This document shows, one piece after another, positions 1-64,000 of a stretch of DNA of 64,000 bases. The notes below the pieces were generated by a model, which did not search any database, was not told the origin of the DNA, and saw nothing but the letters and a program-made list of their open reading frames with translations. The stretch covers positions 15,997 through 79,996 of the forward strand of contig CAYFYY010000004.1 in assembly GCA_964347475.1 (NCBI GenBank), read 5' to 3'. The translations under genes were made by a program, and so were the position numbers. This stretch comes from an uncultured Flavobacteriales bacterium (GTDB lineage: Bacteria > Pseudomonadota > Alphaproteobacteria > UBA8366 > JADFVY01). Numbering within the stretch: position 1 is the stretch's first letter; each line of letters begins with the position of its first letter.

Positions 1-248
1 CGCCGGCCGAAATCCATCAACCGTTCGCCGCCCTCGCAATCGAGGTGCAGCACCTCGCCGATCTCGGTCATGAAAAAATCGTGCAGGTACTTGCCCTGCG
101 GTGTGAGGAAGGCGGCCCAGATGGCGTGCTCGGTATCCGCCCTCGTCACGTCGTTGGACACCAGACCCTGCAGGAATGCGCGGCGGTCGGCGCCGGCAAC
201 GGTGATCACGCCCCGGTGCGGCAGGATCGTGTAATGAAGTCGCATCAT
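1..248 (-). CDS. YgfZ/GcvT-like folate-binding protein, N-terminal part (gene runs off the left edge)
   Basis: Reverse-strand translation from the ATG at 248 reads MMRLHYTILPHRGVITVAGADRRAFLQGLVSNDV...FLTPQGKYLHDFF. This is typical of the N-terminus of YgfZ-type aminomethyltransferase-fold proteins. It is absent from the ORF track because the window edge truncates it. Confidence 0.6.
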   Translation of the reverse strand, partial: MMRLHYTILPHRGVITVAGADRRAFLQGLVSNDVTRADTEHAIWAAFLTPQGKYLHDFFMTEIGEVLHLDCEGGERLMDFGR

Positions 249-433
249 GTCCCTGGCATCGCCTCTCGCTGCGGTGTGCCATTCCAGATAGGCGCTGGCG
301 CAGCTCGCGGCAAGCGCCCGGCCGGACCGACTAATCGGTTTGCAGCGCCGTCGCGAGCCATTACGCTTGGCGGCGCGACCCCGGCACGATCGTGTGCCGG
401 AGGAAACCCCAGTTGCGAGGCCCGGCTGGCAAA

Positions 434-1771
434 ATGGCCGAACGATTCGATCTGATTCTCCGCGGGGGCACCTGCCTGACTCCTGCCGGGCGCGTGAATA
501 CCGATATCGGTGTTTCCGGGGGGCGAATCGCCGCGATCGGCGACCTTGGGCGGACCGCGGCCGAAACCGTGTTCGAGGCGAAAGGGCTGCATGTACTCCC
601 CGGCGTGATCGACAGCCAGGTGCATTTCCGCGAGCCCGGCAACGAGCACAAGGAGGATCTCGAGAGCGGCACCCGCGCCGCGGTCCTGGGTGGCGTTACC
701 GCGGTGTTCGAGATGCCGAACACCGATCCACCAACGACCTCCACCGCCGATCTGAGTGACAAGATCAGCAGGGCGGACGGACGCGCGTGGTGCGATTTCG
801 CGTTCTTCGTCGGCGCAGCGAAGGAGAACATCAACCGCCTTGCCGGGCTGGAGCAGCTGGCCGGCTGTTGCGGCATCAAGGTGTTCATGGGCTCGTCGAC
901 CGGCTCGCTGCTGGTGGCCGAGAAAGGGTTGCTGCGCGATATCATGTCGCGCGGGCGGCGGCGCATCGCGATTCATGCAGAGGACGAGGAGCGGCTGAAG
1001 GCGCGCTTCGACTATGCGCGCGACGGCGGCCAACCCTATTGCCACCCGATCTGGCGCGACGAGGAGACCGCGCTGATCGCGACGCGGCGCGCGCTGGAGC
1101 TCTCCGCCGCGACCCGGCGCCGGATCCATATCCTGCACGTCACCACGGCGCAGGAGATGGAGCTGCTGGCGCAGCACAAGGATCTTGCGACCGTCGAGGT
1201 GACGCCGCAGCACCTGACGCTGGCCGCGCCGGACGCCTACAACCGGCTCGGCACGCTGGCGCAGATGAACCCGCCGATCCGCGACGAACGGCAGCGCGCC
1301 GGGCTGTGGCGCGCGGTGGCCTCGGGGATTGTCGACGTGATCGGCTCGGACCATGCTCCGCACACGCTGGAGGAGAAGGCGAGGCCGTATCCGCAGAGCC
1401 CGTCGGGGATGCCCGGGGTGCAGACGCTGGTGCCGGTGATGCTGACCCATGTGCACGAGGGCCGATTGACGCTGGAGCGCTTCGTCGACCTTGTCTGCGT
1501 CGGGCCCGCGCGGATCTACAACGTCGCCCGCAAGGGCCGCATCGCGGTCGGCTATGACGGCGATTTCACGATGGTCGACCTGAAGGCGGAGCGGACGATC
1601 GAGAACGGCTGGATCGCCAGCAAGTGCGGCTGGACGCCGTTCGACGGCATGGCGGTGACCGGCTGGCCGGCGGCCACGGTACTTCGCGGCCATATCGTCA
1701 TGCGCGACGATGAGACCGTCGGCGTGCCGGCCGGCCGACCAGTTCGGTTCGCCGACACCGGGGCGACCTGA
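434..1771 (+). CDS. pyrC: dihydroorotase (cyclic amidohydrolase family)
   Basis: ORF 392..1771. The likely start is the ATG at 434 (MAERFDLILRGG...). Amidohydrolase motifs are present (DSQVHFREPG, HAEDE, GSDHAPH). Confidence 0.85.
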   Translation: MAERFDLILRGGTCLTPAGRVNTDIGVSGGRIAAIGDLGRTAAETVFEAKGLHVLPGVIDSQVHFREPGNEHKEDLESGTRAAVLGGVTAVFEMPNTDPPTTSTADLSDKISRADGRAWCDFAFFVGAAKENINRLAGLEQLAGCCGIKVFMGSSTGSLLVAEKGLLRDIMSRGRRRIAIHAEDEERLKARFDYARDGGQPYCHPIWRDEETALIATRRALELSAATRRRIHILHVTTAQEMELLAQHKDLATVEVTPQHLTLAAPDAYNRLGTLAQMNPPIRDERQRAGLWRAVASGIVDVIGSDHAPHTLEEKARPYPQSPSGMPGVQTLVPVMLTHVHEGRLTLERFVDLVCVGPARIYNVARKGRIAVGYDGDFTMVDLKAERTIENGWIASKCGWTPFDGMAVTGWPAATVLRGHIVMRDDETVGVPAGRPVRFADTGAT

Positions 1772-1848
1772 GAGAGGCCCGCCGGCCACAAGCGGACCAA
1801 GCCGGATGAAGGCGAGCACTCAGCGGCCACGGCTTGGTAAGATGCTCC

Positions 1849-2559
1849 TTAGAACCCGCATCCCTTGTAGCCTTGGGACTTGCAGTCGAGCGCCAGTCGC
1901 CGCGCCGCCGCAATGTCATCCGACGACATGGTCTCCGCCAGGGCATCGCTGTCCTGCGCGAATTCCGGAAGACCGCGTTCTATGGCGATAAGATAGAGCG
2001 CCTGCGCTTTGACGAGGTCTTTCGGCACGCCCCTTCCATGTTCATGCATCTCCATGAGAGACTTCAGTGCGAAGGGATCGCCCTTTTCCCCAGCCCGGCG
2101 ATACCAGCCAATGGCCTCCACGTAATCCTGCGTCGCACCCCAGCCTTTCTCGTACATCATGCCGAGCTGGGTTTGCGCAGCGGAAAGATCCTGTTCGGCG
2201 GCCTTATAAAACCACGCGACCGCCTGCGCTGGATCCTGCGGCACGCCTTTACCTAGCTGGTACATTAACGCCAGATTATGTTGCGCCCCAGCGTCGCCCT
2301 GATCCGCCGCCAGCGGACAGGATACTCCCGCACGCGCGAAGTCTCTCCCAGCAATGGCGCTGTAACAATCCTCGGTATCGGACGAGCCGGGCGGACCGAA
2401 AGGACCGCCAGCTATAAGATAGGCCACGACGAGAAGGCATATTGCGGCGCCGGCGACCACGAACAGAGTGCAAGAGCTCAACGGTTTCGTTCCCCAAGGA
2501 TCGAACGGCAAACGCGACCAGCGGCACCGATGCTCGCATACCATCCGGCGAGTTTCCAC
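1849..2559 (-). CDS. Sel1-like repeat protein with N-terminal membrane anchor
   Basis: There are repeated Sel1 units (AQHNLALMYQLGKGVPQD, AVAWFYKAAEQ, TQLGMMYEKGWGATQD, AIGWYRRAGEKGD) and a hydrophobic N-terminal segment. The start codon is uncertain. Confidence 0.75.
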   Translation of the reverse strand: METRRMVCEHRCRWSRLPFDPWGTKPLSSCTLFVVAGAAICLLVVAYLIAGGPFGPPGSSDTEDCYSAIAGRDFARAGVSCPLAADQGDAGAQHNLALMYQLGKGVPQDPAQAVAWFYKAAEQDLSAAQTQLGMMYEKGWGATQDYVEAIGWYRRAGEKGDPFALKSLMEMHEHGRGVPKDLVKAQALYLIAIERGLPEFAQDSDALAETMSSDDIAAARRLALDCKSQGYKGCGF

Positions 2560-2745
2560 GCAATTTGGGCTCGTTCCGGTGATGTCCCAATTGCTCCGCC
2601 TGCTGTCCCATCAAGGACCGGATTCAACTTCTCTTGCGAAAGGCCGTGACCACAAGGCGGCTGGATAGGGCTTGTGCCCAATCATTCCCGCGAGGCCGCG
2701 CGCCGCACCGGCGCTCACCGACCGGGCCCTGGCAAGCCGTGCCCG

Positions 2746-3558
2746 CTATGCAATCGCGACGTCCAGCACCATCATCAACACGAACCCGAACAGCACGCCG
2801 AAGGTGGCCGCCGTCTCGTTGCCGTTGCGGTGGGTCTCGGGGATGACCTCGTGGCTGATCACGAACAGCATGGCCCCGGCGGAGAAGGCCAGCGCATGCG
2901 AAAGAAGCGCGGCCGAGAGGGACACCACGCCGGCGCCGGCGAATCCGCCGACGGTCTCGACCAGCCCGGTCAGCAGCGCCACCGTGATGGCCGTCGACGG
3001 CCGGTAGCCCAGCGCCAGCATGGCCAGCGCCACGGCGAACCCTTCGGGCAGGTTCTGCAGGAAGATCGCCGCCGTCAGGGCCAGCCCGTTGCCGACGTCG
3101 CCGCCGCCGAACCCGACGCCGATCGCCAGCCCCTCGGGAAAGTTGTGGACGGTGATGGCGATGGTGAAAAGCCACAGCCCCTTGACCCGCGTCCCTTCGA
3201 GTCCCTCGCGCCCCTTGACGAAGTGCTCGTGCGGCAGCGCGCGGTGGACCAGTGCCAGCAACGCGCCGCCGGCAAGGATGGCCGCCGCGACGCCGAGTAC
3301 AGCCAGCATCTGCGACCCGGTCCGTTCCGTCCCGACGTCGATCGCCGGCAGCACGAGCGAAAACGCCGTGGCGCCCAGCATCAGCCCCGCGGCGACACCC
3401 AGCATGGCATCGTTCACGCGCCGGGAGATCGACCGGATGACCAGAACGGGCACCGCGCCGACGCCTGCTGCGAGGCCGGCGATAAGGCTGGCCAGGATGC
3501 CGGCCTCGAGCAGGGACAGGGACGAAAAATACGATTCGATCGTCGTCATGACCGGCAT
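2746..3558 (-). CDS. ZIP family divalent-metal transporter (ZupT/GufA-like)
   Basis: The 270-aa polytopic protein carries the HNFPEGLA and SHEVIPE metal-binding helix motifs of ZIP transporters. Confidence 0.85.
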   Translation of the reverse strand: MPVMTTIESYFSSLSLLEAGILASLIAGLAAGVGAVPVLVIRSISRRVNDAMLGVAAGLMLGATAFSLVLPAIDVGTERTGSQMLAVLGVAAAILAGGALLALVHRALPHEHFVKGREGLEGTRVKGLWLFTIAITVHNFPEGLAIGVGFGGGDVGNGLALTAAIFLQNLPEGFAVALAMLALGYRPSTAITVALLTGLVETVGGFAGAGVVSLSAALLSHALAFSAGAMLFVISHEVIPETHRNGNETAATFGVLFGFVLMMVLDVAIA

Positions 3559-3621
3559 ACGAAACGTGTTGTCGGGGGCGGCGCCTGGCCGTGCGTCGTC
3601 GCTAGGCAGTCCGGGGGCTGC

Positions 3622-6318
3622 TCAGGCCTCCCGGGCGATGGTCACCACGCCGTCCTCGCCGGCGATCGCGGCCTGGGCCGCGGCGAGGCGGGCGATCGGT
3701 ACCCGGAACGGTGAGCAGGAGACGTAATCGAGCCCGACCTTATGGCAGAACGCCACCGAGGCGGGATCGCCGCCGTGCTCGCCGCATATGCCGAGCTTGA
3801 TGTCGGGCCGCGTCCGGCGGCCGCGCTCGGTCGCGATCTGTACCAATTCGCCGACGCCGTCTACATCGATGCTGGTGAACGGGTCGTGCGCGAGGATGCC
3901 CTGCTTTTCGTAGTACTGCAGGAAGCTGCCGGCATCGTCGCGGCTCAGCCCGAAGGCGGTCTGCGTCAGATCGTTGGTGCCGTAGCTGAAGAACTCGGCC
4001 CGCTCGGCAATTTCGGCGGCGCGCAGGCAGGCACGCGGCAACTCGATCATGGTGCCGACCATGTAGGCCGGGCGGCTGCCCTTCTCCGTCGCGACCTCGT
4101 CGGCCACCCGGTCGATGATGCGCTTGAGGACGTCAAGCTCCTCCTTGACGGCGATCAGCGGCACCATGACCTCGCAGATCGGCCCCTCGCCGGTCTCCGC
4201 CTCGACCGCGACCGCGGCTTCGAAAATCGCGCGCGCCTGCATCTCGCAGATTTCCGGATAGCTGATCGCCAGCCGGCAGCCGCGATGGCCGAGCATCGGG
4301 TTTGCCTCGTACAGCTCGGTTGCCCGGCGGCGCACCGTCTTGATATTGACGCCGGCGGCGTCCGCGACCTCCTGCATCTCCTGCGCGCCCTTGGGCAGGA
4401 ATTCGTGCAGCGGTGGGTCCAGGAGCCGGATGGTTACCGGCAGGCCCCGCATGATCTTGAAGATCTCGATGAAGTCCGCGCGCTGCATTGGCAGGATCTT
4501 GTCGAGGGCGCCACGGCGCCCCTGCTCGCTCTCGGCCAGGATCATCTCGCGCACGGCGACGATGCGTTCGGCCTCAAAGAACATGTGCTCGGTGCGGCAC
4601 AGCCCGATCCCCTCGGCGCCGAACTCGCGCGCCGTGCGGGCATCCTCGGGCGTGTCCGCATTGGCGCGCACGCCCATCGTGCGGGCCGCGTCGGCCCATT
4701 CCATGAGCTTGGCGAAATCGCCGGACAGCTCGGGCTTGACGGTCGGCACCTCGCCGAGCATGACCTGGCCGGCACCGCCGTCGATGGTGATCCAGTCGCC
4801 GTCCTTGATGGTGCGGCCGCCGACCGTCATCTTGCGCGCCTTTTCGTCGACCTGGATATCGCCGGCGCCGGCGACGCACGCCCGCCCCATGCCGCGCGCG
4901 ACGACCGCGGCGTGGCTGGTCATGCCGCCGCGCGTCGTCAGGATGCCCTGGGCCGCGTGCATGCCGTGGATGTCCTCGGGGCTGGTTTCCGTGCGCACCA
5001 GGATCACGCGCTCTCCCTTGGCGGCCTCGGCTTCCGCCTCGTCGGCGGTGAATACCGCCTTGCCCGACGCCGCGCCGGGCGAGGCCGGCAGGCCGGTGGC
5101 GATGATGACGCGCTCTGCATCGGGGTCGAGCGCCGGGTGGAGGAGCTGGTCGAGCGCCTGCGGCTCGATGCGACCGACCGCGGTCGGCCGGTCGATGAGC
5201 CCACTCTCCGCCATTTCGACAGCGATGCGCAGGGCTGCCTGGGTGGTCCGCTTACCGTTGCGCGTCTGCAACATCCACAGCTTGCCCTTCTGCACCGTAA
5301 ACTCGATGTCCTGCATGTCGCGGTAGTGGGTCTCCAGCTTGCCACGGATTTCGTTGAGCTGGGCGAACACCTCCGGCATCACCTCCTCCATCGCCGGCAG
5401 GTCGGAACCGTTGGCCTCCTTGCCGGCGACGGTCAGGTGCTGCGGCGTGCGGATTCCGGCGACCACGTCCTCGCCCTGGGCATTGACGAGGTACTCACCG
5501 TAGAACGCGTTCGCGCCGGTCGACGGATCACGGGTGAAGGCGACACCGGTCGCGCAGTCGTCGCCCATGTTGCCGAACACCATCGCCTGCACGTTCACCG
5601 CGGTACCCCAGTCCTCGGGGATGCCGTGCAGGCGCCGGTAAGTCACGGCGCGCGGCGTCATCCAGCTGCCGAACACGGCGCCGATGGCGCCCCACAGCTG
5701 CGCCTTCGGGTCCTGCGGGAAGGGCTCGCCCAGCGTCTCTTCAACCCGGGCCTTGTAGGCGTCGACCAATGCCTTCAGCGCCTCGGCGTCGAGCTCGGTG
5801 TCGAGCTTGACGTTGCGATCCTCCTTGTGCAGGTCGAGGATCTCCTCGAAATTGTAGTGTTCGACGCCGAGCACGACGTTGGAATACATCTGGATGAAGC
5901 GGCGGTAACTGTCATAGGCGAAGCGCGGATTGTCGCTCTGCGCCGCAAGCCCTTCCACCGTCTCGTCGTTGAGACCGAGATTGAGCACGGTGTCCATCAT
6001 CCCGGGCATCGAGGCGCGGGCGCCCGAGCGCACCGATACCAGCAGCGGTGCCGTGCGATCGCCGAATTTCATGCCGCCGACCCGGGCCTCGATGTTCGCG
6101 AGCGCGGCATCGACGTGGCCGGCCAGGTCGTCCGGATAGGTGTTGCCGTTCTGGTAGAAGTACGTGCACACCTCCGTCGTGATCGTGAATCCCGGCGGCA
6201 CGGGCAGCCCTAGCTGGCACATCTCCGCAAGGTTGGCGCCTTTGCCGCCCAGCAGTCCGCGCATTCCGGCGCTGCCCTCTGCGACGCCGTCCCCGAACTC
6301 GTACACCCACTTGCTCAT
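3622..6318 (-). CDS. ppdK: pyruvate, phosphate dikinase
   Basis: 898 aa. It has a typical N-terminus (MSKWVYEFG), the phosphohistidine region GGMTSHAAVVARG and a PEP-utilizing C-terminal TIM-barrel domain. Confidence 0.97.
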   Translation of the reverse strand: MSKWVYEFGDGVAEGSAGMRGLLGGKGANLAEMCQLGLPVPPGFTITTEVCTYFYQNGNTYPDDLAGHVDAALANIEARVGGMKFGDRTAPLLVSVRSGARASMPGMMDTVLNLGLNDETVEGLAAQSDNPRFAYDSYRRFIQMYSNVVLGVEHYNFEEILDLHKEDRNVKLDTELDAEALKALVDAYKARVEETLGEPFPQDPKAQLWGAIGAVFGSWMTPRAVTYRRLHGIPEDWGTAVNVQAMVFGNMGDDCATGVAFTRDPSTGANAFYGEYLVNAQGEDVVAGIRTPQHLTVAGKEANGSDLPAMEEVMPEVFAQLNEIRGKLETHYRDMQDIEFTVQKGKLWMLQTRNGKRTTQAALRIAVEMAESGLIDRPTAVGRIEPQALDQLLHPALDPDAERVIIATGLPASPGAASGKAVFTADEAEAEAAKGERVILVRTETSPEDIHGMHAAQGILTTRGGMTSHAAVVARGMGRACVAGAGDIQVDEKARKMTVGGRTIKDGDWITIDGGAGQVMLGEVPTVKPELSGDFAKLMEWADAARTMGVRANADTPEDARTAREFGAEGIGLCRTEHMFFEAERIVAVREMILAESEQGRRGALDKILPMQRADFIEIFKIMRGLPVTIRLLDPPLHEFLPKGAQEMQEVADAAGVNIKTVRRRATELYEANPMLGHRGCRLAISYPEICEMQARAIFEAAVAVEAETGEGPICEVMVPLIAVKEELDVLKRIIDRVADEVATEKGSRPAYMVGTMIELPRACLRAAEIAERAEFFSYGTNDLTQTAFGLSRDDAGSFLQYYEKQGILAHDPFTSIDVDGVGELVQIATERGRRTRPDIKLGICGEHGGDPASVAFCHKVGLDYVSCSPFRVPIARLAAAQAAIAGEDGVVTIAREA

Positions 6319-6327
6319 CGCTGTCCG

Positions 6328-8421
6328 CTATCCCTCGATCTGGCTGAAATCCGCAAGCAATCCCATGGTCGCTCGAATCCGCGACAGCAGGCGCAAGCGG
6401 TTGGCCCGCAGTGTGGAGTCGTCCGCGTTGACGGTGACATCGTCGAAGAACGCGTCAACTGGCCTGCGCAACGACGCCAGCGCTGTCATGGCGGCTGTGA
6501 ATTTCTCGTCTGCGACGGCGGCCTCGACCGCTTTCGACGCGGCGTCCAGCGCGCGGCCGAGCGCCAACTCCTCGTCCTGCACGTAGGCCGCCTCGTCGGG
6601 CGCCTGATCGTACGAGACATCGTCCTTCTTCTCCTCGATTCGCAGGATGTTGGCGGCGCGACGAAACGCCGTCAACAGGTTCGCGCCGTCCTCGCTGGCG
6701 ATGAACTCCTGAAGTGCATCGACCCGTGCCAGCAGGCGCACGAGGTCGTCCTCGCCGCCGAGCCCGAACACCGCGGCGATCAGGTCGTGCCGCACGCCCC
6801 GGTCGCGCAGGTGCACCTTCAGCCGGTCGGCGAAGAAGGCAAGAAGATCGTCACACACGGCCGCCTTCCTGGCGCCGCCGGTGATCGCCGTGCCGATGCC
6901 CTCGACCGCCGCACCGAAGAGGGGAACCAGGTTGATCCGCAACCCGTTCTCGATGATCAGCCGAATCACGCCCAGCGCGGCGCGGCGCAGCGCATACGGG
7001 TCCTTGGAGCCGGTCGGCTTCTCGCCGATCATCCAGAAGCCGATTAAGGTGTCGATCCGGTCGGCCAGCGCCACGGCGACCGAGACCGGAGCGGACGGGC
7101 ACGTATCGTTCGGGCCCTGCGGCGCATAGTGGTCACGGATCGCATCGGCGACGTCGGCGTGCTCGCCGTCGGCCAGCGCGTAGTAGCGGCCCATCAGCCC
7201 CTGCAGCTCGGGGAACTCGCCGACCATGCCGGTGACGAGGTCGGCCTTGGCAAGGCGCGCCGCCGCACGTACCCGGTCGCGGTCTGCGCCGTCGACGTAC
7301 CTGGCGATCTCCGCTGCCAGCGCCTGCATGCGGTCGACCTTGTCGTCCAGCGTGCCCAGCTTGGCATGGAACGTGATGTCGGCAAGCTGTGTCGTGCGGC
7401 TGGCCAGTGTGTGCTTGCGGTCCTGGTCCCAGAAGAAGCGGGCGTCGGCGAGGCGGGCCCGCAACACCCGCTCGTTGCCGGCGACGATCTGCTTGCCGGC
7501 GTCCTTGGTCTCCATGTTGGCGACCAGCGCGAAGCGCGGCGCCAGTTCGCCGTCCCCGTCGAGCAGCGCGAAATACTTCTGGTGGCTGCGAATGGCGGTG
7601 GTCAGCAACTCCGGCGGCAGGTCCATGAACTCCGCATCGATCGACCCCAAGAGCATCACTGGCCACTCGACCAGACCAGTGACCTCGTCCAGCAGCGCCG
7701 GATCGTCGCGCACGGTCAGACCGGCCTTCTTCGCCACCCGGGCCAGCCCGTCGGCGATGATCCGGCGGCGCTCGGCCGGATCGAGGACGACGTGACCGGG
7801 ACTGCGCAGCCCGGCCGCGTATTCCTCGAAATCGGTTGCCGCGATGTAGTCGGGATGCAGGAACCGGTGGCCCCAGGTGCGGTTGCCGAAGCGCACCGTC
7901 TCGCCGCCAAGGTCGAGTGCGCCCCGCAGCGCGGCGCCGTCGAAGGCGGCGAGGATCGAATGCAGCGGGCGTACCCAGCGAAAGCTGTTCGAGGCCCAGC
8001 GCATCGACTTCGGCCAGACCAGCCCGCCTATCGCCGCGGTCAGGATGTCGGGCAGCACCGCTGCAGTGGCGCTTCCCTTCTTCTCGATGACGGCGAACCA
8101 GACTTCGCCCTTCGGCGTCTCGCGCTTCTCGCACCTGTCCAGCGAATCCAGGCCAGCGCCGCGCAGAAATCCCGCGATCGCCTTGTCCGGCGCGCCGACC
8201 TTCGGGCCCTTGCGCTCTTCCCGGATATCGGGCTGGCGCTCCGGCAGCCCCTCGACGCACAGTGCGAGCCGCCGCGGCGTCGCATAGGCGCGGGCATCGT
8301 CGAACGCCAGTCCCGCGGTCTTCAGCCCCTCGGTCACCAGACGCTCGAGTTCCTCTGCCGCGCGCGCCTGCATGCGCGCGGGAATCTCCTCGGAGAACAG
8401 TTCAAGAAGAAGCTGCGCCAT
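6328..8421 (-). CDS. glyS: glycine--tRNA ligase beta subunit
   Basis: 697 aa with N-terminus [18 protein letters not shown]. It lies directly downstream of glyQ on the same strand. Confidence 0.97.
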
Positions 8422-8472
8422 GACTCAGGCTCGCCCCGGCCCGGCGTGTAAGGTCGAAAAAAGGAAGTCCGA

Positions 8473-8544
8473 CCACAGAGACTCAGAGACACAGAGTGAG
8501 CCCGCCAAAGACCCCGCCATCACTGTGTCTCTGAGTCTCTGCGG
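8473..8544. repeat. long imperfect inverted repeat (hairpin) in the glyQ-glyS spacer
   Basis: The left arm CCACAGAGACTCAGAGACACAGAGTGA (8473-8499) pairs with the right arm TCACTGTGTCTCTGAGTCTCTGCGG (8520-8544). The stem is about 22-25 bp with one 2-nt bulge and one mismatch. The left arm is itself three tandem CAGAGNNN octamers (CAGAGACT, CAGAGACA, CAGAGTGA). Confidence 0.8.
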
Positions 8545-8569
8545 TAATTTCTTACTCTTATTCATGTTT

Positions 8570-9433
8570 TCACCCATGCCCCCGCGACTGGAGCCAACCT
8601 TCGCAGCAGGCCCTAGCCAGGTTACGGACGCGGCCGATATAGGCTTGGCGCGCGGTCACCGATATGACGCCGCGGGCGTCAAGCAGGTTGAACAGATGGC
8701 TCGCCTTGAGGCACTGGTCGTAGGCCGGCAGTGGCAGCGCCGCCTCGATCAGCGATCGGCATTCGGCTTCCGCGTCCTGGAAATGCCGCGTCAGCATGGC
8801 GGTGTCGGCGCGCTCGAAATTGTGCTCCGAATACTCGCGTTCGGCCTGCAGGAAGACCTCGCCATATTTGACCCCGGCGCCGTTGAAGTCGAGGTCGAAG
8901 ACGTTGTCGACTCCCTGCACGTACATCGCCAGCCGCTCCAGCCCGTAGGTCAGCTCGCACGACACCGGGTTGCACTCCAGCCCGCCGACCTGCTGGAAAT
9001 AGGTGAACTGGGTGACCTCCATGCCGTTGAGCCAGACCTCCCAGCCCAGGCCCCAGGCGCCCAGCGTCGGGCTCTCCCAGTCGTCCTCGACGAAGCGGAT
9101 GTCGTGCCGCATCGGATCGATGCCGAGATGGCGGAGCGAGTCGAGATAGAGCTGCTGGCTGTCGGGCGGCGAGGGCTTCAGGATCACCTGGTACTGGTAG
9201 TAGTGCTGCAGCCGGTTGGGGTTCTCGCCGTAGCGCCCGTCGGTCGGCCGGCGCGAGGGCTGCACATAGGCGGCGTTCCACGGCTCGGGGCCGAGCGCGC
9301 GCAACGTCGTCGCCGGATGGAAGGTGCCGGCACCGACCTCCATGTCGTAGGGCTGCAGGATCACGCATCCGCGCGCGGACCAGTATTCGTGCAGCTTGAG
9401 GATGAGCGACTGGAAACTGTTGTCGGTGGCCAT
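8570..9433 (-). CDS. glyQ: glycine--tRNA ligase alpha subunit
   Basis: 287 aa with highly conserved GlyQ sequence ([42 protein letters not shown]). Confidence 0.97.
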
Positions 9434-9559
9434 TCCCGGACCCGGAGTTCGCGGGCAGGCGCCCGTTCAGGTGCGGCGAAAATAACGGGCCGGCCGGAGC
9501 CGGTCAACGCCGGATGGCGGGTATCGATGAGCCGCAGTTCAGCGCAGACCGGTTACCCC

Positions 9560-9808
9560 TCAATACGGGCAGTCCGGCCTATCGCAGGGGCCGGCGGATT
9601 TTGCGACGACGTAGGCCTTGCAAACGGGGCACTGCACGGTGTCCTCGATCTCCGGCGCCGCGCCGCCTGCCTTCGCACTGCCCTTGCCGCTCCGCTGCTG
9701 CTGCTTGCGCGCCTGGTCGAGTCGGCCGACCAGCTTGAAGCCATACCAGACCGCCACGACGATGCCAATCAGGACGGCGAGCTTTCCCAGGCTGGGTATT
9801 CCGAACAT
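9560..9808 (-). CDS. small membrane-anchored protein with C-terminal Cys4 zinc-ribbon-like motif
   Basis: 82 aa with an N-terminal TM helix (LAVLIGIVVAVWYGF), a basic linker, and CPVCKAYV...CDRPDCPY at the C-terminus. Confidence 0.5.
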   Translation of the reverse strand: MFGIPSLGKLAVLIGIVVAVWYGFKLVGRLDQARKQQQRSGKGSAKAGGAAPEIEDTVQCPVCKAYVVAKSAGPCDRPDCPY

Positions 9809-9862
9809 CTATGAACTCCTAGCGGCCCGGCAGGCCGGCGGTCAAGTGCGGCGACGGCGGCG

Positions 9863-10732
9863 TCACAGGCCGAACCGGCTCCAGAACAGCCGTTCCTCGA
9901 TCGCTGCGAGGATGTCGTCGGCGACGGCGCCGGCCCGCGACACGCCGAGCCGCTTCTGCAACCAGTTGCGCGGCACCTTGACCGGGCGCAGCCGCACTTT
10001 CTCGCCGAACTTCTCGCGCATCACGCCGCGCAGGTCGCCGATACCGTCCACCAGGCCGAGTTCCGCCGCCTTGCGGCCGGTCCACACGGTGCCGTCGAAC
10101 AGCTCCGACTCCGGCGCCGCCAGCCGGGCGCCGCGGCGTGCCCGCACCCACTCCTTGAACTGGTCGTGTACGTCCTCCTGGATCGCCTTCAGGCGCTTGA
10201 CGTCCTTGGGATCCTCGGGGCGGAACGGATCGAGCATCGCCTTGGATTTCCCGGCGGTGTGGACGCGCCGTTCGACGCCCGCCTTGGCGATCAGGTCGGT
10301 GAAGCCGAAGCTGGCCGAGACCACGCCGATCGACCCGACCACCGAAGCCCCGTCGGCATAGATGTGATCGCCCGCACAAGCGAGCCAGTAGCCGCCCGAT
10401 GCGGCCACGTCCTCGCAGAACGCGTATACCGGCAGGTCGCGCTCCTCGGCCAGCGCGCGCACCCGGCCGGCGATCAGCGCCGACTGCACCGGCGATCCGC
10501 CGGGGGAATTCACGGAGATCGCCACCGCCGCGAGCCGCTTCAGCTTGAAGGCACGCTCGATCGCCTCTGCCAGGTCATCGAGCGAGAGGCCGCGCCGCCC
10601 GAGTCCAACTTGGCCGATGACGCCGGCAAACCGCAGCACCCCGACGACCGGCGCGCCCGAGGCCCTGCGGGCAAGCCAGCCGCCGATCAGCGGGACGCGC
10701 TCGAGCCAGCTTTCCTTGGGCGGGTGTTTCAT
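9863..10732 (-). CDS. sppA: signal peptide peptidase SppA, short (36K) type, S49 family
   Basis: The S49 core is present (INSPGGSPVQS, AASGGYWLACA, GSIGV). The likely start is the ATG at 10732 (MKHPPKESW). Confidence 0.85.
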   Translation of the reverse strand: MKHPPKESWLERVPLIGGWLARRASGAPVVGVLRFAGVIGQVGLGRRGLSLDDLAEAIERAFKLKRLAAVAISVNSPGGSPVQSALIAGRVRALAEERDLPVYAFCEDVAASGGYWLACAGDHIYADGASVVGSIGVVSASFGFTDLIAKAGVERRVHTAGKSKAMLDPFRPEDPKDVKRLKAIQEDVHDQFKEWVRARRGARLAAPESELFDGTVWTGRKAAELGLVDGIGDLRGVMREKFGEKVRLRPVKVPRNWLQKRLGVSRAGAVADDILAAIEERLFWSRFGL

Positions 10733-10797
10733 GGCGGCTAACATAGGGAGGGGGGCGAATCCCCACAAGACGGAAAGCGCAGCGCCCGCGTCCGGCT

Positions 10798-11745
10798 TCA
10801 GAGTGCAAGCGCCGCGCCGTCACGCAGAACGGCGAGCGCTTCCGCCGTGTAACCGCCCTCCTCCTCGTGAAGCACGAGGCCCGCCGCGACGCGCATCGGG
10901 GTCCGCACGCCGGGCCGCGCGCGCACCAGCACGCGCTTGGCCTCACGGCCGGCCTTGGGCCACAGCGGAAACACCACGACTCCGCCGGCTCGTTCGTGCA
11001 GCAGCGCCAGCAGCTCGTCGAGTCGGTCGGCGCGGTGGATGAGGGTTATGCCGCCTTTCGGCCGAGCCATTCGCAGCGCGAAGTCGACCCAGTCGGCGAG
11101 CCTGGCCTCGCCCTCGACGTGCGCCATCGCCTTCGCTTTGCCGGGCGGTGGATCGGCCCGGTCCGCCGGAAGGTGGGGCGGATTGGCGATCACATGGTCC
11201 CAGGCGCCGGAGGCAAGGTCCGGGGTTGGCCGGAGGATATCGCCGGTGACGATCGACACGCGGTCACCCATGTCATTTAACGCAACGTTGTCGCGGGCCA
11301 GGCTGGCCAGTTCCGCCTGCATTTCCAAACCGGCCACCCTCGCGCCCGGAACCCGTCGCGCGAAACAGAGCGCAGCCGCGCCCACACCGGTGCCGGCATC
11401 GAGCAGCGAGCCGGTTGCAGCGGCCGGCACCGCGGCTGCCAGCAGCACTGGATCGATGGCGACGCGATAGCCCTGCGCCGGCTGGCGTAACCGGACCTTT
11501 CCGCCGAGCAGCGCGTCGTAGGCGTCGCCCTCCGCGCCGTCCCACTCGCCGGCTTCGGTCAGCAGCCGGCGGGCCGCCTCGTAATCCTCATCGGCGACCA
11601 TCAGGCGTCGCGGGATGGCCGAGATCGAGCCTTCCGCGAAACTCATGTGAGTGTCCAGCACCACGGCCTCGATGTTTTCGCCCGCCAGCAGCGCCGCAAG
11701 CCACGAAATCCGCACATGGTTGCCGGTTCGCAACAATTCCCTCAT
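10798..11745 (-). CDS. SAM-dependent methyltransferase (N6-adenine NPPH type, tRNA1(Val) m6A37-MTase-like) with DUF2007-like N-terminal domain
   Basis: It has motif I LLDAGTGVGAAAL and a catalytic NPPHL motif. The first ~80 aa (MRELLRTGNHVRISWLAALLAGENI...) resemble the small DUF2007 'signal transducing' domain. The ORF also extends to a GTG at 11775. Confidence 0.75.
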   Translation of the reverse strand: MRELLRTGNHVRISWLAALLAGENIEAVVLDTHMSFAEGSISAIPRRLMVADEDYEAARRLLTEAGEWDGAEGDAYDALLGGKVRLRQPAQGYRVAIDPVLLAAAVPAAATGSLLDAGTGVGAAALCFARRVPGARVAGLEMQAELASLARDNVALNDMGDRVSIVTGDILRPTPDLASGAWDHVIANPPHLPADRADPPPGKAKAMAHVEGEARLADWVDFALRMARPKGGITLIHRADRLDELLALLHERAGGVVVFPLWPKAGREAKRVLVRARPGVRTPMRVAAGLVLHEEEGGYTAEALAVLRDGAALAL

Positions 11746-11845
11746 TTTCGCCACACGGTGCGCTTTTTGGTCCACTTGACCATGGGTTGGGTTAAACTAT
11801 GCTCGCTGCTATTCTGCAAGCCCTGCTGGGGAAAGGGGAATCATT

Positions 11846-12889
11846 TTGGCTGTCGTCAGCGCCGAGACGAAAGGTCGCGCGGACGTGTCCGCGCAGTCCG
11901 CGACGGACACCAAGCCGTCGCTGGACGCATTGCACGGTCTCGTCGCGAATGACTTGGCGGCCGTCAACCAGCTGATCATCGACAATATGCAGAGCCCGGT
12001 GGCGCTGATCCCGCAACTCGCCGGCCACATCGTCGCAGCCGGGGGAAAGCGGCTGCGCCCGATGGTGACACTGGCAGCGGCCAGGCTTTGCGGCTACGAG
12101 GGCCAGCGGCAGCAGGCGCTCGCCGCCTGTGTCGAGTTCATTCATACCGCAACCTTGCTGCACGACGACGTGGTCGACGAGTCGCTGCTGCGGCGCGGCC
12201 GGGACTCGGCGAATGCGGTCTGGGGTAACCAGGCGTCGGTCCTGGTTGGTGACTTCCTGTTTTCGCGGGCCTTCCAGCTGATGGTCGCGGATGGCTCGCT
12301 GGAGGTGCTGCGGATCCTCTCCAACGCCTCCGCGGTGATCGCCGAGGGCGAGGTGCTGCAACTGGTCACCACCAACGACACGGCGACGGACGAGGACGCC
12401 TATCTCGAGGTGATCCGCTGCAAGACCGCGACCCTGTTCGCCGCGGCGGCGGAGATCGGCGCCGTCGTCGCGGACAGGCCGGCCTCCGAGCAGCGGGCCC
12501 TCGCCGAATTTGGGATGAACCTCGGCATCGCTTTCCAGCTGATCGACGATGTCCTGGATTACTCGGCGCTCCAGGCGAAGCTGGGCAAGACGGTGGGCGA
12601 CGACTTCCGTGAAGGCAAGATGAGCCTGCCCGTGGTGTTGGCCTTCGACCGCGGCGACGCCGAGGAGCGCCGCTTCTGGACCCGTACCCTGGAGCGCATG
12701 GAACAGGACGAACGGGATCTCGGCCATGCCATCGCATTGCTGCACCGTCATGGCGCTCTGGACGAGACCGCGGCCCGGGCCCGCCACTATGCGGAAAAGG
12801 CCAAACGGTCGCTTGTGCTCTTTCCGGCGAGCCCGGTTCGCGAGGCGATGATGCAGGCTGTCGACTTCGCGGTTGACAGGGCCTACTGA
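11846..12889 (+). CDS. ispB: long-chain polyprenyl diphosphate synthase (octaprenyl/decaprenyl)
   Basis: Both aspartate-rich motifs are present: LLHDDVVDES and FQLIDDVLDY. Confidence 0.9.
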   Translation: MAVVSAETKGRADVSAQSATDTKPSLDALHGLVANDLAAVNQLIIDNMQSPVALIPQLAGHIVAAGGKRLRPMVTLAAARLCGYEGQRQQALAACVEFIHTATLLHDDVVDESLLRRGRDSANAVWGNQASVLVGDFLFSRAFQLMVADGSLEVLRILSNASAVIAEGEVLQLVTTNDTATDEDAYLEVIRCKTATLFAAAAEIGAVVADRPASEQRALAEFGMNLGIAFQLIDDVLDYSALQAKLGKTVGDDFREGKMSLPVVLAFDRGDAEERRFWTRTLERMEQDERDLGHAIALLHRHGALDETAARARHYAEKAKRSLVLFPASPVREAMMQAVDFAVDRAY

Positions 12890-12910
12890 CAGCGCGGTCG
12901 ATCCCGGAGA

Positions 12911-13474
12911 TCAGAAGGACGAGTCCGGCTGATTGAGAAACTCCGCCTCATCAGGCGTCGTCGTGCGTCCGAGGACGTCGTTTCGGTGCGGGAACCGCCC
13001 GAAGCGGTCGATGATCCGCTTGTGGGCCTCCGCCCATTTCACCAGCTCGGTGTCGCCGGTGGCCGCATAGAGCGCGACCGACAGGGCCTGGTCGGCGGGA
13101 TCCTCGCTATGCTGCAGCGGCATATAGAGAAACTGCCGTTCCCGCACCGAAAGCCCCACGTCGAACTTCCTGTCCAGCGCGTAGCGCAGGACCGTGCGTG
13201 CGGCCGCATCGGTGGCGAACGCGCGGGCGTCGCCGCGAAACATGTTGCGCGGAAACTGATCGAGCACGATGACCAGCGCAACGCAGCCGGCCGGCGTCTG
13301 GCGCCACCCGTCGAGCGCGCCCGCGGCGGCCCGCCGGTACAATCCGGCAAAACGCGTGCGTACCGTCGCGTCGAACGCGGCGTCCCTCTTGAACCACCGT
13401 TCCAGCAACGTCTCTGTGAACCAGAAGTCGAGCACCGCGCGCGCCTCGGCCGGAACCTCTGTGCTCAACGCCAT
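12911..13474 (-). CDS. DUF924 family protein
   Basis: From the internal ATG at 13474 the sequence reads MALSTEVPAEARAVLDFWF...LDQFPRNMFRG...RFGRFPHRN, typical of DUF924. The upstream part of ORF 12911..13921 runs through the tRNA gene and is not coding. Confidence 0.85.
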   Translation of the reverse strand: MALSTEVPAEARAVLDFWFTETLLERWFKRDAAFDATVRTRFAGLYRRAAAGALDGWRQTPAGCVALVIVLDQFPRNMFRGDARAFATDAAARTVLRYALDRKFDVGLSVRERQFLYMPLQHSEDPADQALSVALYAATGDTELVKWAEAHKRIIDRFGRFPHRNDVLGRTTTPDEAEFLNQPDSSF

Positions 13475-13527
13475 CCCTCGGCCCTTGCTCTCGCCCGTTC
13501 CAGAGGTTATATAGCGGGCCTTCCCGC

Positions 13528-13604
13528 CGGAGTGTAGCTCAGCCTGGTAGAGCACCGTCTTCGGGAGGCGGGGGCCGGTGGTTCGAATCCACTCACTCCG
13601 ACCA
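13528..13604 (+). tRNA. tRNA-Pro (anticodon CGG)
   Basis: A 77-nt cloverleaf folded by hand: acceptor CGGAGTG/CACTCCG, D-arm GCTC-AGCCTGGTA-GAGC, anticodon arm CCGTC-TTCGGGA-GGCGG, T-arm GGTGG-TTCGAAT-CCACT, and an encoded ACCA end. Confidence 0.93.
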
Positions 13605-13610
13605 AAAGAA

Positions 13611-13634
13611 CCCCCCGGGAAACCGGGGGGTTTT
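13611..13634 (+). terminator. rho-independent terminator after tRNA-Pro
   Basis: CCCCCCGG-GAAA-CCGGGGGG is a perfect 8-bp GC stem, followed by TTTT. Confidence 0.7.
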
Positions 13635-14103
13635 CGCGTTGCACCAGGGCGATGGGTTCCCGTGCCGCGCCCGAAGGATCTGCATGTGGTCCACAGTGTC
13701 GCAGCAAGCGACGCATCGATGGCATCGCAGTTTCGAACGCCACTCCCTTGGTATTGTCGCGACCAAGTTTGGGGGCGCCGTGGGCCGACCCGGCTGATAC
13801 GCAATGCCGGCATGTTCGGTGGCCGGCCGCGAACGGCCTGTCGCCTGGCCCGTCGTCGGTCCCGCCGCATCGGAAGTCGCCCAGCTTCGGGTTGTGGAGC
13901 GCGCGTAATTCGCTGCGGCAAAACATACTCTCTTTACGCTTCCTTTACCCAACAGTGGAATGGTTGACGAGTGCCCCATGACTTCGTTCGCGCATTCGTA
14001 GAGTAGGATTACGCCACGGCCTGCGCATCGGGGACATCCATACTCTCGTATTTGTGCACCGATACGGGCCAGCTGCATCATCCAAGTCAGGCACGGCCGA
14101 TCC

Positions 14104-14496
14104 ATGAGCGACAAGACTTCTTCGATCCTGATCATAGATGACGACGAACTGCTGATCACGCTGCTGGAGCACAAGCTCGGTCAGCGTGGGCTGTCGGTGA
14201 CGAGCGCCAACGACGGACAGGACGGCCTCTTGGCGGCCATCGAAGAACAGCCCGATCTGGTGGTACTCGACGTCATGATGCCGACCATGGACGGCTTCGA
14301 AGTGCTGCGCCGCATGAAGGAACACGAGCGCACCCAGGATATTCCGGTCATCATGCTGAGCGCCAAGCGTCTCGAGGACGACGTGGTGAACGGACTGAAC
14401 CTCGGCGCCGCCGACTATCTCGTCAAGCCGTTCATGCCCGAGGAACTGCTGGTCAAGATCCAGAGGCTGCTGAGAGAAAAATGGATGCCCGCCTGA
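14104..14496 (+). CDS. single-domain response regulator (CheY-like receiver)
   Basis: 130 aa with receiver signatures ILIIDDDE, LVVLDVMMPTMDG, SAK and YLVKPF. There is no output domain. Its 3' end overlaps the next gene by 16 nt. Confidence 0.9.
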   Translation: MSDKTSSILIIDDDELLITLLEHKLGQRGLSVTSANDGQDGLLAAIEEQPDLVVLDVMMPTMDGFEVLRRMKEHERTQDIPVIMLSAKRLEDDVVNGLNLGAADYLVKPFMPEELLVKIQRLLREKWMPA

Positions 14497-15788
14497 CGCC
14501 CTGCGGCGGACGGCGTGGTTCGCTGCTCTGCGGGATTCTCTCGTTCGTCCTGTGGGCCGCACTCGCGGCGCCCGCCTCGGGCAGCGAATTCCAACGCGCG
14601 TACGAAGAGGCGGTCCAGGCCCAGCAGCGGGGCGATCTCGCAACAGCCGCGGTGAAGTTCGAAACGGCAAGCAGGATCGCCCCCGCAAGTGTCGACGTCC
14701 TGGTGCGGCTGGCCCTGGTCCGCGGGCAGCTGCGCGAATTCGACCGTGCGCTGTCGACCATTGACCGGGGTCTTCGCATCGCACCACGGAACACCGATCT
14801 GCGGCTGGCCCGTGCCAGAATCTTGGGCTGGGCCGGCCGGAATGGAGAGGCAATGCAGACGGTGGAAGCGGTCATCACTGAGCAGCCGCAGAACGCGGAG
14901 GCACGCGCGATCAAAGGGCGCATCGCGTTCTACGAGGGCCGGCTCGATGCGGCCGATGCCAGTTTCGCGATAGCGCTCAAGCTCGAGCCGGGCAATGCCG
15001 AAGCCGCAGCCGGACGGGCCGAAGTTGCCCGCGCCCGGCAGGGAGCTACGCGCGCGCATCCAGCCGGGGCGGCGACCGGCACCCCGCGGTGGCGCATCGA
15101 TGTCGGTTATCTGCACAGCCGGTTCTCCCGCGTGAACCTGGAAAACTGGCGCGAAGGGTTCATTCGTGTCGAGCATCGCTGGCCCAGCCGAACGGCGCTC
15201 AGCCTGCGCGTCGATACCAGCAATCGTTTCGGTTCGACGGAGACCGCCGTCGGTGCTGGCATCACGCAGCACTTCGGTGACGCCTTTACCGCCTATGCCG
15301 AGGGCTCGGTATCACCAGCGGCCGACTTCCTGCCGCGATGGACGGCTTTGGCGGGGGGGCGGCTGCGGGTTGCCGAAGGCGGCGGGCCGGTCGGGCCACT
15401 GCTGCTGGGCGCAGACCTCCGTCACAAAAGCTATGCGACAGGGGACATAGAGAATTTGGATCCGGGACTCGAGCTGTACGGATTCGATGGCAGGGTCTGG
15501 CTGACGGGCAGATGGATCAACGCGTTCGACCGTGAGGCCGATGCGCGCCTCGCCGGCTGGTTCGCCCGTCTCGACTGGCAGCTGGCTGCGCCATTCCGGG
15601 TGTTCGCAGGATTCAGCGACGCGCCGGAAACAGAGGCGGGCATCACGGTCGACACGCAGAGCACGTTCGGCGGCCTGGCATTCGACGTCACTCAAAGCGT
15701 CCGCCTGAATGCCAGCGCTGCACGCGAAGATCGTGAAAATTCATACATTCGCAATGTCTTTGGTGTGTCATTGACGCTGCATTTCTGA
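14481..15788 (+). CDS. outer-membrane TPR + C-terminal beta-barrel protein (PgaA/NfrA/YaiO-like polysaccharide export porin)
   Basis: It has a signal peptide and about four TPR-like helical repeats. From ~15086 the sequence turns amphipathic (RWRIDVGYLHSRF...) and ends in the OMP-type terminus SLTLHF. Confidence 0.7.
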   Translation: MDARLTPCGGRRGSLLCGILSFVLWAALAAPASGSEFQRAYEEAVQAQQRGDLATAAVKFETASRIAPASVDVLVRLALVRGQLREFDRALSTIDRGLRIAPRNTDLRLARARILGWAGRNGEAMQTVEAVITEQPQNAEARAIKGRIAFYEGRLDAADASFAIALKLEPGNAEAAAGRAEVARARQGATRAHPAGAATGTPRWRIDVGYLHSRFSRVNLENWREGFIRVEHRWPSRTALSLRVDTSNRFGSTETAVGAGITQHFGDAFTAYAEGSVSPAADFLPRWTALAGGRLRVAEGGGPVGPLLLGADLRHKSYATGDIENLDPGLELYGFDGRVWLTGRWINAFDREADARLAGWFARLDWQLAAPFRVFAGFSDAPETEAGITVDTQSTFGGLAFDVTQSVRLNASAAREDRENSYIRNVFGVSLTLHF

Positions 15789-15828
15789 CGGCAATGTGGC
15801 GACTGCGATTTGTCGAAAGGGTCCGGCA

Positions 15829-16950
15829 ATGACACTCCTGGCAACAATCTGGTGGGTCTCCGCCGTGCTGATGGCGGTCCCGCTGGTTATGCTGGGGATA
15901 TTGGTTCTTCGACGCCTGTATCAGGAACGCGCCGGTCGACGATTGGCGGAGCGCAAGAAGGCGTTGACGCTCTTGGCGATGATCTATCTGGAAGCGCCTG
16001 TCGACGACACACGAATCCGGGAAATCTGCGGTGACTTCAATCTGACTTTGCTGCACAAGATTGCGAGCGCGCTGGTTCAGGGAAGGCCTAGTAAAGCCCA
16101 GCTGCGCATCGACCTCCGCCTGCTCCGCGACATCATTCAGGACCTTCTGGGGTCGGTTCGCGGGGAAACCCGGGAACGGCTCGTCAATTTGCTGCGCACC
16201 ACGTTGGCGCGACAGTTCTGCCTGGCCGATCTGCGCAATCGCCGCGTCAACACGCGGATCAGCGCGATCGAGACGCTATCGCTTATCCCCGATCCGGAAG
16301 TCATCGACGCACTCCGCGACATGCTGGATGATCCGGAACCCGATGTTCGCCTCGCCGCGGCACGCAGCCTGGTCACTCTCGGGCCGAATCTGACACTGGA
16401 TGACCTCGTCGGAAAGCTGGATATCGGCGGCACGATCCGCTCGCGGTCGCTTCGCGACATCTTCCGCATTTTCGCGTCCTACAACGCCGCGGACCTGATG
16501 CTCCTGCTGGACCGCAATCCGCCGGACCTGACCGCCGCACTCGCCATCTATGGCCTCGGGACGGCGCAGGATTACGATGCCGTCTCAGTGATCGCCAGCT
16601 GCGCCAGCTGGCCATCGATCGATGTTCGCGCCGAAGCCATGCGCGCCCTCGCCGCAATTGGCCATCCTGGCGCGGAGCCGGCGGTCCTGCAGGGGTTGCA
16701 CGACGACGCCTGGGAGGTGCGCACCGAGGCCGCGATCTGCGCCGGACGCATTCCGCTGCCCAATGCCGTACCGCTTCTGCGCGAGCGGCTCGAGGATATC
16801 GAATGGTGGCCCCGCTTCCGCGCCGCCGAGGCCTTGCGCTCGATTGGAGATGCGGGCCGGCGGGCGCTGGAGGCCGCCCGGCTGGGGAGCGGACGATCCG
16901 CCAGCATTGCCGACATGATCCTGGCCGAGGAGAGGGCCGCGGCGGCATGA
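15829..16950 (+). CDS. membrane-anchored HEAT (PBS-lyase type) repeat protein
   Basis: It has an N-terminal TM helix (TIWWVSAVLMAVPLVMLGILVL) and then repeated HEAT units (DPEPDVRLAAARSL, IDVRAEAMRALAAIGHP, DDAWEVRTEAAICAGRI, WWPRFRAAEALRSIG). An alternative GTG start lies at 15796. Confidence 0.7.
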   Translation: MTLLATIWWVSAVLMAVPLVMLGILVLRRLYQERAGRRLAERKKALTLLAMIYLEAPVDDTRIREICGDFNLTLLHKIASALVQGRPSKAQLRIDLRLLRDIIQDLLGSVRGETRERLVNLLRTTLARQFCLADLRNRRVNTRISAIETLSLIPDPEVIDALRDMLDDPEPDVRLAAARSLVTLGPNLTLDDLVGKLDIGGTIRSRSLRDIFRIFASYNAADLMLLLDRNPPDLTAALAIYGLGTAQDYDAVSVIASCASWPSIDVRAEAMRALAAIGHPGAEPAVLQGLHDDAWEVRTEAAICAGRIPLPNAVPLLRERLEDIEWWPRFRAAEALRSIGDAGRRALEAARLGSGRSASIADMILAEERAAAA

Positions 16951-18401
16951 ATGTCGACGATCTCCTCGCCAACGATGCGCTGTCGTCGTATCTCGCGGCG
17001 ACGGCATGGTGGGCCAGTGTCATCATCCTTTGCACGATGTTGCTGCAGAATCTGCTCTACATGCTGCAGCTGTTGCTTGCATTCAAGGTCTTGCGGCGTT
17101 GGCGCTTCGTTCCCAATGCCGTTCGCGCGTGGCGCCAGCTGAGCGACACGTCGTTGCCGATTTCCCTGCTGGTCCCCGCCTACAACGAGGAAGCCACGGT
17201 CGTGGCCAACGTGCGATCGATGTTGGCACTGCATTATCCGCGGTTCGAAATCATTGTGATCAACGACGGCTCCAACGATGCCACACTGCAGACATTGATC
17301 GACAATTACGATTTGCGGCCCATCATCCGGGTTTACGAGGAAGAAGTGCCGCACCGCCCCATCAAGGGGCTCTACGGCTCATCGAGTTACCCCAACCTCA
17401 TCGTTGTGGACAAGGAGAACGGTGGCAAGGCCGACGCCCTCAACGCCGGCATCAACCTTTGCCGGCTGCCGATGTTCTGTGTCGTTGATGCCGACTCGAT
17501 CCTGGAGGCGGATTCGCTGCTGCGAGCGGTGCAGCCGTTCTCCGAGGATCCGGACCGCGTTATCGCGGTAGGGGGAACAATTCGACTTGCCAATGGCAGC
17601 GGCGTGCACGGCGGCCGCGTGGTTTCGGTGGGGCTCCCCACCAAGCTGCTGCCGTTGTTCCAGATCGTCGAATACCTCCGTGCGTTTCTCATGGCACGCT
17701 TGGCGTGGAGCGAATTCAATGCACTGATGCTGATTTCCGGCGCATTCGGAATCTTCAAGCGCAGTGCGGTAGTGGCCGCGGGCGGTTATTCGCACGGCAC
17801 CGTTGGCGAGGATATGGAGATCATCGTCAAGCTGCACCGCTACATGCGCGAAAAGGGCGAGGACTACGTCATTCGCTTCGTACCCGATCCAGTGTGCTGG
17901 ACGGAGGCGCCGGAGACCTTGCGCGTCCTGGGCCTCCAGCGCAAACGTTGGCAGCGCGGGGCGCTCGAAACGTTCTTCAAGCACATCCGCATGCTTTTCA
18001 ATCCCCGCTACGGCGTAGTCGGCATGGTAGGATTCCCGTACATCCTCTTGCTCGATGTGATCGGGCCTCCGGTCGAATTGCTCGGATATTTCCTGATTCC
18101 GGTGTTGTGGTATTTCGGCTTCCTCAGTCCGGAATTCTTCGCCGCGTTTCTGGCAATGACCTTCGCATGGGGTGTGACCATCAGCGTCGGCACGCTGGTG
18201 CTGGAAGAAATGGAGCTGAAACGTTTCCCGAAGACGCGACATCTGGTGTTGCTCGGATTCATCGCCGTTCTGGAAAATTTCGGATACCGCCAGATAAACA
18301 ATTTTTTCCGGGTCGCCGGGTACTGGCAGTACCTGTGCGGCAACAAGGAATGGGGCCGGATGACCCGTGCCGGCTTCCAGCAGGCGCACACGAAGGAATG
18401 A
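16947..18401 (+). CDS. processive family-2 glycosyltransferase (PgaC/IcaA/NfrB-like polysaccharide synthase)
   Basis: It has N-terminal TM segments and a GT-A core with INDGSNDAT and VVDADS. The processive-synthase motif QRKRW lies at 17937-17951, followed by a C-terminal TM bundle. The start ATG overlaps the HEAT gene stop (ATGA at 16947-16950). Confidence 0.88.
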   Translation: MNVDDLLANDALSSYLAATAWWASVIILCTMLLQNLLYMLQLLLAFKVLRRWRFVPNAVRAWRQLSDTSLPISLLVPAYNEEATVVANVRSMLALHYPRFEIIVINDGSNDATLQTLIDNYDLRPIIRVYEEEVPHRPIKGLYGSSSYPNLIVVDKENGGKADALNAGINLCRLPMFCVVDADSILEADSLLRAVQPFSEDPDRVIAVGGTIRLANGSGVHGGRVVSVGLPTKLLPLFQIVEYLRAFLMARLAWSEFNALMLISGAFGIFKRSAVVAAGGYSHGTVGEDMEIIVKLHRYMREKGEDYVIRFVPDPVCWTEAPETLRVLGLQRKRWQRGALETFFKHIRMLFNPRYGVVGMVGFPYILLLDVIGPPVELLGYFLIPVLWYFGFLSPEFFAAFLAMTFAWGVTISVGTLVLEEMELKRFPKTRHLVLLGFIAVLENFGYRQINNFFRVAGYWQYLCGNKEWGRMTRAGFQQAHTKE

Positions 18402-18608
18402 TGTGATGCCGCGCTACGTGCACTGTTGGCCAGATCCGGCTCGCAAGGCCGCGGGGTCGGCTCGGTGGCCGCGCGGGAAGGTCGGGCGCTCGCTTCGCGA
18501 CGTTGTCGATCGGACGCATCGGCCGGGCTCCGACCTGCCGATGCTGAGCATGAAAGCTGGCGCGTTGTGCCGCCTGGGACAGCTACGTGCGAAGGAGTGA
18601 CGGCGGCC

Positions 18609-21600
18609 GTGCGTATCGCAAAATCAATTAACAGCAAGTTCCTCGTGGTCACGTTGCCGTTTGTGTTCCTGTCCTCGATGGCGACGATATTCGCAGTTGG
18701 AACGTTGCAGGTCCGCTGGGAAGAGGGGCATCTGCGAGACCTGATGCGGAGTCATGCTCTGACCCACAGCGAGACCTTGGCCGTTCATATGCGCAGCAGC
18801 GATACCTACAACACCCGAATCATGCTGTCGTATGCTCTCTCCGATATCATCGCGGCGTCGCAGGTCAAGCGGGTTGTCCTACTGAATGCCGCCGACGAGG
18901 TTCTTTTTACCGCCGGACAGTTGCGCGAGAGCTCCGACCGGTACCTGTCCGTCGAGATACCTATTGTCACTGACGAGAATTCCGTCACTCGCGAACTTGG
19001 GCGGTTGCAGATTTTCGCAGATGGCGTCGACCCTTGGCCGATCCTCATCGAGAATACGGTCAACTATTCGATTCTGCTGGTCATCGTCATGGCTTCGATT
19101 ATCGCCAGCATTGCGCTGACCACCCATTACGTCGTCAACCGCCCGCTCGGGCAGTTCCTGGCAGCGGTTCGCACCTCGCAGCCTCTCGCCAAACGACGGT
19201 CGGCGGCCTTCAACCCGCCAGATGAATTGGGCGAGGTGATGGACGCCTACAACGAGATGATGCAACAGCGATTGACCGACGAAGAGACGCTGCAACAGAA
19301 CGAGCATCGCCTGCGTTCGATTCTCGAATCGAGCCCGGTCGGTATTTCCATCGTCACGCTGCATGGTACGCCCTTGTATGCGAACGCCCGCATCCTCCAG
19401 ATGCTTGGCCTTTCCCGCGATGAGTTCTTTCGCTCCAATGCAAGAGATTTCTATGTCAATCCCAGTGATCGGGATGAGATCGTCGAAATTCTGCAGACCG
19501 GCCAGGGCGTGGAAGATGTCGAGGTCCATCTTCGGCGCACAGGAAGCTCGCCCTTCTGGGCCCTGCTCTCGTTCATGCCAACGGATCTGTACGAGGGCGA
19601 GTGCTTTCTCGTCTGGCTCTACGACATCAACGAACGGCGCCTCATCGAGGATGAACTGCATGCGAGCCGGGAGCTTCTGGAAGATCAGGCGCACGAGCTT
19701 CGCGATCTCGCCGATACCTTTGCCGTCCAGAAATCCCGTGCCGAACAAGCAACCGCGGCGAAGAGCGCATTCCTCGCCAACATGAGCCACGAGATCCGTA
19801 CGCCTATGAATGCCATTCTTGGCTTGATCGACCTGACAATGCAGACGGAACTCACCGCCGAACAGGCGAACAATCTGACCAAGACCCGGACCGCGGCCCG
19901 TTCGCTCCTGGAAGTCATCAACAACATTCTCGATATCTCGAAAATCGAGACAGGGAAATTGGAGCTCGAATCTGCGCCATTCGACCTCAACGATACGCTG
20001 AACGGCGTTTCGACCATGCTGGCAGCGGAGGCCGAGCGCAAGAAGCTTGAACTGTTCTTCGTTTCGAAGCCGGACGTTCCGAGATTCCTGGTTGGCGATA
20101 CGCTACATCTCGGACAGGTTCTTCTGAATCTCACCAACAATGCGGTCAAGTTCACCGACGTCGGCAGCATCGTGCTGCGTACCTGGGTCGAGGAGCTGCA
20201 GACCGACTCGGTTACGCTGGGCTTTTCCGTGACGGACACGGGAATCGGCATCAGCGAGGACGTGCAGCCGGGCCTGTTCAAACCTTTCGTTCAGGCCGAC
20301 GACTCGACGACGCGGAAATACGGCGGCAGCGGTCTGGGGCTCGTCATTTCACGGCGCATCGTCGAGCTCATGGGCGGAACGATCGTTCTCGAGAGTCGAC
20401 CGGCTAAGGGGAGCACTTTCAGCTTTACCGCCCAGTTCGGCCTGCAGGAATTGGATTGGGCACCGCCCCCGCTGCCGGCTCGGGCGCCAAGCGTCCTTTT
20501 GATCGCAAGCAGCCGTGAGACCCGCCGAATTCTTCCGGATGCGCTCGCAGCCTGGGGTATGACCGTTCATTCGGCGAATTCGACGACGACGGCCCTGGCA
20601 GAGATCGACCGGCTGGCGCAGATCGCTGAACCGTGCATCGACGTTTTGTTGTTCGACTGCAAGGTTCAGGGTACGAATTGCGTCGAAGCGGCGCGCAAGA
20701 TTACGGATGAACGCAAGCTCGGGTCGGTGGCGAAGGTCTTCCTCCTGCATAGCCAGCACCACGAGGAATTGCGAACGAGCGCCGAGGATTTGGAGCTGTG
20801 TGAATTTGTCGCCAAGCCCGTGCACGTGCAGGTTCTGGTTGACAGCATCCGCGGCGTGGCGCGACAGGATGACGCCGAGGGAAAGCTGGCGACCGAGCAC
20901 GTAGCTCCAGCCATGAACCAGTTGCGGCCAGAGCTGCAGGGTGCCCGGATTCTTCTTGTCGAGGACAACGAAATCAATCAGGAGGTCAGCCAGGCTGTCC
21001 TCAAGCGGGTGGGGCTGCTCGTCGAGACCGCGAACAACGGCAAGGAGGCAGTCGACGCGGTCATTGCCGACGCAACCCGGTTCGACGCGGTATTGATGGA
21101 TGTGCAGATGCCGGAGATGGATGGGCTGCAGGCCACCCGGGCAATCCGGGAACATCCGGGCTTCGCCGAGTTGCCGATCATCGCAATGACCGCACACGCG
21201 TTCGCCGAGCAGCGGCGCGATTGCCTCGATGCGGGCATGAACGACCACATTCCGAAGCCGGTCGAACCGGCCCGCCTGGTCGCGGCGCTCAACAAATGGA
21301 TCAAGCGCGGTCGCAGGTCATCGGAAGAACCGGCGATCGAAGCACCGGCGGATGCGGCCGAGGATGGCGCCTCCGTTTCCGACGAGCTTCCCGGTATCGA
21401 TGTTGCCGGTGCCCTCGAGCGGCTCGATGTCACGAGGGAATTTTTCGACATGCTGCTCAAGAAATTCCATAGCAGGCACGAGGGCGTGGGCGCCGAGATC
21501 CAGGATGCGTTCGCCCGGTCCGACCTGCGGCGTGTCGAGGAAATCGCGCACCTTTTGAAGGGGATGGCGGGCAACCTTTCGGCCGATGATCTGTCGGCCG

Positions 21601-21728
21601 CGGCGGCACGCGTTGAGGCGGCGGCCCGCGACGCGGACGCGGAGAATCTGCCGGAACTTTTGGCGCGCCTGCAAACCGCTCTCGCCCCCGTCCTCGAGTC
21701 GGCTTCACAAGCCGGTGGCGACTCCTAA
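18609..21728 (+). CDS. hybrid sensor histidine kinase (TM-sensor-TM-HAMP-PAS-HisKA-HATPase-degenerate REC-REC-HPt)
   Basis: It has the H-box FLANMSHEIRTPMNAILG, ATPase G-boxes (DTGIGI, GGSGLGL), a receiver (ILLVEDNEINQE...LMDVQMPEMDG...PKP) and an HPt (HLLKGMAGNL). The start is placed at the GTG at 18609, 11 nt after GAAGGAG. The ORF is open from 18426. Confidence 0.9.
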   Translation: MRIAKSINSKFLVVTLPFVFLSSMATIFAVGTLQVRWEEGHLRDLMRSHALTHSETLAVHMRSSDTYNTRIMLSYALSDIIAASQVKRVVLLNAADEVLFTAGQLRESSDRYLSVEIPIVTDENSVTRELGRLQIFADGVDPWPILIENTVNYSILLVIVMASIIASIALTTHYVVNRPLGQFLAAVRTSQPLAKRRSAAFNPPDELGEVMDAYNEMMQQRLTDEETLQQNEHRLRSILESSPVGISIVTLHGTPLYANARILQMLGLSRDEFFRSNARDFYVNPSDRDEIVEILQTGQGVEDVEVHLRRTGSSPFWALLSFMPTDLYEGECFLVWLYDINERRLIEDELHASRELLEDQAHELRDLADTFAVQKSRAEQATAAKSAFLANMSHEIRTPMNAILGLIDLTMQTELTAEQANNLTKTRTAARSLLEVINNILDISKIETGKLELESAPFDLNDTLNGVSTMLAAEAERKKLELFFVSKPDVPRFLVGDTLHLGQVLLNLTNNAVKFTDVGSIVLRTWVEELQTDSVTLGFSVTDTGIGISEDVQPGLFKPFVQADDSTTRKYGGSGLGLVISRRIVELMGGTIVLESRPAKGSTFSFTAQFGLQELDWAPPPLPARAPSVLLIASSRETRRILPDALAAWGMTVHSANSTTTALAEIDRLAQIAEPCIDVLLFDCKVQGTNCVEAARKITDERKLGSVAKVFLLHSQHHEELRTSAEDLELCEFVAKPVHVQVLVDSIRGVARQDDAEGKLATEHVAPAMNQLRPELQGARILLVEDNEINQEVSQAVLKRVGLLVETANNGKEAVDAVIADATRFDAVLMDVQMPEMDGLQATRAIREHPGFAELPIIAMTAHAFAEQRRDCLDAGMNDHIPKPVEPARLVAALNKWIKRGRRSSEEPAIEAPADAAEDGASVSDELPGIDVAGALERLDVTREFFDMLLKKFHSRHEGVGAEIQDAFARSDLRRVEEIAHLLKGMAGNLSADDLSAAAARVEAAARDADAENLPELLARLQTALAPVLESASQAGGDS

Positions 21729-21899
21729 ACATTCGGTCATCAACCGTGCGAGACCTGCACCGCCTACGGCGACGTCGTGCCTGGCATCGTATCAGGGCAC
21801 GCCACGTCCTGTCTTGACATCGACCGGTCAGACGCTGGCAACATGCCAGCCTGTCATTCCCGGCGTGGCGTGGCGCCGGCAATATAGGAGGATCAACGC

Positions 21900-22145
21900 A
21901 TGCGCGCACTGATAGCAGCGGCAATCATGATGACGGGAGCGGCGCTGGCGACAAGTCCCGCCGGGGCGCAACAACCCGTGAAGGGCCAGGATGCGGTCGC
22001 CATTGTGCAGGGCGGCCAGATTCGGGCGTCGTCCAGCGAGGGGTTTCAGGGATTCCTGCTGTTGATCGACTATCGGGGCGTGAACTATACCTGCGCGGTG
22101 ACCGCGGGCGGACAGGTACAGACCTGTTATCCGCTCTACTGGTAG
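21900..22145 (+). CDS. small secreted protein (signal peptide, two Cys)
   Basis: 81 aa with a strong RBS (AGGAGG 8 nt upstream of the ATG). The signal peptide is MRALIAAAIMMTGAALATSPAGA, and the mature ~58 aa contain the spaced Cys pair C-x13-C. Confidence 0.6.
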   Translation: MRALIAAAIMMTGAALATSPAGAQQPVKGQDAVAIVQGGQIRASSSEGFQGFLLLIDYRGVNYTCAVTAGGQVQTCYPLYW

Positions 22146-22229
22146 AAACACAACGGGGATGCGCGGGAGCCACGATGCGCACCGCTGATCGCGGACGGCG
22201 ATCGAGTCCCCCGCCCTGCTGGAGATATC

Positions 22230-22874
22230 GTGCGGAAGCTGAGGTTTGCACTCTGGTTTGCCGTTGCGACGACGATTGCGTTGTTTGCGGCGCTTCAGCT
22301 CATTAACAGGTTGACGCCTCCGCCGGTCGGAATGACGGAGCAGGCGCGCACGGCTGAAGAGATCGCCCGCGAGATCGTCACCGGTGAATTCTCGCTTGTC
22401 GACGGGAACGGCGAAACGGTTTCGGATACCGATTTCCGCGGCTCGTGGCTGCTGGTCTTTTTCGGGTACACCCACTGCCCGGATGTCTGCCCGACCACCC
22501 TGGGTTCCATCGCACTGGTCATGGATGAGCTTGGCAGCGAGGCCGAGTCGTTGCAGCCGCTCTTCATAACCGTTGATCCCGCCCGCGACTCCGCCGATGT
22601 CGTACGACAGTACGCTGCAGCGTTCCATCCGAAAATCATCGGACTGACGGGCAGCGAGCGACAGGTGGCAGCAGCGGCCAGATCGCATCGGGCCTATTAT
22701 GCAAGGGTCGCAGCGTCGAACGGCACGACGACGGACACCGACGATTACGCCATGGATCACTCCGCACATCTCTACCTGATGGATCCGGACGGCGTCTATG
22801 CCACGGCCTTTTCCCAGACGACCACCGTCGACGCGATGGTACGGATTATCCGCGAGCGAATGGCCGGACATTAG
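22230..22874 (+). CDS. SCO1/SenC family copper chaperone / thioredoxin-fold protein
   Basis: It has an N-terminal TM anchor, the motif FFGYTHCPDVCP (CxxxC) and the conserved distal His (DHSAHLYLMD). The start codon is GTG, preceded by GGAG. Confidence 0.88.
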   Translation: MRKLRFALWFAVATTIALFAALQLINRLTPPPVGMTEQARTAEEIAREIVTGEFSLVDGNGETVSDTDFRGSWLLVFFGYTHCPDVCPTTLGSIALVMDELGSEAESLQPLFITVDPARDSADVVRQYAAAFHPKIIGLTGSERQVAAAARSHRAYYARVAASNGTTTDTDDYAMDHSAHLYLMDPDGVYATAFSQTTTVDAMVRIIRERMAGH

Positions 22875-23099
22875 AGGGAACGGCCGCCTTCCCGGCAATT
22901 CGGTCTCCGCCAGCGTCGAGTCGCGCGCCCGACAGGATTCCGGCCGAAATCCGCAATAATTTCCATGTTCTGCGTTGCGGCGGATCGACGCATGAACCTT
23001 TCCGCGGCAGTCTCGCGCGCGGCTGGCTGAACCCGGCGCATACCGCTGTTTCGGGGCGACAGGCGATCGATCGGCCTGGTCCGCGGGTGGAGGCACGGA

Positions 23100-23549
23100 A
23101 CTGAAAATTATTAATTTTTTACAATAAATTACTCTAAATTTCATTCAATCCGGTCCGGCAGCCGCGTTAACCATTTCCGAGAACCTGTGCCAAGATTTTC
23201 CCTTTTTAATATTCCCATCATATCGTAATATCGTATTGTAGCAATGCTGCGCCCGAATCAGAGACTAACCTCTGAACTAGAGTTCCAAAGATGAGCTGAA
23301 GTCTGTGATTTATTGGAGATGCAAAATGAAAGTCACATGATAACAAAACCCATCTCTACTGAAATGCTGAAAAAAGACTTTACAGTTTTTCTTGCGCGGG
23401 GGTAGGATTTCGAAAATCCTTTGGTACGCAGGGGGTTAAACTCGAATTTCAGTGGAGGTGAAATCAAGATTACTTTCCTTGTCCGACAATGGGGCTGCCG
23501 GCGGGGAAAGTAAACCGACACCGACAGGGATTATTGAAGGCAGGGCGAC
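23100..23549. promoter_or_regulatory. AT-rich non-coding leader upstream of the PilZ-methyltransferase gene
   Basis: Hand count gives 16 G+C in 23101-23160 and 22 G+C in 23281-23340, against about 40-43 per 60 nt in flanking genes. It contains the tandem octamer ATATCGTA ATATCGTA (~23219-23234) and the perfect hairpin AGGATTT-CGA-AAATCCT (23404-23420). Confidence 0.5.
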
Positions 23550-25001
23550 ATGCATTCGTACGAACGCCTATCCGGTGCGTCCGGACGGCGCGTGTTTTAT
23601 CGCGCAGAACGATTCAAGGCGCGGGATCTGTTTCCGCTGGCGACGGCCAAGGTCCAAATCGACGATACCCTTCTGGCGCTGGAAGACCTAAGCATGACCG
23701 GTTTCAGTGCGGTTGCTCCCGGTGCTGCGCTCTGGGCTCCGCGCATTGGCGAGGAGTTTGCCATCCGCCTCCTGCTTGACGATATGGTGCTGCACGAGGG
23801 GCGTGCGAAAGTATGTCGAATTGGACGGCAGAAATGCGGCGTGAGTGTCGGCCTCGGGCTGACGTCGGACTACCTTGACATCGCCGACGTCATAAGCAAA
23901 CGCAACCGCCATCTCCTCGATCTCGAAATCGGCCACGGCCTGGTGACCGATGCGGGTCTGGTCGATCCCGAATACAGAAAGCTCAGTGCCGACGTCGTAC
24001 ACCTCTTGCGGAACTTCCGCGCGATCCTCGAGCGACACGAGTTGCGCGGCAACGGTTATTCCTCCCCCCCGCCGCACAGTCCGATCGACGAAGCGCTGCA
24101 GCTTTGTGAGGAACGGATCATTCCTTCTTGGCGCCAGCACTGGGAGCACGCCAACAGTCTCGTCGAACCCGTGATGTCCGATCCGGACCGCTTGCGGGCG
24201 ACGAAACGATTCACCGAGCTCGTCGTGACGCCGGAACTCATGGACGGGCCCATCTGGCGCCGCAGTTACGAGAAGCCACTCGGTTACCCTGGCGATTACC
24301 AGGTGATGAATTATGTCTATGCCTGGCGTCGCGAAGGTGATTCCGCGACCGGCAAGCTGCTTCATCGCGCGGGACTCGAGGTTGCCGAGTGTATCGGCAC
24401 GCGCATGCGGATGATCGAACAGATGATCGCCCACGAGATCGCGGCCCGACCGGCCGGCGAGGTCACGCATATTGCCAGCATTGGAAGCGGCCCGGCGAAG
24501 GAAGTGTCGAATTACCTTCAGTCCGACGAAATTCCGGGTGCCGTATCGTTTACTCTCGTCGACCAGGAACATGAGGCGCTCGAGCAGGCGTACAGCGATA
24601 TCTACCCGCAGACGACGCGGCACGGGGGCCGGGCCGCCGTGCAGTGCCTGAACATCTCGTTCGTCGACCTGGCAAAGAAGAACCGGGTGTTCCCCGGCGT
24701 CGGGCCGCAGGACTTCATCTACAGCGTGGGCATCGTAGACTATCTGGCCGATCATAGGGCACGCAGCCTGGTCGCGTCTCTGTACGACCGACTCGCGCCT
24801 GGCGGGCGGCTGGTCATAGGAAACATGCGCAGGACCAGTCTCAGCAATCTCTGGCCGATGGAGTTCATCTGCGACTGGAGCGTCTATTATCGCGACGAGG
24901 CCGAGATGTGGGCCATGGTAGAGGGATTGTCGGCAAAGTCGCGCAAACTAGAGACCGACCCGACCGGGCGCGTGTACATGCTGACTCTGCGCAAACCCTG
25001 A
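23550..25001 (+). CDS. PilZ domain / class I SAM-dependent methyltransferase fusion protein
   Basis: The N-terminus carries both canonical PilZ c-di-GMP motifs: RRVFYR (RRxxxR, 23586-23603) and DLSMTG (DxSxxG, 23685-23702). The C-terminal half has Rossmann MTase motifs (IASIGSGPAKE, LVDQE, FIYSVGIVDYL, LAPGGRLVIGN). Confidence 0.75.
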   Translation: MHSYERLSGASGRRVFYRAERFKARDLFPLATAKVQIDDTLLALEDLSMTGFSAVAPGAALWAPRIGEEFAIRLLLDDMVLHEGRAKVCRIGRQKCGVSVGLGLTSDYLDIADVISKRNRHLLDLEIGHGLVTDAGLVDPEYRKLSADVVHLLRNFRAILERHELRGNGYSSPPPHSPIDEALQLCEERIIPSWRQHWEHANSLVEPVMSDPDRLRATKRFTELVVTPELMDGPIWRRSYEKPLGYPGDYQVMNYVYAWRREGDSATGKLLHRAGLEVAECIGTRMRMIEQMIAHEIAARPAGEVTHIASIGSGPAKEVSNYLQSDEIPGAVSFTLVDQEHEALEQAYSDIYPQTTRHGGRAAVQCLNISFVDLAKKNRVFPGVGPQDFIYSVGIVDYLADHRARSLVASLYDRLAPGGRLVIGNMRRTSLSNLWPMEFICDWSVYYRDEAEMWAMVEGLSAKSRKLETDPTGRVYMLTLRKP

Positions 25002-25059
25002 GCATCCCCTCGCGCGGCAGATACCGCATCGAGCCAGATCGCAAGGGCAGGTCGGCGCT

Positions 25060-26472
25060 TCAGCCGGGCAACTGAAGGGACTGCTGGGTGTCGAAAATCG
25101 TGCGCTCTGGCGGCAGGCGCATCGTCACGACGGTGCCCTGCCCCGGCTTGCTGTCGATGGTCAGTTGCCCGCCGTGCCATTCGATGATCTTTTGCACGAT
25201 GGGAAGACCCAATCCGGTGCCACCGCGTGCGCTGGTGTATGGGTGCGCGGCCCGATAGAATGGTTGCGTTGCGTTCCCCAAATCTTCCGCCGCCATGCCG
25301 ATCCCGCTGTCGGTCACGCTCAATACGCATGCGCCGGCCTCGTCCATCCATAGGGCGACGGAAACCTCGCCGCCCTTTTCGGTGAATTTGACACCGTTCG
25401 AAACCAAATTGATGACCACCTGCCGAAGCCGTCCGGGGTCGGCCATCACGACCACGCTGGGCTGCGGCAGCGAAGCCGAAATCTTGAGGCCATGCGAGAT
25501 ATCCGGGACCCGGAACATCCGCAGGCACTCATCGACGATCAGGCACATGTCGACCTCGCATTCGGCGAAGGACAGCTTTCCCGCCTCTGCCGTCGCCAGA
25601 TCGAGCATATCTCCGATGATGCTCAGGAGGTGGCTGCCGCTGGAATAGATGTCTTCAGCGTAGTTCTTGTAACGGGGCGTGCCCAGCGGGCCCAGGATCT
25701 CTTCCTTGACGATCTCGGAGAATCCGATGATCGCATTGAGCGGCGTACGCAGTTCGTGGCTCATGCTGGCCAGGAATTCCGTCTTTGCCTTGTTTGCCGC
25801 GTCCGCCCTGCGGCGCAGCCGCTCGGAGGCCGCCTTCTCGTAAGTCAACAAGCGAGTCTGTAGGTGATTCAGGCGCAGGTACAGTTCCTGCACGTAGTTG
25901 ACAACGCCCCCGACTGCGATCGCCATTGCCAGGAAGAAATTGTTGCTCAGCAACACCTCGTATGGAACGGGGTTCAGGACAAACGCCGACAACTGATAGA
26001 TGGCGAACAGGATCAGGGAGACGATCAGCGAATACACGTGATGGAGACGCAGCACGCTGGCGCAGTAGATCACCACCATGATCAGGCCCGCATAGTACCA
26101 GTAACTTGCGGGGGGTTCACCGAACACCGTCATGGCAATGATGCCTATGCCCGCCGCAAACATTGCAAGCGACAGTCCTGCCTGAGCGCAGCGCACGAAG
26201 TTCCGGTGATAGGTCAGGGCAAATACCCCGAAGACGATCGGGAACACAAAGCCGAACCGGACAGCCCAGAACTGACTGACCACCTCGGGCATGAGCAGTG
26301 CGTCAAGCACGCCGAAAAGCCCGTACAGAAACGCGCCGGCCAGCAGGCCGAGCCGTATGACCGGACGCGAATCGAGCATGTGTCTGCACAGAAACCGCCG
26401 TTCCGCGATTCTGTTCTTGAACCGCAGGCTGAACATGTTCAGCTCTGAGAGGTTCGCCTTCCAGACGCTCAT
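25060..26472 (-). CDS. membrane sensor histidine kinase (about 6-TM N-terminal domain, HisKA-HATPase)
   Basis: The first ~200 aa are hydrophobic multi-TM. These are followed by the H-box FLASMSHELRTPLNAIIGFSE and then N/G1/G2 boxes (NLVSNGVKFT, DSGIGM, GGTGLGLP). No receiver domain is present. Confidence 0.88.
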   Translation of the reverse strand: MSVWKANLSELNMFSLRFKNRIAERRFLCRHMLDSRPVIRLGLLAGAFLYGLFGVLDALLMPEVVSQFWAVRFGFVFPIVFGVFALTYHRNFVRCAQAGLSLAMFAAGIGIIAMTVFGEPPASYWYYAGLIMVVIYCASVLRLHHVYSLIVSLILFAIYQLSAFVLNPVPYEVLLSNNFFLAMAIAVGGVVNYVQELYLRLNHLQTRLLTYEKAASERLRRRADAANKAKTEFLASMSHELRTPLNAIIGFSEIVKEEILGPLGTPRYKNYAEDIYSSGSHLLSIIGDMLDLATAEAGKLSFAECEVDMCLIVDECLRMFRVPDISHGLKISASLPQPSVVVMADPGRLRQVVINLVSNGVKFTEKGGEVSVALWMDEAGACVLSVTDSGIGMAAEDLGNATQPFYRAAHPYTSARGGTGLGLPIVQKIIEWHGGQLTIDSKPGQGTVVTMRLPPERTIFDTQQSLQLPG

Positions 26473-26705
26473 AGCGTCACCAACAGTGCTCCTCGCCGGA
26501 CCGGGCCTTTTCGAACACTTTACACAACTGTCGCCGAATATAGTTAACCAATCCTTAGGACCGAGAATCCGTCCTTAACGATTTGGCGGCCACGTCATGC
26601 TTTCGCAGGCTGCTCAAGTATCTGTATCCTATTGAATTCCTGAGTATATGGCGTCGCCGCAATGCTCAGCCGCCAGTCCCGTGTTCGTGTGCCGACGGGC
26701 GCCAA

Positions 26706-28385
26706 TCAGGCGCTGCGGACCTCACCCAGGAATCTCTCGACCTCGCGGCGCAGTCCCTCAGCCTGCTGCGCCATCTGCTGCGACGCACTCAGTACCTGTC
26801 CCGCTGCCAGGCCGGTTTCACCAACTGCCTTGGAGACGCTTTCGATATTCTGGTTCACGTCCTGGGTGCCGCGCGCCGCCTGCTGGACGTTGCGGGCGAT
26901 TTCCTTTGTCGAGATCCCTTGCTGTTCGACCGCGGACGAAATGGTTGTCGCGATTTCGTTGACCTCGCCGATGATCGCGCGAATCTTCCCGATCGCGCCG
27001 ACCGCGTCGGTGGTTTCCTCCTGCACGGAAGCGATCTGCTGCGAAATTTCCTCGGTTGCGCGTGCGGTCTGGTTGGCAAGGTTCTTGACCTCCTGGGCGA
27101 CGACGGCGAAGCCCTTGCCGGCCTCGCCGGCGCGGGCCGCCTCAATGGTCGCATTGAGGGCAAGAAGGTTTGTCTGTCCGGCTATGTCACTGATCAGTTT
27201 CACGACGTCGCCGATCTTCTCCGCTGCTTCAGCCAGCCCCTGAACCGTCGTGTTGGTCGCCTCGGCTTCGGCAACCGCGTTCTGCGCGATCTTCGCGGAC
27301 TGCATGACCTGGCGGCCAATCTCCGCGATCGAAGCAGACAACTCCTCCGCCGTTGCGGCTACCGTCTGTACATTTGCGGCAGCCTCCTCGGACGCAGTGG
27401 CCACGTTGGTCGACTGGCGGTTTGTCTGTTCCGCCGTTGCCGACATTTGCTGCGCCGTCACCTGCATCTGCGTCGCGGCGGAGGACACGCCTTCCACGAC
27501 CTTCTTGACCTGCACTTCGAAACGGTCCGCCATCTCGCGAACGGTCTGGCGCCGCTCCTCGGACGCGCGCTGCTGGGAGGCCGCCTGGACCTCCTCAAGC
27601 CGCCGCTTATCCACCGCGTTGTCCTTGAATATCTGCACCGCGCGTGCCATGTCGGCGACCTCGTCGCTCCCGTCCTGCCCAGACACGGCGACATCGGTAT
27701 TGCCGGCGGCGATTTCCGTCATGACCTGCGTAAGGCGCGAAATCGGGCGCGTGATGGTGCCGCCGACGAAGTACAAGACAAGGACCAGCGCTCCGGCGAA
27801 GACTCCCCCCATAACCAGGGCGATCTGCGACGAATCGGCAACCTCGTCGTTCAGCGCCTCGCTCGAGCGGGCCACGTCCAGCACCACCAGATTCTGGAGT
27901 TCCGCCAGGAGATCAACAAGACCTTCGCCGTATTCGTCGATATCGTCGTCGAACCGGGCAAAATCCTGACCGCCCCCGCTTTCGATCGCTTGCACGAGTT
28001 CGAACCGGATCACGCGGTCCGCAATATTGGTCAGCTCGGCAACCTCCGCCGCAAGTTCCGGCTTGTTTGCCCGTTCGGCAACGGCATCGACGATGTGCTG
28101 GTTATCCCGCAACTCACTGATGCCCCGATCCATCTTTTCGAGGCGTTCCTCGTAGACGTAGCCTTCGTCCGCATCGACGATCGAATCGGCCGCGGCAAGC
28201 ACCAGCTCGAGGGTGGATACGCGGAGGTCGCCCAGCGTCTGAGCTTCCTGCAGCATCAGCTGGTTGGCATTGGTTACGCGTTTAACGGCGGTGCTCGCGT
28301 CCCAGGCAACGAAAATCAGTGCAAACAGAACGACGACTGCAACCGTCCCCATGAAAACCAGTTTGCGTCTGATGGTCCATTTCAT
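26706..28385 (-). CDS. methyl-accepting chemotaxis protein
   Basis: 559 aa: TM, ligand-binding region, TM, HAMP, and a highly conserved signalling hairpin ([37 protein letters not shown]). Confidence 0.92.
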
Positions 28386-28570
28386 TGCTCGAGCTCCGGC
28401 CGGAACGCCAACGGGAGCCCCTTAGACGGGCTCACTCGATTGTCGATGCGCGCGGGACCCCGCCCCACCATACCGGTGGCGCGGCCGGTCCTGTGACGGC
28501 GATGATTGGCCTGCGGGGCTTAAGATCGGGTTAACCGGCGTCTCGCGAGCTCGATGCCGTTGCCCGGCCG

Positions 28571-29782
28571 TTAGCCGACGAGAGCGACCGCGCCGGACGC
28601 GGCGAGGGCCTCGATCTCGTCGCGGCCAAAACCGTGTTCCGACAGCACCTCGGCCGTGTGTTGGCCATATACCGGCGCACCGCGGACAACGCCGCCGGGG
28701 GTTCCGGAAAACTTGACCGGAAGGCCGAGGGTCTTGACCGGCCCAAGGCGCGCATGTTCGGCTTCCGTTACCATCTCCCGCGCCAAAACCTGCGGGTCGC
28801 GATGCATGGCGCCGATATCGAGAACGGGCCCCGCTGGCAGCCCCGCCGCCTCGAATCGGGCCAGCCATTCCTCGGTGGTTCGGTCGGCCAGGTAGCCCTC
28901 CAGCGCAGCAGCCAGCTCGTCGAGATGGGAGATGCGGTCGACGTTCTCCGTGAATCGCTCGTCCTCCGCCAGATCTTGCGCATCGAGAGCATCGAGAAGG
29001 CGCAACCAATTCGCCTGGTTGGCGGCCCCGACATTAACCCAGCCGTCCTTCGTCCGCAGCGCCTGGTAGGGCGCATTCAACGGATGTGCCGATCCCATCG
29101 GCCCCGGCGATTCACCGGTGGCGAAGGCGATGGCCGATTGCCAGTAGGTATGGGTGATCGCCGCTTCGAACAACGAGGTATCGACACGCTGCCCCTCGCC
29201 GGTTCGCAGCGCACTCACATAGGCGGAGACCACACCCATCGCGCCGAGAATGCCGGCAGTGATGTCGCTCACAGGGGCCCCGACCTTGACTGGCGGTCGG
29301 CCAGGGCCCTCGCCGGTGATGCTCATCAGGCCCGACATGCCCTGTGCGATCAGATCGAAGCCGCCACGGTCGGCATAGGGGCCGGTGCGCCCGAAACCGG
29401 AGATCTCGCAGTAAATAAGCCGAGGGTTGTCCTTCTTCAGCTCGTCGTATCCGAGCCCCAGCCGCTCCATGGTGCCGCGCCGGTAATTCTCGATGACGAC
29501 GTCGGCATCGTGCAGCAACCTGCGCAGCACCACCTTGCCTCGCGCGTCCTTCAGGTTGACGGCAACGCCCCGCTTGTTACGGTTCATCATCATGAAGGCC
29601 GCGGATTCGCCGTCGACCTCCGGCGGCACCGAGCGGCGTGTGTCGTCGCCGCCGGGCATCTTCTCCACCTTGATGACGTCCGCTCCCATGTCGGCGAGCA
29701 TCAGGCCGCAGACCGGGCCGGCCATGATGTGCGCCAGTTCGATGACCTTCATACCCTGCAAAGGACCGCGGCGTTCGGTCAT
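28571..29782 (-). CDS. CaiB/BaiF family (class III) CoA-transferase
   Basis: From the ATG at 29782 the sequence reads MTERRGPLQGMKVIELAHIMAGPVCGLMLADMGADVIKVE, the typical family III CoA-transferase N-terminus. The longer ORF start at 29863 would overlap the upstream gene. Confidence 0.9.
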   Translation of the reverse strand: MTERRGPLQGMKVIELAHIMAGPVCGLMLADMGADVIKVEKMPGGDDTRRSVPPEVDGESAAFMMMNRNKRGVAVNLKDARGKVVLRRLLHDADVVIENYRRGTMERLGLGYDELKKDNPRLIYCEISGFGRTGPYADRGGFDLIAQGMSGLMSITGEGPGRPPVKVGAPVSDITAGILGAMGVVSAYVSALRTGEGQRVDTSLFEAAITHTYWQSAIAFATGESPGPMGSAHPLNAPYQALRTKDGWVNVGAANQANWLRLLDALDAQDLAEDERFTENVDRISHLDELAAALEGYLADRTTEEWLARFEAAGLPAGPVLDIGAMHRDPQVLAREMVTEAEHARLGPVKTLGLPVKFSGTPGGVVRGAPVYGQHTAEVLSEHGFGRDEIEALAASGAVALVG

Positions 29783-29784
29783 GC

Positions 29785-30567
29785 TCAGCGCCCCTTGAAC
29801 GCCGGCTTGATCTTGTCCAGGAACGACTGGTAGCCGATCCGGAAATCCTCTGTGCCATAGCACGCATAGCCTTCATCGCGTTCTTCTGCGGTGAGCGGCG
29901 TGGAATCTTCCAGGCGTTCGGCGAACTTCTTGTGCCAGCGAGCAACCAGTGGGGCGCCTTCGGCGATCCGCTGCGCCGCCGCGTAGGCCTCCTCTTCGAC
30001 CTTGTCGTCCGGCACGACCCGCGTGACGATGCCCTTTTCCTTTGCTTCCGCCGCGCCGAAGACCCGGCCCTCCAGGAGAATCTCGAGGGCAACCGAGCGG
30101 CCTACAAGGCGGATCAGCGCAGCAATTTCCGGATGGGCCATGACCAGCCCGAGTTGCTTGATCGGCACGCCGAAGCGGCTTGATTCGCCGCAAATGCGCA
30201 GGTCGCACAAACCAGCGATTTCCATGCCCCCGCCGACGCAGATTCCCTCGATGAGGGCCACCGTCGGGTGGCGGCATCCGCCAAGCGCTCTGAGCGTACG
30301 GTGGAGGATGTCCCCATAGGCCTTGGCCTGTTCCGGGTTCGAGCGATCGGTCGCGAATTCTGAGATGTCGTTGCCCGGCGAAAACGCCTTGCCGCCGGCG
30401 CCGCGCAGCACGATACAGCGGAGGTCATCATCTGCAGCCAACTCATCCATGACTTTGCCAAGGCGCAGCCACATTGGCTTCGTCATGGCATTCAGCTTTT
30501 CCGGGCGGTTCAGCGTGACCGTCGCGATATGGCCATCGCGGCGGACCAGGATGGTCTCATTCAACAT
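29785..30567 (-). CDS. enoyl-CoA hydratase/isomerase (crotonase) family protein
   Basis: 260 aa with crotonase-fold signatures (VTLNRPEKLNAM, LRGAGGKAFSPGNDI, GICVGGGMEIA). Confidence 0.9.
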   Translation of the reverse strand: MLNETILVRRDGHIATVTLNRPEKLNAMTKPMWLRLGKVMDELAADDDLRCIVLRGAGGKAFSPGNDISEFATDRSNPEQAKAYGDILHRTLRALGGCRHPTVALIEGICVGGGMEIAGLCDLRICGESSRFGVPIKQLGLVMAHPEIAALIRLVGRSVALEILLEGRVFGAAEAKEKGIVTRVVPDDKVEEEAYAAAQRIAEGAPLVARWHKKFAERLEDSTPLTAEERDEGYACYGTEDFRIGYQSFLDKIKPAFKGR

Positions 30568-30580
30568 CGTCGCGTCTTTC

Positions 30581-31864
30581 CTAACGGTAAAACAATTCTA
30601 CCAGAGCCATCGGCACGATCGGAACATAGGTGACCAGCAACAGCACCGCAGCGATGACGCCGATGAAGTATATGTTGACCTTGCTGACGTCCCAGATATT
30701 CGCCTTGGCGACCGCGCAGGCGGTGATGAGCACCGACGCCACCGGCGGTGTCTGTTGCCCGATTCCGAGGTTGAGCGTGACGACAAGCCCGAAATGAACG
30801 GGATCGATGCCGGCAGCATAGACCAGGGGCATCACGATCGGCACGACCAGAATGATCGCCGCCGCCGAATGCAGGAACAATCCGATGACCAGGAAGAAAG
30901 CGTTGAGAAGCGCCAGCACCGCATAGCGATTGTCGGTCCAACTCAGGATCGTGGCTGCCAGCTTCTGCGGTACTTGTTGTTCGGTCAGATACACGCCGAC
31001 GAGCGCCGAAGCCGCAACGAGCAGCATGACCACTGCCGTCTGGACACCGCCCTCGATGATGGCGTCGTGCAGATGTCGCCAGTCGAGTTCGCGATAGATC
31101 AGTCCGCCGATGACCAGGGCGGCGACAACCGCAAGTCCGGCTCCTTCCGTCGCCGTCACGAAACCACCGAAGATTCCCCCAAGGATTATGAATGGCAGCA
31201 GGAATGCCCAGGCTGCATCCTTGAATGTCTGCCAGAGCCGCTTGAGTTGAAAGATCTCCTCGACGGGATAATTGTGGCGGCGCGCGAACCAGTATGAAAC
31301 GGCCATCATACCGACTCCACCGATGATCCCCGGGATGATTCCGGCAACAAAGAGCTGGACCACGGAGCTATCCGACATCACTGCATAAAGGATCATCGGG
31401 ATCGACGGAGGAATAATCACCGCGATCGTTGCCGAAGACGACGTCACGGCCGCCGCGAAGGGTGTCGGATAGCCTTTCCGCTTCATGGCAGGGATCAGGA
31501 TCGAGCCCAGCGCCGCGACATCGGCGACCGCGGATCCAGAGATCTCTGCGAAAAACATCGAAGCGGCGATGTTTACCATCGCCAGCCCGCCGCGGACGAA
31601 TCCCAGCAGCGCAGAAGCAAACGCGATCAGCCGCCGGGAGATCCCCGACGAATTCATGATTGCGCCGGCAAGAATGAACATCGGGATCGCAAGGAGGGGG
31701 AACTTGGTTGCGCCGTCATACATGACAAGCGCAACGTTCGGCAGCAGATCGGGGCCTCCGGTGGCGAGCATGGCGACGACGGCGACAGTCGCTAGCGCAA
31801 TGGCGATTGGCACGTTGATCAGGATCAGGGCGATAAGCCCCACAAGCATCAGCAACAACGTCAC
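30581..31864 (-). CDS. dctM: TRAP transporter large permease subunit
   Basis: 427-aa polytopic DctM-type protein. It overlaps dctQ by 4 nt. Confidence 0.93.
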   Translation of the reverse strand: MTLLLMLVGLIALILINVPIAIALATVAVVAMLATGGPDLLPNVALVMYDGATKFPLLAIPMFILAGAIMNSSGISRRLIAFASALLGFVRGGLAMVNIAASMFFAEISGSAVADVAALGSILIPAMKRKGYPTPFAAAVTSSSATIAVIIPPSIPMILYAVMSDSSVVQLFVAGIIPGIIGGVGMMAVSYWFARRHNYPVEEIFQLKRLWQTFKDAAWAFLLPFIILGGIFGGFVTATEGAGLAVVAALVIGGLIYRELDWRHLHDAIIEGGVQTAVVMLLVAASALVGVYLTEQQVPQKLAATILSWTDNRYAVLALLNAFFLVIGLFLHSAAAIILVVPIVMPLVYAAGIDPVHFGLVVTLNLGIGQQTPPVASVLITACAVAKANIWDVSKVNIYFIGVIAAVLLLVTYVPIVPMALVELFYR

Positions 31865-32412
31865 GAATCGGGACTCCCATGCGCGGCACCGGCGCCAGGC
31901 GCAGGTTGTCCTGGCTCATCGTGGAGCTTGCGCCCGTCGCGAACCCTCTGCCAGGTCTCCGGAAGGCTGAGGGCCTCGCCGATCATGAACAAGACGGCGC
32001 CGATCGGGATCACCGACTGCGTGAACTGGACGGGCACCTGGGGCAGGCTGACCAGCGTGTCGCCTTGCAGGAACTGCAGGATGAACCAGCCGATCCAAGC
32101 CAGCAAACCGAAGAACCCGAACACGACGATCTCGGAGAGAACCAGGAATACGAGACCCATGCGTGGCGGCACCGCCTCCACGATTCCTTCGAAGCCGATG
32201 TGGTTTCGCTTAAGCGCAGCAAGAGCAGCACAATAGTAGGTCAGCCATGCAAGCATGATCGATGCGACTTCGTCGTACCAGACCAGGGATGCGCCCGCCT
32301 TGCGGTACACAACCGCGACGACCACCACTGCGGTAAGCGAAACCATCAGGAAGATCGTAACAGCCTCGAGAGCACGTTCGAATATTCGACGCGCAAGCGC
32401 GAGCGTCACCAT
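31861..32412 (-). CDS. dctQ: TRAP transporter small permease subunit
   Basis: A four-TM small protein. The start is set at the ATG at 32412, preceded by GGAGGGAGG. Confidence 0.85.
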   Translation of the reverse strand: MVTLALARRIFERALEAVTIFLMVSLTAVVVVAVVYRKAGASLVWYDEVASIMLAWLTYYCAALAALKRNHIGFEGIVEAVPPRMGLVFLVLSEIVVFGFFGLLAWIGWFILQFLQGDTLVSLPQVPVQFTQSVIPIGAVLFMIGEALSLPETWQRVRDGRKLHDEPGQPAPGAGAAHGSPDS

Positions 32413-32490
32413 TGGGACCTCCCTCCACCCGGTCGGCAAAAGCCCCCGTCCGGACGCGCAGGTCCGGGCCGGGGGCTTCAGTCGTACCGA

Positions 32491-33474
32491 TTACGAGCCT
32501 TCGGCCAGGCTCAATGCTTTATCGACCAGCTCCTTGCCACCCGGCACGGTGGAGGCAAACTCACTGTAAATTGCGCCGCTGGCATCGATGAAGGCCTGTT
32601 TGTCGGCCTCGTTCACCTGGATGCCACCTGCCTTGAGCTTGGCGAGAAGGTCGTCCTCCATTGCGGCCGCCTTCTCGTAAACGAATGCTTGCGTTTCCTT
32701 GGCGACTTCCTCGAGCGCCGTGCGGATGTCGGCAGGCAACTTCGCCCAACGCGCCTTGCCCACCGTAACGTAGGCCGGTGTGTATACATGGCCGGTCAGC
32801 GACATATACTTCTGCACTTCCTGGAATTTTGCGCTGTAAATCTGCGCGAAGGGATTCTCCTGGCCATCGATGACGCCGGTCTGGAGCGCAGTGAACACCT
32901 CGGAGAACGCCATCGGTGTCGGGTTCGCGCCGTAGGTCTGGAACATCTTGACCCGCCAAGCGCCCTTCGGCGTGCGCAGCTTGATACCTTGCAGATCGGC
33001 CGGCTTTTCGATCGGCCGCTGGTTGTTGGTAATGTGCCGGAATCCGTTCTCCCATACCGCGATTATCTTGTACCCCTTGGACTCGGCCGCTGGCGCAAGC
33101 TTTGCCCAGAAGATCTCGCTCTCGATGCGGTTCATGTGATTGCGGTTCTTCACGAGATACGGCATCTCAAAGAGGCCGAATTCATCGGTCACGGTCGACA
33201 TAACGGTCGACGGAAGCGCGAAATCGACCGTGCCGAGCTTCAGCTTCTGCAACAGTTCCTGGTCCTTGCCGAGCTGGCTGGAGCCGAACACTTCGACCCT
33301 GGCCCGTCCGGCCAGCCGTTCATTGGCGCGGCGGGCGAACTCGTTCGCCGAGATGTCAAACAACGAGCCCGGCGCACCAACATGTCCGAACTTGAGAGCA
33401 AGCTCTTCCGCGGCAGCCGGGCCGGCGATGCCGACCGCGAGCGCCAAACATGCGATTAGTTTCAAAAGTCTCAT
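32491..33474 (-). CDS. dctP: TRAP transporter substrate-binding protein (DctP family)
   Basis: 327 aa with a signal peptide and DctP-family sequence (LKFGHVGAPGS, FGLFEMPYL, TPKGAWRVKMFQ). Confidence 0.93.
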   Translation of the reverse strand: MRLLKLIACLALAVGIAGPAAAEELALKFGHVGAPGSLFDISANEFARRANERLAGRARVEVFGSSQLGKDQELLQKLKLGTVDFALPSTVMSTVTDEFGLFEMPYLVKNRNHMNRIESEIFWAKLAPAAESKGYKIIAVWENGFRHITNNQRPIEKPADLQGIKLRTPKGAWRVKMFQTYGANPTPMAFSEVFTALQTGVIDGQENPFAQIYSAKFQEVQKYMSLTGHVYTPAYVTVGKARWAKLPADIRTALEEVAKETQAFVYEKAAAMEDDLLAKLKAGGIQVNEADKQAFIDASGAIYSEFASTVPGGKELVDKALSLAEGS

Positions 33475-33551
33475 CTTTTCCTCCTTATTTCTTGCGTTAT
33501 TGTTCTTGGTTGTTCTCCTGACTCGGCCGGCCGGCCGAGGCTCGATTACAC

Positions 33552-34730
33552 CTAAGCGTTACGGCGCTCCGACAAAAACGCCATCGCAGCCATAACACCG
33601 CCTTTGTTGTGCGGGGTCCCCGCAACTTCCAGCCCCATTTCGACGCCCGCCAGGCTTCCCATCAGCATGAGGTCGTTGAACGCGCCGAGGTGGCCGATTC
33701 GGAAAATCTTGTCGGCGACTTTGCCAAGGCCCGAGCCAAGCGACATGTCGAAGCGACCCAGAATTGTCTTGCGCAATTCATCCGCACTGTGACCTTCAGG
33801 CATGACCACCGCGGTCAACGAATCGCTGTATTCGTCCTCCTTGACGCAGAGGATCTCCAGACCCCAGGAGCGCACCGCACGGCGCGTCGCTTCCGCAAGC
33901 CGGCAATGCCGGGCGAAGACCGCATCCAGGCCTTCCTCTTCCAACAGCATCTTCAACGCTTCGCGAAGACCATAAAGCAAATTCGTGGCCGGCGTGTAGG
34001 GGAAAAATCCCTTCTTGGCCGGCCCCAACATCTCTGCCCACGACCAATAGGATCTTGGCATGGTTGAGGCCTCCGACGCCTTCAGCGCCTTCGCGCTGAT
34101 GGCGTTGAAGCCGAGACCAGGAGGCAGCATCAGACCCTTTTGCGAACCGCCGACGGTAACGTCGACACCCCATGCGTCGTGGCGGTAGTCGATGGACGCC
34201 AGCGACGAGATCGTGTCGACCATCAGCAATGCCGGATGACGGGCCGAGTCGATCGCCCTGCGCACCGCCGGAACGTTGCTCGTCACGCCGGTCGACGTTT
34301 CGTTGTGGACCACGCACACGGCCTTGATTTCTTGACTCCTGTCCTCGGCGAGCCGGGCCTCGATCGCACCGGCATCGACGCCGCGCCGCCAGTCTCCCGG
34401 TAGCAGCTCCACCTCGAGGCCCAGACGGCCTGCGAGTTGCGACCATAACGTTGCGAAATGCCCGGTTTCGTACATCAATACGCGGTCGCCCGGCGACAGG
34501 GAATTGACCAACGCCGCTTCCCAAGCGCCGGTCCCCGATCCCGGGTAGATGACGACCTCGCCCTCGGTCTGGAAGACGCGTTTCATGCCTGCCACGACTT
34601 CAAGCCCAAGCGCAGCGAATTCCGGCCCGCGATGATCGATTGTCGGATTGTCCATTGCCCGAAGAATGCGGTCTGGCACATTCGTTGGGCCCGGAATTTG
34701 CAGGAAATGCCGCCCACTATGGAACGCCAT
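33552..34730 (-). CDS. class V aminotransferase (alanine/serine--glyoxylate aminotransferase family)
   Basis: From the ATG at 34730 (GGGAG RBS) the sequence reads MAFHSGRHFLQIPGPTNVPDRILRAM. The PLP-lysine region is GGSQKGLMLPPG. Confidence 0.88.
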   Translation of the reverse strand: MAFHSGRHFLQIPGPTNVPDRILRAMDNPTIDHRGPEFAALGLEVVAGMKRVFQTEGEVVIYPGSGTGAWEAALVNSLSPGDRVLMYETGHFATLWSQLAGRLGLEVELLPGDWRRGVDAGAIEARLAEDRSQEIKAVCVVHNETSTGVTSNVPAVRRAIDSARHPALLMVDTISSLASIDYRHDAWGVDVTVGGSQKGLMLPPGLGFNAISAKALKASEASTMPRSYWSWAEMLGPAKKGFFPYTPATNLLYGLREALKMLLEEEGLDAVFARHCRLAEATRRAVRSWGLEILCVKEDEYSDSLTAVVMPEGHSADELRKTILGRFDMSLGSGLGKVADKIFRIGHLGAFNDLMLMGSLAGVEMGLEVAGTPHNKGGVMAAMAFLSERRNA

Positions 34731-34787
34731 CCAGAGACTCCCTGTGGCACTTCGGCACTGAGGCACCGATGTTAATTTTCACAATTT

Positions 34788-34798
34788 TTGCATACAAT
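34788..34798. promoter_or_regulatory. inverted copy of the ATTGTATGCAA operator-like motif
   Basis: TTGCATACAAT is the reverse complement of the ATTGTATGCAA core of the tandem repeat at 34912-34943. It lies in the AT-rich divergent promoter region. Confidence 0.45.
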
Positions 34799-34911
34799 TT
34801 TAGGGAGTGCAACCGCCCACTCGGGCACATCGCGCAATCACATGATCTTGTCCTTCCTATGCCTTTTTGAGGAGCCGGATCTTACCGGCCTCGATCGCAG
34901 CCTTTCGTGGA

Positions 34912-34943
34912 CCATTGTATGCAATATCCATTGTATGCAATAT
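34912..34943. promoter_or_regulatory. perfect tandem 16-bp direct repeat (CCATTGTATGCAATAT x2), candidate GntR operator pair
   Basis: There are two exact adjacent copies. Each contains the dyad ATTG-N4-CAAT. They lie 47 bp upstream of the oxidase-gntR operon start. Confidence 0.6.
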
Positions 34944-34989
34944 TATGGGCTATAATTAACGAAGTCGGTTAATCTTAGCGGCGATCGGC

Positions 34990-37920
34990 ATGACCACGAT
35001 GCAACGCAGCGACGCAAGTCCGGTCGCAGACGAAACTGGCAGTCCCCTGGCGCGGCGGCTGCGTCGCGAAACGCGCGCGGAGGTTCTGTTCGATTCGTTC
35101 AGCCGCGGCCGGTACAGCACGGATGCCTCGATCTACCAGATCATGCCGGTTGGCGTAGCGGTCCCGCGGTCTGCGGATGATATCCGCACGGCAATCGCGA
35201 TCGCCCGCGAAGAGGGCGTGCCGGTCCTGCCTCGAGGCGCCGGAACGTCGCAGTGTGGCCAGACGGTGGGCGCCGCCCTGGTGATCGATACCAGCAAGCA
35301 TTTGCGCGACATCGTGTCGCTGGACGTGGCGCGACGGCGGGTGCGGGTGCGGCCGGGCATTGTACTGGACCAGCTCAATGCGTTCCTGCGCCCGCACGGC
35401 CTTTTCTTCCCGGTCGACGTGTCGCCGGCCAACCGTGCCACCATCGGCGGCATGGTCGGCAACAACAGCTGCGGTTCGCGGTCGATTCGCTTTGGCAATA
35501 TGGTCCATAACGTGCGCTCCATCGACGCGATCCTGGCCGACGGGACGGAAGCGAATTTCGGTGACGTGCCCGGCAATCTGGCGGGGCTGGACGCGCCGGA
35601 TCGTTACATCGAGCTGATCCAGAGCATGCGGGCCTTGAGCCTTCGCAACGCGGGCGAGATCGACGCCCGGATACCCAAGCTGCTGCGCAAAGTGGGCGGA
35701 TACAACATCGAGACGGTCGATGCCGCGGGCCACAATATGGCGGACCTTCTGGTCGGCTCGGAAGGCACCCTCGCCTTCTTCCACGAGATCGAGCTCGATC
35801 TGCAGCCGATACCGTCGCACAAGACGCTCGGTATTTGCCATTTTCCGACGTTTCGCGGCGCGATGGAGGCAACGCAGCACATCGTGACGCTGAATCCGTC
35901 GGCGGTCGAGCTGGTGGACCGCACGATGGTCGACCTTGCGCGCGCTATCCCGATGTTCCGCCCGGTCGTCGACCAGTTCGTGCGCGGCGAGCCGGAATCG
36001 CTGCTGCTGGTGGAATTCGCCGGCGACTCGGCGGACCTGCAGCTGCGCGATCTGAAAAGACTGGTCACGCTGATGGGCGACCTGGGCTATCCGGACGCGG
36101 TCGTGGAGGCAACTGAGCCCGATTTCCAACGTCAGGTGTGGGACGTGCGCAAGGCCGGCCTCAACATCATGATGTCGATGAAGGGCGAGGGCAAACCGGT
36201 CTCCTTCATCGAGGACTGCGCCGTGTCGCTGGAGCACCTCGCCGACTACACCGAGAGGCTCAACGGGATCTTCGCGAAACATGGCACCAGCGGCACCTGG
36301 TATGCGCATGCCTCCGTTGGTACGCTCCACGTCCGACCGGTCCTGAACATGAAGGACGGTACGGACGTCCGCAAGATGCGCGAGATCGCCGAAGAGGCCT
36401 TCGCCATGATCCGCGAGTACAAGGGCTCATTCTCCGGCGAACATGGCGACGGGCTGGTCCGGTCGGAGTTCCTGGAAACCATGTACGGATCGAAGATCGC
36501 CCGCGCATTCGAATCGGTCAAGGATCGCTTCGATCCGGGCGGGCTGTTCAATCCGGGCAAGATCGTACGGCCGTCGAAAATGGACGACCGGTCGCTGTTC
36601 CGATATCCGCCGGATTACGCGTCGCTGCCCGTCGAAACGGCGCTCGACTGGTCGGAGTGGGGCGGCTTTCCGGCCGCCATAGAGATGTGCAACAACAACG
36701 GGACATGTCGCAAGGCAGGTCCGGGTGTCATGTGCCCTTCCTACCGGGCCACCGGCGACGAGATCCACGTCACCCGGGGCCGCGCCAATGCGCTGCGTCT
36801 CGCGATAACAGGGCAGCTCGGACCGGATGCCCTGACCGGCCCTGATATGAAGGCGGCGATGGACCTTTGCGTCGGCTGCAAGGGCTGCAAACGCGAATGT
36901 CCGACCGGCGTCGACATGGCGCGCATGAAGTACGAGTTCCTGTATCAGTGGCGCAAGACGCATGGTTTGTCCCTGCGGGAGCGGTTGGTCGCGTACATGC
37001 CGCGCTATGCCCCATGGGCGGCGCGGCTGGCGCCGCTGCTGAATCTGCGCAACCGGAGCCGGCTGCTCGCCCGGCTCGGCGAATTCCTGACCGGGTTGAG
37101 CGCTCGCCGCAAACTGCCGGAATGGCGGCGTGATGTGTTCCGGCACGATCATCCATCCGCGGGGCCGGAGGACGGTCCTGACGTCGTGCTGTTCGTCGAT
37201 ACCTTCAACACCTGGTTCGAGCCGGAGAACGCACGCGCCGCATTGCAGGTCCTTGCCGCCGCGGGCTATCGCGTGCATGTCGCAATCGCCGCCGACGGCG
37301 GGCGTCCTTTGTGTTGTGGGCGCACCTTCCTCGCCGCCGGCCTGATCGAGGAGGCGCGCACCGAGGCGCGTCGCATGGTCGCTGCGCTGCGCCCATGGGT
37401 GGACAGGGATGTTCCGGTGATCGGGCTTGAGCCGTCCTGCCTGTACACCCTGCGCGACGAGTTCCTGGCCATGATTCCCGGCGAAGAAAGCCGAAAACTG
37501 GCCGGCAAAGCGATGCTGTTCGAGGAGTTCATCGCTTCGGAGGTCGCGGCCGAACGGTTTGCCCTGCAGTTCGACGGGTGTCGGGTCGGCAAGGCTCTGC
37601 TGCATGGGCACTGCCATCAGAAGGCGATGGGAGCCGTGGGACCGATCGAAAGGACCCTGGCGCTGATTCCCGGGCTCCAAGTCGAGACGATCGAGTCCAC
37701 CTGCTGCGGTATGGCCGGCGCGTTCGGATACGAAGCCGAGCACTACGATGTCTCGATGCGCATCGGTGAATTGGACGTCCTGCCCGCGGTTCGCGAGGCG
37801 GGAGACGACGTTTATATCGTTGCGGACGGAACCAGCTGCCGGCATCAGATTGACGACGGAGTCGGCCGACAGGCCGTTCATGTGGCGCGGGTACTGGCGG
37901 ACGCTCTCGTCAAACACTGA
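34990..37920 (+). CDS. FAD-linked oxidase fused to Fe-S/CCG-domain subunit (GlcD-GlcF fusion, YdiJ-like 2-hydroxyacid dehydrogenase)
   Basis: 976 aa. The N-terminal FAD-binding PCMH domain reads PRGAGTSQCGQ. The middle has two 4Fe-4S-type Cys clusters (CNNNGTCRKAGPGVMCP, CVGCKGCKRECP). The C-terminus has Cys-rich CCG repeats. Confidence 0.88.
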   Translation: MTTMQRSDASPVADETGSPLARRLRRETRAEVLFDSFSRGRYSTDASIYQIMPVGVAVPRSADDIRTAIAIAREEGVPVLPRGAGTSQCGQTVGAALVIDTSKHLRDIVSLDVARRRVRVRPGIVLDQLNAFLRPHGLFFPVDVSPANRATIGGMVGNNSCGSRSIRFGNMVHNVRSIDAILADGTEANFGDVPGNLAGLDAPDRYIELIQSMRALSLRNAGEIDARIPKLLRKVGGYNIETVDAAGHNMADLLVGSEGTLAFFHEIELDLQPIPSHKTLGICHFPTFRGAMEATQHIVTLNPSAVELVDRTMVDLARAIPMFRPVVDQFVRGEPESLLLVEFAGDSADLQLRDLKRLVTLMGDLGYPDAVVEATEPDFQRQVWDVRKAGLNIMMSMKGEGKPVSFIEDCAVSLEHLADYTERLNGIFAKHGTSGTWYAHASVGTLHVRPVLNMKDGTDVRKMREIAEEAFAMIREYKGSFSGEHGDGLVRSEFLETMYGSKIARAFESVKDRFDPGGLFNPGKIVRPSKMDDRSLFRYPPDYASLPVETALDWSEWGGFPAAIEMCNNNGTCRKAGPGVMCPSYRATGDEIHVTRGRANALRLAITGQLGPDALTGPDMKAAMDLCVGCKGCKRECPTGVDMARMKYEFLYQWRKTHGLSLRERLVAYMPRYAPWAARLAPLLNLRNRSRLLARLGEFLTGLSARRKLPEWRRDVFRHDHPSAGPEDGPDVVLFVDTFNTWFEPENARAALQVLAAAGYRVHVAIAADGGRPLCCGRTFLAAGLIEEARTEARRMVAALRPWVDRDVPVIGLEPSCLYTLRDEFLAMIPGEESRKLAGKAMLFEEFIASEVAAERFALQFDGCRVGKALLHGHCHQKAMGAVGPIERTLALIPGLQVETIESTCCGMAGAFGYEAEHYDVSMRIGELDVLPAVREAGDDVYIVADGTSCRHQIDDGVGRQAVHVARVLADALVKH

Positions 37921-37942
37921 AGAATAACAGGGAGGAAAGATC

Positions 37943-38668
37943 ATGAGCGAACGTGGCCCTGGCCCAGCGACATCCGGATACGCGGAACAACGGCCCCGGT
38001 CGCGCCGGCCCCTGCACGAGGCGGCTGCGGACCGGTTGCGCGACATGATCGTCGAAGGCGAGCTTGCGCCGGGCGAGCGGGTTCGCGAACAGGCATTGTG
38101 CGACAGGCTTGGTGTGTCGCGCACCCCGCTGCGCGAGGCGATGAAGATGCTGGCTGCGGAAGGGCTGGTAACGCTGCAACCGAACCGGGGTGCGATGGTT
38201 TCGGACCCCACCCCCACGGACATCGCCGATACGTTCAAGGTGATCGGCGCGCTCGAGGCGCTGGCCGGCGAACTTGCCTGTGAACGCGTGAAGGAGAACG
38301 ATGTCGCCGAAATCCGGGTGTTGCACTACCAGATGGCGCTGCACCAGACGCGGGGGGAACTGCGCGAGTATTTCCGGCTCAACCAGCGCATCCACGAGAG
38401 GCTGGTCGAACTGTCGGGCAACCGCGTCCTGATCGAGGAGCACCGGCAGTTGGGCGGCCGAATCCGGCGCCAGCGGTTCGTCGCCAACAGGTCGGGCACA
38501 CGCTGGGAGCAGGCGATGCGCGAGCACGAGGAGATGCTCGACGCGCTGGCGGCGCGGGACGGCCGGCGTCTGGCCGATATTCTGCGGCTGCATCTCGACA
38601 ACAAGCTGACCGCCGCCGAACGGTTCGAGCGCGATGCGGACAAGCCGCTCGAGGTCGTGGCGGACTGA
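37943..38668 (+). CDS. GntR family transcriptional regulator (FCD/FadR-type C-terminal domain)
   Basis: It has a winged-HTH (LCDRLGVSRTPLREAMKMLAAEGLV) and a helical FCD-like C-terminal domain. It lies 22 nt downstream of the oxidase gene. Confidence 0.9.
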   Translation: MSERGPGPATSGYAEQRPRSRRPLHEAAADRLRDMIVEGELAPGERVREQALCDRLGVSRTPLREAMKMLAAEGLVTLQPNRGAMVSDPTPTDIADTFKVIGALEALAGELACERVKENDVAEIRVLHYQMALHQTRGELREYFRLNQRIHERLVELSGNRVLIEEHRQLGGRIRRQRFVANRSGTRWEQAMREHEEMLDALAARDGRRLADILRLHLDNKLTAAERFERDADKPLEVVAD

Positions 38669-38764
38669 GCGGCGTGCGACCGCCCCCGCGTTGATTCGGC
38701 GGTCGGATTAACGAATTCCCAACCAGGCTCGGATTGAATTGACGGGAATGTCGAATTCACCCCG

Positions 38765-39298
38765 GTGTTGGCCATGCCGCTTGCACGATCCATCAGACCA
38801 GTTTGTCTCGTCGTCGCATTGCTGACGCCATTGGTGCTGGCCGCCTGCGGTGGCGGCGAAACGGCACGGGGCACAACACCGGCGGCGCATCCGCCGGCAC
38901 AGTCGGCCCCGCCGCCCACCAACGTCCCCTACAAGCTGGGCAAGCCCTATATAGTGAACGGGGTACGCTATGTGCCGCGCGACGACCGATCGTATGACCG
39001 GGTGGGTATCGCCTCGTGGTACGGTAAGCCGTTTCACGGAAAGACGACAGCCAGCGGCCGCAGGTTTGACATGTACGAGATGACGGCGGCGCACACGACG
39101 CTGCCGACGGGCACGCAGGTCATGGTCACGAACCTTGCCAATGGACGGTCTGTGATCGTCACCATCACCGATCGCGGGCCGTTCACGAAAAAGCGGATCA
39201 TCGACCTGTCCTACGCCGCGGCCAACCATCTCGGCTTCATCCGTCAGGGAACGGCGCGAGTCCGCGTCACCTATCACAGGCCGGCCCGGCCGGGTTGA
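38765..39298 (+). CDS. rlpA: septal ring lytic transglycosylase RlpA family lipoprotein
   Basis: It has a lipobox (LAAC) and a DPBB domain (GIASWYGKPFHGKTTASGRRFDMYEMTAAHTTLP...ITDRGPF). Confidence 0.85.
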   Translation: MLAMPLARSIRPVCLVVALLTPLVLAACGGGETARGTTPAAHPPAQSAPPPTNVPYKLGKPYIVNGVRYVPRDDRSYDRVGIASWYGKPFHGKTTASGRRFDMYEMTAAHTTLPTGTQVMVTNLANGRSVIVTITDRGPFTKKRIIDLSYAAANHLGFIRQGTARVRVTYHRPARPG

Positions 39299-39560
39299 GC
39301 CACAGCCGCGCCGGCAAATCGATCTTCCGCGGGCGCCAGCGTTCGACGGTCGTCCGGACCCGCGCAACCCGGTCCGCGGGGCATCGCGTTTCGGCCAAAT
39401 GGGCCGGGCCACGGACGTCTGCGTTGAACGAATTTGCGCAGAAGTGGGATCCCGCCTGCATGTTATCTGTTGATTGTGCCGGCCCGTCCGGTCTTTGATG
39501 GACTCAAACCCCACTTTGGATGCGATGTGGCGGTTGAACCACGATTAGCGGGAGGTACCG

Positions 39561-40805
39561 ATGAAACGATCTGTCCTGACATCCCTGATACTGATCGCCG
39601 GTTTCGGGGCCGGGAACGCACTGGCCCAGCCGGAGGTCGAAGTCCTGCATTGGTGGACGTCTGGCGGCGAGGCCCGTGCCGTGCAGACCCTGATGGAGGA
39701 GTTCCAGCGCAATGGCGGCAAGTGGGTCGACATGCCGGTTGCCGGCGGCGGCGGGGATGCCGCCATGCAAGCGCTCCGTGCCCGCGTGCTGGCCGGGAAT
39801 GCGCCGACCGCAGTCCAGCTGAAGGGCCCGAGCATCCAGGAATGGTACGAGGAGGGCGTGCTCGCCGACCTCTCGGACGTCGGCGCGGCGGAGAAATGGG
39901 ACTCGCTCCTGCCCGGCGCGATCGCAAAGCACATGAAATGCGGTGGGAAGTACTGCGCCGCACCGGTCAATGTGCACCGGGTGAACTGGATCTGGGCGAA
40001 CACGGCAGTGTTGGCCAAAGCCGGCGTGGCCATGCCGACCAGCTGGGATGAATTCAACAAGGCCGCGGTCAAGCTAAAGGCGATGGGCATCACGCCGCTG
40101 GCGCACGGCGGGCAGGCCTGGCAGGACGCCACCGTGTTCGAGAGCGTGCTGCTCGGCATCGGTGGTCCGGAGTTCTATCAGAAGGCGCTGGTTGATCTGG
40201 ATCCGACGGCACTGAACAGTCCGACCATGATCAAAGTCTTCGACCAGATGCGAACGCTGCGTGGGTTCGTCGACGCCAACTTCCCGGGCCGCGATTGGAA
40301 CCTGGCGACAGCGATGGTCATCAACGGCGAGGCGGCGTTCCAGATCATGGGCGACTGGGCCAAGGGCGAGTTCACCGCCGCCGGCAAGACGCCGGGCAAG
40401 GATTACCAGTGCAACCCGACCCCCGGCGCCGGTTTCCTGTACAACGTGGACAGCTTCGCCATGTTCCGGGTCTCCGGAACCGACCGCAATGCGGGACAGA
40501 AGCTGCTGGCACGATTGATCGTCGGCGAGAACTTCCAGAAGACGTTCAACCTCGCGAAGGGCTCGATACCGGCGCGCCTTGGCACATCGCTCGCCGAGTT
40601 CGACTACTGCGCCCGGCGATCGGCCTATGACATGGACGTCGCCGCCAGCAGCGGAACACTGTTGCCGAGCTATGCCCATGGCATGGCGCTGCGCGGCCAG
40701 CAGGCGGGTGCGATCACCGACCTCGTAACGCAGCACTTCAATTCCGACATGGGTTCGGCGCAGGCCGCCAAGATGCTGGCCGAAGCCGTCGCCAACTCGT
40801 TGTAG
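39561..40805 (+). CDS. carbohydrate ABC transporter substrate-binding protein
   Basis: 414 aa with a signal peptide and family-1 SBP sequence (EVLHWWTSGGEA). It is the first gene of a four-gene ABC operon. Confidence 0.9.
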   Translation: MKRSVLTSLILIAGFGAGNALAQPEVEVLHWWTSGGEARAVQTLMEEFQRNGGKWVDMPVAGGGGDAAMQALRARVLAGNAPTAVQLKGPSIQEWYEEGVLADLSDVGAAEKWDSLLPGAIAKHMKCGGKYCAAPVNVHRVNWIWANTAVLAKAGVAMPTSWDEFNKAAVKLKAMGITPLAHGGQAWQDATVFESVLLGIGGPEFYQKALVDLDPTALNSPTMIKVFDQMRTLRGFVDANFPGRDWNLATAMVINGEAAFQIMGDWAKGEFTAAGKTPGKDYQCNPTPGAGFLYNVDSFAMFRVSGTDRNAGQKLLARLIVGENFQKTFNLAKGSIPARLGTSLAEFDYCARRSAYDMDVAASSGTLLPSYAHGMALRGQQAGAITDLVTQHFNSDMGSAQAAKMLAEAVANSL

Positions 40806-40866
40806 ACCGGTCTCCGCTGCCGCCGGCGCCGCGCGTTGCGGCCCGCGGCGGCGGAACAGGTTCGCC

Positions 40867-41739
40867 ATGTCCGGTTGGCTGACCCGCAACGTCCCGAAGA
40901 TCGTCGTCGCGCCGTCGCTGGCGGCGGTCCTGTTCTTCGTCTACGGGTTCATCGCCTGGACTGGCTATGTCTCGCTGACCCGCTCGCGCATCCTGCCGCG
41001 ATACGACCTCGACGGATTCGGCCAATACGCCAAGCTGTTCCGCACGCCGCGCTGGGACGTGGCGATAGAAAACCTTTTCGTGTTCGGCCTCCTGTTCATC
41101 GCCATCTCGATAGCACTGGGTCTGCTGCTGGCGGTGCTGCTCGACCAACGCGTCCGCGCCGAAGGTGCGATCCGCACGGTGTATCTCTACCCGATGGCGT
41201 TGTCGTTCATCGTGACGGGAACCGCATGGAAGTGGATCCTCAACCCGGGCCTCGGCATTGAATCCCTGGTCCGGTCCTGGGGCTGGGACGAGTTCCGCTT
41301 CGGCTGGCTGGTCGATCCCGACATGGCGATCTACACCGTGGTCATCGCCGGCGTTTGGCAGGCGTCGGGCTTCGTGATGGCCCTGTTCCTTGCGGGCCTG
41401 CGCTCGGTCGATCAGGAGATCATCAAGGCTGCCATGGTCGACGGTATCAGCCTGCCCCGCATATACGTCAGCATCATCATTCCGTCGCTGTCGCCTGTGT
41501 TCCTCAGCGCGCTCATCGTGTTGGCCCATCTGGCGATCAAGAGCTTCGACCTGGTCATCGCGCTGACCGGTGGCGGCCCGGGGTTCGCGACCGACCTTCC
41601 GGCCACTTACATGTACGCTATGGCTTTCTCGCGGGGCGACCTGGGCCAGGCGGCCGCCAGTGCGACAGTGATGATGATTACGGTGGCGGCGATCATCGTG
41701 CCCTACCTCTATTCGCAGCTGAGGCCGCGCCATGACTGA
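40867..41739 (+). CDS. carbohydrate ABC transporter permease (MalF/UgpA-like)
   Basis: 290-aa six-TM protein with the EAA-loop region (IIKAAMVDGISLPRIY). Confidence 0.9.
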   Translation: MSGWLTRNVPKIVVAPSLAAVLFFVYGFIAWTGYVSLTRSRILPRYDLDGFGQYAKLFRTPRWDVAIENLFVFGLLFIAISIALGLLLAVLLDQRVRAEGAIRTVYLYPMALSFIVTGTAWKWILNPGLGIESLVRSWGWDEFRFGWLVDPDMAIYTVVIAGVWQASGFVMALFLAGLRSVDQEIIKAAMVDGISLPRIYVSIIIPSLSPVFLSALIVLAHLAIKSFDLVIALTGGGPGFATDLPATYMYAMAFSRGDLGQAAASATVMMITVAAIIVPYLYSQLRPRHD

Positions 41740-42634
41740 TGCGGTGCACGCCGCCGGCGTGGCAGGCGCATCCCGGCGCCGGATCGCGCGTCGGGCGATG
41801 CGCGGGCTGCTCTATCTGCTTCTGGTCCTGTTCGTCGCTTATTACATGCTGCCGCTTTTCGTCATGGCGATCACCTCGCTGAAGAGTCTCGACCAGATTC
41901 GTGCGGGCTCGCTGATGAGCCTGCCGACGAACACCAGCCTCACGCCATGGATCACCGCCTGGGGTTCGGCCTGCGCCGGCATTCTTTGCGAAGGGTTGCA
42001 GCCGTTTTTCTGGAACAGCGTGAAAATGGTCGTCCCGGCGGTGGTCCTGTCGACGTTTCTTGGCGCGGTGAACGGCTATGCGCTCTCACACTGGCGTTTT
42101 CGCGGAGCGAACGTGATTTTCGCACTGATGCTGTTCGGCTGCTTCATCCCGTTCCAGGTGGTGCTACTGCCGATGGCCCGGACGCTGGGACTTCTCGGGC
42201 TGGCCGGCTCGCTCAGCGGGTTGGTCCTGGTGCACGTCGTCTACGGACTCGGCTTTACGACGCTGTTCTTTCGCAATTACTACGTGACCGTCCCCGTCGA
42301 GTTGGTCAAGGCCGCGAAAATCGACGGCGCCGGGTTTTTCACAATCTTCTTCCGGATCTTCCTGCCGCTTTCGCCGCCGATCATCGTGGTGACCGTGATC
42401 TGGCAGTTCACGCAAATCTGGAACGACTTCCTGTTCGGCGTATCGTTCAGCCAGGCCGGCACGCAGCCTGTCACAGTGGCGTTGAACAATATCGTCAACG
42501 CGACCACCGGTGTGAAGGAATACAACGTCGACATGGCTGCGGCGATCATCGCCGGGCTGCCGACCCTGATTGTATATGTGCTGGCGGGTAAGTACTTCAT
42601 CCGCGGCCTCACCGCGGGCTCGGTGAAAGGATGA
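41732..42634 (+). CDS. carbohydrate ABC transporter permease (MalG/UgpE-like)
   Basis: 300 aa with an EAA loop (LVKAAKIDGAGFFTIFFRIFLP). It overlaps both neighbours. Confidence 0.9.
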   Translation: MTDAVHAAGVAGASRRRIARRAMRGLLYLLLVLFVAYYMLPLFVMAITSLKSLDQIRAGSLMSLPTNTSLTPWITAWGSACAGILCEGLQPFFWNSVKMVVPAVVLSTFLGAVNGYALSHWRFRGANVIFALMLFGCFIPFQVVLLPMARTLGLLGLAGSLSGLVLVHVVYGLGFTTLFFRNYYVTVPVELVKAAKIDGAGFFTIFFRIFLPLSPPIIVVTVIWQFTQIWNDFLFGVSFSQAGTQPVTVALNNIVNATTGVKEYNVDMAAAIIAGLPTLIVYVLAGKYFIRGLTAGSVKG

Positions 42635-43758
42635 CACGGATGGTTCTAACCAAAGATCCGGTCCTGAAGATCGAGGGGCTGAGCAAGAGCTTCCAGGATG
42701 TGGATGTCCTCCAGAACATCGACCTTTCGATCGACGAAGGCGCATTCCTGGTCCTTGTGGGGCCGTCGGGCTGCGGCAAGTCGACACTGTTGAACTGCAT
42801 CGCAGGACTGGAGGAACCGAGTGCGGGTCGGATCCTGATCGGTGGCCGCGAGATGACTGGCGTCGCGCCCAAGGATCGTGACATCGCGATGGTATTCCAG
42901 TCGTATGCGCTCTATCCCAGGATGTCGGTCGCCCGAAACATCACCTTCGGTATGCAGGTGCGTGGCGCGTCGCGGGCTGATCAGAAATCGGCGCTTGCCC
43001 GGGTCGCCGGCATGCTCAAGATCGACCATCTCCTCGACCGCCGACCGGCCCAGCTGTCGGGCGGGCAACGGCAGCGGGTTGCCATGGGGCGCGCACTGGT
43101 GCGCGAACCCAAGTTGTTTTTGTTCGACGAGCCGCTCTCAAACCTCGACGCCAAGCTCCGGGTCGAAATGCGGGCCGAGATCAAGCGCCTGCATCAGAGG
43201 CTCGCGGCCACCATCGTCTACGTCACGCACGATCAGACGGAAGCGATGAGCCTGGCGACGGAAGTCGCGGTGATGGAGGATGGCGTCATTGCCCAGCGCG
43301 GCCCGCCGCAGGAGGTCTACGACTACCCGGTCAACACGTTCGTCGCCGGCTTTATCGGGTCGCCGGCAATGAACTTCATCGAGGGAAGCATCCGCGCCGG
43401 CGATGGCGCGGTGGAGATCGAGATCCCGCTTGACGGAACGACAACCGCGCTGCCGGCCGAACACTATCCGTTCGTGGGGGGTGCGACGAATGGAGCCGAG
43501 GTGATCGTCGGTATCCGCCCGGAATATGTCGCCGGATCGGACCGGTCTTCCGACGGGCCCGCCGTCGAATTGGAACTCGTGCCGACACTCGTCGAGACCA
43601 ACGGGTTCGATCAGCATGTAAATCTCGCTCTCGGCCGAGGGGAGATCGGCGGCCGGTTCAGCCCGCGCGAGCGCGTTACGATCGGAACGCCGCTCCGCAC
43701 GCGGATCGATCTGTCGCAGATGTCGGTATTCGATCGCGGGTCCGGAAAGCGCCTGTGA
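42631..43758 (+). CDS. sugar ABC transporter ATP-binding protein (MalK/UgpC type)
   Basis: It has Walker A GPSGCGKST, the signature LSGGQRQRVAMGRAL, Walker B LFLFDEPLS and a C-terminal regulatory (TOBE-like) domain. Confidence 0.93.
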   Translation: MTRMVLTKDPVLKIEGLSKSFQDVDVLQNIDLSIDEGAFLVLVGPSGCGKSTLLNCIAGLEEPSAGRILIGGREMTGVAPKDRDIAMVFQSYALYPRMSVARNITFGMQVRGASRADQKSALARVAGMLKIDHLLDRRPAQLSGGQRQRVAMGRALVREPKLFLFDEPLSNLDAKLRVEMRAEIKRLHQRLAATIVYVTHDQTEAMSLATEVAVMEDGVIAQRGPPQEVYDYPVNTFVAGFIGSPAMNFIEGSIRAGDGAVEIEIPLDGTTTALPAEHYPFVGGATNGAEVIVGIRPEYVAGSDRSSDGPAVELELVPTLVETNGFDQHVNLALGRGEIGGRFSPRERVTIGTPLRTRIDLSQMSVFDRGSGKRL

Positions 43759-43767
43759 CACGGCTGA

Positions 43768-44499
43768 TCAACGCCGACGTTTCAGGGCCTCACGGATCGC
43801 GCTGACCTGATCCGTGACCGAAATCTCGCATTCCGTCGTCACTTCCAGTTCGCGATCCTCGTAGACGTTGTCTCCAGGATGCTCTGCAGCCCAGGCGGCG
43901 ATGGCCTTGTCGCGGCCGCGCACCAGCGCGCGGACTTGGGGCCGGAACAGGATCAGCATATTCGAAAGCCACAAATTGACCGCCCATGACGGACGCACGT
44001 GGTCGATGATGAAATAATTGACCATTCGGCACACGTCCTCTGCGGTGTACCAGACCTCGCCGGTTACCCAGCGGTTGGTCGTGAACAGCTTGATCGGGGT
44101 GCCCTGCTTGTCGCAGGAGATCGCGATCAGATGGCTCAACGCGTCATTTTCCCCTTTCGGCGGTTCGAAATCGGGCAGCGGGGCCGGCTCGATGCCAGAC
44201 GGCATGCCCTTCGGCCGCAGGAAGGTGTGGAAGTGGCCGTGCTCTCCGGGTCGCTGGTCCTTGGGATGGGCGTGATAATAGTACTGGGCGTTGCTCCGCG
44301 GATCGAAGACGTCGCCTTCTGGATAATGATTCCACTCGTAAAAGGTCTCGACATTGTGCAGCAGCTCGCCGACGATGTTGTCGCCGGTATTGCCGAGCAC
44401 GCGGACGGATTCGAGGACTTTCTCGCCTGCAGCCAGCATGCCCACGAGCTCCGGTTCCGGGAGCCCGGCCACATCGACTGCTTCGACTTCATTCGGCAC
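43768..44499 (-). CDS. conserved hypothetical protein (His-rich core HAHPKDQRPGEHGHFHTF)
   Basis: A 243-aa ORF with coding-like composition and no family I can name with confidence. Confidence 0.55.
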   Translation of the reverse strand: MPNEVEAVDVAGLPEPELVGMLAAGEKVLESVRVLGNTGDNIVGELLHNVETFYEWNHYPEGDVFDPRSNAQYYYHAHPKDQRPGEHGHFHTFLRPKGMPSGIEPAPLPDFEPPKGENDALSHLIAISCDKQGTPIKLFTTNRWVTGEVWYTAEDVCRMVNYFIIDHVRPSWAVNLWLSNMLILFRPQVRALVRGRDKAIAAWAAEHPGDNVYEDRELEVTTECEISVTDQVSAIREALKRRR

Positions 44500-44574
44500 G
44501 CCGCATCCCCTCCTGTGTGCAGGTCCGGTTGTATCGGCCGTATAACGGAAATGCCAGTCACCTCTTGTTGATCG

Positions 44575-45450
44575 TCAATCGGCATCGGCGACCCGCACCA
44601 GTCGGAAACCGATCAGAATATGTTTGAGTGTCTGGGGGCGGGAATGGCGCGCCGCAGGGCGGCACACGCCACACCCCTTGTCGTCCCATGAGCCGCCTTT
44701 CACGACGAAGCGGTCTGTGCCTGCTGGCGTTGCGGTCCATTCGAATACCTGCCCCGCTGCGTCCAGCATGCCGAATGGGCTCGCGCCTGAGGCGATGCTG
44801 CCGGCCGGCACGGTATCGAATGGCCCGCCGTCATGACTGTTGAGTCGTTGCGGGTCGAACTTGTCGCCCCACGGGAAGCGGCGGCCGTCGACACCCCGCG
44901 CCGCCTTCTCCCATTCCGCTTCGCTCGGCAGCCGCCAAACGTGGCCGGTCTCGTTGCTGAGCCACTTGGCGAACGCTGCGGCATCGTCGTGACTTACCAG
45001 AACCACGGGATGGTCCGCCCGGCCGGGCGGCGGCGCGTCGTTGCGCCACAGGTAACGCGCGACCCGGTCGTACGGGTGGATCAGGCCGTAGCTGGCCCAT
45101 GTTTCGGGATCGACATACGGGGGTGGCCAGGCGCTCGCCGTCACGAAGCGTGCATACAGCGCGTTGGTCACCGGGCGCTGCATGATGGCGTAACGGCCGG
45201 TCGTGACGGTTTGACGAGGCAATTCGCCGCCGTACCAGCCCTGCTGCCGCGTGACGTCATGGCCGTAGGCAGCTTCGTCCAATTCGTAGGCGGCGGCCCG
45301 TTCCTCCTCGTCCGAGCCCATGACGAACGGTCCCGCTCGAACCTCCACGACCACCGGTTCCAGCGCCCCTGCCAGCGCCGCACCGGCAAGGAGGCACAAC
45401 AGGATCGGCGAAATCAGCAGGTTTGGCGGGAGTCGCATCACCTCTTTCAT
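44575..45450 (-). CDS. formylglycine-generating enzyme (SUMF1/EgtB/PvdO) family protein, secreted
   Basis: It has a signal peptide and FGE-sulfatase-fold motifs (WRLPSEAEWEKAARG, RFPWGD, KGGSWDD). The start is ambiguous among 45480, 45450 and 45438. Confidence 0.8.
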   Translation of the reverse strand: MKEVMRLPPNLLISPILLCLLAGAALAGALEPVVVEVRAGPFVMGSDEEERAAAYELDEAAYGHDVTRQQGWYGGELPRQTVTTGRYAIMQRPVTNALYARFVTASAWPPPYVDPETWASYGLIHPYDRVARYLWRNDAPPPGRADHPVVLVSHDDAAAFAKWLSNETGHVWRLPSEAEWEKAARGVDGRRFPWGDKFDPQRLNSHDGGPFDTVPAGSIASGASPFGMLDAAGQVFEWTATPAGTDRFVVKGGSWDDKGCGVCRPAARHSRPQTLKHILIGFRLVRVADAD

Positions 45451-45623
45451 GCCGTGCTCTGACGCCCATGCTGCCATCATCGACTCGGTCAGCCAAGCTC
45501 ACCGGCCGGGTGCACCGGGGAAGGGTCAACGTATCTCAGGCCGGCGCCGGCCATGTCGCCTTGCGGACAGTCCCAGGATTACACATTCTATTTACGTTCG
45601 ATGCATATTATGGCCGGATCACC

Positions 45624-46220
45624 ATGCCCCGATATCGACGAATAGCCCTCACCGCGCTGATCCTTGTTGTCGCCGCGAGCAGCTCGGTCATAGCCGAACC
45701 GTTACAGCTGCGCGGCGAAATAAGCCGCGGTGAAACACTGGTCCACCAGTTCAAACACGGCGCAATGTTGTATGAATTTCGTCTCGTCCCCTCCGGCAGC
45801 GGCTGGACGATCTGGATCGGCGATCCCATGCGGCGCGAATACAACTATGTGACTGCCGTGACGCCACCCTTCCGCGGCATCAATCCGGCCGTTATCGAGG
45901 GTTGGCATTTTCGCAACAAGGACAACACCGGACCGAACGAGGCCGGTGCCGACAATGTCAATGCGCCACAACGGGAACGCCGTTTCGCGTTCGTGAAGGA
46001 TAGTTCTGGCTTCCAGGCGGCGCAGCAGGCGCTGGACGTGTTGCTCTGGCCCGATGGCCATTCCGATGCGGACATCAAGGACGCGGAACAACGTATCGCC
46101 CGGATTCCACGCTTCGAGGGCATGCTATTGATCGAAGCGCTCGAACTTGGCAATCTGATACCGGGTGAGCGCGCACACATCGAACGCATGGCGTTCCGCG
46201 TTACGCTGGAACTTCCGTGA
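45624..46220 (+). CDS. secreted hypothetical protein
   Basis: From the internal ATG at 45624 the sequence reads MPRYRRIALTALILVVAASSSVIA, a clear signal peptide. I recognise no family. Confidence 0.55.
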   Translation: MPRYRRIALTALILVVAASSSVIAEPLQLRGEISRGETLVHQFKHGAMLYEFRLVPSGSGWTIWIGDPMRREYNYVTAVTPPFRGINPAVIEGWHFRNKDNTGPNEAGADNVNAPQRERRFAFVKDSSGFQAAQQALDVLLWPDGHSDADIKDAEQRIARIPRFEGMLLIEALELGNLIPGERAHIERMAFRVTLELP

Positions 46221-46379
46221 GACAGCCACTTTCGTTTGGAAAAAGCGCCATATTCACTTCGCATTAACCAAGAGCCGCCAAAGTTACGACGCGACCGGTT
46301 CGCGTGCAGTGCGTGCAGCGGCTGTGATTGACGGCGCATCCCGCTTACCCGATCGACCCGATAACCCGAGGATCAGACC

Positions 46380-48233
46380 ATGACCACTCTCATCCTTGCT
46401 ATTGTCGTCGTTTTGGCCGCCTGGTTCGGGGCAGGTTACGTCACGTCGAGCGACCCTGCCTACGACCGGCTCCTGTCTTCCGCGCGGTTTGGTATACGTG
46501 GCCTCGGAATTCTGATCGCCCTCGCTCTTATCGCATCGCTGTCGTTCGTCTATGTCGACAAGGACCAGACCGGCCACAAGGACAAGGTCTACGGCTTCAA
46601 TTCGCTACAGGAGGGCGCCATCCTGGCGACCCAAGGGGAGATGGGACCGCAGGCGGACATCCTGCCGCCCGGGTTCCATTTCCAGCCGGCCCTGCGCATC
46701 CAGTACAACGTGACGATGGCGGATGTCATCGAGATCCCGTCGGGCCGCTACGGCTTCCTCGTCGCGCGCGACGGCCAGCCGCTGCGGGACGACCAGACCT
46801 ATGCCGATCCGTTCGCCGCAGAGGACGCCGATAAGATGATCAATGACGCGGCCTACTTCCTGTCCAACGGCGGGCAAAAGGGCCCGCAGACCACGGTGCT
46901 GACGCCCGGCAAGTACCGCCTGAACCATTTCCTGTGGAACGTCGAGATGGGGTCGGTCACCGACATCCCGAAAGGGTTCGTCGGCGTCGTGAAGTCCAAT
47001 GTCCGTTCCCGCGTCGATTTCGGTAATCTGCGCGCCGACCGGCCGGCGGACTGCGCGCCGACCGCCGATGTCGGCGAACTGAAGGGCGTGCTCAGCGTGC
47101 CGCTGGTGCCGGTCGGCTGCATCGGCGTCTGGGAACAGGCGCTGAACCCCGGCAAGTACTACATCAACGAGAAGGCCTATACCGTCACGCTGGTCGACAC
47201 CCGCGTTCAGACCTGGGAGTATCGCGGCGGGTTTACGCGGCGGCAGATCTCGCTGGCGGTGGACCAGCAGGGGCGAATCACCCAACGCGAAGAGTCGGAA
47301 AACGTCTCGGTGCCGCAGAATGCGGCGGACGAGGCGATCTTCCTCAAGATCGAGGGCTGGACCATCGCCCAGCAGCTGCGCGTTCTCGTGCAGGTGACGC
47401 CCGAGCACGCACCGTTCGTTGTCGCCTCCGTCGGCGGCCTGCAGGAGGTCGAGGACCGCATCATGAGCCCGGCCGTGCAGTCCGTCGTGCGCAATGTCGC
47501 CGGCGGCATGATCCGGGTGCCGACGCAAATCCTCGATCCGGGCGGGAACCCAATCCTCGACGCCGACGGCGAGCCCGAGATGCGGACGATCACGCGCCGC
47601 GTCCGCGTGCTCGACGTGATCGAGAACCGCACGGCGCTCGAGGAAGCGGTCGAGGCGATCATCCGCGACGAAGGCTTGAAAGCCGGCGTCGACATCAAGG
47701 AGGTACGGCTGCTCGAGCCCGACCTGCCGCCGGAACTCCTGGTCGCGCGCAAGCGCGAGCAGCTCGCGCAGCAGCTCGCCAAGGCCTACCATCAGGAACG
47801 CGGCGCCCAGAGTGAGCGGATCAAAACCGAGCAGACCCGCGCCACCGCCGATCAGCAAGACAAGCTGGTCGAAGCGCAGATCGAGGTGAAACGCTCGGAG
47901 CAGTTCGCGCTGGCGCGGCGCAACGAAGGCCAGGGCGAACGGGACAAGCTGATGCTGATCGCCGAGGGCCAGAAATCACAGTCGGCAATCCTCGGCGAGG
48001 ACCGGGTCGTCGAGCTGCGCAAGTTCGAGTTCGTTGTCGGTCGTTTACTGGACTTTTTCGACGCCAATCCGGAGGTCCTGACCTCGGCATTGACCAACGC
48101 GCAGAAATTTGTGCCGGAGCGGGTTTTCACGCTTGGCGCTGCCAACGGCTCCGGCGGCCTTGCCGGGGCGGCCGGCGTGCTGGGCGATTTTCTCGACAGC
48201 GGCTCGAAGAAAGAGGCCGCGGCCAAACAGTGA
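46380..48233 (+). CDS. SPFH/band-7 (flotillin-like) membrane protein
   Basis: 617 aa with N-terminal TM helices, repeated LxPGKYxxN beta-rich segments and a long charged coiled-coil C-terminal region (ARKREQLAQQLAKAYHQERGAQSERIKTEQ...). The family assignment rests on architecture only. Confidence 0.6.
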   Translation: MTTLILAIVVVLAAWFGAGYVTSSDPAYDRLLSSARFGIRGLGILIALALIASLSFVYVDKDQTGHKDKVYGFNSLQEGAILATQGEMGPQADILPPGFHFQPALRIQYNVTMADVIEIPSGRYGFLVARDGQPLRDDQTYADPFAAEDADKMINDAAYFLSNGGQKGPQTTVLTPGKYRLNHFLWNVEMGSVTDIPKGFVGVVKSNVRSRVDFGNLRADRPADCAPTADVGELKGVLSVPLVPVGCIGVWEQALNPGKYYINEKAYTVTLVDTRVQTWEYRGGFTRRQISLAVDQQGRITQREESENVSVPQNAADEAIFLKIEGWTIAQQLRVLVQVTPEHAPFVVASVGGLQEVEDRIMSPAVQSVVRNVAGGMIRVPTQILDPGGNPILDADGEPEMRTITRRVRVLDVIENRTALEEAVEAIIRDEGLKAGVDIKEVRLLEPDLPPELLVARKREQLAQQLAKAYHQERGAQSERIKTEQTRATADQQDKLVEAQIEVKRSEQFALARRNEGQGERDKLMLIAEGQKSQSAILGEDRVVELRKFEFVVGRLLDFFDANPEVLTSALTNAQKFVPERVFTLGAANGSGGLAGAAGVLGDFLDSGSKKEAAAKQ

Positions 48234-48249
48234 CGGTGCGGCCGACCTC

Positions 48250-48678
48250 TCAGTCGCGCACCACCAGCACGGAACAGTCGGCGTGCCGGACGACGCGGGC
48301 GGCGTTCGGGCCGAGCAGGTAGTCGGCCTGGCCGGGTCGGTGGGCCGCCATGACGATGAGGTCGGCGGCGATCCGCTTCGCGGCTGCCAGGATCTCTTCG
48401 TACACGATGCCGTGGTCGACATCGTGCGCGACATCGAGATCGCCGGGAACATGCGCGGAGACGAACTCCTTCAACGCCCGCTCCGCATTTGCCAGCGCCC
48501 GCTTCTCGTAGCCGTCGGGGAAGAACGAGCCGACGATGGCCATGCCGAAATCGGGCACCACTGTCATGACGTGCAGCTTAGCCCCATGGGCGCGGCACAG
48601 CTCCAGCGCCGTCGGCAGGGCCTTCTTCCACGACGACTCCTCATTCAGATCGATGGGCAACAGGATGGTCTGGTACAT
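48250..48678 (-). CDS. universal stress protein (UspA family)
   Basis: 142 aa with MYQTILLPIDL...GPNAARVVRHADCSVLVVR, the typical USP ATP-binding C-terminus. Confidence 0.9.
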   Translation of the reverse strand: MYQTILLPIDLNEESSWKKALPTALELCRAHGAKLHVMTVVPDFGMAIVGSFFPDGYEKRALANAERALKEFVSAHVPGDLDVAHDVDHGIVYEEILAAAKRIAADLIVMAAHRPGQADYLLGPNAARVVRHADCSVLVVRD

Positions 48679-48689
48679 GGCTCTTATCG

Positions 48690-51284
48690 TTAGGTTGTCT
48701 CGCCATCAGCGGCCGCGCGGCGCCGGCGTTGCAGCAGTACGATCACGCCCAGAAGGGCGAGCGCCGGAATATAGATAAGCTGTTTCGGCGGCTGGTCCGC
48801 TTCCACCTGCACGTCGAGGATCTCCCAGTCGAAATCGACACCCGCGGCCTCGGCCGCCGTCCCGAACACGATGTTGTCGACCAGCGTCTTGCCGTTCTCC
48901 TGACGAACCTCGATCCCGCCATGGGCGAGCCGGTCCGGGCCCGGCCCCGCCGGGCCGAGAGGCAGCGGGACGAACTTGGTCACGAAATCGCCGTCGATCG
49001 TCTCGCCCGACATGCGCACCCGCAGGATCGTGTTGGGGGGCTGCGCCTCGGCAATGGCCACGATCTCCGAGGCCGGCCGCGTCTCGAGCGGCGCCACGAT
49101 CATGTCCATCCAGAAGCCCGGCCGGAACAGCGTCAGCGCGATGGCGATCAGCATCAGGGATTCCCACAGCCGACTGCGAACCACCAGATATCCCTGCGTG
49201 CCGGCCGCGAACAGCAGCATCGCCGCGACCGCCGAGACGATGACCAGCAGCAGATGGGGCACGCTGTCGATTCCGATCATCAGCAGTTCGGTATTGAAGA
49301 TGAACATGAACGGGAGAATGGCCGTGCGAATATCGTAGGCGAACCCCTGCAGCCCGGTGCGGATCGGGTCGCCCTGCGAAATCGCCGCGGCGGCGAACGC
49401 GGCAAGACCGACCGGCGGCGTGTCGTCCGCCAGGATGCCGAAATAGAACACGAACATGTGCACCGCGATCAGCGGCACGATCAGCCCGGCCTCGGCGCCG
49501 AGCGTAACGATCACCGGCGCCATCAGGGTCGAGACCACGATATAATTTGCCGTTGTCGGCAGGCCCATGCCCAGCAACAGGCTGATGAAGGCGGTGAACA
49601 GCAGCATGAGGACCAGGTTGCCACCGGAGATGAACTCGACGAATTCGGTCATGACCAGTCCGATTCCGGTGAGCGTCACGGTGCCGACGACGATACCGGC
49701 GACCGCCGTGGCGATGCCGATGCCGATCATGTTGCGGGCGCCTGCCGCCAACCCGTCGATCGTATGCCTCCAGCCGACACGGGCGGCGGCGACGTAGTCT
49801 GGTGCGTGGCCGCGGAAAAATGCCTTCAGCGCATCCTGCGTGACGACCACGAAGATCATCAGCATCGACGCCCAGAAGGCGGCCAGCCCCGGCGAGAATC
49901 GCTCGACCACGAGGCACCAGATCAACACCACGACCGGCAACAGGAAGTGCAGGCCGGATTTCACGGTCTGTCCGACCTCCGGGAGGTATTCCATCCGGGC
50001 GATCTCGCTCTCCGGCGCGAGATCGGGAACGCGCGCCGCGATTCGCACGAGAAAGAGGTAGGCGGCCAGGATGACGGTCGCCGCGATCCACGGCGAAGCG
50101 GCACCGGCGACGTCCTTGACCCAGCCGAAGCCATAGTAGATGACGCCGGCAAGGATAATGACGCCGCCCGCCGTCAGCACGAAGCCGATCAGTCGGCGCG
50201 TGAGCGGCGAGACCTCGCGCCGCTGCAGGCCCTGCATACCCGCTTTCAGCGCCTCGAGATGCACGATGTAGACCAGCGCGATGTACGAGATCACGGCCGG
50301 CAGGAACGCGTGCTTTATCACCTCGACGTAAGAGATGCCGACATACTCGATCATCAGGAATGCGGCCGCGCCCATGATCGGCGGTGTCAGCTGCCCGTTG
50401 GTCGAGGAGGCCACCTCCACCGCCCCAGCCTTTTCGGCCGAGAATCCCACGCGTTTCATCAGCGGGATGGTGAAGGTTCCGGTCACCACCACATTGGCGA
50501 TCGACGAGCCGGAGATCATCCCGTTCATCGCGGACGAGACGACCGCCGCCTTGGCCGGCCCGCCGCGCAGGTGGCCGAGCAGCGAGAAGGCGACCATGGT
50601 GAAATAATTCCCGGCCCCCGCCTTGTCGAGCAGCGCGCCGAACAGCACGAACAGGAAAACGAAGGTCGTCGATACGCCGAGGCCGATACCGAAGACGCCT
50701 TCCTGGGTCAGCCACAGATGCGACATCGCTTTCTGGAAGGACGCACCCTTCCAGGCGATCACGTCGGGCGCAAGATGGCCGAAGAACACATAGGTCAGAA
50801 ACAGCAGCGCCACCACCATGAGCGGCGGACCCAGCGACCTGCGGGTCGCCTCGAGCAGGCAGACAAGACCGATGCCGGCGGCGGCGAGATCGTACCATTC
50901 GGGCAGGCCCGGCCGGGTCGACAGCGGGGTCGCCATGATCGCGGTGTAGCTTGCCGCTGCCGCCCCGATTATGGCCAGCACCCAGTCCTGGACCGGAATC
51001 CACCCGCGCGGCGAGCGCTTGAGGGCGGGAAACGAGAGGAAAGCGAGGAAGACCGCAAACGCGAGATGGATCGACCGCGTGTGGGTATCGTTCAGCAGCG
51101 GGACGTAATCCGCCAGCATGAAGGGCAGCGGCGAGGCGATCCAGATCTGGAACACCGACCATGCAACGGCGACGTAGAACAGCAGGCGTCGCGCAAACGC
51201 GTTCGTCGGCGCGCGCGCGCCGGTATCGGTCTCGGCGACGAAGTCCTGTGCCGATTTCACGGTCTTATTGTCATTTTCGGCCAC
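48690..51284 (-). CDS. TAXI-type TRAP transporter fused permease (DctQM fusion)
   Basis: 864-aa highly hydrophobic polytopic protein downstream of three TAXI binding-protein genes. Confidence 0.92.
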   Translation of the reverse strand: MAENDNKTVKSAQDFVAETDTGARAPTNAFARRLLFYVAVAWSVFQIWIASPLPFMLADYVPLLNDTHTRSIHLAFAVFLAFLSFPALKRSPRGWIPVQDWVLAIIGAAAASYTAIMATPLSTRPGLPEWYDLAAAGIGLVCLLEATRRSLGPPLMVVALLFLTYVFFGHLAPDVIAWKGASFQKAMSHLWLTQEGVFGIGLGVSTTFVFLFVLFGALLDKAGAGNYFTMVAFSLLGHLRGGPAKAAVVSSAMNGMISGSSIANVVVTGTFTIPLMKRVGFSAEKAGAVEVASSTNGQLTPPIMGAAAFLMIEYVGISYVEVIKHAFLPAVISYIALVYIVHLEALKAGMQGLQRREVSPLTRRLIGFVLTAGGVIILAGVIYYGFGWVKDVAGAASPWIAATVILAAYLFLVRIAARVPDLAPESEIARMEYLPEVGQTVKSGLHFLLPVVVLIWCLVVERFSPGLAAFWASMLMIFVVVTQDALKAFFRGHAPDYVAAARVGWRHTIDGLAAGARNMIGIGIATAVAGIVVGTVTLTGIGLVMTEFVEFISGGNLVLMLLFTAFISLLLGMGLPTTANYIVVSTLMAPVIVTLGAEAGLIVPLIAVHMFVFYFGILADDTPPVGLAAFAAAAISQGDPIRTGLQGFAYDIRTAILPFMFIFNTELLMIGIDSVPHLLLVIVSAVAAMLLFAAGTQGYLVVRSRLWESLMLIAIALTLFRPGFWMDMIVAPLETRPASEIVAIAEAQPPNTILRVRMSGETIDGDFVTKFVPLPLGPAGPGPDRLAHGGIEVRQENGKTLVDNIVFGTAAEAAGVDFDWEILDVQVEADQPPKQLIYIPALALLGVIVLLQRRRRAAADGETT

Positions 51285-51329
51285 TGCCGTTCTCCCCTGT
51301 CGTTTCTGTCCGCGCCGCCGTTCCCCGAG

Positions 51330-52325
51330 TCACATCAATCCCTTCTCCGAGAAATACCGGATCGCGCCTTCGTGCAGCGGCGCCGCAAGTCCCTCGGTTA
51401 TCATGCGTTGCGGGTCCAGCGCTCCGAAGGCCGGATACATTTTCTTGAACTGGTCGAGATTTTCGAACACGGCGCTGGTGATGGCGTACACCGTATCGGC
51501 GTCCAGGTCCTCCGAAACCACGACCGTCGCCCGCACCCCGAACGTATTGACGGGCCTGTCGTTGCCCCGGTAGATGGCGCCGGGAATGGTCATGTACGAA
51601 TAGTATGGATTTTCGGCCACCAGGCGGTCGATTTCCGGCCCCTCGACGTCGACCAGAAGCGCGTCGCAGAGCTCCGTCGCTTTCTCGATCGATTTGTTGG
51701 GATGGCCTACGACATAGACCATCGCCTCTATTCGACCGTGGCATAACGCAAGCGACTGCTGCGCTGCTGGCAGGCTGCCCGCAAATGAGAAGCTCCTGGG
51801 GGTCCATCCCATTGCGTCCATGACGACTTGCATGGTTGAGCGCTGGCCCGAGCCGGGATTCCCCAGATTGACGCGTCGTCCGGCGAGGTCGGCGAGCGAG
51901 CGAATGCCAGAATCCCGCCGCGCGACGAGCGTGAACGGCTCGCCGTGAACGGAGAAGACCGAGCGGATATTGTCATAGGAAACGTCGGCGAATTCGAGGA
52001 AATCGCCGGTCTTGTTGTACGCCTTGTAGTGCACGTCGGACTGAACGATACCGACCTCGAAGGCGTTGAGCTGCACGCTGTCCATGTTGAACCGGGAACC
52101 CGGGGTCGGCACCGCCGAGCATTCCAGGTCTTTCGAGTGCCGTTCCACGAGATGGCAGATGCCGCGTCCGACCTGGAAATAGACCCCCAGGACGCTGCCC
52201 GTGCCGATGACGATTTCGGTCGCGCCGGATGCGGGCACTGCGAACGCCGCAAGCAGCGCGGCGGCCACTCCCATGACGCGGGTCAACCTCACGCGAAGGC
52301 CGTCGAGTCGTGCCGGTGTGGGCAT
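51330..52325 (-). CDS. TAXI family TRAP solute receptor (paralog 1)
   Basis: It has a signal peptide and TAXI signatures (IGTGSVLGVYFQVGRGIC, VQSD, NLGNPGSGQR, PLHEGAIRYFSEKG). Confidence 0.88.
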   Translation of the reverse strand: MPTPARLDGLRVRLTRVMGVAAALLAAFAVPASGATEIVIGTGSVLGVYFQVGRGICHLVERHSKDLECSAVPTPGSRFNMDSVQLNAFEVGIVQSDVHYKAYNKTGDFLEFADVSYDNIRSVFSVHGEPFTLVARRDSGIRSLADLAGRRVNLGNPGSGQRSTMQVVMDAMGWTPRSFSFAGSLPAAQQSLALCHGRIEAMVYVVGHPNKSIEKATELCDALLVDVEGPEIDRLVAENPYYSYMTIPGAIYRGNDRPVNTFGVRATVVVSEDLDADTVYAITSAVFENLDQFKKMYPAFGALDPQRMITEGLAAPLHEGAIRYFSEKGLM

Positions 52326-52390
52326 ATGGTGGGCGCCGCCGGATCAGATAGGGACGGGGGAACAGGCACTGCCGTCCCCCGCCCGTCGCA

Positions 52391-53374
52391 TCACATGAGG
52401 CCGGCTTCCTTGTAGTACCTGATCGCCCCGTCATGCAGGGGCGCCGAAAGCCCGTCACGAACCATCTCTTCCTTCTTCAGATTCTCGAACGCCGGATGCA
52501 GCGATTTGAAATCGTCGAAGTTCTCGAAGACGGCCTTGACGACCTGGTAGACGACCTCCGCCGGAACCTGTGTCGAGGACACGAAAGTGGCACCGACGCC
52601 GAATGTCTTCACGTCCTCGGGGTTGCCGCCATACATGCCACCGGGGATCGTCGCATGGCGGTAGAACGGGTTCTCCTTGACCAGCTTGTCGATCGCCGGG
52701 CCTGTGACGTCGACCAGAACGGCGTCGCATGACGTGACGGTCTCCTTGGTCAGGCCGGACGGATGCCCGACCAGCCAGAAATAGGAGTCGATCTTGTTGT
52801 CGCACAGCGCCTGGCCCGTCTCAGCAGACTTCAACTCGGCCGCCAGTTTCAGGTCACTGCGCTGCCAGCCGAGTGCCCCTTCGAGGACTTCCCACGTCGC
52901 CCGCGTTCCCGATCCGGGATTGCCGATATTGAGGCGCTTGCCCTTGATATCGTCAATGTGCCTGATCCCCGAATCTCGGCGCGCGAGGATCGTTACCGGC
53001 TCCGGATGCACCGAGAAGACGGCGCGCAGCTCCTTGAACGGGCCCTGGTCCTCGAACGTGCTGGTGCCGTTGTAGGCGTGATACTGCCAGTCCGACTGCG
53101 CCACGCCCATGTCCAGCTCGCCGGCGCGGATCGTATTGATGTTGTAAACCGACCCGCCGGTGCTTTCGACCGAACAGCGGATCCCGTGCTCCTTGCGGTT
53201 CTTGTTGACAAGGCGGCAGATGGCGCCTCCGGTGGGATAGTAAACGCCGGTCACGCCGCCGGTGCCGATGGTGATGAATTTCTGCTGCGCCTGCGCGGGC
53301 GCCGCCCCGAGAGACCAGATCCCGAGGGTTACGGCAGCGGCCAGCGTCGCTGCGGTCAAAATTCTTGCCTTCAT
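52391..53374 (-). CDS. TAXI family TRAP solute receptor (paralog 2)
   Basis: The start is the ATG at 53374 ([15 protein letters not shown]...). Signatures are [28 protein letters not shown] and [14 protein letters not shown]. Confidence 0.9.
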
Positions 53375-53557
53375 GAGAAGCTCCCGTTTCTGTTTTGGTT
53401 TGCGCCGTATGTCGGCGTTGTTCCTTGGCGACGGATATCGTGACACATAGGCCGACGCGTCACGGCGACCGGCCACCAGATATCCGAAGGGATACGCGCG
53501 ACTATGACTCCCCGGTATACGCGGCGTCAACCGCGAATGCGCCGATTTCCAAGGCTT

Positions 53558-54595
53558 TCACGGAAGCACGCCGTGTGACTTGAAGGCCGATTCGGCCCCC
53601 TCGTGGAGCGGCAATGCGACACCCGATCTCGCCATCGCCTTGCGGTCGAGGCCGGCAAGCGCCGGATGTTGATCCGTCAGGGTGGATAACGCATCAAGCA
53701 CCGCGTCAACGACGGTTTCGACGATTTCGCTCTCGACCTGTGTCGTGGTGGCGAGAATCGCCCGCAGGCCGAACGTTGGTACGTCGTCGGGCACGCCGAC
53801 GTAAAGACCGCCCGGCACAATCGCTGGCGCAAGCTCCGGGCGGCTCCCCAACAGCTTGTCGATCTCGGGTCCGGCAACCGGCACGAGGCGCAGATCGCAA
53901 CGCTGCATGGCGTCGGCCAGCACCGGCGACGGGTGAGCCGCGACGACGGCCGCCGCGTCCAGCTCGCCCGTGCACAAGGCCGTGAACTGCTCCGCCGCGG
54001 ATACTTCCATGACCTGTGCGAGATCGTCCTCATCTAGGTCGATGGCGCGAAACAGGGTTTCGGTCAGAACACGCTGGTACGTGTAGGCCGGCCCCAGATT
54101 GATCCGCTTGTTCTCAAGGTCCGCCGGCTTTTCGATGCCCGCGCCGGCGCGTGCGACCAGGGTTAGGGCCTCGGCGTGCAGCGACAGGGCGGCGCGCAGG
54201 GATTCGTCGGGCCCGTTCGGCCGGAACAGACTGGTCCCTCTTGATGCGTGCATCAGCCAGTCCGACTGGACGACAGCAAAATCAAGCAACCCGCTGGCGA
54301 GCCGCTCAAGATTTGCCGACGAATTCGCATTGCTTTCCACAAGGCAACGCCGGCCCGGCGCCTGTTGGGAGACGACGCGGCAGATCGCGCCGGCCGCGGG
54401 GAAATACACGCCGGCCACGGTGCCGCCACCGATCACGATGTCGCGTTCGGGCGCGGACTCGCTTGCGGCCGCTTCCGGCCCGGCGCTCTCGGCGGCCTCG
54501 CCGTGGTCGTGGTTATCCGGTCTTGCGGGCTGCGCAGTGGCAATCAGCAGCGCCGCAAGCAGTCCGGACAAAAGCGTCGATCGCAACACGGTCAT
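53558..54595 (-). CDS. TAXI family TRAP solute receptor (paralog 3, with His/acidic N-terminal linker)
   Basis: It has a signal peptide, a linker (DNHDHGEAAESAGPEAAASESAPE), and then GGGTVAGVYFPAAGAIC...PLHEGAESAFKSHG. It overlaps the upstream gene by 4 nt. Confidence 0.85.
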   Translation of the reverse strand: MTVLRSTLLSGLLAALLIATAQPARPDNHDHGEAAESAGPEAAASESAPERDIVIGGGTVAGVYFPAAGAICRVVSQQAPGRRCLVESNANSSANLERLASGLLDFAVVQSDWLMHASRGTSLFRPNGPDESLRAALSLHAEALTLVARAGAGIEKPADLENKRINLGPAYTYQRVLTETLFRAIDLDEDDLAQVMEVSAAEQFTALCTGELDAAAVVAAHPSPVLADAMQRCDLRLVPVAGPEIDKLLGSRPELAPAIVPGGLYVGVPDDVPTFGLRAILATTTQVESEIVETVVDAVLDALSTLTDQHPALAGLDRKAMARSGVALPLHEGAESAFKSHGVLP

Positions 54596-55434
54596 GGCCT
54601 CCCAAGATGTGCGCGGGCGAGGTCGGCGTCGGCCAAGGCACGGCCGAGCAGGTTCGCGCCGTCTGCAATCTGTCCGACAAGTGCCGCATTGTCCGGGGCG
54701 ACCGATCCGTCCGCCAAGTGGATATTGTTCTCGAAGCCGACGCGCGCGTGCCCGCCAAGCGCCGCCGCCGTCAGCGCGCAGGCCGATTCACGAGGGCCGA
54801 AGGCACAAATCGCCCAATCGAGCGCAAGCCTGCGGTCCGCCTGGAGGAACGGCAGCAGATCGGCAGGAACAGACTTCTGGCCCGGCGCATAGCGGCCCAG
54901 CACGTACAGCACGAACGGCCTGTCATACGGTACGACACCGCGCTGCCGCAAGTCAGCGAACCATTCGCAGTCCTCCGGCGAATAAAGGATGAATTGCGGT
55001 CCGATTTGCTCGCCCTTCAGCCACGTCAGGAATTCGGCGAATCCGGCGACCGACTCCTCGTCCGGGCAAAGCTCGCGGATCGCCATCGACACCGCCTCGG
55101 GCCGGACCGCGCGCACCGCCGCCATCTGCTCCGCCGGCCGGTAGATCCCAACCGCCTCGGTCGTCATCTGAACGATCATGGCATCGCCGGTCTCTCGCCG
55201 GACCGCGGCGATGGCCGCCCCGTACAGAGCCGCGTCGAGGCTGTGCTTGCCCTCGGCGTTGCGCACATGCAGATGGATCATCGCTGCCCCGGCCTCCCGG
55301 CACGCGGCTGCGACGCGGGCGCATTCCTCCGCCGTGACCGGCATCGCCGGATGGTCCGCCTTGTCCTTGCGCGCCCCGTTCGGGGCCACCGCCAGGATGA
55401 GCGGCGCGTCAATGTCGAAATTCTGCATGGTCAT
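54592..55434 (-). CDS. beta-keto acid cleavage enzyme (BKACE / DUF849, 3-keto-5-aminohexanoate cleavage family)
   Basis: 280 aa with APNGARK, MIHLHVRN and the GHARVGFENN motifs characteristic of the DUF849 TIM-barrel family. Confidence 0.85.
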   Translation of the reverse strand: MTMQNFDIDAPLILAVAPNGARKDKADHPAMPVTAEECARVAAACREAGAAMIHLHVRNAEGKHSLDAALYGAAIAAVRRETGDAMIVQMTTEAVGIYRPAEQMAAVRAVRPEAVSMAIRELCPDEESVAGFAEFLTWLKGEQIGPQFILYSPEDCEWFADLRQRGVVPYDRPFVLYVLGRYAPGQKSVPADLLPFLQADRRLALDWAICAFGPRESACALTAAALGGHARVGFENNIHLADGSVAPDNAALVGQIADGANLLGRALADADLARAHLGRP

Positions 55435-56765
55435 ACCGTCGCCGCGGCGATCGCCGCATCGATCGCCTCGGCCAGCCGATCAACGATCAGGTCGATATGG
55501 CCGGGCTCGACAATGAAGGGCGGCGCCAGCAGGACATGGTCGCCTTTCTTGCCGTCCACCGTTCCGCCCATCGGGTAGCAGATCAGGCCGCGCCGCATCG
55601 CCTCGGCCTTGATGCGCGCGTTGAGCCGCGTGGCCGGATCGAAAGGCTCCTTCGTCGTGCGGTCGGCGACCAGCTCGACGCCGCGGAACAGGCCGCGGCC
55701 GCGGATGTCGCCGACGTGGCGGTGATTGCCGAGTCGTTCGGTCAGCGCGCGGTCCAGCAGGTCGCCCATGGCCCGGACGTTGGCCAGGAGATCCTCCTCC
55801 GCGATGACCTTCTGCACCTCGAGGGCGGCGGCGCAGGCCGTCGGGTGTCCCATATAGGTATGGCCGTGCTGGAAGAAGCCCGAGCCGCCGCGGATCGCCT
55901 CGTAGATCCGGCCGGCGACCATGGTCGCACCGATCGGCTGATAGCCGGCGCCAAGCCCCTTCGCCACGGTCATGATGTCGGGCGCGACGCCGTCGTGCTC
56001 GCAGGCATGCAGGGTGCCGGTGCGGCCCATGCCGCACATCACCTCGTCGAGGATCATCACAACGCCGTAGCGGTCGCAGATCTCTCTAATCCGCCGGAAA
56101 TATCCTTCGGCCGCGGGCACCGCTCCAAGGGTCGCGCCGACCACGGGCTCGGCGATGAAGGCGATGACGGTGTCGGCGCCGAGCTCGAGGATTTTGGTTT
56201 CCAGCTCGTCGGCGACGCGCCGGCCGAAGTCCGCTTCGCTCTCGCCGTCCTCGGCCCAGCGGTAGGCGAAGCAGGGAGAGATGTGGTGCGTTTCGATCAG
56301 CAGCGGCTCGTACTGCTGGCGCCGCCACATGTTGCCGCCGGCCGCCAGCGCCCCCAGGGTGTTGCCGTGATAGCTCTGCAGCCGCGCGATCACGTGTCGG
56401 CGCTGCGGCTGGCCGATCTCGACGAAATACTGCCGCGCGAGCTTGAGCGCCGCCTCCACCGCCTCCGAGCCGCCGGAGACGAAATAGACATGGTCGATGC
56501 CGGTCGGCGCGTCCGCGACCAGCCGGTCGGCCAGCGTCTCCGCCGCCTCGCTGGTAAAAAAGCCGGTATGGGCGAACGGGATGGCGTCCAGCTGCCCCTT
56601 GATCGCCGCCACCACCCGGGCGTTGCTGTGGCCGAGGCAGGACACCGCGGCGCCGCCCGAGGCGTCGAGATAGCGCTTGCCGTCGCGGTCCTCGATGAAC
56701 ACGCCGTCGCCCCTCGCCGCGACGGGGTAATGGGCGCTCGTGTGGCGGTGGAAGACGTGAGTCAT
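55431..56765 (-). CDS. class III (omega) aminotransferase
   Basis: 444 aa with FVSGGSEAVEAALKLARQY, ILDEVMCGMGRTG and DIMTVAKGLGAGY (PLP-lysine). Confidence 0.92.
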   Translation of the reverse strand: MTHVFHRHTSAHYPVAARGDGVFIEDRDGKRYLDASGGAAVSCLGHSNARVVAAIKGQLDAIPFAHTGFFTSEAAETLADRLVADAPTGIDHVYFVSGGSEAVEAALKLARQYFVEIGQPQRRHVIARLQSYHGNTLGALAAGGNMWRRQQYEPLLIETHHISPCFAYRWAEDGESEADFGRRVADELETKILELGADTVIAFIAEPVVGATLGAVPAAEGYFRRIREICDRYGVVMILDEVMCGMGRTGTLHACEHDGVAPDIMTVAKGLGAGYQPIGATMVAGRIYEAIRGGSGFFQHGHTYMGHPTACAAALEVQKVIAEEDLLANVRAMGDLLDRALTERLGNHRHVGDIRGRGLFRGVELVADRTTKEPFDPATRLNARIKAEAMRRGLICYPMGGTVDGKKGDHVLLAPPFIVEPGHIDLIVDRLAEAIDAAIAAATV

Positions 56766-56913
56766 GACCTCGGAAATCCGTGACTGGCGATGCGCCGGGC
56801 GCGGCTCCGGCGGCGGCCCATAATGGCGTCGCCCCCGCCCGAGGTCCAGACGATGTTGTGCGGTCTTGCAGCCGAATCGCCTCGCCGTTGCGTCACGGCC
56901 GGCATCTTGACCG

Positions 56914-57570
56914 TCACGCGCCGGGTCCGCGCACGATCTTCTCGCCCTCGGTCAGGGTCCACACGACGATGTCCTTGATCGTGCTGCCCAGCGCCTCGTC
57001 GAACGCCATGACGATGCCGGCCATCGCGTTCCGCTTCGCCCTCACCCGATGTTCGAACGTCTGGGAGGCGACGATGACGCGTTGCGGCATGCGCACCAGC
57101 TTGGCGTTGATGCGCACGCGAACCCAGGGTGGCTCGCTGGCGGCCCCCTCCGCCGGCTTCCTGTCGTATTCCGCCTGGAACTCGCGCAGCTCCGATTTGA
57201 GCAGGAGGTTGGAGCGCAGGCCGATGGCGTCGCTGCCGACGGCGACGATGCGTCCGGAGTTCTCGAACGATTCGACGATCAACCGCTGGACCATCTCCGG
57301 CGCCCGGTCGGTCCAGTTGGCGCGGGCGAAATAGTCGATCTCGATCGGGCTGTACGAGACCGCGATACGCGGCGAATCGAGGGCCGCCGGCGACGTTGTC
57401 TTCTCCACCAGAAGCTGCCATTCCACGTGGTTCAGGTCGTCGGGATAGGTGCTCTTCGGGGTCAGCACATAGAGCTGCGCCGGCTCTCCCGTCCCCGGCA
57501 GCGGCACGGTGCAGCCCATGAGGACGGCGGCGATGACCAGGGCCGTACGCCTTGAGATCCATCGCATCAT
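56914..57570 (-). CDS. ABC-type transport auxiliary lipoprotein (DUF330 / PqiC-YmbA-like)
   Basis: It has a lipobox (VLMGC), is 218 aa long, and overlaps the MCE gene by 4 nt. Confidence 0.8.
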   Translation of the reverse strand: MMRWISRRTALVIAAVLMGCTVPLPGTGEPAQLYVLTPKSTYPDDLNHVEWQLLVEKTTSPAALDSPRIAVSYSPIEIDYFARANWTDRAPEMVQRLIVESFENSGRIVAVGSDAIGLRSNLLLKSELREFQAEYDRKPAEGAASEPPWVRVRINAKLVRMPQRVIVASQTFEHRVRAKRNAMAGIVMAFDEALGSTIKDIVVWTLTEGEKIVRGPGA

Positions 57571-58520
57571 TTGACCTCCACCCCCTGTTGCTGGTCGCCG
57601 AACAGGAACCGCGCCGGGTCGCGCTCGATCTGTTCTGTCAGCCGACTCAATGCACTCACCAGAATCCGCGCCTCGGCCATCAGCTGTCCGAACTCGTACA
57701 GGCCGGTGGAACTGAAATTGCTGATCGGTTCGCGGTTCTCCGTCATGAATTTCGCGAATTCCTCCGAAGCTATGGTCAGCTGCGCGATCGCCTTGCGGAC
57801 CTCCGCGAGCACGAGGCGCGTGTCCTTCGTGACGCCACCGACATCCTTTTCGATCGAGGCGAGCATGACGTTGGCGCGGTCGGTCACCTGGCGAAGGCCT
57901 TCCATCGTCAGCACCCCTTCGGCGAGCATCGCCTCGACCTGATCGCTGCTGCCCGCGAGGGTACCGGTCATCGCTTTGATATTGTCGAGGGAACTCGCGA
58001 TGCTTTCCAGGTTGGCGTCGCTCAGCAGCTTCTCCATCTGGCCGACCACCGCGATGGTCCGTTTGAGCAGTTCCGGCGCCGCGTCGATCAGCGCGGCCAA
58101 TTGCGATGGACTCGACCGGATGACGGCACGGTCGCGGCCGGGCGGGGGCCTGAGGGGCGGCGACTTCTGCGTGCCACCGGTCAGCTGGATGTACGATACG
58201 CCAGTGATGCCCTGCATCGCGAGCGTGGCCTCGGTATCTTCACGGATCGGCGTGCCGGCCTCCACCTCGATGGTGACCAGGACCTGCTCGACGTTGTCCG
58301 GATCGATCCGCATGTCGACGACTCCGCCCACCGGAATGCCCCTGTATTGCACGGCATTGCCCGGCTTGAGGCCGGCGACGCTGCCCTCGAAATAGATGTC
58401 GTAGAGCACCGTGCCCCGCTCGGAGCGCGAGCCGGCGATCCAGACCGCGGTGGCGATCATCGCCGTGATGCCGACGATGACGAAGATCCCGACCAGCAGA
58501 TAGCTCGCTCGTGTCTCCAC
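57567..58520 (-). CDS. MlaD/MCE family substrate-binding protein
   Basis: The start is placed at the GTG at 58520 (METRASYLLVGIFVIVG), overlapping the mlaF stop by 1 nt. It has an MCE domain (GLKPGNAVQYRGIPVGGV). Confidence 0.88.
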   Translation of the reverse strand: METRASYLLVGIFVIVGITAMIATAVWIAGSRSERGTVLYDIYFEGSVAGLKPGNAVQYRGIPVGGVVDMRIDPDNVEQVLVTIEVEAGTPIREDTEATLAMQGITGVSYIQLTGGTQKSPPLRPPPGRDRAVIRSSPSQLAALIDAAPELLKRTIAVVGQMEKLLSDANLESIASSLDNIKAMTGTLAGSSDQVEAMLAEGVLTMEGLRQVTDRANVMLASIEKDVGGVTKDTRLVLAEVRKAIAQLTIASEEFAKFMTENREPISNFSSTGLYEFGQLMAEARILVSALSRLTEQIERDPARFLFGDQQQGVEVK

Positions 58521-59308
58521 TATGACCCTTCCCTGGACGGCGTGCCGGCGGCTGCGATGGCGGCGCGCGCCCGCGGCCCGTGGAAATAGGCCTGAATCCA
58601 CGGATGCATGTCGCGCATGTGCTCGGCCATTGTGCCCACGCGGACCCTTTTGTCCACCAGCACCGCAATGCGGTCGCAGATCGCGGCGAGGCTGTCGAGA
58701 TCGTGCGTTACCATCACGACGGTCAGGCCCAGGCTCCGCTGGAGGCCGTGGATCAACTCGTCGAACTCGGCGGCGCCGATCGGATCGAGGCCGGCGGTCG
58801 GCTCGTCGAGGAAGACCACCTCCGGGTCAAGCGCCAGGGCCCGGGCCAGGCCCGCACGCTTGCGCATGCCGCCGGACAGTTCGGCCGGATACTTCGGGCC
58901 TGCATCGGCCGGCAGGCCTACCATGGCGATCTTCAGGGCCGCCATTTCGTCCATCAGCTGTCGTGGCAGCCGCAGGTGTTCGCGCATCGGCGCCTGCACG
59001 TTCTCGGTGACCGTGAGCGACGAGAACAGGGCGCCGTCCTGGAATAGCACGCCGCAGCGGGTCTGGGCCGCCGCGCGGGCCTGGGCGTCGCCGCGCAGCA
59101 CGTCGATCCCGAGCAGCTCCACGGTGCCGGCGCGCGGCCGGTTGAGGCCGAGGATGGTGCGCATCAGCACCGATTTGCCGCTGCCCGAACCGCCGACCAC
59201 GCCGAGCACCTCGCCGCGCCGCACCTCCAGATCCAGCGAATCATGGACCACCTGCTCGCCGAACTCGTTGCGCAGTCCGTGCACGCGGATCACCGCCTCG
59301 CCGGCCAT
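58520..59308 (-). CDS. Mla-type ABC transporter ATP-binding protein
   Basis: It has Walker A GGSGSGKS, the signature LSGGMRKRAGLARAL and Walker B VVFLDEPTAGLD. Confidence 0.93.
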   Translation of the reverse strand: MAGEAVIRVHGLRNEFGEQVVHDSLDLEVRRGEVLGVVGGSGSGKSVLMRTILGLNRPRAGTVELLGIDVLRGDAQARAAAQTRCGVLFQDGALFSSLTVTENVQAPMREHLRLPRQLMDEMAALKIAMVGLPADAGPKYPAELSGGMRKRAGLARALALDPEVVFLDEPTAGLDPIGAAEFDELIHGLQRSLGLTVVMVTHDLDSLAAICDRIAVLVDKRVRVGTMAEHMRDMHPWIQAYFHGPRARAAIAAAGTPSREGS

Positions 59309-59310
59309 CC

Positions 59311-60444
59311 TCAGATCCCCATCGTGGCGAACATGATGGAGAACGCCGCGTCCGCGACGATCACAAGGAAGATCGACAGCACGACGGCGCGCGTCGTCAT
59401 CCGGCCGACGCTCTCGGCACCGCCGGACACCCTGAGGCCCTCGTAACAGCCGACGATTCCGATGATGAAGGCGAAGGCCGGCGCCTTGACGAGTCCCACC
59501 ATGAAATGGGCGAAGGTCGCCGCCTCCTCGAGCCGGACCAGGAACTGCGTGGTGCTCATGTCCATCGTGACGATCGCCATCGCGGCGCCGCCGACCAGCC
59601 CGACGATGTCGGCGAATACCGTGAGCATCGGCAGCGCGATCACGAGGGCGATGAGCCGGGGCAGCACCAGCACTTCCACCGGGTCGAGACCCAGCGCCTG
59701 CATTGCCGCGATCTCCTCGTTGACTTTCATGGTGCCGATCTCCGCCGTGAAGGCGGATCCCGAGCGGCCCGCGATCATGATCGCGGTCAGCAGCACGCCC
59801 AGCTCGCGCAGGATCGTGATGGCGAGCATGTCGATGGTCAGGATCTCGAAGCCGAGGCTGCGCAGCTGCACCGAGCCCTGGTAGGCGATCACGATGCCGA
59901 TCAGGAACGTCATCAGGAGGATGATCGGGATCGCGTTCAGTCCCGCCCGCTCTAGCTGGTTGGCCAGCGGGACGAGGCGAAACCGGCGCGGGCGCAGGAA
60001 ATGCCGCAGGAAGGTCACCGTCACCTCGCCGACGAAACCGAGCAGCGCCGTCAGTTCCCGCCCGGCGGCGACGGTGGTGCGTCCAAGCCGCTCGATGGCG
60101 ACGGCAACAGGGTTGCGGCGCGACGCTTCCGGCGGCTCCCGGCCCTCGTTGTCGGCCACGAGGTCGAACAGCGGCTGCATCTGCGCCGAAATGCCCTCGA
60201 AGTCAACGCGCGCCCCCGCGGCCTCGTAACGGCGCGCTGCGGTGCGCAGCAGGTGGACGCCCGCCGTGTCGACGCGGTCCAGCGCCGACAGATCGAAGCG
60301 GACGCGCTCGGACCGCTCCGGCTCCAGCCCCATGACGGCCTGCTCCAGCGCGGCCGCCCCGGCAATCGTCCACATGCCGCCCGCCGAAACGACGAGCCGC
60401 CCGTCCGCCGCTGCCTGTCTGATCCAGCCCGGCCCGTCGCCCAT
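59311..60444 (-). CDS. MlaE-family ABC permease with N-terminal STAS-like domain
   Basis: The start is set at the ATG at 60444 (MGDGPGWIRQ...). A ~110-aa STAS-like region (RFDLSALDRVDTAGVHLL) precedes the MlaE core (GRSGSAFTAEIGTMKVNEEI). Confidence 0.88.
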   Translation of the reverse strand: MGDGPGWIRQAAADGRLVVSAGGMWTIAGAAALEQAVMGLEPERSERVRFDLSALDRVDTAGVHLLRTAARRYEAAGARVDFEGISAQMQPLFDLVADNEGREPPEASRRNPVAVAIERLGRTTVAAGRELTALLGFVGEVTVTFLRHFLRPRRFRLVPLANQLERAGLNAIPIILLMTFLIGIVIAYQGSVQLRSLGFEILTIDMLAITILRELGVLLTAIMIAGRSGSAFTAEIGTMKVNEEIAAMQALGLDPVEVLVLPRLIALVIALPMLTVFADIVGLVGGAAMAIVTMDMSTTQFLVRLEEAATFAHFMVGLVKAPAFAFIIGIVGCYEGLRVSGGAESVGRMTTRAVVLSIFLVIVADAAFSIMFATMGI

Positions 60445-60746
60445 GCCTGCCCCGCTACGGTTCGCGCTCGGAGCATAGCCGAGTCGCCCGGCCCGGCAAA
60501 GCGGGCGGATGCGACGGGCTGCCGGGCCGGGCCGCGTGGCCGGCACCGGTGGAACGACCCCATGCAAAGGCGTTTTCCGCGGCTTTCGGGACCGCCAAAG
60601 GGGCCCGATCACACGATCGTGTGCGGCGCGCGCGACGCGGTACCGAATCGTGACCGGACGGGGAGCGTTTCGTGAGGATTTGCCGCCAATCCTGTCCGCC
60701 CGGGCCAGTACGGCCCGTGCATTCAGATCTGGAAAGGAGGGTCACC

Positions 60747-61127
60747 ATGAGAACATTGAAGATCCTGACAACGGTCCTGCCGGTGCTGGCGCTCGCCGCC
60801 GGGCTTACGGTCTCGACCGGGGCCGGCGCGGGGGCATCGTTCGATACGCCGCCGGCCGGCGCGCCGCGCAGCACCGGCCCGGTCATCTACGTGACCGGCC
60901 AGGACCTCTATTTCGATACCATCGTGCTCGGGCCGCTGCCGTTCGAGGGACCGTTCCAGAAACTCGAGGCGGCCGGGCCGACCGGCCTGCAGACCGAGTT
61001 CGGCCCCGGGGACCACGGCTATGTCGGCGGCCGCTGGTGGCTGGATGCCAGCGGCGACGGCGTGATGGACGCCGGCGACGTCTACTTCCTGTGCCCGCTG
61101 CTGGGGCCGGGCCGGGTCGCACCGTGA
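60747..61127 (+). CDS. small secreted hypothetical protein
   Basis: The ATG at 60747 is preceded by GGAAAGGAGGG. It has the signal peptide MRTLKILTTVLPVLALAAG. I recognise no family. Confidence 0.55.
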   Translation: MRTLKILTTVLPVLALAAGLTVSTGAGAGASFDTPPAGAPRSTGPVIYVTGQDLYFDTIVLGPLPFEGPFQKLEAAGPTGLQTEFGPGDHGYVGGRWWLDASGDGVMDAGDVYFLCPLLGPGRVAP

Positions 61128-61298
61128 CGCGACACTGACGGCGTCGAAGCGGCTCCCCGGGGGCGTGCCGCCGCCGGGGAGCCGTTGCGGTCCCGTCGGC
61201 AGACGCGGTACGCCCCCGGTCACTGCGCCGCATTGCCCCCGCCGGTATGCCTCGCTAAAGTGCCGCCGGCCACATTCGTTCACGGGGGCGGCGCGCGC

Positions 61299-61814
61299 AT
61301 GGATCTGAAGCAGCATATCCGGAACATCCCGGATTTCCCCAAGCCGGGGATCAATTTCTACGACATCTCGCCGATGCTCGCGCATCCTCGGGCCTGGCAC
61401 TACTGCACCGCCAAGCTGGCGGGCATGGTCGCGGACTGGGAGCCGGACATCCTCGTCGGCATCGACAGCCGCGGCTTCCTCGTCGCGGCGCCGCTGGCCC
61501 TGCATATCGGCTGCGGGTTCGCCATGCTGCGCAAACAGGGCAAGCTGCCGGGGAAGACCATCTCGCACACCTACGATCTCGAATACGGCACCGACACGGT
61601 GGAAATCCAGGCCGACGCCATCGAGAAGGGCCAGCGCGTCGTCGTGCTGGACGATTTGATGGCGACCGGCGGCACCATGTCGGCCGGTATCGACCTGATC
61701 CGCGAGGTCGGCGGCGACGTGCGCGGCGCCGCCTGCGTCATCGAGCTGACCTTCCTGGGCGGCCGCAAGAAGATCGACGTGCCCTTCGAGGTGCTGTTGA
61801 AATTCGACGTGTAG
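61299..61814 (+). CDS. apt: adenine phosphoribosyltransferase
   Basis: From the ATG at 61299 the sequence reads [25 protein letters not shown]. The PRPP-binding motif is [13 protein letters not shown]. Confidence 0.93.
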
Positions 61815-61967
61815 CGGTACCCGCACCAGCGACAGCGCGCGGAACCGGATGCCTGCCGCACTTCAAGACTGTTTGGACTCAGCCGTGAGCAGGCCGGCGC
61901 GACCGCATACTTCGAGACGGCGCTGCGCGCCTCCTCAACATGGAGACCTTTGCAGGAAACAGGATTT

Positions 61968-62067
61968 GTCATCGCGAGGCTGCGACGCAGCCGTGGCGAT
62001 CCAGAAACGGGCACGCTTCGATGACATCCTGGACTGCTGCGTCGGCCTGCGGCCACCTCGCAATGAT
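61968..62067. repeat. REP/MITE-like imperfect palindromic element (GTCATYGCGAGG ... CCTCGCAATGA type)
   Basis: The left arm GTCATCGCGAGGCTGCGACGCAGC...GATCCAG (61968-62004) pairs with the right arm CTGGACTGCTGCGTCGGC...CCTCGCAATGAT (62029-62067). The arms share TCATYGCGAGG, GACGCAGC and TCCAG blocks in inverted orientation. Confidence 0.5.
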
Positions 62068-62127
62068 ATCTGGTTGTACCCTGCAACGCTTCCCATGCGG
62101 GGGCGTACCGCCGCGTCGGAAAGGGGC

Positions 62128-62159
62128 GGGACGGCGGCCGGGAAGCCCGCCGCCGTCCC
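62128..62159. terminator. GC-rich hairpin between convergent apt and nuclease genes (possible bidirectional terminator)
   Basis: GGGACGGCGGCCGGG-AAG-CCCGCCGCCGTCCC is a ~14-bp stem with a one-nt bulge. The flanking T/A tracts are weak, so terminator function is uncertain. Confidence 0.4.
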
Positions 62160-62184
62160 CCCGTCCAACCCCCGCGCGATGTCT

Positions 62185-63999
62185 TCAGTCCCCGTCGCCC
62201 TCGTCGTCCTGCCCCTTCAGCTTGAGCCGCGCCACGAGAGGCTCATGGTCGCTGCCCACCGTGTCGTCGACGCGCGGGAAGTCGACGTTGACGTGCACGA
62301 TGTCGAGCTTGGCATTGTTCAGGAGCGCGTCACTGACCAGAAGATGGTCGAGGACCTGGGAATTGCCCTCGAAATTGAAGGAGTAGACGTTATCGTCCCC
62401 GAGAGTGCCGATCAGGTTGGTGAGCACGCGGTCCGGCCCGGTGCCGGGCAGGATCTCGGTCAGATCGTTGGTGAACTCGAAGGTATTCAGGTCGCCGAGG
62501 ACGATGATCGCAGCGCCGGGATCCCCGTCGAGCAGGAAATCTACGTAGTCGTTGAGCGCCTGCATCTGCGCCTCGCGCTCGGCTTCGCCGGCCTGCACGA
62601 ACGGCTGGATGCCGCCGAACACCGGTGTCGACCCGAAACGGGACGTCAGATGGTTGTTGATCACCGTGAACTGCGCGCCGGCGAACTCGAACACGCCCAT
62701 GAGCGGGTTCCGCGTGCCGGCGAAGGCCGCCGGGTCGCCGACGCCGGCGAACAGCAGCTCGTCCGGCGTCAGTGAGCGGGACTCCACCAGCTCGATCCAG
62801 TTCGGGTTGTAGAGGAAGGCGTTGCGGATGTTCCCGCCCGGGACCCCTCCGGACGTCCCGTCGGCAGGCGCCACGTCGAAATAGGCGTATTGCGGGCCGC
62901 CGGCGGCGTGTATCGAATCGGCCAGCGCCTGCAGGGTGTGCGAGGCATCGGTCGTGCCGTCGTCGATCTCGCCGCTATTGTCCTGGATCTCCTGCACTGC
63001 GATGACGTCCGGGCTGCCGAGATTGTCTACGATCTGCGAGGCCAGAGTGGTCCGCTGGCGGTCGTCCTCGGGCAGCGGGCTGAGGTTGAGGAGGTTGTAG
63101 GTCGCGACGGTCACCTTGCGCCTGTTTCCCGACAGCCGCGTCACCTCGCGCCGCAGGCCGGCCGGGAAGATGTCGAACTCGGCGATGGCGTTGACCTCGA
63201 AATTGCCGAAGCTGTAGCCGACGACCCCGGTGATGCTGCCGAGCTGGTCGCCGACGGTGATGGCCGGCACGTCTGCCGGGAACAGCGTCCCATCGAGCTG
63301 GATCTGCACCCGTTCCGGGTTCTGGTCGCCCCGGTTGTCGGGATCGGGCTGAAGGCTTATCCCGCCGCGCCGCGTGCGGGCGTCGCGCGGCGCGATATGA
63401 GCGCCGTCATTGGGCAATACGAACAGCTCGCTGCTGAACGCGTTGAAGGTCCGTGTCGCCGACACCGCCACCGGGTCTTCGACCGTGACCAGCATGCCCT
63501 CCAGGCTCTCGTAGAAATCGATGCCGTCGCGTTCCGGATCGAACAGGCCGGCCTCGGTCTGCAGGTTCGCCGGCAGCTCGTCGTCGCTGATGACGTCCCG
63601 GTTCGGCGGGATGCGGCCCCCCGTCCCGATCACGACCGGAAACGGCAGCGGGTTGCCCGAAGACAGAACGGTGAATGCGGGGAACGACATCTGGGTGATG
63701 GACAGGTTGCCGGTTGCCGCGCCGCCGGGAACGAATTCGGTCACCGTGTCGGTCAGTTGCAGATGATCGCCGACCGCCGGTTTCGCGCCGGTCTTGAACA
63801 CGAACAACGCATCCGACGTGGCGTCGTCGCCATCGCCGGTCCGGTCCTGGACGTAGTAGCCGTTGAAGGCCACTGCGGTCACGACACCGCTCGTCGTGAC
63901 CTCCTGTCCCGCATAGGGTGAGATGTGGCCGGCGCCCTGAATCTCGGGGATCGATACGATCGCCTGCGCCTGCGCCTGTCCGCCGGCCCAGAGCGGCAC
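62185..63999 (-). CDS. ExeM/NucH-type extracellular nuclease (endonuclease/exonuclease/phosphatase fold), N-terminus beyond window edge
   Basis: It has the IPEIQGAGHISPYAGQEVTTSGVVTAV OB-like region and an EEP core (ATYNLLNL, IAVQEIQDN, SDHEPLVA). The ORF is still open at position 63999. Confidence 0.8.
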   Translation of the reverse strand: MPLWAGGQAQAQAIVSIPEIQGAGHISPYAGQEVTTSGVVTAVAFNGYYVQDRTGDGDDATSDALFVFKTGAKPAVGDHLQLTDTVTEFVPGGAATGNLSITQMSFPAFTVLSSGNPLPFPVVIGTGGRIPPNRDVISDDELPANLQTEAGLFDPERDGIDFYESLEGMLVTVEDPVAVSATRTFNAFSSELFVLPNDGAHIAPRDARTRRGGISLQPDPDNRGDQNPERVQIQLDGTLFPADVPAITVGDQLGSITGVVGYSFGNFEVNAIAEFDIFPAGLRREVTRLSGNRRKVTVATYNLLNLSPLPEDDRQRTTLASQIVDNLGSPDVIAVQEIQDNSGEIDDGTTDASHTLQALADSIHAAGGPQYAYFDVAPADGTSGGVPGGNIRNAFLYNPNWIELVESRSLTPDELLFAGVGDPAAFAGTRNPLMGVFEFAGAQFTVINNHLTSRFGSTPVFGGIQPFVQAGEAEREAQMQALNDYVDFLLDGDPGAAIIVLGDLNTFEFTNDLTEILPGTGPDRVLTNLIGTLGDDNVYSFNFEGNSQVLDHLLVSDALLNNAKLDIVHVNVDFPRVDDTVGSDHEPLVARLKLKGQDDEGDGD

Positions 64000-64000
64000 C

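Follow-up and report, generated by a model that had tools for sequence, protein, structure and literature searches.

A conserved receiver, TPR/barrel, HEAT-repeat and GT2 operon as a candidate phosphorelay-gated exopolysaccharide synthesis system

Gene content and layout of the locus

The window (the whole 64,000-nucleotide stretch of DNA that was analysed) carries at 14104-18401 four tightly coupled + strand genes, which encode a receiver (REC) protein, a TPR/beta-barrel protein, a membrane HEAT-repeat protein and a membrane GT2 enzyme (Table 1). The end of the REC ORF overlaps the barrel gene by 16 nt, the ATG of the latter being at 14481; the barrel gene stops at 15788, giving a protein that ends in SLTLHF; and the HEAT stop and the GT2 start form an ATGA (16947-16950, a 4-nt overlap). 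There are two candidate starts for the HEAT ORF, GTG at 15796 and ATG at 15829, the second of which (giving 373 aa) is used by an independent gene call on an identical contig, L081. A preliminary description of this DNA had reported these four genes. Its coordinates were all correct when re-derived, including the overlaps, the stops and the QRKRW motif, and each protein matched the profile expected for it (Response_reg, TPR_19/YaiO, HEAT_2 and Glyco_tranf_2_3). Its gene list was incomplete: it had overlooked a hybrid histidine kinase with REC and Hpt domains that starts 207 nt downstream. It had also claimed that PgaB/PgaD, MshEN, PilZ and GGDEF/EAL are lacking, and we agree, as profile searches found no PilZ, GGDEF, EAL, MshEN, PgaB-like or PgaD-like domain in the four proteins, nor in the neighbours tested (12.9-40.8 kb of the window). 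The window holds no sugar-nucleotide or polymer-modifying genes, and the product is thus unconstrained.

Table 1. Genes, domains and motifs of the locus, numbered from the first letter of the window
Feature	Position	Strand	Basis
Stand-alone receiver (REC, CheY-like), 130 aa	14104..14496	+	Pfam Response_reg 3e-30
REC phospho-acceptor Asp56	14269-14271	+	
TPR/beta-barrel outer-membrane export component, 435 aa	14481..15788	+	TPR_19, TIGR04390, AF2, Foldseek
Nine TPR-type helices, residues 31-192	14571-15056	+	
14-stranded beta-barrel, residues 203-434	15087-15785	+	
Single-pass inner-membrane HEAT-repeat protein, 373 aa	15829..16950	+	HEAT_2, TM helix, independent gene call
HEAT protein TM helix, residues 9-27	15853-15909	+	
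Membrane-integrated processive GT2 synthase, 484 aa	16947..18401	+	Pfam, NCBIfam, AF2, Foldseek, motifs
GT2 motif NDGS	17262-17273	+	
GT2 motif DAD	17487-17495	+	
GT2 motif ED	17808-17813	+	
GT2 motif QRKRW, residues 331-335	17937-17951	+	
GT2 C-terminal tail WGRMTRAGF	18351-18377	+	
Hybrid sensor histidine kinase	18609..21728	+	Pfam, NCBIfam, gene call on L081, TM segments
Kinase domain PAS	19308-19625	+	Pfam
Kinase domain HisKA	19758-19955	+	Pfam
Kinase domain HATPase	20094-20435	+	Pfam
Kinase domain REC	20949-21290	+	Pfam
Kinase domain Hpt	21453-21686	+	Pfam

The synthase, the exporter and the HEAT protein compared with known systems

The GT2 protein matched Glyco_tranf_2_3 (2e-22), Glycos_transf_2 (1e-21) and Chitin_synth_2 (2e-7) in Pfam, and its DGS, DxD, ED and QRxRW motifs are invariant across 84 orthologs. 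The chain ends at residue 484 with no additional domain. Foldseek searches with the AF2 model (pLDDT 84.9, pTM 0.85) returned hyaluronan synthases (1.8e-15), BcsA, yeast chitin synthases and plant CesA as the best matches, these full-length processive synthases being matched over the full length. Judged by motifs and predicted fold, GT2 belongs with the processive membrane synthases, although processivity itself is inferred; with D, DxD, ED, QxxRW and TM helices it has what the synthase-dependent class demands of its inner-membrane GT2. The preliminary description had proposed the same assignment, and a grouping with non-processive or LPS-type transferases, which would have refuted it, was not seen.

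The best whole-chain structural matches are hyaluronan and chitin synthases (CvHAS, XlHAS1, Chs1/Chs2; E 1.8e-15, TM ~0.58), which share QxxRW, ED and a conserved W-G...R motif with GT2. The identity is nevertheless just 14-17% and the GT2 model has fewer TM helices. Moreover, in these enzymes the W-G...R motif lies between interface helix 3 and TM5, whereas in GT2 it is at the extreme C-terminus, and they function without HEAT, REC or outer-membrane partners. In hyaluronan synthases the gating-loop motif WGTRG/WGTSGRK is essential (PMC11750622).

The barrel protein has a hydrophobic N-terminus with a Sec signal peptide (~residues 1-32), and an AF2 model with pLDDT 88.3 in which nine TPR helices precede a 14-stranded barrel; its last residue is Phe. 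It matched TPR_19 (6e-12) and met the YaiO family models at full length and above cutoff (TIGR04390, YaiO family outer membrane beta-barrel: 7.6e-34, positions 1-230/230, 117.7 bits against a cutoff of 32; PF19413: 36.5 bits against 23.9). Its best whole-chain structural match was E. coli BcsC (9b8a, 3e-11), and OmpG (TMt 0.65-0.72) was the best match of the barrel part. These data uphold the porin with signal peptide, TPR and final Phe that had been proposed, for which the absence of a predicted barrel would have been fatal, and they satisfy the second requirement of the synthase-dependent class, an outer-membrane barrel with a periplasmic TPR scaffold. The barrels of PgaA and BcsC have 16 strands and that of AlgE 18; that a polysaccharide passes through the smaller barrel of 14 strands is an assumption.

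The HEAT protein matched HEAT_2 over four stretches (3.8e-38). The basic stretch RRLYQERAGRR directly follows its TM helix, and the HEAT solenoid is predicted to face the cytoplasm; this arrangement of helix and basic stretch would bring HEAT into the same compartment as REC and the GT domain. All 50 evaluable orthologs have an N-terminal TM helix, as do the HEAT proteins of Haloarcula, Deinococcus and Mesorhizobium. The sole candidate for a HEAT-GT2 fusion (P0065) seems to stem from a frameshift artefact.

The closest known systems each differ from this gene set. Bcs has the same processive GT2 fold, but GT2 of the window has no PilZ domain and there is no BcsB in the window, so that the combination of BcsA, PilZ and BcsB is not met (TIGR03030, CelA family, 46.1 bits against 699.1; PRK11498, 22.7 against 992). 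The exporter also differs from BcsC, which has many more TPR helices. NfrAB likewise encodes a GT2 synthase alongside a TPR-containing outer-membrane protein. However, there is no meaningful similarity between NfrB and GT2 (BLASTP E 0.004 over 52 aa), and the NfrB-type GT2 with a C-terminal MshEN domain is not found, GT2 being without MshEN; the barrel profile aligns weakly to the NfrA TPR region (probability 23%). In the uncharacterised E. coli yaiO-yaiX-yaiP-yaiS cluster, a YaiO-family barrel gene lies beside the GT2 gene yaiP, and E. coli YaiO meets TIGR04390 as does the barrel domain here. Yet YaiO is 257 aa long, lacks a TPR region and has no BLASTP-level similarity to the barrel protein; YaiP is 26% identical to GT2 in the N-terminal GT-A part only; and the cluster has an acyltransferase and a deacetylase but no HEAT or REC genes.

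The comparison with PgaABCD/IcaADBC bears on a rival explanation, namely that the locus is a divergent Pga/Ica system in which GT2 makes PNAG, the barrel is a short PgaA and REC and HEAT are accessory regulators, without any new principle. The likenesses are real. PgaC_IcaA (TIGR03937) is the best NCBIfam match of GT2 (1e-39) and E. coli PgaC its nearest characterised relative (28% identity over 302 aa of the GT domain, E 4e-32); both proteins combine an N-terminal TM helix, a GT-A domain and C-terminal TM helices with an ENxY...W(x4)R layout and a short W...R tail; a small membrane partner is encoded directly beside the synthase; the exporter is a TPR-barrel fusion; and CE4 polysaccharide deacetylase genes lie near 7 of 80 related loci. 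Nonetheless, the TIGR03937 score of 136.6 bits is far from the equivalog cutoff of 422.3, and structurally GT2 stands no further from hyaluronan and chitin synthases than from any other synthase. Neither PgaD/IcaD nor PgaB/IcaB is encoded in 12.9-40.8 kb: a 373-aa TM-HEAT protein stands where Pga has PgaD, there is no PgaB deacetylase, and in place of a c-di-GMP element there are a REC protein and a phosphorelay. The exporter scores 24 bits against the PgaA model (TIGR03939, cutoff 366.65), in the TPR region only, and hhalign to E. coli PgaA aligns 92 columns, again TPR only; its YaiO-type barrel has two strands fewer than that of PgaA and is unrelated to it in sequence. The exporter's likeness to PgaA and NfrA thus holds for the TPR region and fails for the barrel. 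We consider this explanation improbable.

Conservation of the operon and its receiver

HEAT and GT2 are direct neighbours in 67 of 71 loci. Where enough upstream sequence was available (65 loci), REC was present in 59 and the complete four-gene order in 46. Dozens of genomes in which GT2 is only 43-68% identical show this order again, far above chance, and the survey of gene neighbourhoods shows it kept across phyla; an order conserved in no related genome, which the preliminary description had named as refuting, was therefore not the case. At least 579 species-representative genomes carry the module, with examples from rhizobial symbiosis-associated plasmids, sphingomonads, Verrucomicrobiota, Bacteroidota, Firmicutes, Deinococcus and a haloarchaeon, and the same gene coupling is seen in the annotated Mesorhizobium ciceri pMESCI01, Haloarcula halophila and Deinococcus radiophilus. 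The barrel is missing in Firmicutes and Haloarcula, which have no Gram-negative outer membrane, as expected if it is an outer-membrane exporter; some loci of Bacteroidota, Gemmatimonadota and Acidobacteriota also lack it. The conserved core is therefore REC/HEAT/GT2, and the barrel is an add-on in most, not all, of the outer-membrane-bearing lineages sampled.

The REC protein has no output domain. D13, D56 and K108 occur in all 65 operon-linked orthologs (100%) and Y105 in 89%; position 86 is Thr in 71% and Ser in the window protein. The product of the first gene invariably has a phosphorylatable REC domain at its end. It is a fusion in other lineages (Hpt-REC-REC, in at least six loci, or REC-GGDEF-REC), and Hpt is a small separate gene in 15 loci.

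The kinase ORF spans 18426-21728, the likely GTG start at 18609 being inferred from the gene call on L081. Two TM helices flank a periplasmic segment of ~120 aa, and the NCBIfam BarA-like match (9e-132) is below cutoff. An intact acceptor pocket with its acidic pair, Asp, Thr/Ser and Lys, together with a linked His kinase/Hpt donor, meets the definition of a phosphorelay terminal receiver, and the hybrid kinase is the probable phosphodonor of the stand-alone REC; phosphotransfer itself is inferred. The activation mechanism had been called unknown, which no longer applies in the sense of a wholly blank route. Of 58 large related loci, 35 have a kinase core or an Hpt domain within 8 kb. In the other 23 neither was found within 8 kb and REC stays with HEAT-GT2, so that the tie of REC to HEAT-GT2 is closer than its tie to any kinase. 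The lack of a linked kinase at some operons counts against the phosphorelay gating proposed below.

Proposed gating of the synthase and the remaining alternatives

Our best reading is that the operon is a new variant of synthase-dependent exopolysaccharide secretion in which a phosphorelay-fed REC and HEAT replace PgaD, PilZ or MshEN, direct control being inferred. We give a probability of about 60% to the locus being a synthase-dependent exopolysaccharide machine of undescribed type, gated by a phosphorelay. The claim of a non-canonical variant made in the preliminary description is borne out by the missed cutoffs and absent domains above, and we found no paper describing the four-gene operon.

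In brief, GT2 would polymerise a nucleotide-sugar into a linear glycan and thread it across the inner membrane, and the TPR/14-stranded YaiO barrel would take the chain in the periplasm and pass it through the outer membrane. The HEAT solenoid would sit in the cytoplasm beside the GT domain as an obligatory synthase partner, in the position that PgaD has toward PgaC, with the stand-alone REC as an on/off subunit. The hybrid kinase may sense a periplasmic or PAS-detected cue and send phosphate via His-Asp-His(Hpt) to REC Asp56; phospho-REC would then bind the HEAT/GT2 complex and license synthesis. It might do so through the invariant C-terminal W-G-x-M-x-R-x-G-F tail, whose motif is similar to the gating loop of hyaluronan and chitin synthases. 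Control of the synthase after translation would then lie with a phosphorelay in place of c-di-GMP. The scheme builds on observed domain identities, folds, catalytic motifs, topology, gene-order conservation and an intact phospho-acceptor site. Physical contacts among REC, HEAT and GT2 are inferred, with neither an experiment nor a complex prediction to support them, both AF2 models being of single chains; also inferred are which way the regulation runs, what the tail does and which polymer is made, possibly one that contains HexNAc.

If a phosphorelay were wired straight onto the synthase, production of the biofilm matrix would have a second control logic beside c-di-GMP, and the abundant orphan single-domain receivers would gain a new kind of target. 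Given its presence in so many genomes, the module may make a common yet unrecognised matrix or surface glycan. With four genes and a kinase the system is compact, and its hypotheses are open to genetics, polymer chemistry and cryo-EM. A more specific and clearly speculative version is that REC/TM-HEAT/GT2 is an ancient, horizontally mobile synthase of Bacteria and Archaea that phosphorylation, and not c-di-GMP, turns on directly: phospho-REC would dock on the membrane-anchored HEAT solenoid and so free the invariant WGxMxRxGF tail for closure over the active site. Were such docking true, it would be the first case of a two-component receiver domain as an exopolysaccharide synthase subunit.

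Alternatively, REC may not act on the synthase at all, being a phosphate sink or shuttle for the two-component circuitry nearby or an indirect controller of transcription, with HEAT alone as the structural partner of GT2. Single-domain receivers often serve as phosphate sinks; many loci are surrounded by kinases, extra receivers and Hpt proteins; and there is no physical evidence for REC-HEAT binding. This is difficult to reconcile with a REC gene that stands first in the operon with translational coupling to its neighbour, in bacteria as well as in Haloarcula, that is kept with HEAT-GT2 in the 23 large loci without a nearby kinase or Hpt, and whose orthologous domain is always the last of the fusions, beside the HEAT gene. 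We therefore regard it as unlikely.

Direct gating by phospho-REC must also be set against activation by c-di-GMP, with HEAT or the HEAT/GT2 interface as an unrecognised receptor (as in PgaCD) and REC tuning a distant diguanylate cyclase. The well-studied synthase-dependent systems (Bcs, Pga, Alg, Pel and Nfr) are all gated by c-di-GMP; however, GGDEF, EAL, PilZ and MshEN are absent from this locus and from most proteobacterial loci, no c-di-GMP receptor of the kind that activates the synthase-dependent class post-translationally (PilZ, PgaCD interface, PelD or MshEN) was identified in the five proteins and tested neighbours, a cryptic site not being excludable, and the module is also found in a haloarchaeon, in whose lineage c-di-GMP signalling is not known, which leaves this the least credible of the explanations. 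A part for c-di-GMP in some lineages is still possible: GGDEF is found fused with the orthologous REC in two Firmicutes, Thermovenabulum (L073, AGDEF) and a Bacillaceae MAG (L076, in which the GGDEF domain is degenerate), and a PilZ-domain gene follows GT2 in three Verrucomicrobia loci.

Layout of the operon and its surroundings

We class the operon at 14104-18401 as a locus for synthase-dependent exopolysaccharide secretion. Its new part is a pair of proteins, a stand-alone receiver (REC) and a HEAT-repeat protein with a transmembrane (TM) helix, which replaces the c-di-GMP receptor; contacts between REC, HEAT and the synthase (GT2) are inferred. The ORF list reproduced all of the coordinates that the preliminary description had assigned to the four genes, and an HMM check of their products with Pfam and NCBIfam returned the Response_reg, YaiO, HEAT_2 and Glyco_tranf_2_3 matches that it had predicted. 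The barrel gene starts 16 nt inside the REC ORF, and the GT2 start codon overlaps the HEAT stop as ATGA. For HEAT, an independent gene call on the identical public contig chose the ATG at 15829 (373 aa). A fifth same-strand gene, absent from the preliminary description, follows GT2 after a gap of 207 nt and encodes a hybrid histidine kinase with two TM helices around a ~120-aa periplasmic segment.

Features of the operon and its surroundings in the window
Feature	Coordinates	Strand	Domains and matches
tRNA-Pro(CGG), 500 nt upstream of REC gene	13528-13604
REC ORF, 130 aa	14104-14496	+	Response_reg 3e-30 (Pfam)
Barrel protein, 435 aa, ends ...SLTLHF	ATG 14481 to 15788	+	TPR_19 6e-12; TIGR04390 7.6e-34
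HEAT protein	GTG 15796 or ATG 15829 to 16950	+	HEAT_2 3.8e-38
GT2, 484 aa	ATG 16947 to 18401	+	Glyco_tranf_2_3 2e-22; Glycos_transf_2 1e-21; Chitin_synth_2 2e-7
QRKRW motif of GT2, residues 331-335	17937-17951	+
Hybrid histidine kinase	18426-21728, likely start 18609	+	PAS, HisKA, HATPase_c, REC, C-terminal Hpt
ORF, 483 aa	23550-25001	+
Second histidine kinase	25060-26472	-	HisKA, HATPase
Methyl-accepting chemotaxis protein	26706-28385	-

An Rfam search of the 500-nt leader and the GT2-kinase gap at E <= 1 gave tRNA-Pro alone, with no riboswitch or other RNA element, and a scan for sigma-70 promoters and terminators had an outcome no different from that with shuffled sequence. Genes in 12911-34766, a stretch that starts beside the tRNA-Pro(CGG) gene, have a GC3 of 0.73-0.79, lower than the 0.86-0.90 of the flanks. 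The lower GC3 and the start beside a tRNA gene suggest that the region was acquired horizontally long ago. The tRNA-Pro 3' end is repeated nowhere in the window and no integrase was seen among the window genes tested, and the reading as a genomic island is left open. A few kb downstream of the operon lie a second histidine kinase and a methyl-accepting chemotaxis protein, for neither of which was a link to the operon established. The 483-aa ORF at 23550-25001 looked PilZ-like by eye at its N-terminus, with RxxxR...DxSxxG-like strings (RRVFYR...DLSMTG), but was rejected as a PilZ protein: Pfam found no such domain at E <= 0.05, and the sole Pfam matches were weak ones to a SAM-methyltransferase in the C-terminal half.

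Conservation of the module and its receiver

In a scan that took a single genome from each species, relatives of GT2 were present in at least 579 genomes. We surveyed the context of the best 80 of these loci by searching stop-to-stop ORFs with the window proteins; because of these ORF definitions and the pairwise-profile searches, the neighbour counts are lower bounds. The linkage of the genes is tight and ancient. Among the best 80, HEAT immediately preceded GT2 in 67 of the 71 loci with enough sequence. Where at least 3.3 kb of upstream sequence was available (65 loci), REC was present in 59, the YaiO barrel in 53 and all four genes in the window's order in 46; the RR-porin-HEAT-GT2 order is conserved across phyla.

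The four-gene form was found in Alpha- and Gammaproteobacteria, Verrucomicrobiota and Bdellovibrionales, and REC-HEAT-GT2 without the barrel in nine loci from Symbiobacteriaceae, Thermovenabulum, Bacillaceae, Gemmatimonadales, Bacteroidota and Acidobacteriota. The pattern recurs on annotated plasmids, where the gene order is kinase, RR, RR, YaiO, HEAT, GT2, Hpt in Mesorhizobium ciceri (pMESCI01); RR, HEAT, GT2 in the archaeon Haloarcula halophila, with an 8-nt RR/HEAT overlap; TPR, HEAT, GT2 in Deinococcus radiophilus; and HEAT, GT2 in Paenibacillus cellulosilyticus. Where there is no Gram-negative outer membrane (Firmicutes, Haloarcula), the barrel is missing, as an exporter of that membrane should be; it is also absent from some Bacteroidota, Gemmatimonadota and Acidobacteriota loci. 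The best named relatives, among the matches listed, were Rhodospirillales-type alphaproteobacterial MAGs. Orthologous modules are plasmid-borne in Mesorhizobium, Erythrobacter, Devosia, Deinococcus and haloarchaea. Two further families recur near the module, neither of them in the window: a ~540-aa protein without a Pfam match (11 loci, often just upstream of the REC gene; e.g. L031:2983-4596) and a ~650-aa protein with a CE4 polysaccharide deacetylase domain (PF01522, 4e-5; 7 loci; e.g. L019:3047-4984).

HEAT is a membrane-anchored cytoplasmic domain, with one N-terminal TM helix followed by RRLYQERAGRRLAERKK. The cytoplasmic placement of the solenoid is a prediction from the positive-inside rule, given the basic stretch after the TM helix. 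Helix and basic stretch are common to all 50 of the 50 evaluable orthologs, and the annotated Haloarcula, Deinococcus and Mesorhizobium HEAT proteins also carry them. The first gene encodes a phosphorylatable receiver without an output domain. In 65 operon-linked orthologs, D13, D56, G64, K108 and P109 are 100% conserved and Y105 is 89% conserved, while position 86 is Thr in 71% and Ser in the window. On the strength of the conserved D13/D56/K108 pocket, REC is predicted to be a working phospho-receiver and not a pseudo-receiver, phosphotransfer itself being inferred.

The first gene takes three forms: bare REC, as in the window; Hpt-REC-REC, in six related loci (L017, L024, L035, L042, L056 and L063); and pseudo-REC-GGDEF-REC. 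The last, (pseudo-)REC-GGDEF-REC, precedes HEAT in Firmicutes (L073:5107-6666 and L076:5308-6939), where the GGDEF motif reads AGDEF in L073 and is degenerate in L076. The placing of GGDEF upstream of a terminal receiver is an unusual order. In every case the REC orthologous to the window protein is the last domain, adjoining the following gene. These GGDEF fusions, together with a PilZ gene that follows GT2 in three loci from Verrucomicrobia, leave a hidden dependence on c-di-GMP possible in some lineages. Neither the window nor the archaeal version offers support for it. The PilZ gene (L048:9387-10187 and two other Verrucomicrobiota loci; 267 aa; PF07238, 2.3e-6) is directly downstream of GT2 and could serve as a c-di-GMP input particular to that lineage.

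Of 58 large loci, 35 have a kinase core or Hpt no more than 8 kb away. A small Hpt gene is present in 15 loci, and in 14 of them it closely follows GT2 in convergent orientation. The synthase module stands without a nearby kinase in 23 of the 58 large loci. REC is thus tied more closely to HEAT-GT2 than it is to any kinase, an argument for REC as part of the synthase machine and against its belonging to a signalling cassette that is adjacent by chance. The view that REC is a mere phosphate sink is disfavoured by its position in the operon and by its retention in loci without a kinase.

Synthase and exporter

GT2 has a processive fold with intact catalytic motifs. The AlphaFold2 model (22-sequence alignment; pLDDT 84.9, pTM 0.85) is a confident one, made up of a GT-A domain with interface helices, a long helix at the N-terminus and a helical bundle at the C-terminus. 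In Foldseek searches of the PDB it matched the Chlorella-virus and Xenopus hyaluronan synthases over their full length (best 1.8e-15), followed by BcsA, yeast Chs1, Candida Chs2 and plant CesA; in a sequence search of the PDB, BcsA ranked first (1e-5). The motifs N-D107-G-S, D181-x-D183, E288-D289 and Q331-R-x-R-W335 are invariant across 84 orthologs, archaeal ones included. These matches and motifs uphold the earlier assignment of GT2 as a processive synthase. Also invariant in the 84 are two family-specific motifs, E-N-F-G-Y-R-Q (443-449) and, at the extreme C-terminus, W469-G-x-M-x-R474-x-G-F. The latter resembles the WGTRG/WGTSGRK gating loop of hyaluronan synthases, which enters the active site and is essential for catalysis (PMC11750622). 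The C-terminus of E. coli PgaC (...ENRYEHN...RWVSPDRG) has a comparable layout, and among characterised relatives PgaC stands closest, with 28% identity over 302 aa (E 4e-32); similarity to NfrB was not meaningful. The best NCBIfam match, PgaC_IcaA, scored 136.6 bits against a cutoff of 422.3. From the model matches, invariant motifs, likeness to PgaC and below-cutoff score, GT2 is a processive synthase of PgaC-like architecture that lies outside every named equivalog.

The exporter is a TPR-barrel with a signal peptide. It matched the full profile of TIGR04390 (YaiO family outer membrane beta-barrel) with 117.7 bits against a cutoff of 32. In the AF2 model (pLDDT 88.3), residues 1-32 are disordered and hydrophobic, fitting a Sec signal with an A-P-A|S site, and are followed by nine TPR-type helices (31-192) and fourteen beta-strands (203-434), in agreement with the earlier reading of signal peptide, TPR and barrel. 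The best whole-chain Foldseek match was the cryo-EM structure of E. coli BcsC (3e-11); the best match to the barrel was the 14-stranded porin OmpG (TM 0.65-0.72 on target). In profile comparisons with E. coli PgaA and NfrA, the TPR helices alone align. The architecture is thus that of PgaA, BcsC, NfrA and PelB, whereas the barrel belongs to a different, smaller family. BLASTP found no similarity to E. coli YaiO, and yaiO-yaiP was set aside as a close model, the relation being at family level only.

Two public protein clusters were rejected as fusions. P0065 (820 aa, HEAT+GT2), from a single 2.9-kb contig, has an Arg/Gly/Pro-rich linker typical of an out-of-frame read; P0171 (521 aa, REC+TPR+YaiO) was taken as a merged gene call across the overlapping gene junction. 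Both are most likely frameshift or merged-gene-call artefacts, unfit as Rosetta-stone evidence.

A plain PNAG variant is disfavoured: the scores fall far short of the PgaC and PgaA model cutoffs, and neither PgaB nor PgaD is present. Full-text searches of open-access papers and bioRxiv brought up, among the hits listed, no description of a REC/barrel/HEAT/GT2 module, which may have been described elsewhere. YaiO came up in the literature found there merely as an E. coli PCR marker or as an outer-membrane protein in a list.

Proposed mechanism and polymer

The operon is linked to a His-Asp-His relay. We infer that the kinase would pass phosphate via its own Hpt domain to Asp56 of REC. REC~P would then bind a HEAT/GT2 complex and license polymerisation, an inference made without a complex prediction, possibly through control of the C-terminal W-G...R tail of GT2. 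The TM helix of HEAT may add to the few that GT2 itself has, in the way that PgaD does for PgaC, and the chain would presumably exit through the TPR-barrel. The haloarchaeal HEAT_PBS protein OE2401F was rejected as a precedent for CheY-HEAT binding and is a weak lead only: it is needed downstream of CheY-P, but pull-downs tie it to CheD and CheF and not directly to CheY.

The identity of the polymer is unknown. There is a weak pointer to a HexNAc-containing glycan, since GT2 has its nearest relatives in PgaC, hyaluronan synthases (HAS) and chitin synthases and shares the W-G...R motif with them, and since CE4 deacetylases occur in seven related loci. In one Rhodospirillales/Kiloniellales MAG (L012:7974-9932), the orthologous GT2 ORF reads through, with no intervening stop, into a bactofilin domain at the C-terminus (PF04519 1.4e-10, residues 563-636); in another (L059:6856-8814), such an extension is inferred from ORF length only. 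Fusion of the synthase to a bactofilin hints that the polymer is made at particular sites in the cell, perhaps at a pole.

What the first reader, a model, noticed from the sequence alone, without database searches (positions are those of the whole stretch)
15829..16950. Membrane-anchored HEAT-repeat protein translationally coupled to the synthase: candidate new co-factor class for an EPS synthase
The protein has one N-terminal TM helix, followed by a basic stretch and at least four HEAT/PBS-lyase-type units. These are DPEPDVRLAAARSL from ~16330, IDVRAEAMRALAAIG from ~16618, WEVRTEAAICAG from ~16711 and WWPRFRAAEALRSIG from ~16803. Its stop codon overlaps the GT2 start (ATGA), which implies stoichiometric co-production. 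In characterised synthase-dependent systems this position is held by small activators or receptors (PgaD, BcsB/BcsE, Alg44, PelD). I know of no characterised system that uses a HEAT-repeat scaffold there. It could be the docking platform through which the phosphorylated single-domain RR acts on the synthase.
Basis: inference. Interest (0 to 1): 0.55.

Follow-up and report, generated by a model that had tools for sequence, protein, structure and literature searches.

The report
Membrane HEAT-repeat partner of polysaccharide synthase
This gene encodes a membrane-anchored, cytoplasm-facing HEAT-repeat protein that sits directly upstream of one subfamily of polysaccharide synthase in Bacteria and one archaeon and is predicted to bind it, so it looks like a previously undescribed type of synthase subunit.

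Summary
Window 15829-16950 (+) encodes a 373-aa protein with one N-terminal TM helix, a basic stretch and a HEAT solenoid (Pfam HEAT_2 2.8e-38; AF2 pLDDT 90.9). Its stop overlaps the GT2 start (ATGA, 16947-16950).

The link to the synthase is strongly supported:
- A motif scan blind to neighbours gave 80 loci from at least 10 phyla, and 78 have a P0002-like GT2 immediately downstream.
- The two genes overlap or abut in 68 of 78 loci; 58 have the same 4-bp overlap.
- The TM anchor with positive-inside charge is kept in 71-73 of 78 loci, which places the HEAT domain in the cytoplasm.
- A co-fold passed its controls (ipSAE 0.62 against 0.00). It puts the TM helix against the synthase's last TM helices. 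It also puts the family's invariant WWxRxRAA motif against the catalytic domain.
- A CheY-like receiver gene lies upstream in 59 of 78 loci, and also in a Haloarcula plasmid.

The GT2 carries the processive-synthase motifs (D, DxD, ED, QRxRW). It is not an ortholog of PgaC or NfrB.

I found no paper or curated family describing such a subunit. Docking of the response regulator on the HEAT domain is untested. Possible kinship with Xanthomonas XagA or Sinorhizobium ApsH1/H2 could not be settled. The same stretch was already noted in this scan (e1-2411836), on this genome only.

The parts
13528..13604 (+). tRNA-Pro (CGG) about 500 nt upstream of the module. G+C falls from 0.66-0.69 to 0.57-0.64 after it.
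   Evidence: ARAGORN; composition profile
14104..14496 (+). Single-domain CheY-like response regulator (P0046, 130 aa). The acidic pocket D12/D13, phospho-acceptor D56, S86 and K108 are all intact.
   Evidence: Translation. A receiver gene lies upstream on the same strand in 59 of 78 related loci. Annotated as a response regulator in the same position in L001, L002 and L118.
14481..15788 (+). Outer-membrane export component: signal peptide, TPR repeats and a YaiO-family beta-barrel (P0003, 435 aa).
   Evidence: NCBIfam TIGR04390 7.6e-34, 117.7 bits against cut-off 32; Pfam TPR_19 and YaiO
15829..16950 (+). The finding: membrane-anchored HEAT-repeat protein (P0001, 373 aa).
15835..15909 (+). 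N-terminal transmembrane helix (residues 3-27). It is predicted to pack against GT2 helices 394-441.
   Evidence: Hydropathy; interface list; a TM segment is present in 73 of 78 loci
15910..15960 (+). Basic juxtamembrane stretch (residues 28-44, RRLYQERAGRRLAERKK). By the positive-inside rule the C-terminal domain is cytoplasmic.
   Evidence: K/R averages 0.75 before the TM and 5.9 in the 20 residues after it; 71 of 73 loci are positive-inside
16006..16944 (+). Alpha-solenoid of HEAT/PBS-type helical hairpins (residues about 60-372).
   Evidence: AF2 pLDDT 90.9; Foldseek best matches are alphaRep, importin and PP2A-A solenoids
16801..16836 (+). Family signature EWWPRFRAAEAL (residues 325-336). 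W326, W327, R329, R331, A332 and A333 are invariant in 34 sequences from many phyla. W326, R329, F330 and A333 lie in the predicted contact with the GT2 catalytic domain.
   Evidence: Alignment A5; interface; enrichment p = 0.0013
16947..16950 (+). ATGA: the HEAT stop overlaps the GT2 start (translational coupling).
   Evidence: Sequence; the same -4 spacing occurs in 58 of 78 loci
16947..18401 (+). Processive membrane GT2 synthase (P0002, 484 aa) with invariant D107, D181-x-D183, E288-D289 and Q331-R-x-R-W335.
   Evidence: Pfam and NCBIfam; alignment A4; the PDB profile search finds BcsA, hyaluronan synthase and chitin synthase
18426..21728 (+). Hybrid histidine kinase (PAS-HisKA-HATPase-REC-Hpt), the likely phosphodonor for the single-domain regulator. 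The listed TTG start is probably too far upstream.
   Evidence: Pfam. Hpt or kinase genes lie beside the module in L001, L002, L003 and L118.

Best explanation
P0001 is a bitopic inner-membrane protein with a short N-terminus outside and the HEAT solenoid in the cytoplasm. It is made in step with the downstream processive GT2 synthase and binds it as a fixed co-subunit.

In the predicted complex, its single TM helix joins the synthase's C-terminal TM helices. Its C-terminal repeats, through the invariant WWxRxRAA motif and the last helix, sit on the cytoplasmic GT-A domain. The HEAT-GT2 pair is the conserved core of a widespread synthase-dependent polysaccharide system. Diderm bacteria add a TPR/YaiO outer-membrane porin.

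The system usually carries a single-domain receiver protein fed by a hybrid kinase/Hpt phosphorelay, rather than a recognisable c-di-GMP receptor. The most likely role of the HEAT subunit is to activate or stabilise the synthase and to offer the rest of its solenoid as a protein-binding surface.

What is shown: the anatomy, the conservation of the gene pair, the conserved coupling and the topology signal.
What is predicted: the physical interface.
What is inferred: that the subunit is needed for activity, and that the phosphorylated regulator acts through it. I put the regulator part at about 0.35.
For: - Gene pairing: 78 of 80 loci found only by the HEAT motif have the GT2 directly downstream. 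They come from Alpha-, Beta- and Gammaproteobacteria, Myxococcota, Bdellovibrionota, Acidobacteriota, Nitrospirota, Fibrobacterota and Bacillota.
- The same pair is annotated on plasmids of Mesorhizobium, Erythrobacter, Devosia, Deinococcus, Bacteroides and the archaeon Haloarcula.
- From the synthase side, at least 21 of 26 GT2 loci in Xanthomonadaceae-family genomes have a HEAT gene upstream.
- Coupling: spacing is 0 or less in 68 of 78 loci, and -4 in 58.
- Topology: a TM helix in 73 of 78 loci; K/R 0.75 before it and 5.9 after it.
- Co-fold: ipSAE 0.53, 0.62 and 0.65 (median 0.62), best of three controls 0.00. In the tool's calibration this mark was reached by 58 of 80 solved complexes and 2 of 110 mismatched pairs; those counts hold only roughly here because my own alignments were used. 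The runs agree in at least 88% of contacts and the partner's pLDDT is at least 77.
- Predicted interface residues of the HEAT protein are more conserved than the rest: soluble part 2.58 against 1.65 bits (p = 0.0016), TM part p = 6e-4. Three of the six invariant columns are in the interface (p = 0.0013).
- The GT2 has the processive-synthase motifs.
- A receiver gene lies upstream in 59 of 78 loci. In Paenibacillus it is fused to a GGDEF domain and ends 7 nt before the HEAT gene.
Against: - There is no experiment on any member.
- The co-fold is a model. A hydrophobic helix may be laid against a membrane protein easily, and I do not know whether the control partners had TM helices.
- Conservation and the interface prediction are not fully independent, because the model saw the alignments.
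- No HEAT-GT2 or receiver-HEAT fusion protein was found among longer proteins.
- Bacillota and the Xanthomonadales-type loci mostly lack the receiver gene, so signal reception cannot be the subunit's universal role.
- No polymer is known for any member.
Confidence: 0.72

Rival explanations
1. The HEAT protein is a purely structural or assembly partner. It stabilises or activates the synthase as PgaD does for PgaC, IcaD for IcaA and Chs4 for Chs3, and receives no signal. The response regulator acts on the GT2 itself or elsewhere.
For: The HEAT-GT2 pair persists where no receiver gene is nearby, in most of the Bacillota loci, L060, L062 and L080. The most conserved HEAT residues face the synthase rather than a third partner.
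Against: A solenoid of about 310 residues is large for a mere stabiliser. The receiver gene is kept in the operon from Archaea to Proteobacteria. A single-domain regulator needs a protein target.
Confidence: 0.35
2. The invariant Trp/Arg motif (WWxRxR) at the HEAT-GT2 contact forms a small-molecule pocket, for example for c-di-GMP as at the PgaC-PgaD interface, or for a nucleotide sugar. On this reading the HEAT subunit is a ligand receptor.
For: Two invariant Trp and two invariant Arg lie at the predicted interface. In Paenibacillus a GGDEF-receiver fusion sits directly upstream.
Against: None of the three proteins has a known c-di-GMP-binding domain. The conserved regulatory partner is a phosphorelay. 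The motif is explained just as well as a protein-protein contact. Nothing here tested ligand binding.
Confidence: 0.1
3. The HEAT solenoid tethers the synthase to another cellular structure such as a pole, the flagellar apparatus or the cytoskeleton. The model for this is the armadillo-repeat protein CSI1, which links plant cellulose synthase to microtubules. Its job would be placement rather than activation.
For: Solenoids are general protein-binding scaffolds. In Erythrobacter the module is embedded in a flagellar gene cluster.
Against: That context is not conserved in the other loci examined. No candidate landmark gene co-occurs with the module.
Confidence: 0.08
4. The adjacency is only an operon habit. 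The HEAT protein does something unrelated, such as a PBS-lyase/NblB-like activity.
For: The best NCBIfam matches are NblB and CpcE/F.
Against: Those matches are far below their cut-offs (49.7 against 300 bits) and reflect the repeat type only. The protein has a membrane anchor, occurs in non-phototrophs, is paired with the GT2 in 78 of 80 loci, has conserved 4-bp coupling, and passed the co-fold.
Confidence: 0.03

Closest known systems
PgaC-PgaD (E. coli PNAG synthase) and IcaA-IcaD (staphylococci)
   Same: A PgaC-like processive GT2 needs a small membrane partner encoded next to it, and the partner's TM helices pack on the synthase. Both sit in an operon with a TPR/beta-barrel outer-membrane porin (own knowledge of the pga system). 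NCBIfam PgaC_IcaA is the best family match of P0002 (1.1e-39).
   Different: P0002 scores 136.6 bits against a cut-off of 422, so it is not a PgaC ortholog. PgaD and IcaD are small proteins of about 100-140 aa with no soluble domain. PgaD lies downstream of the synthase gene and senses c-di-GMP together with PgaC. Here the partner lies upstream, has one TM helix and a solenoid of about 310 residues. There is no PgaB-type deacetylase and no c-di-GMP module.
NfrB-NfrA-YbcH of E. coli (c-di-GMP-activated synthase system; PMC8669469, PMC8669472)
   Same: A compact synthase-dependent system: a GT2 synthase plus a TPR-containing outer-membrane protein. That NfrA's barrel is YaiO-type is my recollection and was not checked here.
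   Different: NfrB matches P0002 only at the N-terminal GT2 motif (E = 0.004). NfrA matches P0003 only in the TPR region. YbcH is unrelated to P0001. NfrB is switched by a fused c-di-GMP-binding MshEN domain, which P0002 lacks.
PelE of the Pel system (inner-membrane protein with a TPR-like cytoplasmic domain)
   Same: A helical-repeat inner-membrane scaffold proposed to hold a polysaccharide synthase complex together (own knowledge).
   Different: PelE uses TPR rather than HEAT repeats. The Pel glycosyltransferase PelF is a soluble GT4, not a membrane GT2. Signal input comes through the c-di-GMP receptor PelD. No homology was tested here.
Chs4/Skt5 with chitin synthase Chs3 (yeast); CSI1/POM2 with plant cellulose synthase
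   Same: Eukaryotic precedents, from own knowledge, for an alpha-solenoid protein (Sel1-like or armadillo repeats) acting as activator or adaptor of a processive GT2 synthase on its cytoplasmic face.
   Different: These are unrelated lineages. The eukaryotic proteins have no TM anchor of this kind and no operon coupling, and they were not compared by sequence here.
Xanthomonas xagABCD and Sinorhizobium meliloti uxs1-uxe-apsS-apsH1-apsE-apsH2
   Same: Both are small GT2-centred polysaccharide operons whose accessory genes have no stated function. Deleting xagA gives the same biofilm defect as deleting xagB in an rpfG background (PMC3609779). In Stenotrophomonas the module runs HEAT-GT2-TPR/YaiO-sulfatase family, a four-gene order reminiscent of xagABCD.
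   Different: Kinship is not established.
- No Xanthomonas-named protein appeared among 134 homologs of the Stenotrophomonas HEAT protein.
- KEGG lists XagA without a COG (PMC9040811).
- Hits to the xagA primer were not GT2 loci.
- P0001 and P0003 gave no tblastn hit on any Sinorhizobium plasmid record, and P0002 hit pSymB only weakly, in a different cluster.
- The primary papers are not held.

Membership tests
HEAT / PBS-lyase-type alpha-solenoid repeat proteins (Pfam PF13646, PF02985, PF03130) | Tandem helical-hairpin repeats scoring above the Pfam gathering thresholds | tested here: met
   HEAT_2 130.5 bits against 27.7; HEAT 42.7 against 23.5; HEAT_PBS 43.2 against 20.9
HEAT / PBS-lyase-type alpha-solenoid repeat proteins (Pfam PF13646, PF02985, PF03130) | Solenoid fold | tested here: met
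   AF2 model with pLDDT 90.9 and about 19 stacked helices; Foldseek gives alphaRep at E 3e-7, plus importins and PP2A-A
Phycobilin lyase / NblB family (CpcE, CpcF, NblB) | Score above the NCBIfam equivalog cut-off | tested here: not met
   NblB 49.7 bits against 300; CpcE 24.9 against 330. The protein is membrane-anchored and the locus is non-phototrophic.
Synthase-dependent exopolysaccharide secretion systems | Membrane-embedded processive GT2 with D, DxD, (T/G)ED and Q(R/Q)xRW motifs | tested here: met
   D107, D181/D183, E288-D289 and Q331/R332/W335 are invariant in 34 sequences. The profile search finds BcsA, hyaluronan synthase and chitin synthase.
Synthase-dependent exopolysaccharide secretion systems | Outer-membrane beta-barrel porin with a periplasmic TPR domain in the same operon | tested here: met
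   P0003 has TPR_19 plus a YaiO barrel, TIGR04390 117.7 bits against 32
Synthase-dependent exopolysaccharide secretion systems | Inner-membrane c-di-GMP receptor (PilZ, GGDEF I-site, GAF or MshEN) in the synthase or its partner | tested here: not met
   P0001, P0002 and P0003 have no such domain. A receiver protein with a hybrid kinase/Hpt takes the regulatory position instead.
PgaCD / IcaAD PNAG synthases | The synthase reaches the PgaC_IcaA equivalog cut-off, and the partner is a PgaD- or IcaD-family protein | tested here: not met
   P0002 scores 136.6 bits against 422.3. P0001 has no PgaD or IcaD match.
BcsA-BcsB cellulose synthase | The partner has a periplasmic BcsB domain (PF03170) with a C-terminal TM anchor, and the synthase has a PilZ domain | tested here: not met
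   No BcsB or PilZ match. The topology signal puts the P0001 domain in the cytoplasm.
Nfr system (NfrB/NfrA/YbcH) | Sequence homology to NfrB including its MshEN domain, to NfrA and to YbcH | tested here: not met
   BLASTP E = 0.004 over 52 residues only; TPR-only match to NfrA; no match to YbcH
Physically bound synthase co-subunit (functional class) | Direct binding to the synthase | tested here: inconclusive
   The co-fold passes its mark (0.62 against best control 0.00) and the interface is conserved. This is a prediction, not a measurement.

The most novel reading that the evidence does not exclude
The HEAT subunit is the receptor through which a phosphorylated single-domain CheY-like protein switches a processive polysaccharide synthase on or off after translation. 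This would be a phosphorelay counterpart of c-di-GMP control. It would be conserved as a receiver-HEAT-GT2 cassette from haloarchaea to Proteobacteria and would define a new, widespread class of synthase-dependent polysaccharide systems.
Probability: 0.3. Interest if true: 0.8.

Novelty: new variant of a known kind. Interest (0 to 1): 0.62.

Why it matters
Synthase-dependent polysaccharide systems (cellulose, PNAG, alginate, Pel, Nfr) are central to biofilm biology. All well-studied ones are gated by c-di-GMP through PilZ, GGDEF I-site, GAF or MshEN modules.

This is a compact system found in many phyla and at least one archaeon. Its invariant core is a GT2 synthase plus a cytoplasmic HEAT-repeat membrane subunit, and its usual regulatory partner is a phosphorelay-fed receiver protein.

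If the subunit is required, it adds a new type of synthase co-factor. It also gives a tractable case of two-component signalling acting directly on a polymerase instead of on transcription. In addition it assigns a role to hundreds of genes now labelled only 'HEAT repeat domain-containing protein'. Cultured carriers exist in which it can be tested, including Mesorhizobium ciceri, Sphingomonas, Variovorax, Deinococcus radiophilus and Bacteroides finegoldii.

Tried and rejected
1. S. meliloti APS operon (apsH1/apsH2). I recalled that 'H' might stand for HEAT. The primary papers are not held. Searches for the SMb locus tags found nothing. P0001 and P0003 gave no hit on any Sinorhizobium plasmid record. 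The only GT2 hit on pSymB is a weak N-terminal match inside an acyltransferase/GT2/ABC-transporter cluster. The lead is not supported and not fully excluded.

2. Xanthomonas xagA. I took the Xoc xagA qRT primer from PMC3609779 Table S1 and scanned 401 Xanthomonadaceae-family genomes. The five hits are not GT2 loci. The second primer does not match the two extended loci checked, L116 and L117. No genome of 4.7 Mb or larger shown matched the GT2 at 1e-40, although only 20 of the 175 no-match genomes are listed there. Unresolved; Xag is probably a different system.

3. Fusion proteins as a Rosetta-stone test. Among longer proteins only multi-HEAT giants turned up, with no GT2 or receiver fusion. 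The long open frames listed are in a different frame from the HEAT match, so they are GC-rich read-through rather than fusions.

4. Profile search of 1.84 billion representatives. The counts are inflated by generic HEAT proteins and cannot be used as a family size. Many full-length single-stretch matches of 345-370 aa (E 1e-85 to 1e-98) do confirm a large family.

5. ESM Atlas. It returned only clusters of similar length named 'HEAT repeat', from Bacteroidota, Gemmatimonadota, Pseudomonadota and Bacillota. No functional name emerged.

6. Foldseek against the PDB. Only generic solenoids; no enzyme or receptor fold.
Full report
**What is there.** The + strand of the window carries a tight gene row:
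- a single-domain receiver protein, 14104-14496;
- a TPR plus YaiO-family outer-membrane barrel, 14481-15788 (TIGR04390 7.6e-34);
- the HEAT protein, 15829-16950;
- a GT2, 16947-18401;
- a hybrid histidine kinase with PAS, HisKA, HATPase, REC and Hpt domains, ending at 21728.

The row starts about 500 nt after a tRNA-Pro (13528-13604). G+C falls there from 0.66-0.69 to 0.57-0.64.

**Check of the observation.** The 373-aa product (P0001) matches Pfam HEAT_2 at 2.8e-38 in four stretches. It also passes the HEAT and HEAT_PBS thresholds. Residues 3-27 form a strongly hydrophobic helix and are followed by RRLYQERAGRRLAERKK. An AlphaFold2 model built on 20 homologs is confident (mean pLDDT 90.9, pTM 0.80). 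It shows one long N-terminal helix (2-54) followed by a solenoid of about 19 helices. Foldseek finds only generic solenoids such as alphaRep, importins and PP2A-A. The ATGA overlap with the GT2 start is in the sequence. Orthologs start at MTLL..., which favours the ATG at 15829 over the GTG at 15796.

**Is the pairing with the synthase real?** I aligned 20 homologs (A1). I then scanned one genome per species of GTDB for the family's invariant motif [EV]WW[PVA]R[FY]RAA. This criterion says nothing about neighbouring genes. Of the matching stretches, 260 encode relatives, and the best 80 loci were fetched. They come from Alpha-, Beta- and Gammaproteobacteria, Myxococcota, Bdellovibrionota, Acidobacteriota, Nitrospirota, Fibrobacterota, Bacillota and others.

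A tblastn with the window's proteins shows a P0002-like GT2 (25-97% identity) immediately downstream in 78 of the 80 loci. One exception is a contig end. Three further measurements on these 78 loci:
- Spacing between the HEAT stop and the GT2 start is -4 in 58 loci, -1 in 7 and 0 in 3.
- An N-terminal hydrophobic helix is present in 73 loci. K/R averages 0.75 before it and 5.9 in the 20 residues after it, and 71 of the 73 are positive-inside. The cytoplasmic location of the HEAT domain is therefore a conserved feature.
- A receiver gene lies upstream on the same strand in 59 loci. Most loci without one are Bacillota or truncated contigs.

Annotated records agree:
- Mesorhizobium, Erythrobacter and Devosia plasmids carry receiver, TPR/YaiO, HEAT and GT2 in that order, with Hpt or kinase genes alongside.
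- Deinococcus has TPR, HEAT, GT2.
- Bacteroides has HEAT, GT2, then TPR/YaiO.
- Emticicia has receiver, a weak HEAT protein, GT2, YaiO and an LTA-synthase-family gene.
- A Haloarcula plasmid has receiver, HEAT, GT2.

I also started from the synthase. Twenty-six GT2 loci in 200 Xanthomonadaceae-family genomes show a HEAT gene upstream in at least 21, even with my distant query and only 1.5 kb of flank. One of those 26 loci, L087 from G085, comes from an unpublished genome. Nothing else in this report rests on it.

Among 40 relatives of the window's genome, full-length orthologs occur only in 3 of 4 congeners and one sister genus. Together with the plasmid copies and the drop in G+C, this marks the module as mobile accessory DNA.

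**The synthase.** An alignment of 34 GT2 partners (A4) has invariant D107, D181/D183, D289, Q331, R332 and W335. Together with nearly invariant E288, these are the D, DxD, ED and QRxRW signature of processive membrane synthases. A profile of A4 finds BcsA, hyaluronan synthases and chitin synthases in the PDB. The best curated family is PgaC_IcaA, but at 136.6 bits against a cut-off of 422. E. coli NfrB matches only at the N-terminal GT2 motif (E = 0.004). NfrA matches only in the TPR region, and YbcH does not match at all. The system therefore belongs to the synthase-dependent kind but is neither Pga nor Nfr. None of its proteins has a known c-di-GMP-binding domain.

**Do the two proteins bind?** I co-folded GT2 (A4) and HEAT (A5), using row-matched alignments from the same 34 loci. 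The HEAT protein scored ipSAE 0.53, 0.62 and 0.65 (median 0.62), and the best of three controls scored 0.00. In the tool's calibration the mark was reached by 58 of 80 solved complexes and 2 of 110 mismatched pairs. Those counts hold only roughly here, because my own alignments were used. The runs share at least 88% of their contacts, and the partner's pLDDT is at least 77.

The predicted interface has two parts:
- HEAT residues 4-33 (the TM helix) lie against GT2 helices 394-441.
- HEAT residues 204-207, 326, 329, 330, 333 and 360-370 lie against GT2 residues 68, 70, 126-133 and 198-202 on the catalytic domain.

Across 34 sequences that are only 16-81% identical to P0001, the only invariant HEAT columns are W326, W327, R329, R331, A332 and A333. 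Three of these six lie in the predicted soluble interface of 14 residues (hypergeometric p = 0.0013). Interface residues are also more conserved than the rest (p = 0.0016 for the soluble part, 6e-4 for the TM part). On the GT2 side, F198 and E421 are 97% conserved.

Two caveats apply. The model saw the alignments, and a hydrophobic helix is easily placed against a membrane protein. No similar complex is known to me, so a pass from memory seems unlikely. It remains a prediction.

**How it most likely works.** The GT2 polymerises and translocates an unknown polysaccharide. The HEAT protein, made in step with it through the conserved 4-bp overlap, inserts its helix into the synthase's TM bundle. 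It clamps the catalytic domain from the cytoplasm through the WWxRxRAA motif and the last helix. The TPR/YaiO protein exports the chain in diderms.

The receiver protein has an intact acidic pocket, D56, S86 and K108, and it has no output domain. It must therefore act by binding a protein. The hybrid kinase/Hpt next door is the obvious phosphodonor. The remaining solenoid surface of the HEAT subunit is the most plausible target, but this step is inference and I put it at about 0.35. The pair also exists without a receiver gene in most of the Bacillota loci fetched, so a basal activating or stabilising role is the safer core claim. In Paenibacillus the upstream gene is a GGDEF-receiver fusion that ends 7 nt before the HEAT gene. 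This keeps both the receiver link and a possible c-di-GMP link alive.

**Comparison with what is known.** In function the protein resembles PgaD and IcaD, which are membrane partners of a PgaC-like synthase. It also resembles PelE, a helical-repeat inner-membrane scaffold, and, from own knowledge, the eukaryotic solenoid cofactors Chs4 and CSI1. It is not a member of any of these families. There are no Pfam or NCBIfam hits beyond generic HEAT and sub-threshold NblB/CpcE matches.

Full-text searches combining 'HEAT repeat' with YaiO, 'synthase-dependent', exopolysaccharide, 'family 2 glycosyltransferase', biofilm or 'response regulator' found nothing relevant. Two possible precedents could not be settled. 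One is Xanthomonas XagA, whose deletion mimics a xagB deletion (PMC3609779). The other is S. meliloti ApsH1/H2. The evidence I could gather points away from homology, but the sequences themselves were not available to me.

**Verdict.** The gene encodes a conserved, cytoplasm-facing, membrane-anchored HEAT subunit of a distinct and widely distributed GT2 synthase system. That makes it a new variant of the synthase-dependent kind. The role as docking platform for the response regulator is open.

Noticed in passing
L026:5033-6658 (Paenibacillus tarimensis): The gene immediately upstream of the HEAT gene, ending 7 nt before it, encodes a 541-aa protein with a weak GGDEF domain and a C-terminal receiver domain. 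In this Gram-positive the receiver link is kept as a fusion, which hints at c-di-GMP input.
   Followed up: partly
L062:10536-12938 (Stenotrophomonas) and L120:6029-7996 (Emticicia): A large sulfatase / LTA-synthase-family membrane protein follows the HEAT-GT2-YaiO genes. It is a candidate for modifying the polymer, as BcsG- or OpgB-type phospho-transferases do. It is absent from the window.
   Followed up: no
L002 (Erythrobacter aureus plasmid, record 12656-16549): The whole receiver-TPR-HEAT-GT2 module is embedded between flagellar genes (fliP, flhB, motB), with a PilZ-domain gene nearby.
   Followed up: no
L012:6013-7449 and L059:3105-4565: The GT2 reading frames contain one in-frame stop each (at codon 476 of 479 and codon 305 of 487). 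These are possible pseudogenes or assembly errors in the MAGs. I left both out of the alignments.
   Followed up: partly
window 13528-13604 and 14000-30000: A tRNA-Pro (CGG) lies just upstream of the module. G+C drops from 0.66-0.69 to 0.57-0.64 downstream. Orthologs of the HEAT protein are patchy among relatives (3 of 4 congeners, 1 sister genus).
   Followed up: partly
window 12911-13921 (-): The listed 336-aa ORF runs across the tRNA-Pro gene. Only its C-terminal half (residues 163-332) is DUF924, so the true gene is probably much shorter, about 12911-13435.
   Followed up: no
L034 (Nitrospira MAG): This is the only locus where the HEAT gene and the GT2 are separated, by 1.4 kb. The YaiO-like gene lies between them on the opposite strand.
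   Followed up: no
L122:3092-3982 (E. coli K-12 ybcH): RefSeq now annotates ybcH as 'putative exopolysaccharide secretion system auxiliary component' of the Nfr system. It shows no similarity to the HEAT protein.
   Followed up: yes

Follow-up and report, generated by a model that had tools for sequence, protein, structure and literature searches.

A PilZ-methyltransferase protein related to PhcB

The gene at 23550..25001 on the + strand of the window, by which we mean the whole stretch of 64,000 nucleotides that was analysed, is predicted from its sequence and from AF2 models to code for a three-part enzyme with a PilZ domain at the N-terminus, a helical cap, and a class I SAM-methyltransferase core. 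We observed these domain identities, the homology of the protein to PhcB and of the neighboring kinase to PhcS, and the conserved pairing of the two genes, and from these we infer the signal-synthase function, its chemistry, c-di-GMP binding, and gating. The two genes would thus be a Phc-type signal synthase/sensor pair in which the synthase carries a c-di-GMP input domain that gates its methyl-ester output. We put the probability of this reading at about 0.45, that is, just short of even.

The ORF starts with ATG and spans 483 aa, and the choice of the start codon is backed by full-length homologs of ~480 aa that can be aligned from residue 1. The full-length AF2 model has a pLDDT of 90 and a pTM of 0.77. 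The motifs that the original prediction had read in the protein are all in the translation of this ORF, namely, RRVFYR at residues 13-18, DLSMTG at residues 46-51, motif I IGSGPA, which had been placed at ~24480, at residues 311-316 (nt 24480-24497), the acidic LVDQE at residues 336-340, and LAPGGRLVIGN at residues 415-425. The PilZ and methyltransferase motifs are not there by chance because the alignments show that they are retained across close and distant homologs.

The PilZ domain and its c-di-GMP motifs

The PilZ domain is the usual c-di-GMP receptor fold and consists of a six-stranded beta-barrel and a long C-terminal alpha-helix, both of which are in the AF2 models (pLDDT 86-90). In the model of residues 1-135 (pLDDT 86) the barrel strands lie between residues 33 and 104 and the long helix follows at 111-128/132, and the domain was assigned to residues ~12-128 (23583..23933, +). 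The pLDDT is low at residues 1-20, which agrees with an Arg loop that is flexible in PilZ domains of the apo form. When this model was compared with the PDB by Foldseek, the PilZ domains of Alg44, MapZ, BcsA, VCA0042, PlzA, MotI, YcgR, PA0012, and MrkH were on top and the matches were almost exclusively to c-di-GMP-bound PilZ domains. The window protein alone matched neither PilZ nor any named family in Pfam and NCBIfam, and Pfam PilZ (PF07238) was not matched even at E<=10; family-level and structural evidence was therefore needed. Pfam PilZ was matched at E<0.01 by 37 of 90 homologs of the window protein, and five of the six homologs tested (P0015, P0079, P0085, P0016, and P0069, with 24-31 bits) passed its gathering threshold of 22.5 bits. 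Sequence searches of the PDB with the protein or with family profiles gave nothing significant, only weak in-register matches to the YcgR PilZ domain (E 0.4-1.3) and a spurious MarR-type match. The modelled barrel, the Foldseek matches, and the Pfam matches of the homologs identify the N-terminal domain as PilZ, as had been predicted.

The second c-di-GMP motif of this domain, [D/N]hSxxG as defined in bioRxiv 10.1101/814665, is DLSMTG at residues 46-51 (23685..23702, +). D/N46, S48, and G51 are retained in 90 of 90 close homologs and the motif is present in 98 of 130 distant representatives. The first motif, RxxxR, is expected in the N-terminal loop at ~20-30 residues before the second and is less clear-cut. 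The Arg-rich stretch R13 R14 VFY R18 AE R21 FKA R25 (23586..23624, +) contains two candidates, R14-R18 and R21-R25, which are 28 and 21 residues before D46. Column counts showed that the invariant arginines of the family are R18 and R21, which are spaced RxxR. Position 14 is Arg in 46/90 close and 22/130 (17%) distant members, position 25 is Arg in 53/90 close and 49/130 distant members, and a strict RxxxR is absent from about half of the 130 distant representatives. Of the complete PilZ signature that had been claimed, DLSMTG thus stands, and the RxxxR part has two candidate sites in the window protein but only R18 and R21 as arginines that are invariant in the family. Because the strict RxxxR is not conserved, some members of the PilZ-methyltransferase family may bind c-di-GMP differently or not at all.

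The methyltransferase module and its homology to PhcB

Class I SAM-methyltransferases are recognized by a Rossmann fold, a Gly-rich motif I, and an acidic residue that ends beta-2, and all three were found in residues 305-483 (24462..24998, +), where strands and helices alternate in the AF2 model. The landmarks of this core are motif I (IGSGPA), the acidic D338, D388, D397-Y398, GG418-419, and N425. In the family alignment IGSGPA and D338 are invariant, and little or no variation is seen at G314, E318, D397-Y398, G419, and N425. Foldseek matched the core to class I methyltransferases at E 1e-11 to 1e-9, and Pfam Methyltransf_12 was matched by 68 of 90 homologs, the window protein itself scoring 17.9 bits and thus falling short of the cut-off of 30. 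The structural neighbors are small-molecule and natural-product methyltransferases, phospholipid and cyclopropane-fatty-acid methyltransferases included, which speaks against a housekeeping methyltransferase and is in keeping with the original prediction. The same module also occurs as stand-alone proteins of ~230-280 aa on Rhizobium plasmids and within an Enterobacter type I PKS.

The region between the PilZ domain and the core (residues ~134-300; 23949..24449, +) had been described as a helical linker of ~150 aa. It is indeed helical, with helices at 140-298 in the AF2 model, but it is not a linker because the family-invariant Y142, R154, K242-P-L-G-Y-P-G-D249 (24273..24296, +), and R285 are common to PhcB, as are P228, R238, and G263. 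Residues ~140-300 are therefore a helical cap and a conserved part of the enzyme module.

PhcB (KEGG K19620) makes the methyl 3-hydroxymyristate/palmitate quorum signals in Ralstonia and Cupriavidus, and the biochemistry of PhcB itself is only partly defined. The suspected similarity to PhcB was confirmed by hhalign, in which the family profile was aligned with that of 34 PhcB orthologs from Betaproteobacteria (99.93%, E 7e-36, residues 62-475 against 45-455), and by BLASTP, in which the protein matched the PhcB-like product of an operon of the phcBSRQ type in Ralstonia pickettii (28% identity, E 8e-30). Between residues 9 and 472 there are 37 columns that are at least 90% conserved with the identical residue in both families; 35 of these are within 142-472 and the exceptions are G9 and R21. 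Many homologs carry the KEGG phcB name in the JGI annotation. A genome scan gave at least 586 loci, and the 80 best of these included Cupriavidus, Paraburkholderia, Ralstonia pickettii, and Ralstonia sp., with PhcB of R. solanacearum itself not among them. The comparison family is genuine PhcB because its genes belong to operons of the phcBSRQ type in Paraburkholderia and Ralstonia pickettii (L004, L065). The Cupriavidus and Paraburkholderia proteins have been stated to be PhcB homologs with R22 conserved, and the Phc proteins of C. necator are 56-75% identical to those of R. solanacearum (PMC6989110, PMC2842291). From these alignments we conclude that the segment of residues ~140-480 is a homolog of the PhcB proteins found in Cupriavidus, Paraburkholderia, and Ralstonia. 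The substrate may be other than that of PhcB because the identity is only ~28%.

The two proteins are of similar length (~463-483 aa), both have an N-terminal beta-rich domain, a helical cap, and a C-terminal class I methyltransferase, both are paired with a PhcS-type membrane kinase, and their common columns include KPLGY.GD, G.A.E, D338, DY, GG, and N425. They differ in that the window family is alphaproteobacterial whereas PhcB is from Burkholderiales, and in that the N-terminal domain of the window protein has the PilZ c-di-GMP motifs whereas that of PhcB lacks both. The PhcB-type N-terminal domain, with its invariant R22 region, was not found in the window family. An adaptive R22C mutation reportedly maps to this domain in Ralstonia PhcB. 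That the N-terminal domain of PhcB is itself a PilZ domain could not be established. None of the 34 PhcB orthologs (0/34) matched Pfam PilZ, a PDB sequence search with this domain gave no match, and hhalign of the N-terminal regions alone gave a probability of 1.3% (E 0.04), which rose with a broader profile to 65% (E 6e-5) over the last three barrel strands only.

The convergent PhcS-like kinase and other neighbors

The neighboring gene at 25060..26472 on the - strand codes for a protein of 470 aa that by Pfam and hhalign is a PhcS-like membrane histidine kinase, with a multi-TM sensor followed by HisKA (229-298) and HATPase_c (345-456). Its membrane sensor domain (residues ~37-205; 25858..26364, -) has about 5-6 hydrophobic segments and is of the MASE8/PhcS type. 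Comparison with PhcS-like kinases by hhalign gave 99.9% (E 7e-32), and the sensor alone aligned with the PhcS sensor region over 144 columns (95.5%, E 1.5e-8) while the reversed control gave E 0.29. MASE8 was called in the orthologous kinases of six loci (L003, L086, L088, L089, L092, and L093), and the window kinase is 39% identical to the ortholog in L003. The kinase is like PhcS in its order of domains, its length (~445-500 aa), and its alignable sensor region, with Pfam MASE8 matches, weak or clear, in both groups. It differs from PhcS in that the identity is 26%, it is convergent whereas PhcS is downstream in the same operon, and its cognate response regulator is not adjacent.

The stop codons of the two convergent genes are separated by a spacer of 58 nt (25002..25059), and in the homolog loci the spacer is -4 to +60 nt. 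No terminator-like site was found in this spacer in a promoter/terminator scan, the counts of which were no clearer than in shuffles. A synthase with an adjacent, convergent PhcS-like kinase was found in 12 of 12 loci, that is, in the window and 11 homolog loci. Across these loci the synthases are 43-78% identical and the other neighbors differ. No response-regulator gene, phcR and phcQ included, is next to the pair in the loci examined. PhcB is the first gene of the co-directional phcBSRQ operon, and in the window and the homolog loci the kinase is convergent. The link to a multi-TM sensor kinase that the original prediction drew from the Phc operon thus holds, with the two genes arranged as a convergent pair rather than as a phcBSRQ operon.

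Among the other neighbors, MMPL transporters are <=5 kb away in five loci and FadL-type channels are 3' of the kinase in two, which together with the small-molecule methyltransferases among the structural neighbors lends weak support to a hydrophobic product. An MCP gene at 26706-28385 has a counterpart only in the closest relative, L001, and is absent from the other ten loci. No GGDEF or HD-GYP motif was found in the window ORFs of at least 150 aa and no diguanylate cyclase/phosphodiesterase motif in the sampled neighborhoods. The multi-PAS genes upstream in L086, L090, and L092, which were considered as diguanylate cyclases, are hybrid histidine kinases. When 21700-26700 was scanned with Rfam, neither a c-di-GMP riboswitch nor any other RNA was matched at E<=1.

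Proposed mechanism and alternative explanations

We propose that the methyltransferase would methylate a small hydrophobic carboxylic acid, probably derived from a fatty acid, to give a diffusible methyl ester that would be sensed by the neighboring PhcS-like kinase. The predicted binding of c-di-GMP to the PilZ domain, which is joined to the cap by the PilZ C-terminal helix, would change the activity of the synthase in either direction, and the output of signal would hence follow the c-di-GMP state of the cell. The pair could also be of the Phc type with a PilZ domain that does not bind c-di-GMP and serves instead as a structural, protein-interaction, or other-ligand domain, as the motif-less N-terminal domain of PhcB may do. 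The RxxR spacing of the conserved R18 and R21, the variation at R14 and R25, and the lack of a strict RxxxR in about half of the distant members favor this, as do the 32 of 130 distant members without [DN]hSxxG and the weak alignment of the PhcB domain, which has neither motif, with the second half of the barrel. We nevertheless consider it unlikely because both motifs are kept in the window protein and its closest relatives, [DN]hSxxG being in 90/90 and hard to explain without a ligand, and because it is PilZ domains with bound c-di-GMP that the structure matches best.

Less probable still is a methyltransferase with a lipid or metabolite substrate that has no part in signaling and belongs, for example, to detoxification, to secondary metabolism, or to the modification of membrane lipids, with a kinase that only regulates the pathway or answers the same stress. 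The natural-product, phospholipid, and cyclopropane-fatty-acid methyltransferases among the structural neighbors, the occurrence of the module alone in Rhizobium and inside a PKS in Enterobacter, and the nearby MMPL lipid transporters fit this explanation. However, the nearest homolog that has been characterized makes a signal, the gene is strictly paired in all 12 loci with a kinase that has a PhcS-like membrane sensor, which is the signature of a synthase/receptor pair, and no further biosynthetic genes are conserved beside the pair. We also considered a CheR-like protein methyltransferase, in effect MapZ and CheR1 fused into one protein, which would modify the kinase or the nearby chemoreceptor in response to c-di-GMP. 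In its favor are the matches to Pfam CheR, which are weak (the window protein at E 0.036, 12/90 homologs at E<0.01), the MCP neighbor, one JGI homolog named 'chemotaxis methyl-accepting protein methylase', and the presence of MapZ-CheR1 among the top PilZ fold matches. It was rejected as highly improbable. The CheR match of the window protein reaches 13.9 bits where 27 are required and is confined to the generic SAM-binding part, the same weak match is found in PhcB orthologs (27/34 at E<=1, best E 0.0011), the MCP neighbor is not conserved beyond L001, and the protein lacks the CheR N-terminal domain (no CheR_N) and has small-molecule methyltransferases as its fold neighbors. We therefore favor the c-di-GMP-gated Phc-type pair, against which speak the missing Pfam PilZ match of the window protein itself, the strict RxxxR that is not conserved, the lack of diguanylate cyclase and phosphodiesterase motifs in the window and the sampled neighborhoods, the convergent arrangement with no adjacent response regulator, and the low identity to PhcB.

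Precedents and significance

PilZ fusions of the BcsA (cellulose synthase) and Alg44 type exert allosteric c-di-GMP control over the adjoining catalytic module. Like them, the window protein has a canonical PilZ fold with [D/N]hSxxG beside a catalytic module, and both are top fold matches; unlike theirs, which are polysaccharide synthesis and secretion, its output is a methyltransferase, and its PilZ domain is N-terminal whereas that of BcsA is C-terminal. The other precedent is MapZ (PA4608) of Pseudomonas aeruginosa, in which PilZ also goes with a class I methyltransferase, CheR1. The MapZ-CheR1 complex (5xly, 5y4r) is among the best N-terminal fold matches, 5xly being the second in the Foldseek list. 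MapZ bound to c-di-GMP regulates CheR1 in trans, and the contact is mediated by the PilZ C-terminal helix (bioRxiv 10.1101/814665). MapZ, however, acts in trans on a chemotaxis protein methyltransferase, whereas the PilZ domain of the window protein would act in cis on a PhcB-type small-molecule methyltransferase, and the Pfam CheR match of the window protein is below threshold.

No PilZ-methyltransferase fusion is in the PilZ survey (bioRxiv 10.1101/814665) or the searched literature, and the literature searched on PhcB with PilZ, c-di-GMP, or Alphaproteobacteria has no description of a PilZ-PhcB fusion. The same literature has no experiments on any member of the PilZ-PhcB-like family. This uncharacterized family is widespread in Alphaproteobacteria, and the 150 best matches fall into at least 130 full-length clusters at 50% identity. 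A bolder and rather doubtful extension is that the family is a widespread alphaproteobacterial Phc-type quorum module with a synthase switched directly by c-di-GMP through PilZ. Allosteric control of signal synthesis itself by a second messenger would then be seen for the first time, and as a corollary the N-terminal domain of PhcB would be a degenerate PilZ barrel from such an ancestor.

c-di-GMP governs the motile/sessile decision of the single cell and quorum sensing that of the population, and the two cross-talk, usually by way of transcription or of receptors that make or break down c-di-GMP. If our proposal is true, the second messenger would act directly on the signal synthase, a coupling that is simple and testable. 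It would also add a methyltransferase to the known enzyme-class outputs of PilZ and offer an idea of what the uncharacterized N-terminal domain of PhcB may do and where it may have come from. Phc-type signaling, which to our knowledge has so far been studied only in Ralstonia and Cupriavidus, would be extended to a large alphaproteobacterial family.

PilZ-methyltransferase gene and its N-terminal domain

The PilZ-methyltransferase gene (23550..25001, plus strand) begins with ATG and codes for a protein of 483 aa, the start being backed by several hundred homologs of ~480 aa whose alignments begin at residue 1. The motifs named in the original prediction were all correctly placed, namely, RRVFYR (residues 13-18), DLSMTG (46-51), IGSGPA (311-316, nt 24480), LVDQE (336-340), and LAPGGRLVIGN (415-425). 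Two minus-strand ORFs, 23688..24755 (355 aa) across this gene and 21828-23144 (438 aa) across the SCO1/SenC gene, appear to be GC-rich shadow frames. No minus-strand genes are called at the matching positions in L001, the locus of the closest relative, and 23688..24755 is without the homolog support that 23550..25001 has.

Searches with the window protein alone gave no PilZ match in Pfam and no family in NCBIfam. Among 90 aligned homologs (43-96% identity), PF07238 was found at E<0.01 in 37 (best E 3e-7), and five of the six homologs tested one by one passed the PilZ gathering score of 22.5 bits. In the AlphaFold2 model of residues 1-135 (pLDDT 86) the Arg-rich loop at the N-terminus is disordered, and a beta-barrel (strands 33-104) is followed by a long helix (111-132), which is the canonical PilZ layout (bioRxiv 10.1101/814665). 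In a Foldseek search of the PDB with these residues the top ranks were, in order, Alg44-PilZ with c-di-GMP, MapZ bound to CheR1, a PA2989-type PilZ, and BcsA, followed by VCA0042, PlzA, MotI, YcgR, PA0012, MrkH, and PP4397; unrelated folds did not come before rank ~27.

It had been claimed that the PilZ signature is complete, and this stands for DLSMTG, the second binding motif, which as [D/N]hSxxG is found in 90/90 close homologs and 98/130 distant representatives. The arginine motif fits the signature less neatly than had been supposed. There are two RxxxR candidates, R14-R18 and R21-R25, and the family-conserved arginines are R18 and R21 (90/90 close homologs; both kept in 113/130 of the distant set). 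Position 14 is Arg in 46/90 close and 22/130 distant proteins, and position 25 in 53/90 close and 49/130 distant ones. A strict RxxxR upstream of the second motif is absent from about half of the distant set. From the fold matches, the conservation of the second motif, and the untidy arginine motif, we consider the PilZ fold and [D/N]hSxxG secure and regard c-di-GMP binding by this protein as a likely prediction.

Helical cap and methyltransferase core

In the full-length model (pLDDT 90, pTM 0.77) helices from ~134 to 300 precede a Rossmann core at 305 to 483. The helical region of ~150 aa, originally described as a linker, is not one: it holds the family-invariant residues Y142, R154, P228, R238, K242-P-L-G-Y-P-G-D249, G263, and R285 and is kept in shorter relatives without the N-terminal domain. 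One of these, encoded on a Pseudanabaena plasmid, has 280 aa and is 38% identical across residues 183-483. Foldseek with the full-length model returned class I small-molecule and natural-product methyltransferases (E 1e-11 to 1e-9), including 3ocj, SgvM, CurJ C-MT, plant and bacterial O-MTs, NNMT, phospholipid N-MT, and cyclopropane-fatty-acid synthase. No housekeeping RNA or ubiquinone enzyme was among these neighbours.

At this site (L005, 5085-7704, on Pseudanabaena sp. PCC 7367 plasmid pPSE7367.01) the methyltransferase gene is convergent to a histidine kinase and response regulator, and a Tn3 transposase and a recombinase adjoin; the cyanobacterium thus has a copy of the synthase and sensor module that may be mobile. 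On Enterobacter ludwigii plasmids (NZ_CP134637.1, 46701-47507, and NZ_CP134634.1) a type I polyketide synthase contains a methyltransferase domain with 23% identity to residues 198-476, and therefore the PhcB-type cap and core module also exists as a polyketide synthase tailoring domain.

Relationship to PhcB

Many homologs carry the KEGG-derived JGI name 'extracellular factor (EF) 3-hydroxypalmitic acid methyl ester biosynthesis protein'. A tblastn match from a Paraburkholderia graminis plasmid is part of an operon of a methyltransferase (468 aa), a kinase, and two response regulators, and belongs to a family of ~463-aa proteins of Paraburkholderia, Cupriavidus, Massilia, and Janthinobacterium with members in at least 586 species genomes. 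In Ralstonia pickettii RAL3 the family member is first in a co-directional four-gene cluster (463/453/377/333 aa). The ~463-aa Cupriavidus and Paraburkholderia proteins have been described as PhcB homologs (PMC6989110, PMC2842291), and the Phc proteins of C. necator share 56-75% identity with their strain GMI1000 counterparts (PMC2842291).

The suggested similarity to PhcB was upheld. The profile of the window family matched that of 34 betaproteobacterial PhcB orthologs with 99.93% probability (E 7e-36, residues 62-475), and BLASTP aligned the window protein with the R. pickettii PhcB-like protein at 28% identity (E 8e-30). The same residue is at least 90% conserved in both families in 37 columns, 35 of them within Y142 to T472, the exceptions being G9 and R21. 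Judged from these alignments, the enzyme module is truly, if distantly, homologous to PhcB.

The N-terminal domains of the two proteins differ. None of the 34 PhcB orthologs has a Pfam PilZ match, a PDB search with the PhcB domain gave no match, and the isolated N-terminal profiles aligned weakly (E 0.04). A broader profile comparison by hhalign (65%, E 6e-5) covered the last strands of the PilZ barrel and placed PhcB 'NLQRKS' under 'DhSxxG' (residues 1-100 of the PhcB proteins of P. graminis, L004 4455-5861, and R. pickettii, L065 6001-7392). The PhcB domain may be a degenerate PilZ-like barrel. Its R22, invariant across the ortholog alignment, is the site of a published adaptive R22C mutation.

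A convergent PhcS-like kinase

Convergent to the synthase gene is a kinase gene (25060..26472) whose 470-aa product has a multi-TM N-terminal region, HisKA, and HATPase_c. The same type of kinase (445-543 aa) is convergent after the synthase in 11/11 homolog loci (43-78% synthase identity), sampled from Rhodospirillales, Aliidongia, Rhodobiaceae, Parvibaculaceae, and several metagenomic Alphaproteobacteria among others, with stop-to-stop distances of -4 to +60 nt, while the other neighbours vary. These kinases are mutually orthologous (39% identity, full length). They match the PhcS-like kinases that follow PhcB at 99.9% (E 7e-32) overall and at 95.5% (E 1.5e-8) in the membrane sensor region alone, where the reversed control gave E 0.29. 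Several of them have a Pfam MASE8 domain, for which the Paraburkholderia PhcS-like kinase gives a weak match. Hence the parallel drawn earlier to the multi-TM sensor kinase of the PhcB operon is borne out, with a PhcS-related kinase adjoining the window gene and all 11 homologous synthases. No response regulator is adjacent to the pair in the window or the sampled loci, and GGDEF, EAL, and HD-GYP genes are absent from its vicinity.

Large multi-PAS hybrid histidine kinases (PAS x4-6, HisKA, HATPase, REC) lie directly upstream of the PilZ-methyltransferase on the same strand in three homolog loci (L086 214-4857, L090 1021-4893, L092 1384-4851), and a related one (18426-21728) is two genes upstream in the window. 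They may share a phosphorelay with the PhcS-like kinase, which has no adjacent response regulator.

MMPL/RND (sterol-sensing-type) transporters occur within 5 kb of the pair in 5/11 homolog loci (L003 5621-7873, L088 2614-4842, L086 10084-11455, L090 10052-11449, L092 10122-11461), accompanied in three of them by a DUF1329/TP_0789-like gene and an unannotated gene of ~405 aa. FadL-type (Toluene_X) outer-membrane channels come next after the kinase in two loci (L089 8263-9536, L093 7940-9232). Both kinds of neighbour would fit a hydrophobic product and hint, weakly, that such a molecule is exported or taken up.

Locus L001, which is 78% identical, has no counterpart of the ~8 kb at 13945-21728 between its DUF924 and SCO1 genes. 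This segment encodes a TPR and YaiO-like outer-membrane beta-barrel protein (14481-15788), a HEAT-repeat protein (15796-16950), a family-2 glycosyltransferase with a chitin-synthase-like region (16803-18401), and the hybrid kinase at 18426-21728 (PAS-HisKA-HATPase-REC-Hpt), and it resembles an island for making and secreting exopolysaccharide that includes a regulator of its own.

Interpretation

The best-supported reading of these comparisons is that the pair encodes a putative Phc-type synthase and its sensor, the synthase having a PilZ input domain. It is possible that the PilZ domain no longer binds c-di-GMP, a reading that the variable R14 favours and the conserved second motif opposes, and it is also possible that the enzyme is a small-molecule methyltransferase without a signal role. 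A CheR-like protein methyltransferase is disfavoured. The Pfam match to CheR is sub-threshold, generic, and common to PhcB, and the MCP neighbour is not conserved: after the kinase the window (26706-31864) and L001 (11238-17077) have genes for an MCP, a family III CoA-transferase, an enoyl-CoA hydratase, and a TRAP transporter, none of which follow it in the more distant loci, and they are lineage-specific neighbours outside the module.

The window protein is best described as a PhcB-type enzyme with a PilZ domain. Its family is large: 5591 representatives (at 50% identity) match at E<=1e-3, of which 1247 reach E<=1e-30, and 130 of the 150 best, window protein counted, have the N-terminal domain. 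Databases label them only as 'class I SAM-dependent methyltransferase', 'PilZ domain-containing protein', or with the KEGG phcB name, and our literature search for PilZ-methyltransferase fusions or PhcB homologs with PilZ found no paper.

For a Phc-type synthase with a PilZ input domain, the model suggests how the two parts might be coupled. The terminal PilZ helix runs straight into the helical cap that PhcB-type enzymes have over the active site, and MapZ control of CheR1 goes through the same PilZ helix (bioRxiv 10.1101/814665). Given this arrangement and precedent, it is plausible that c-di-GMP would act on the synthase by repositioning its cap.
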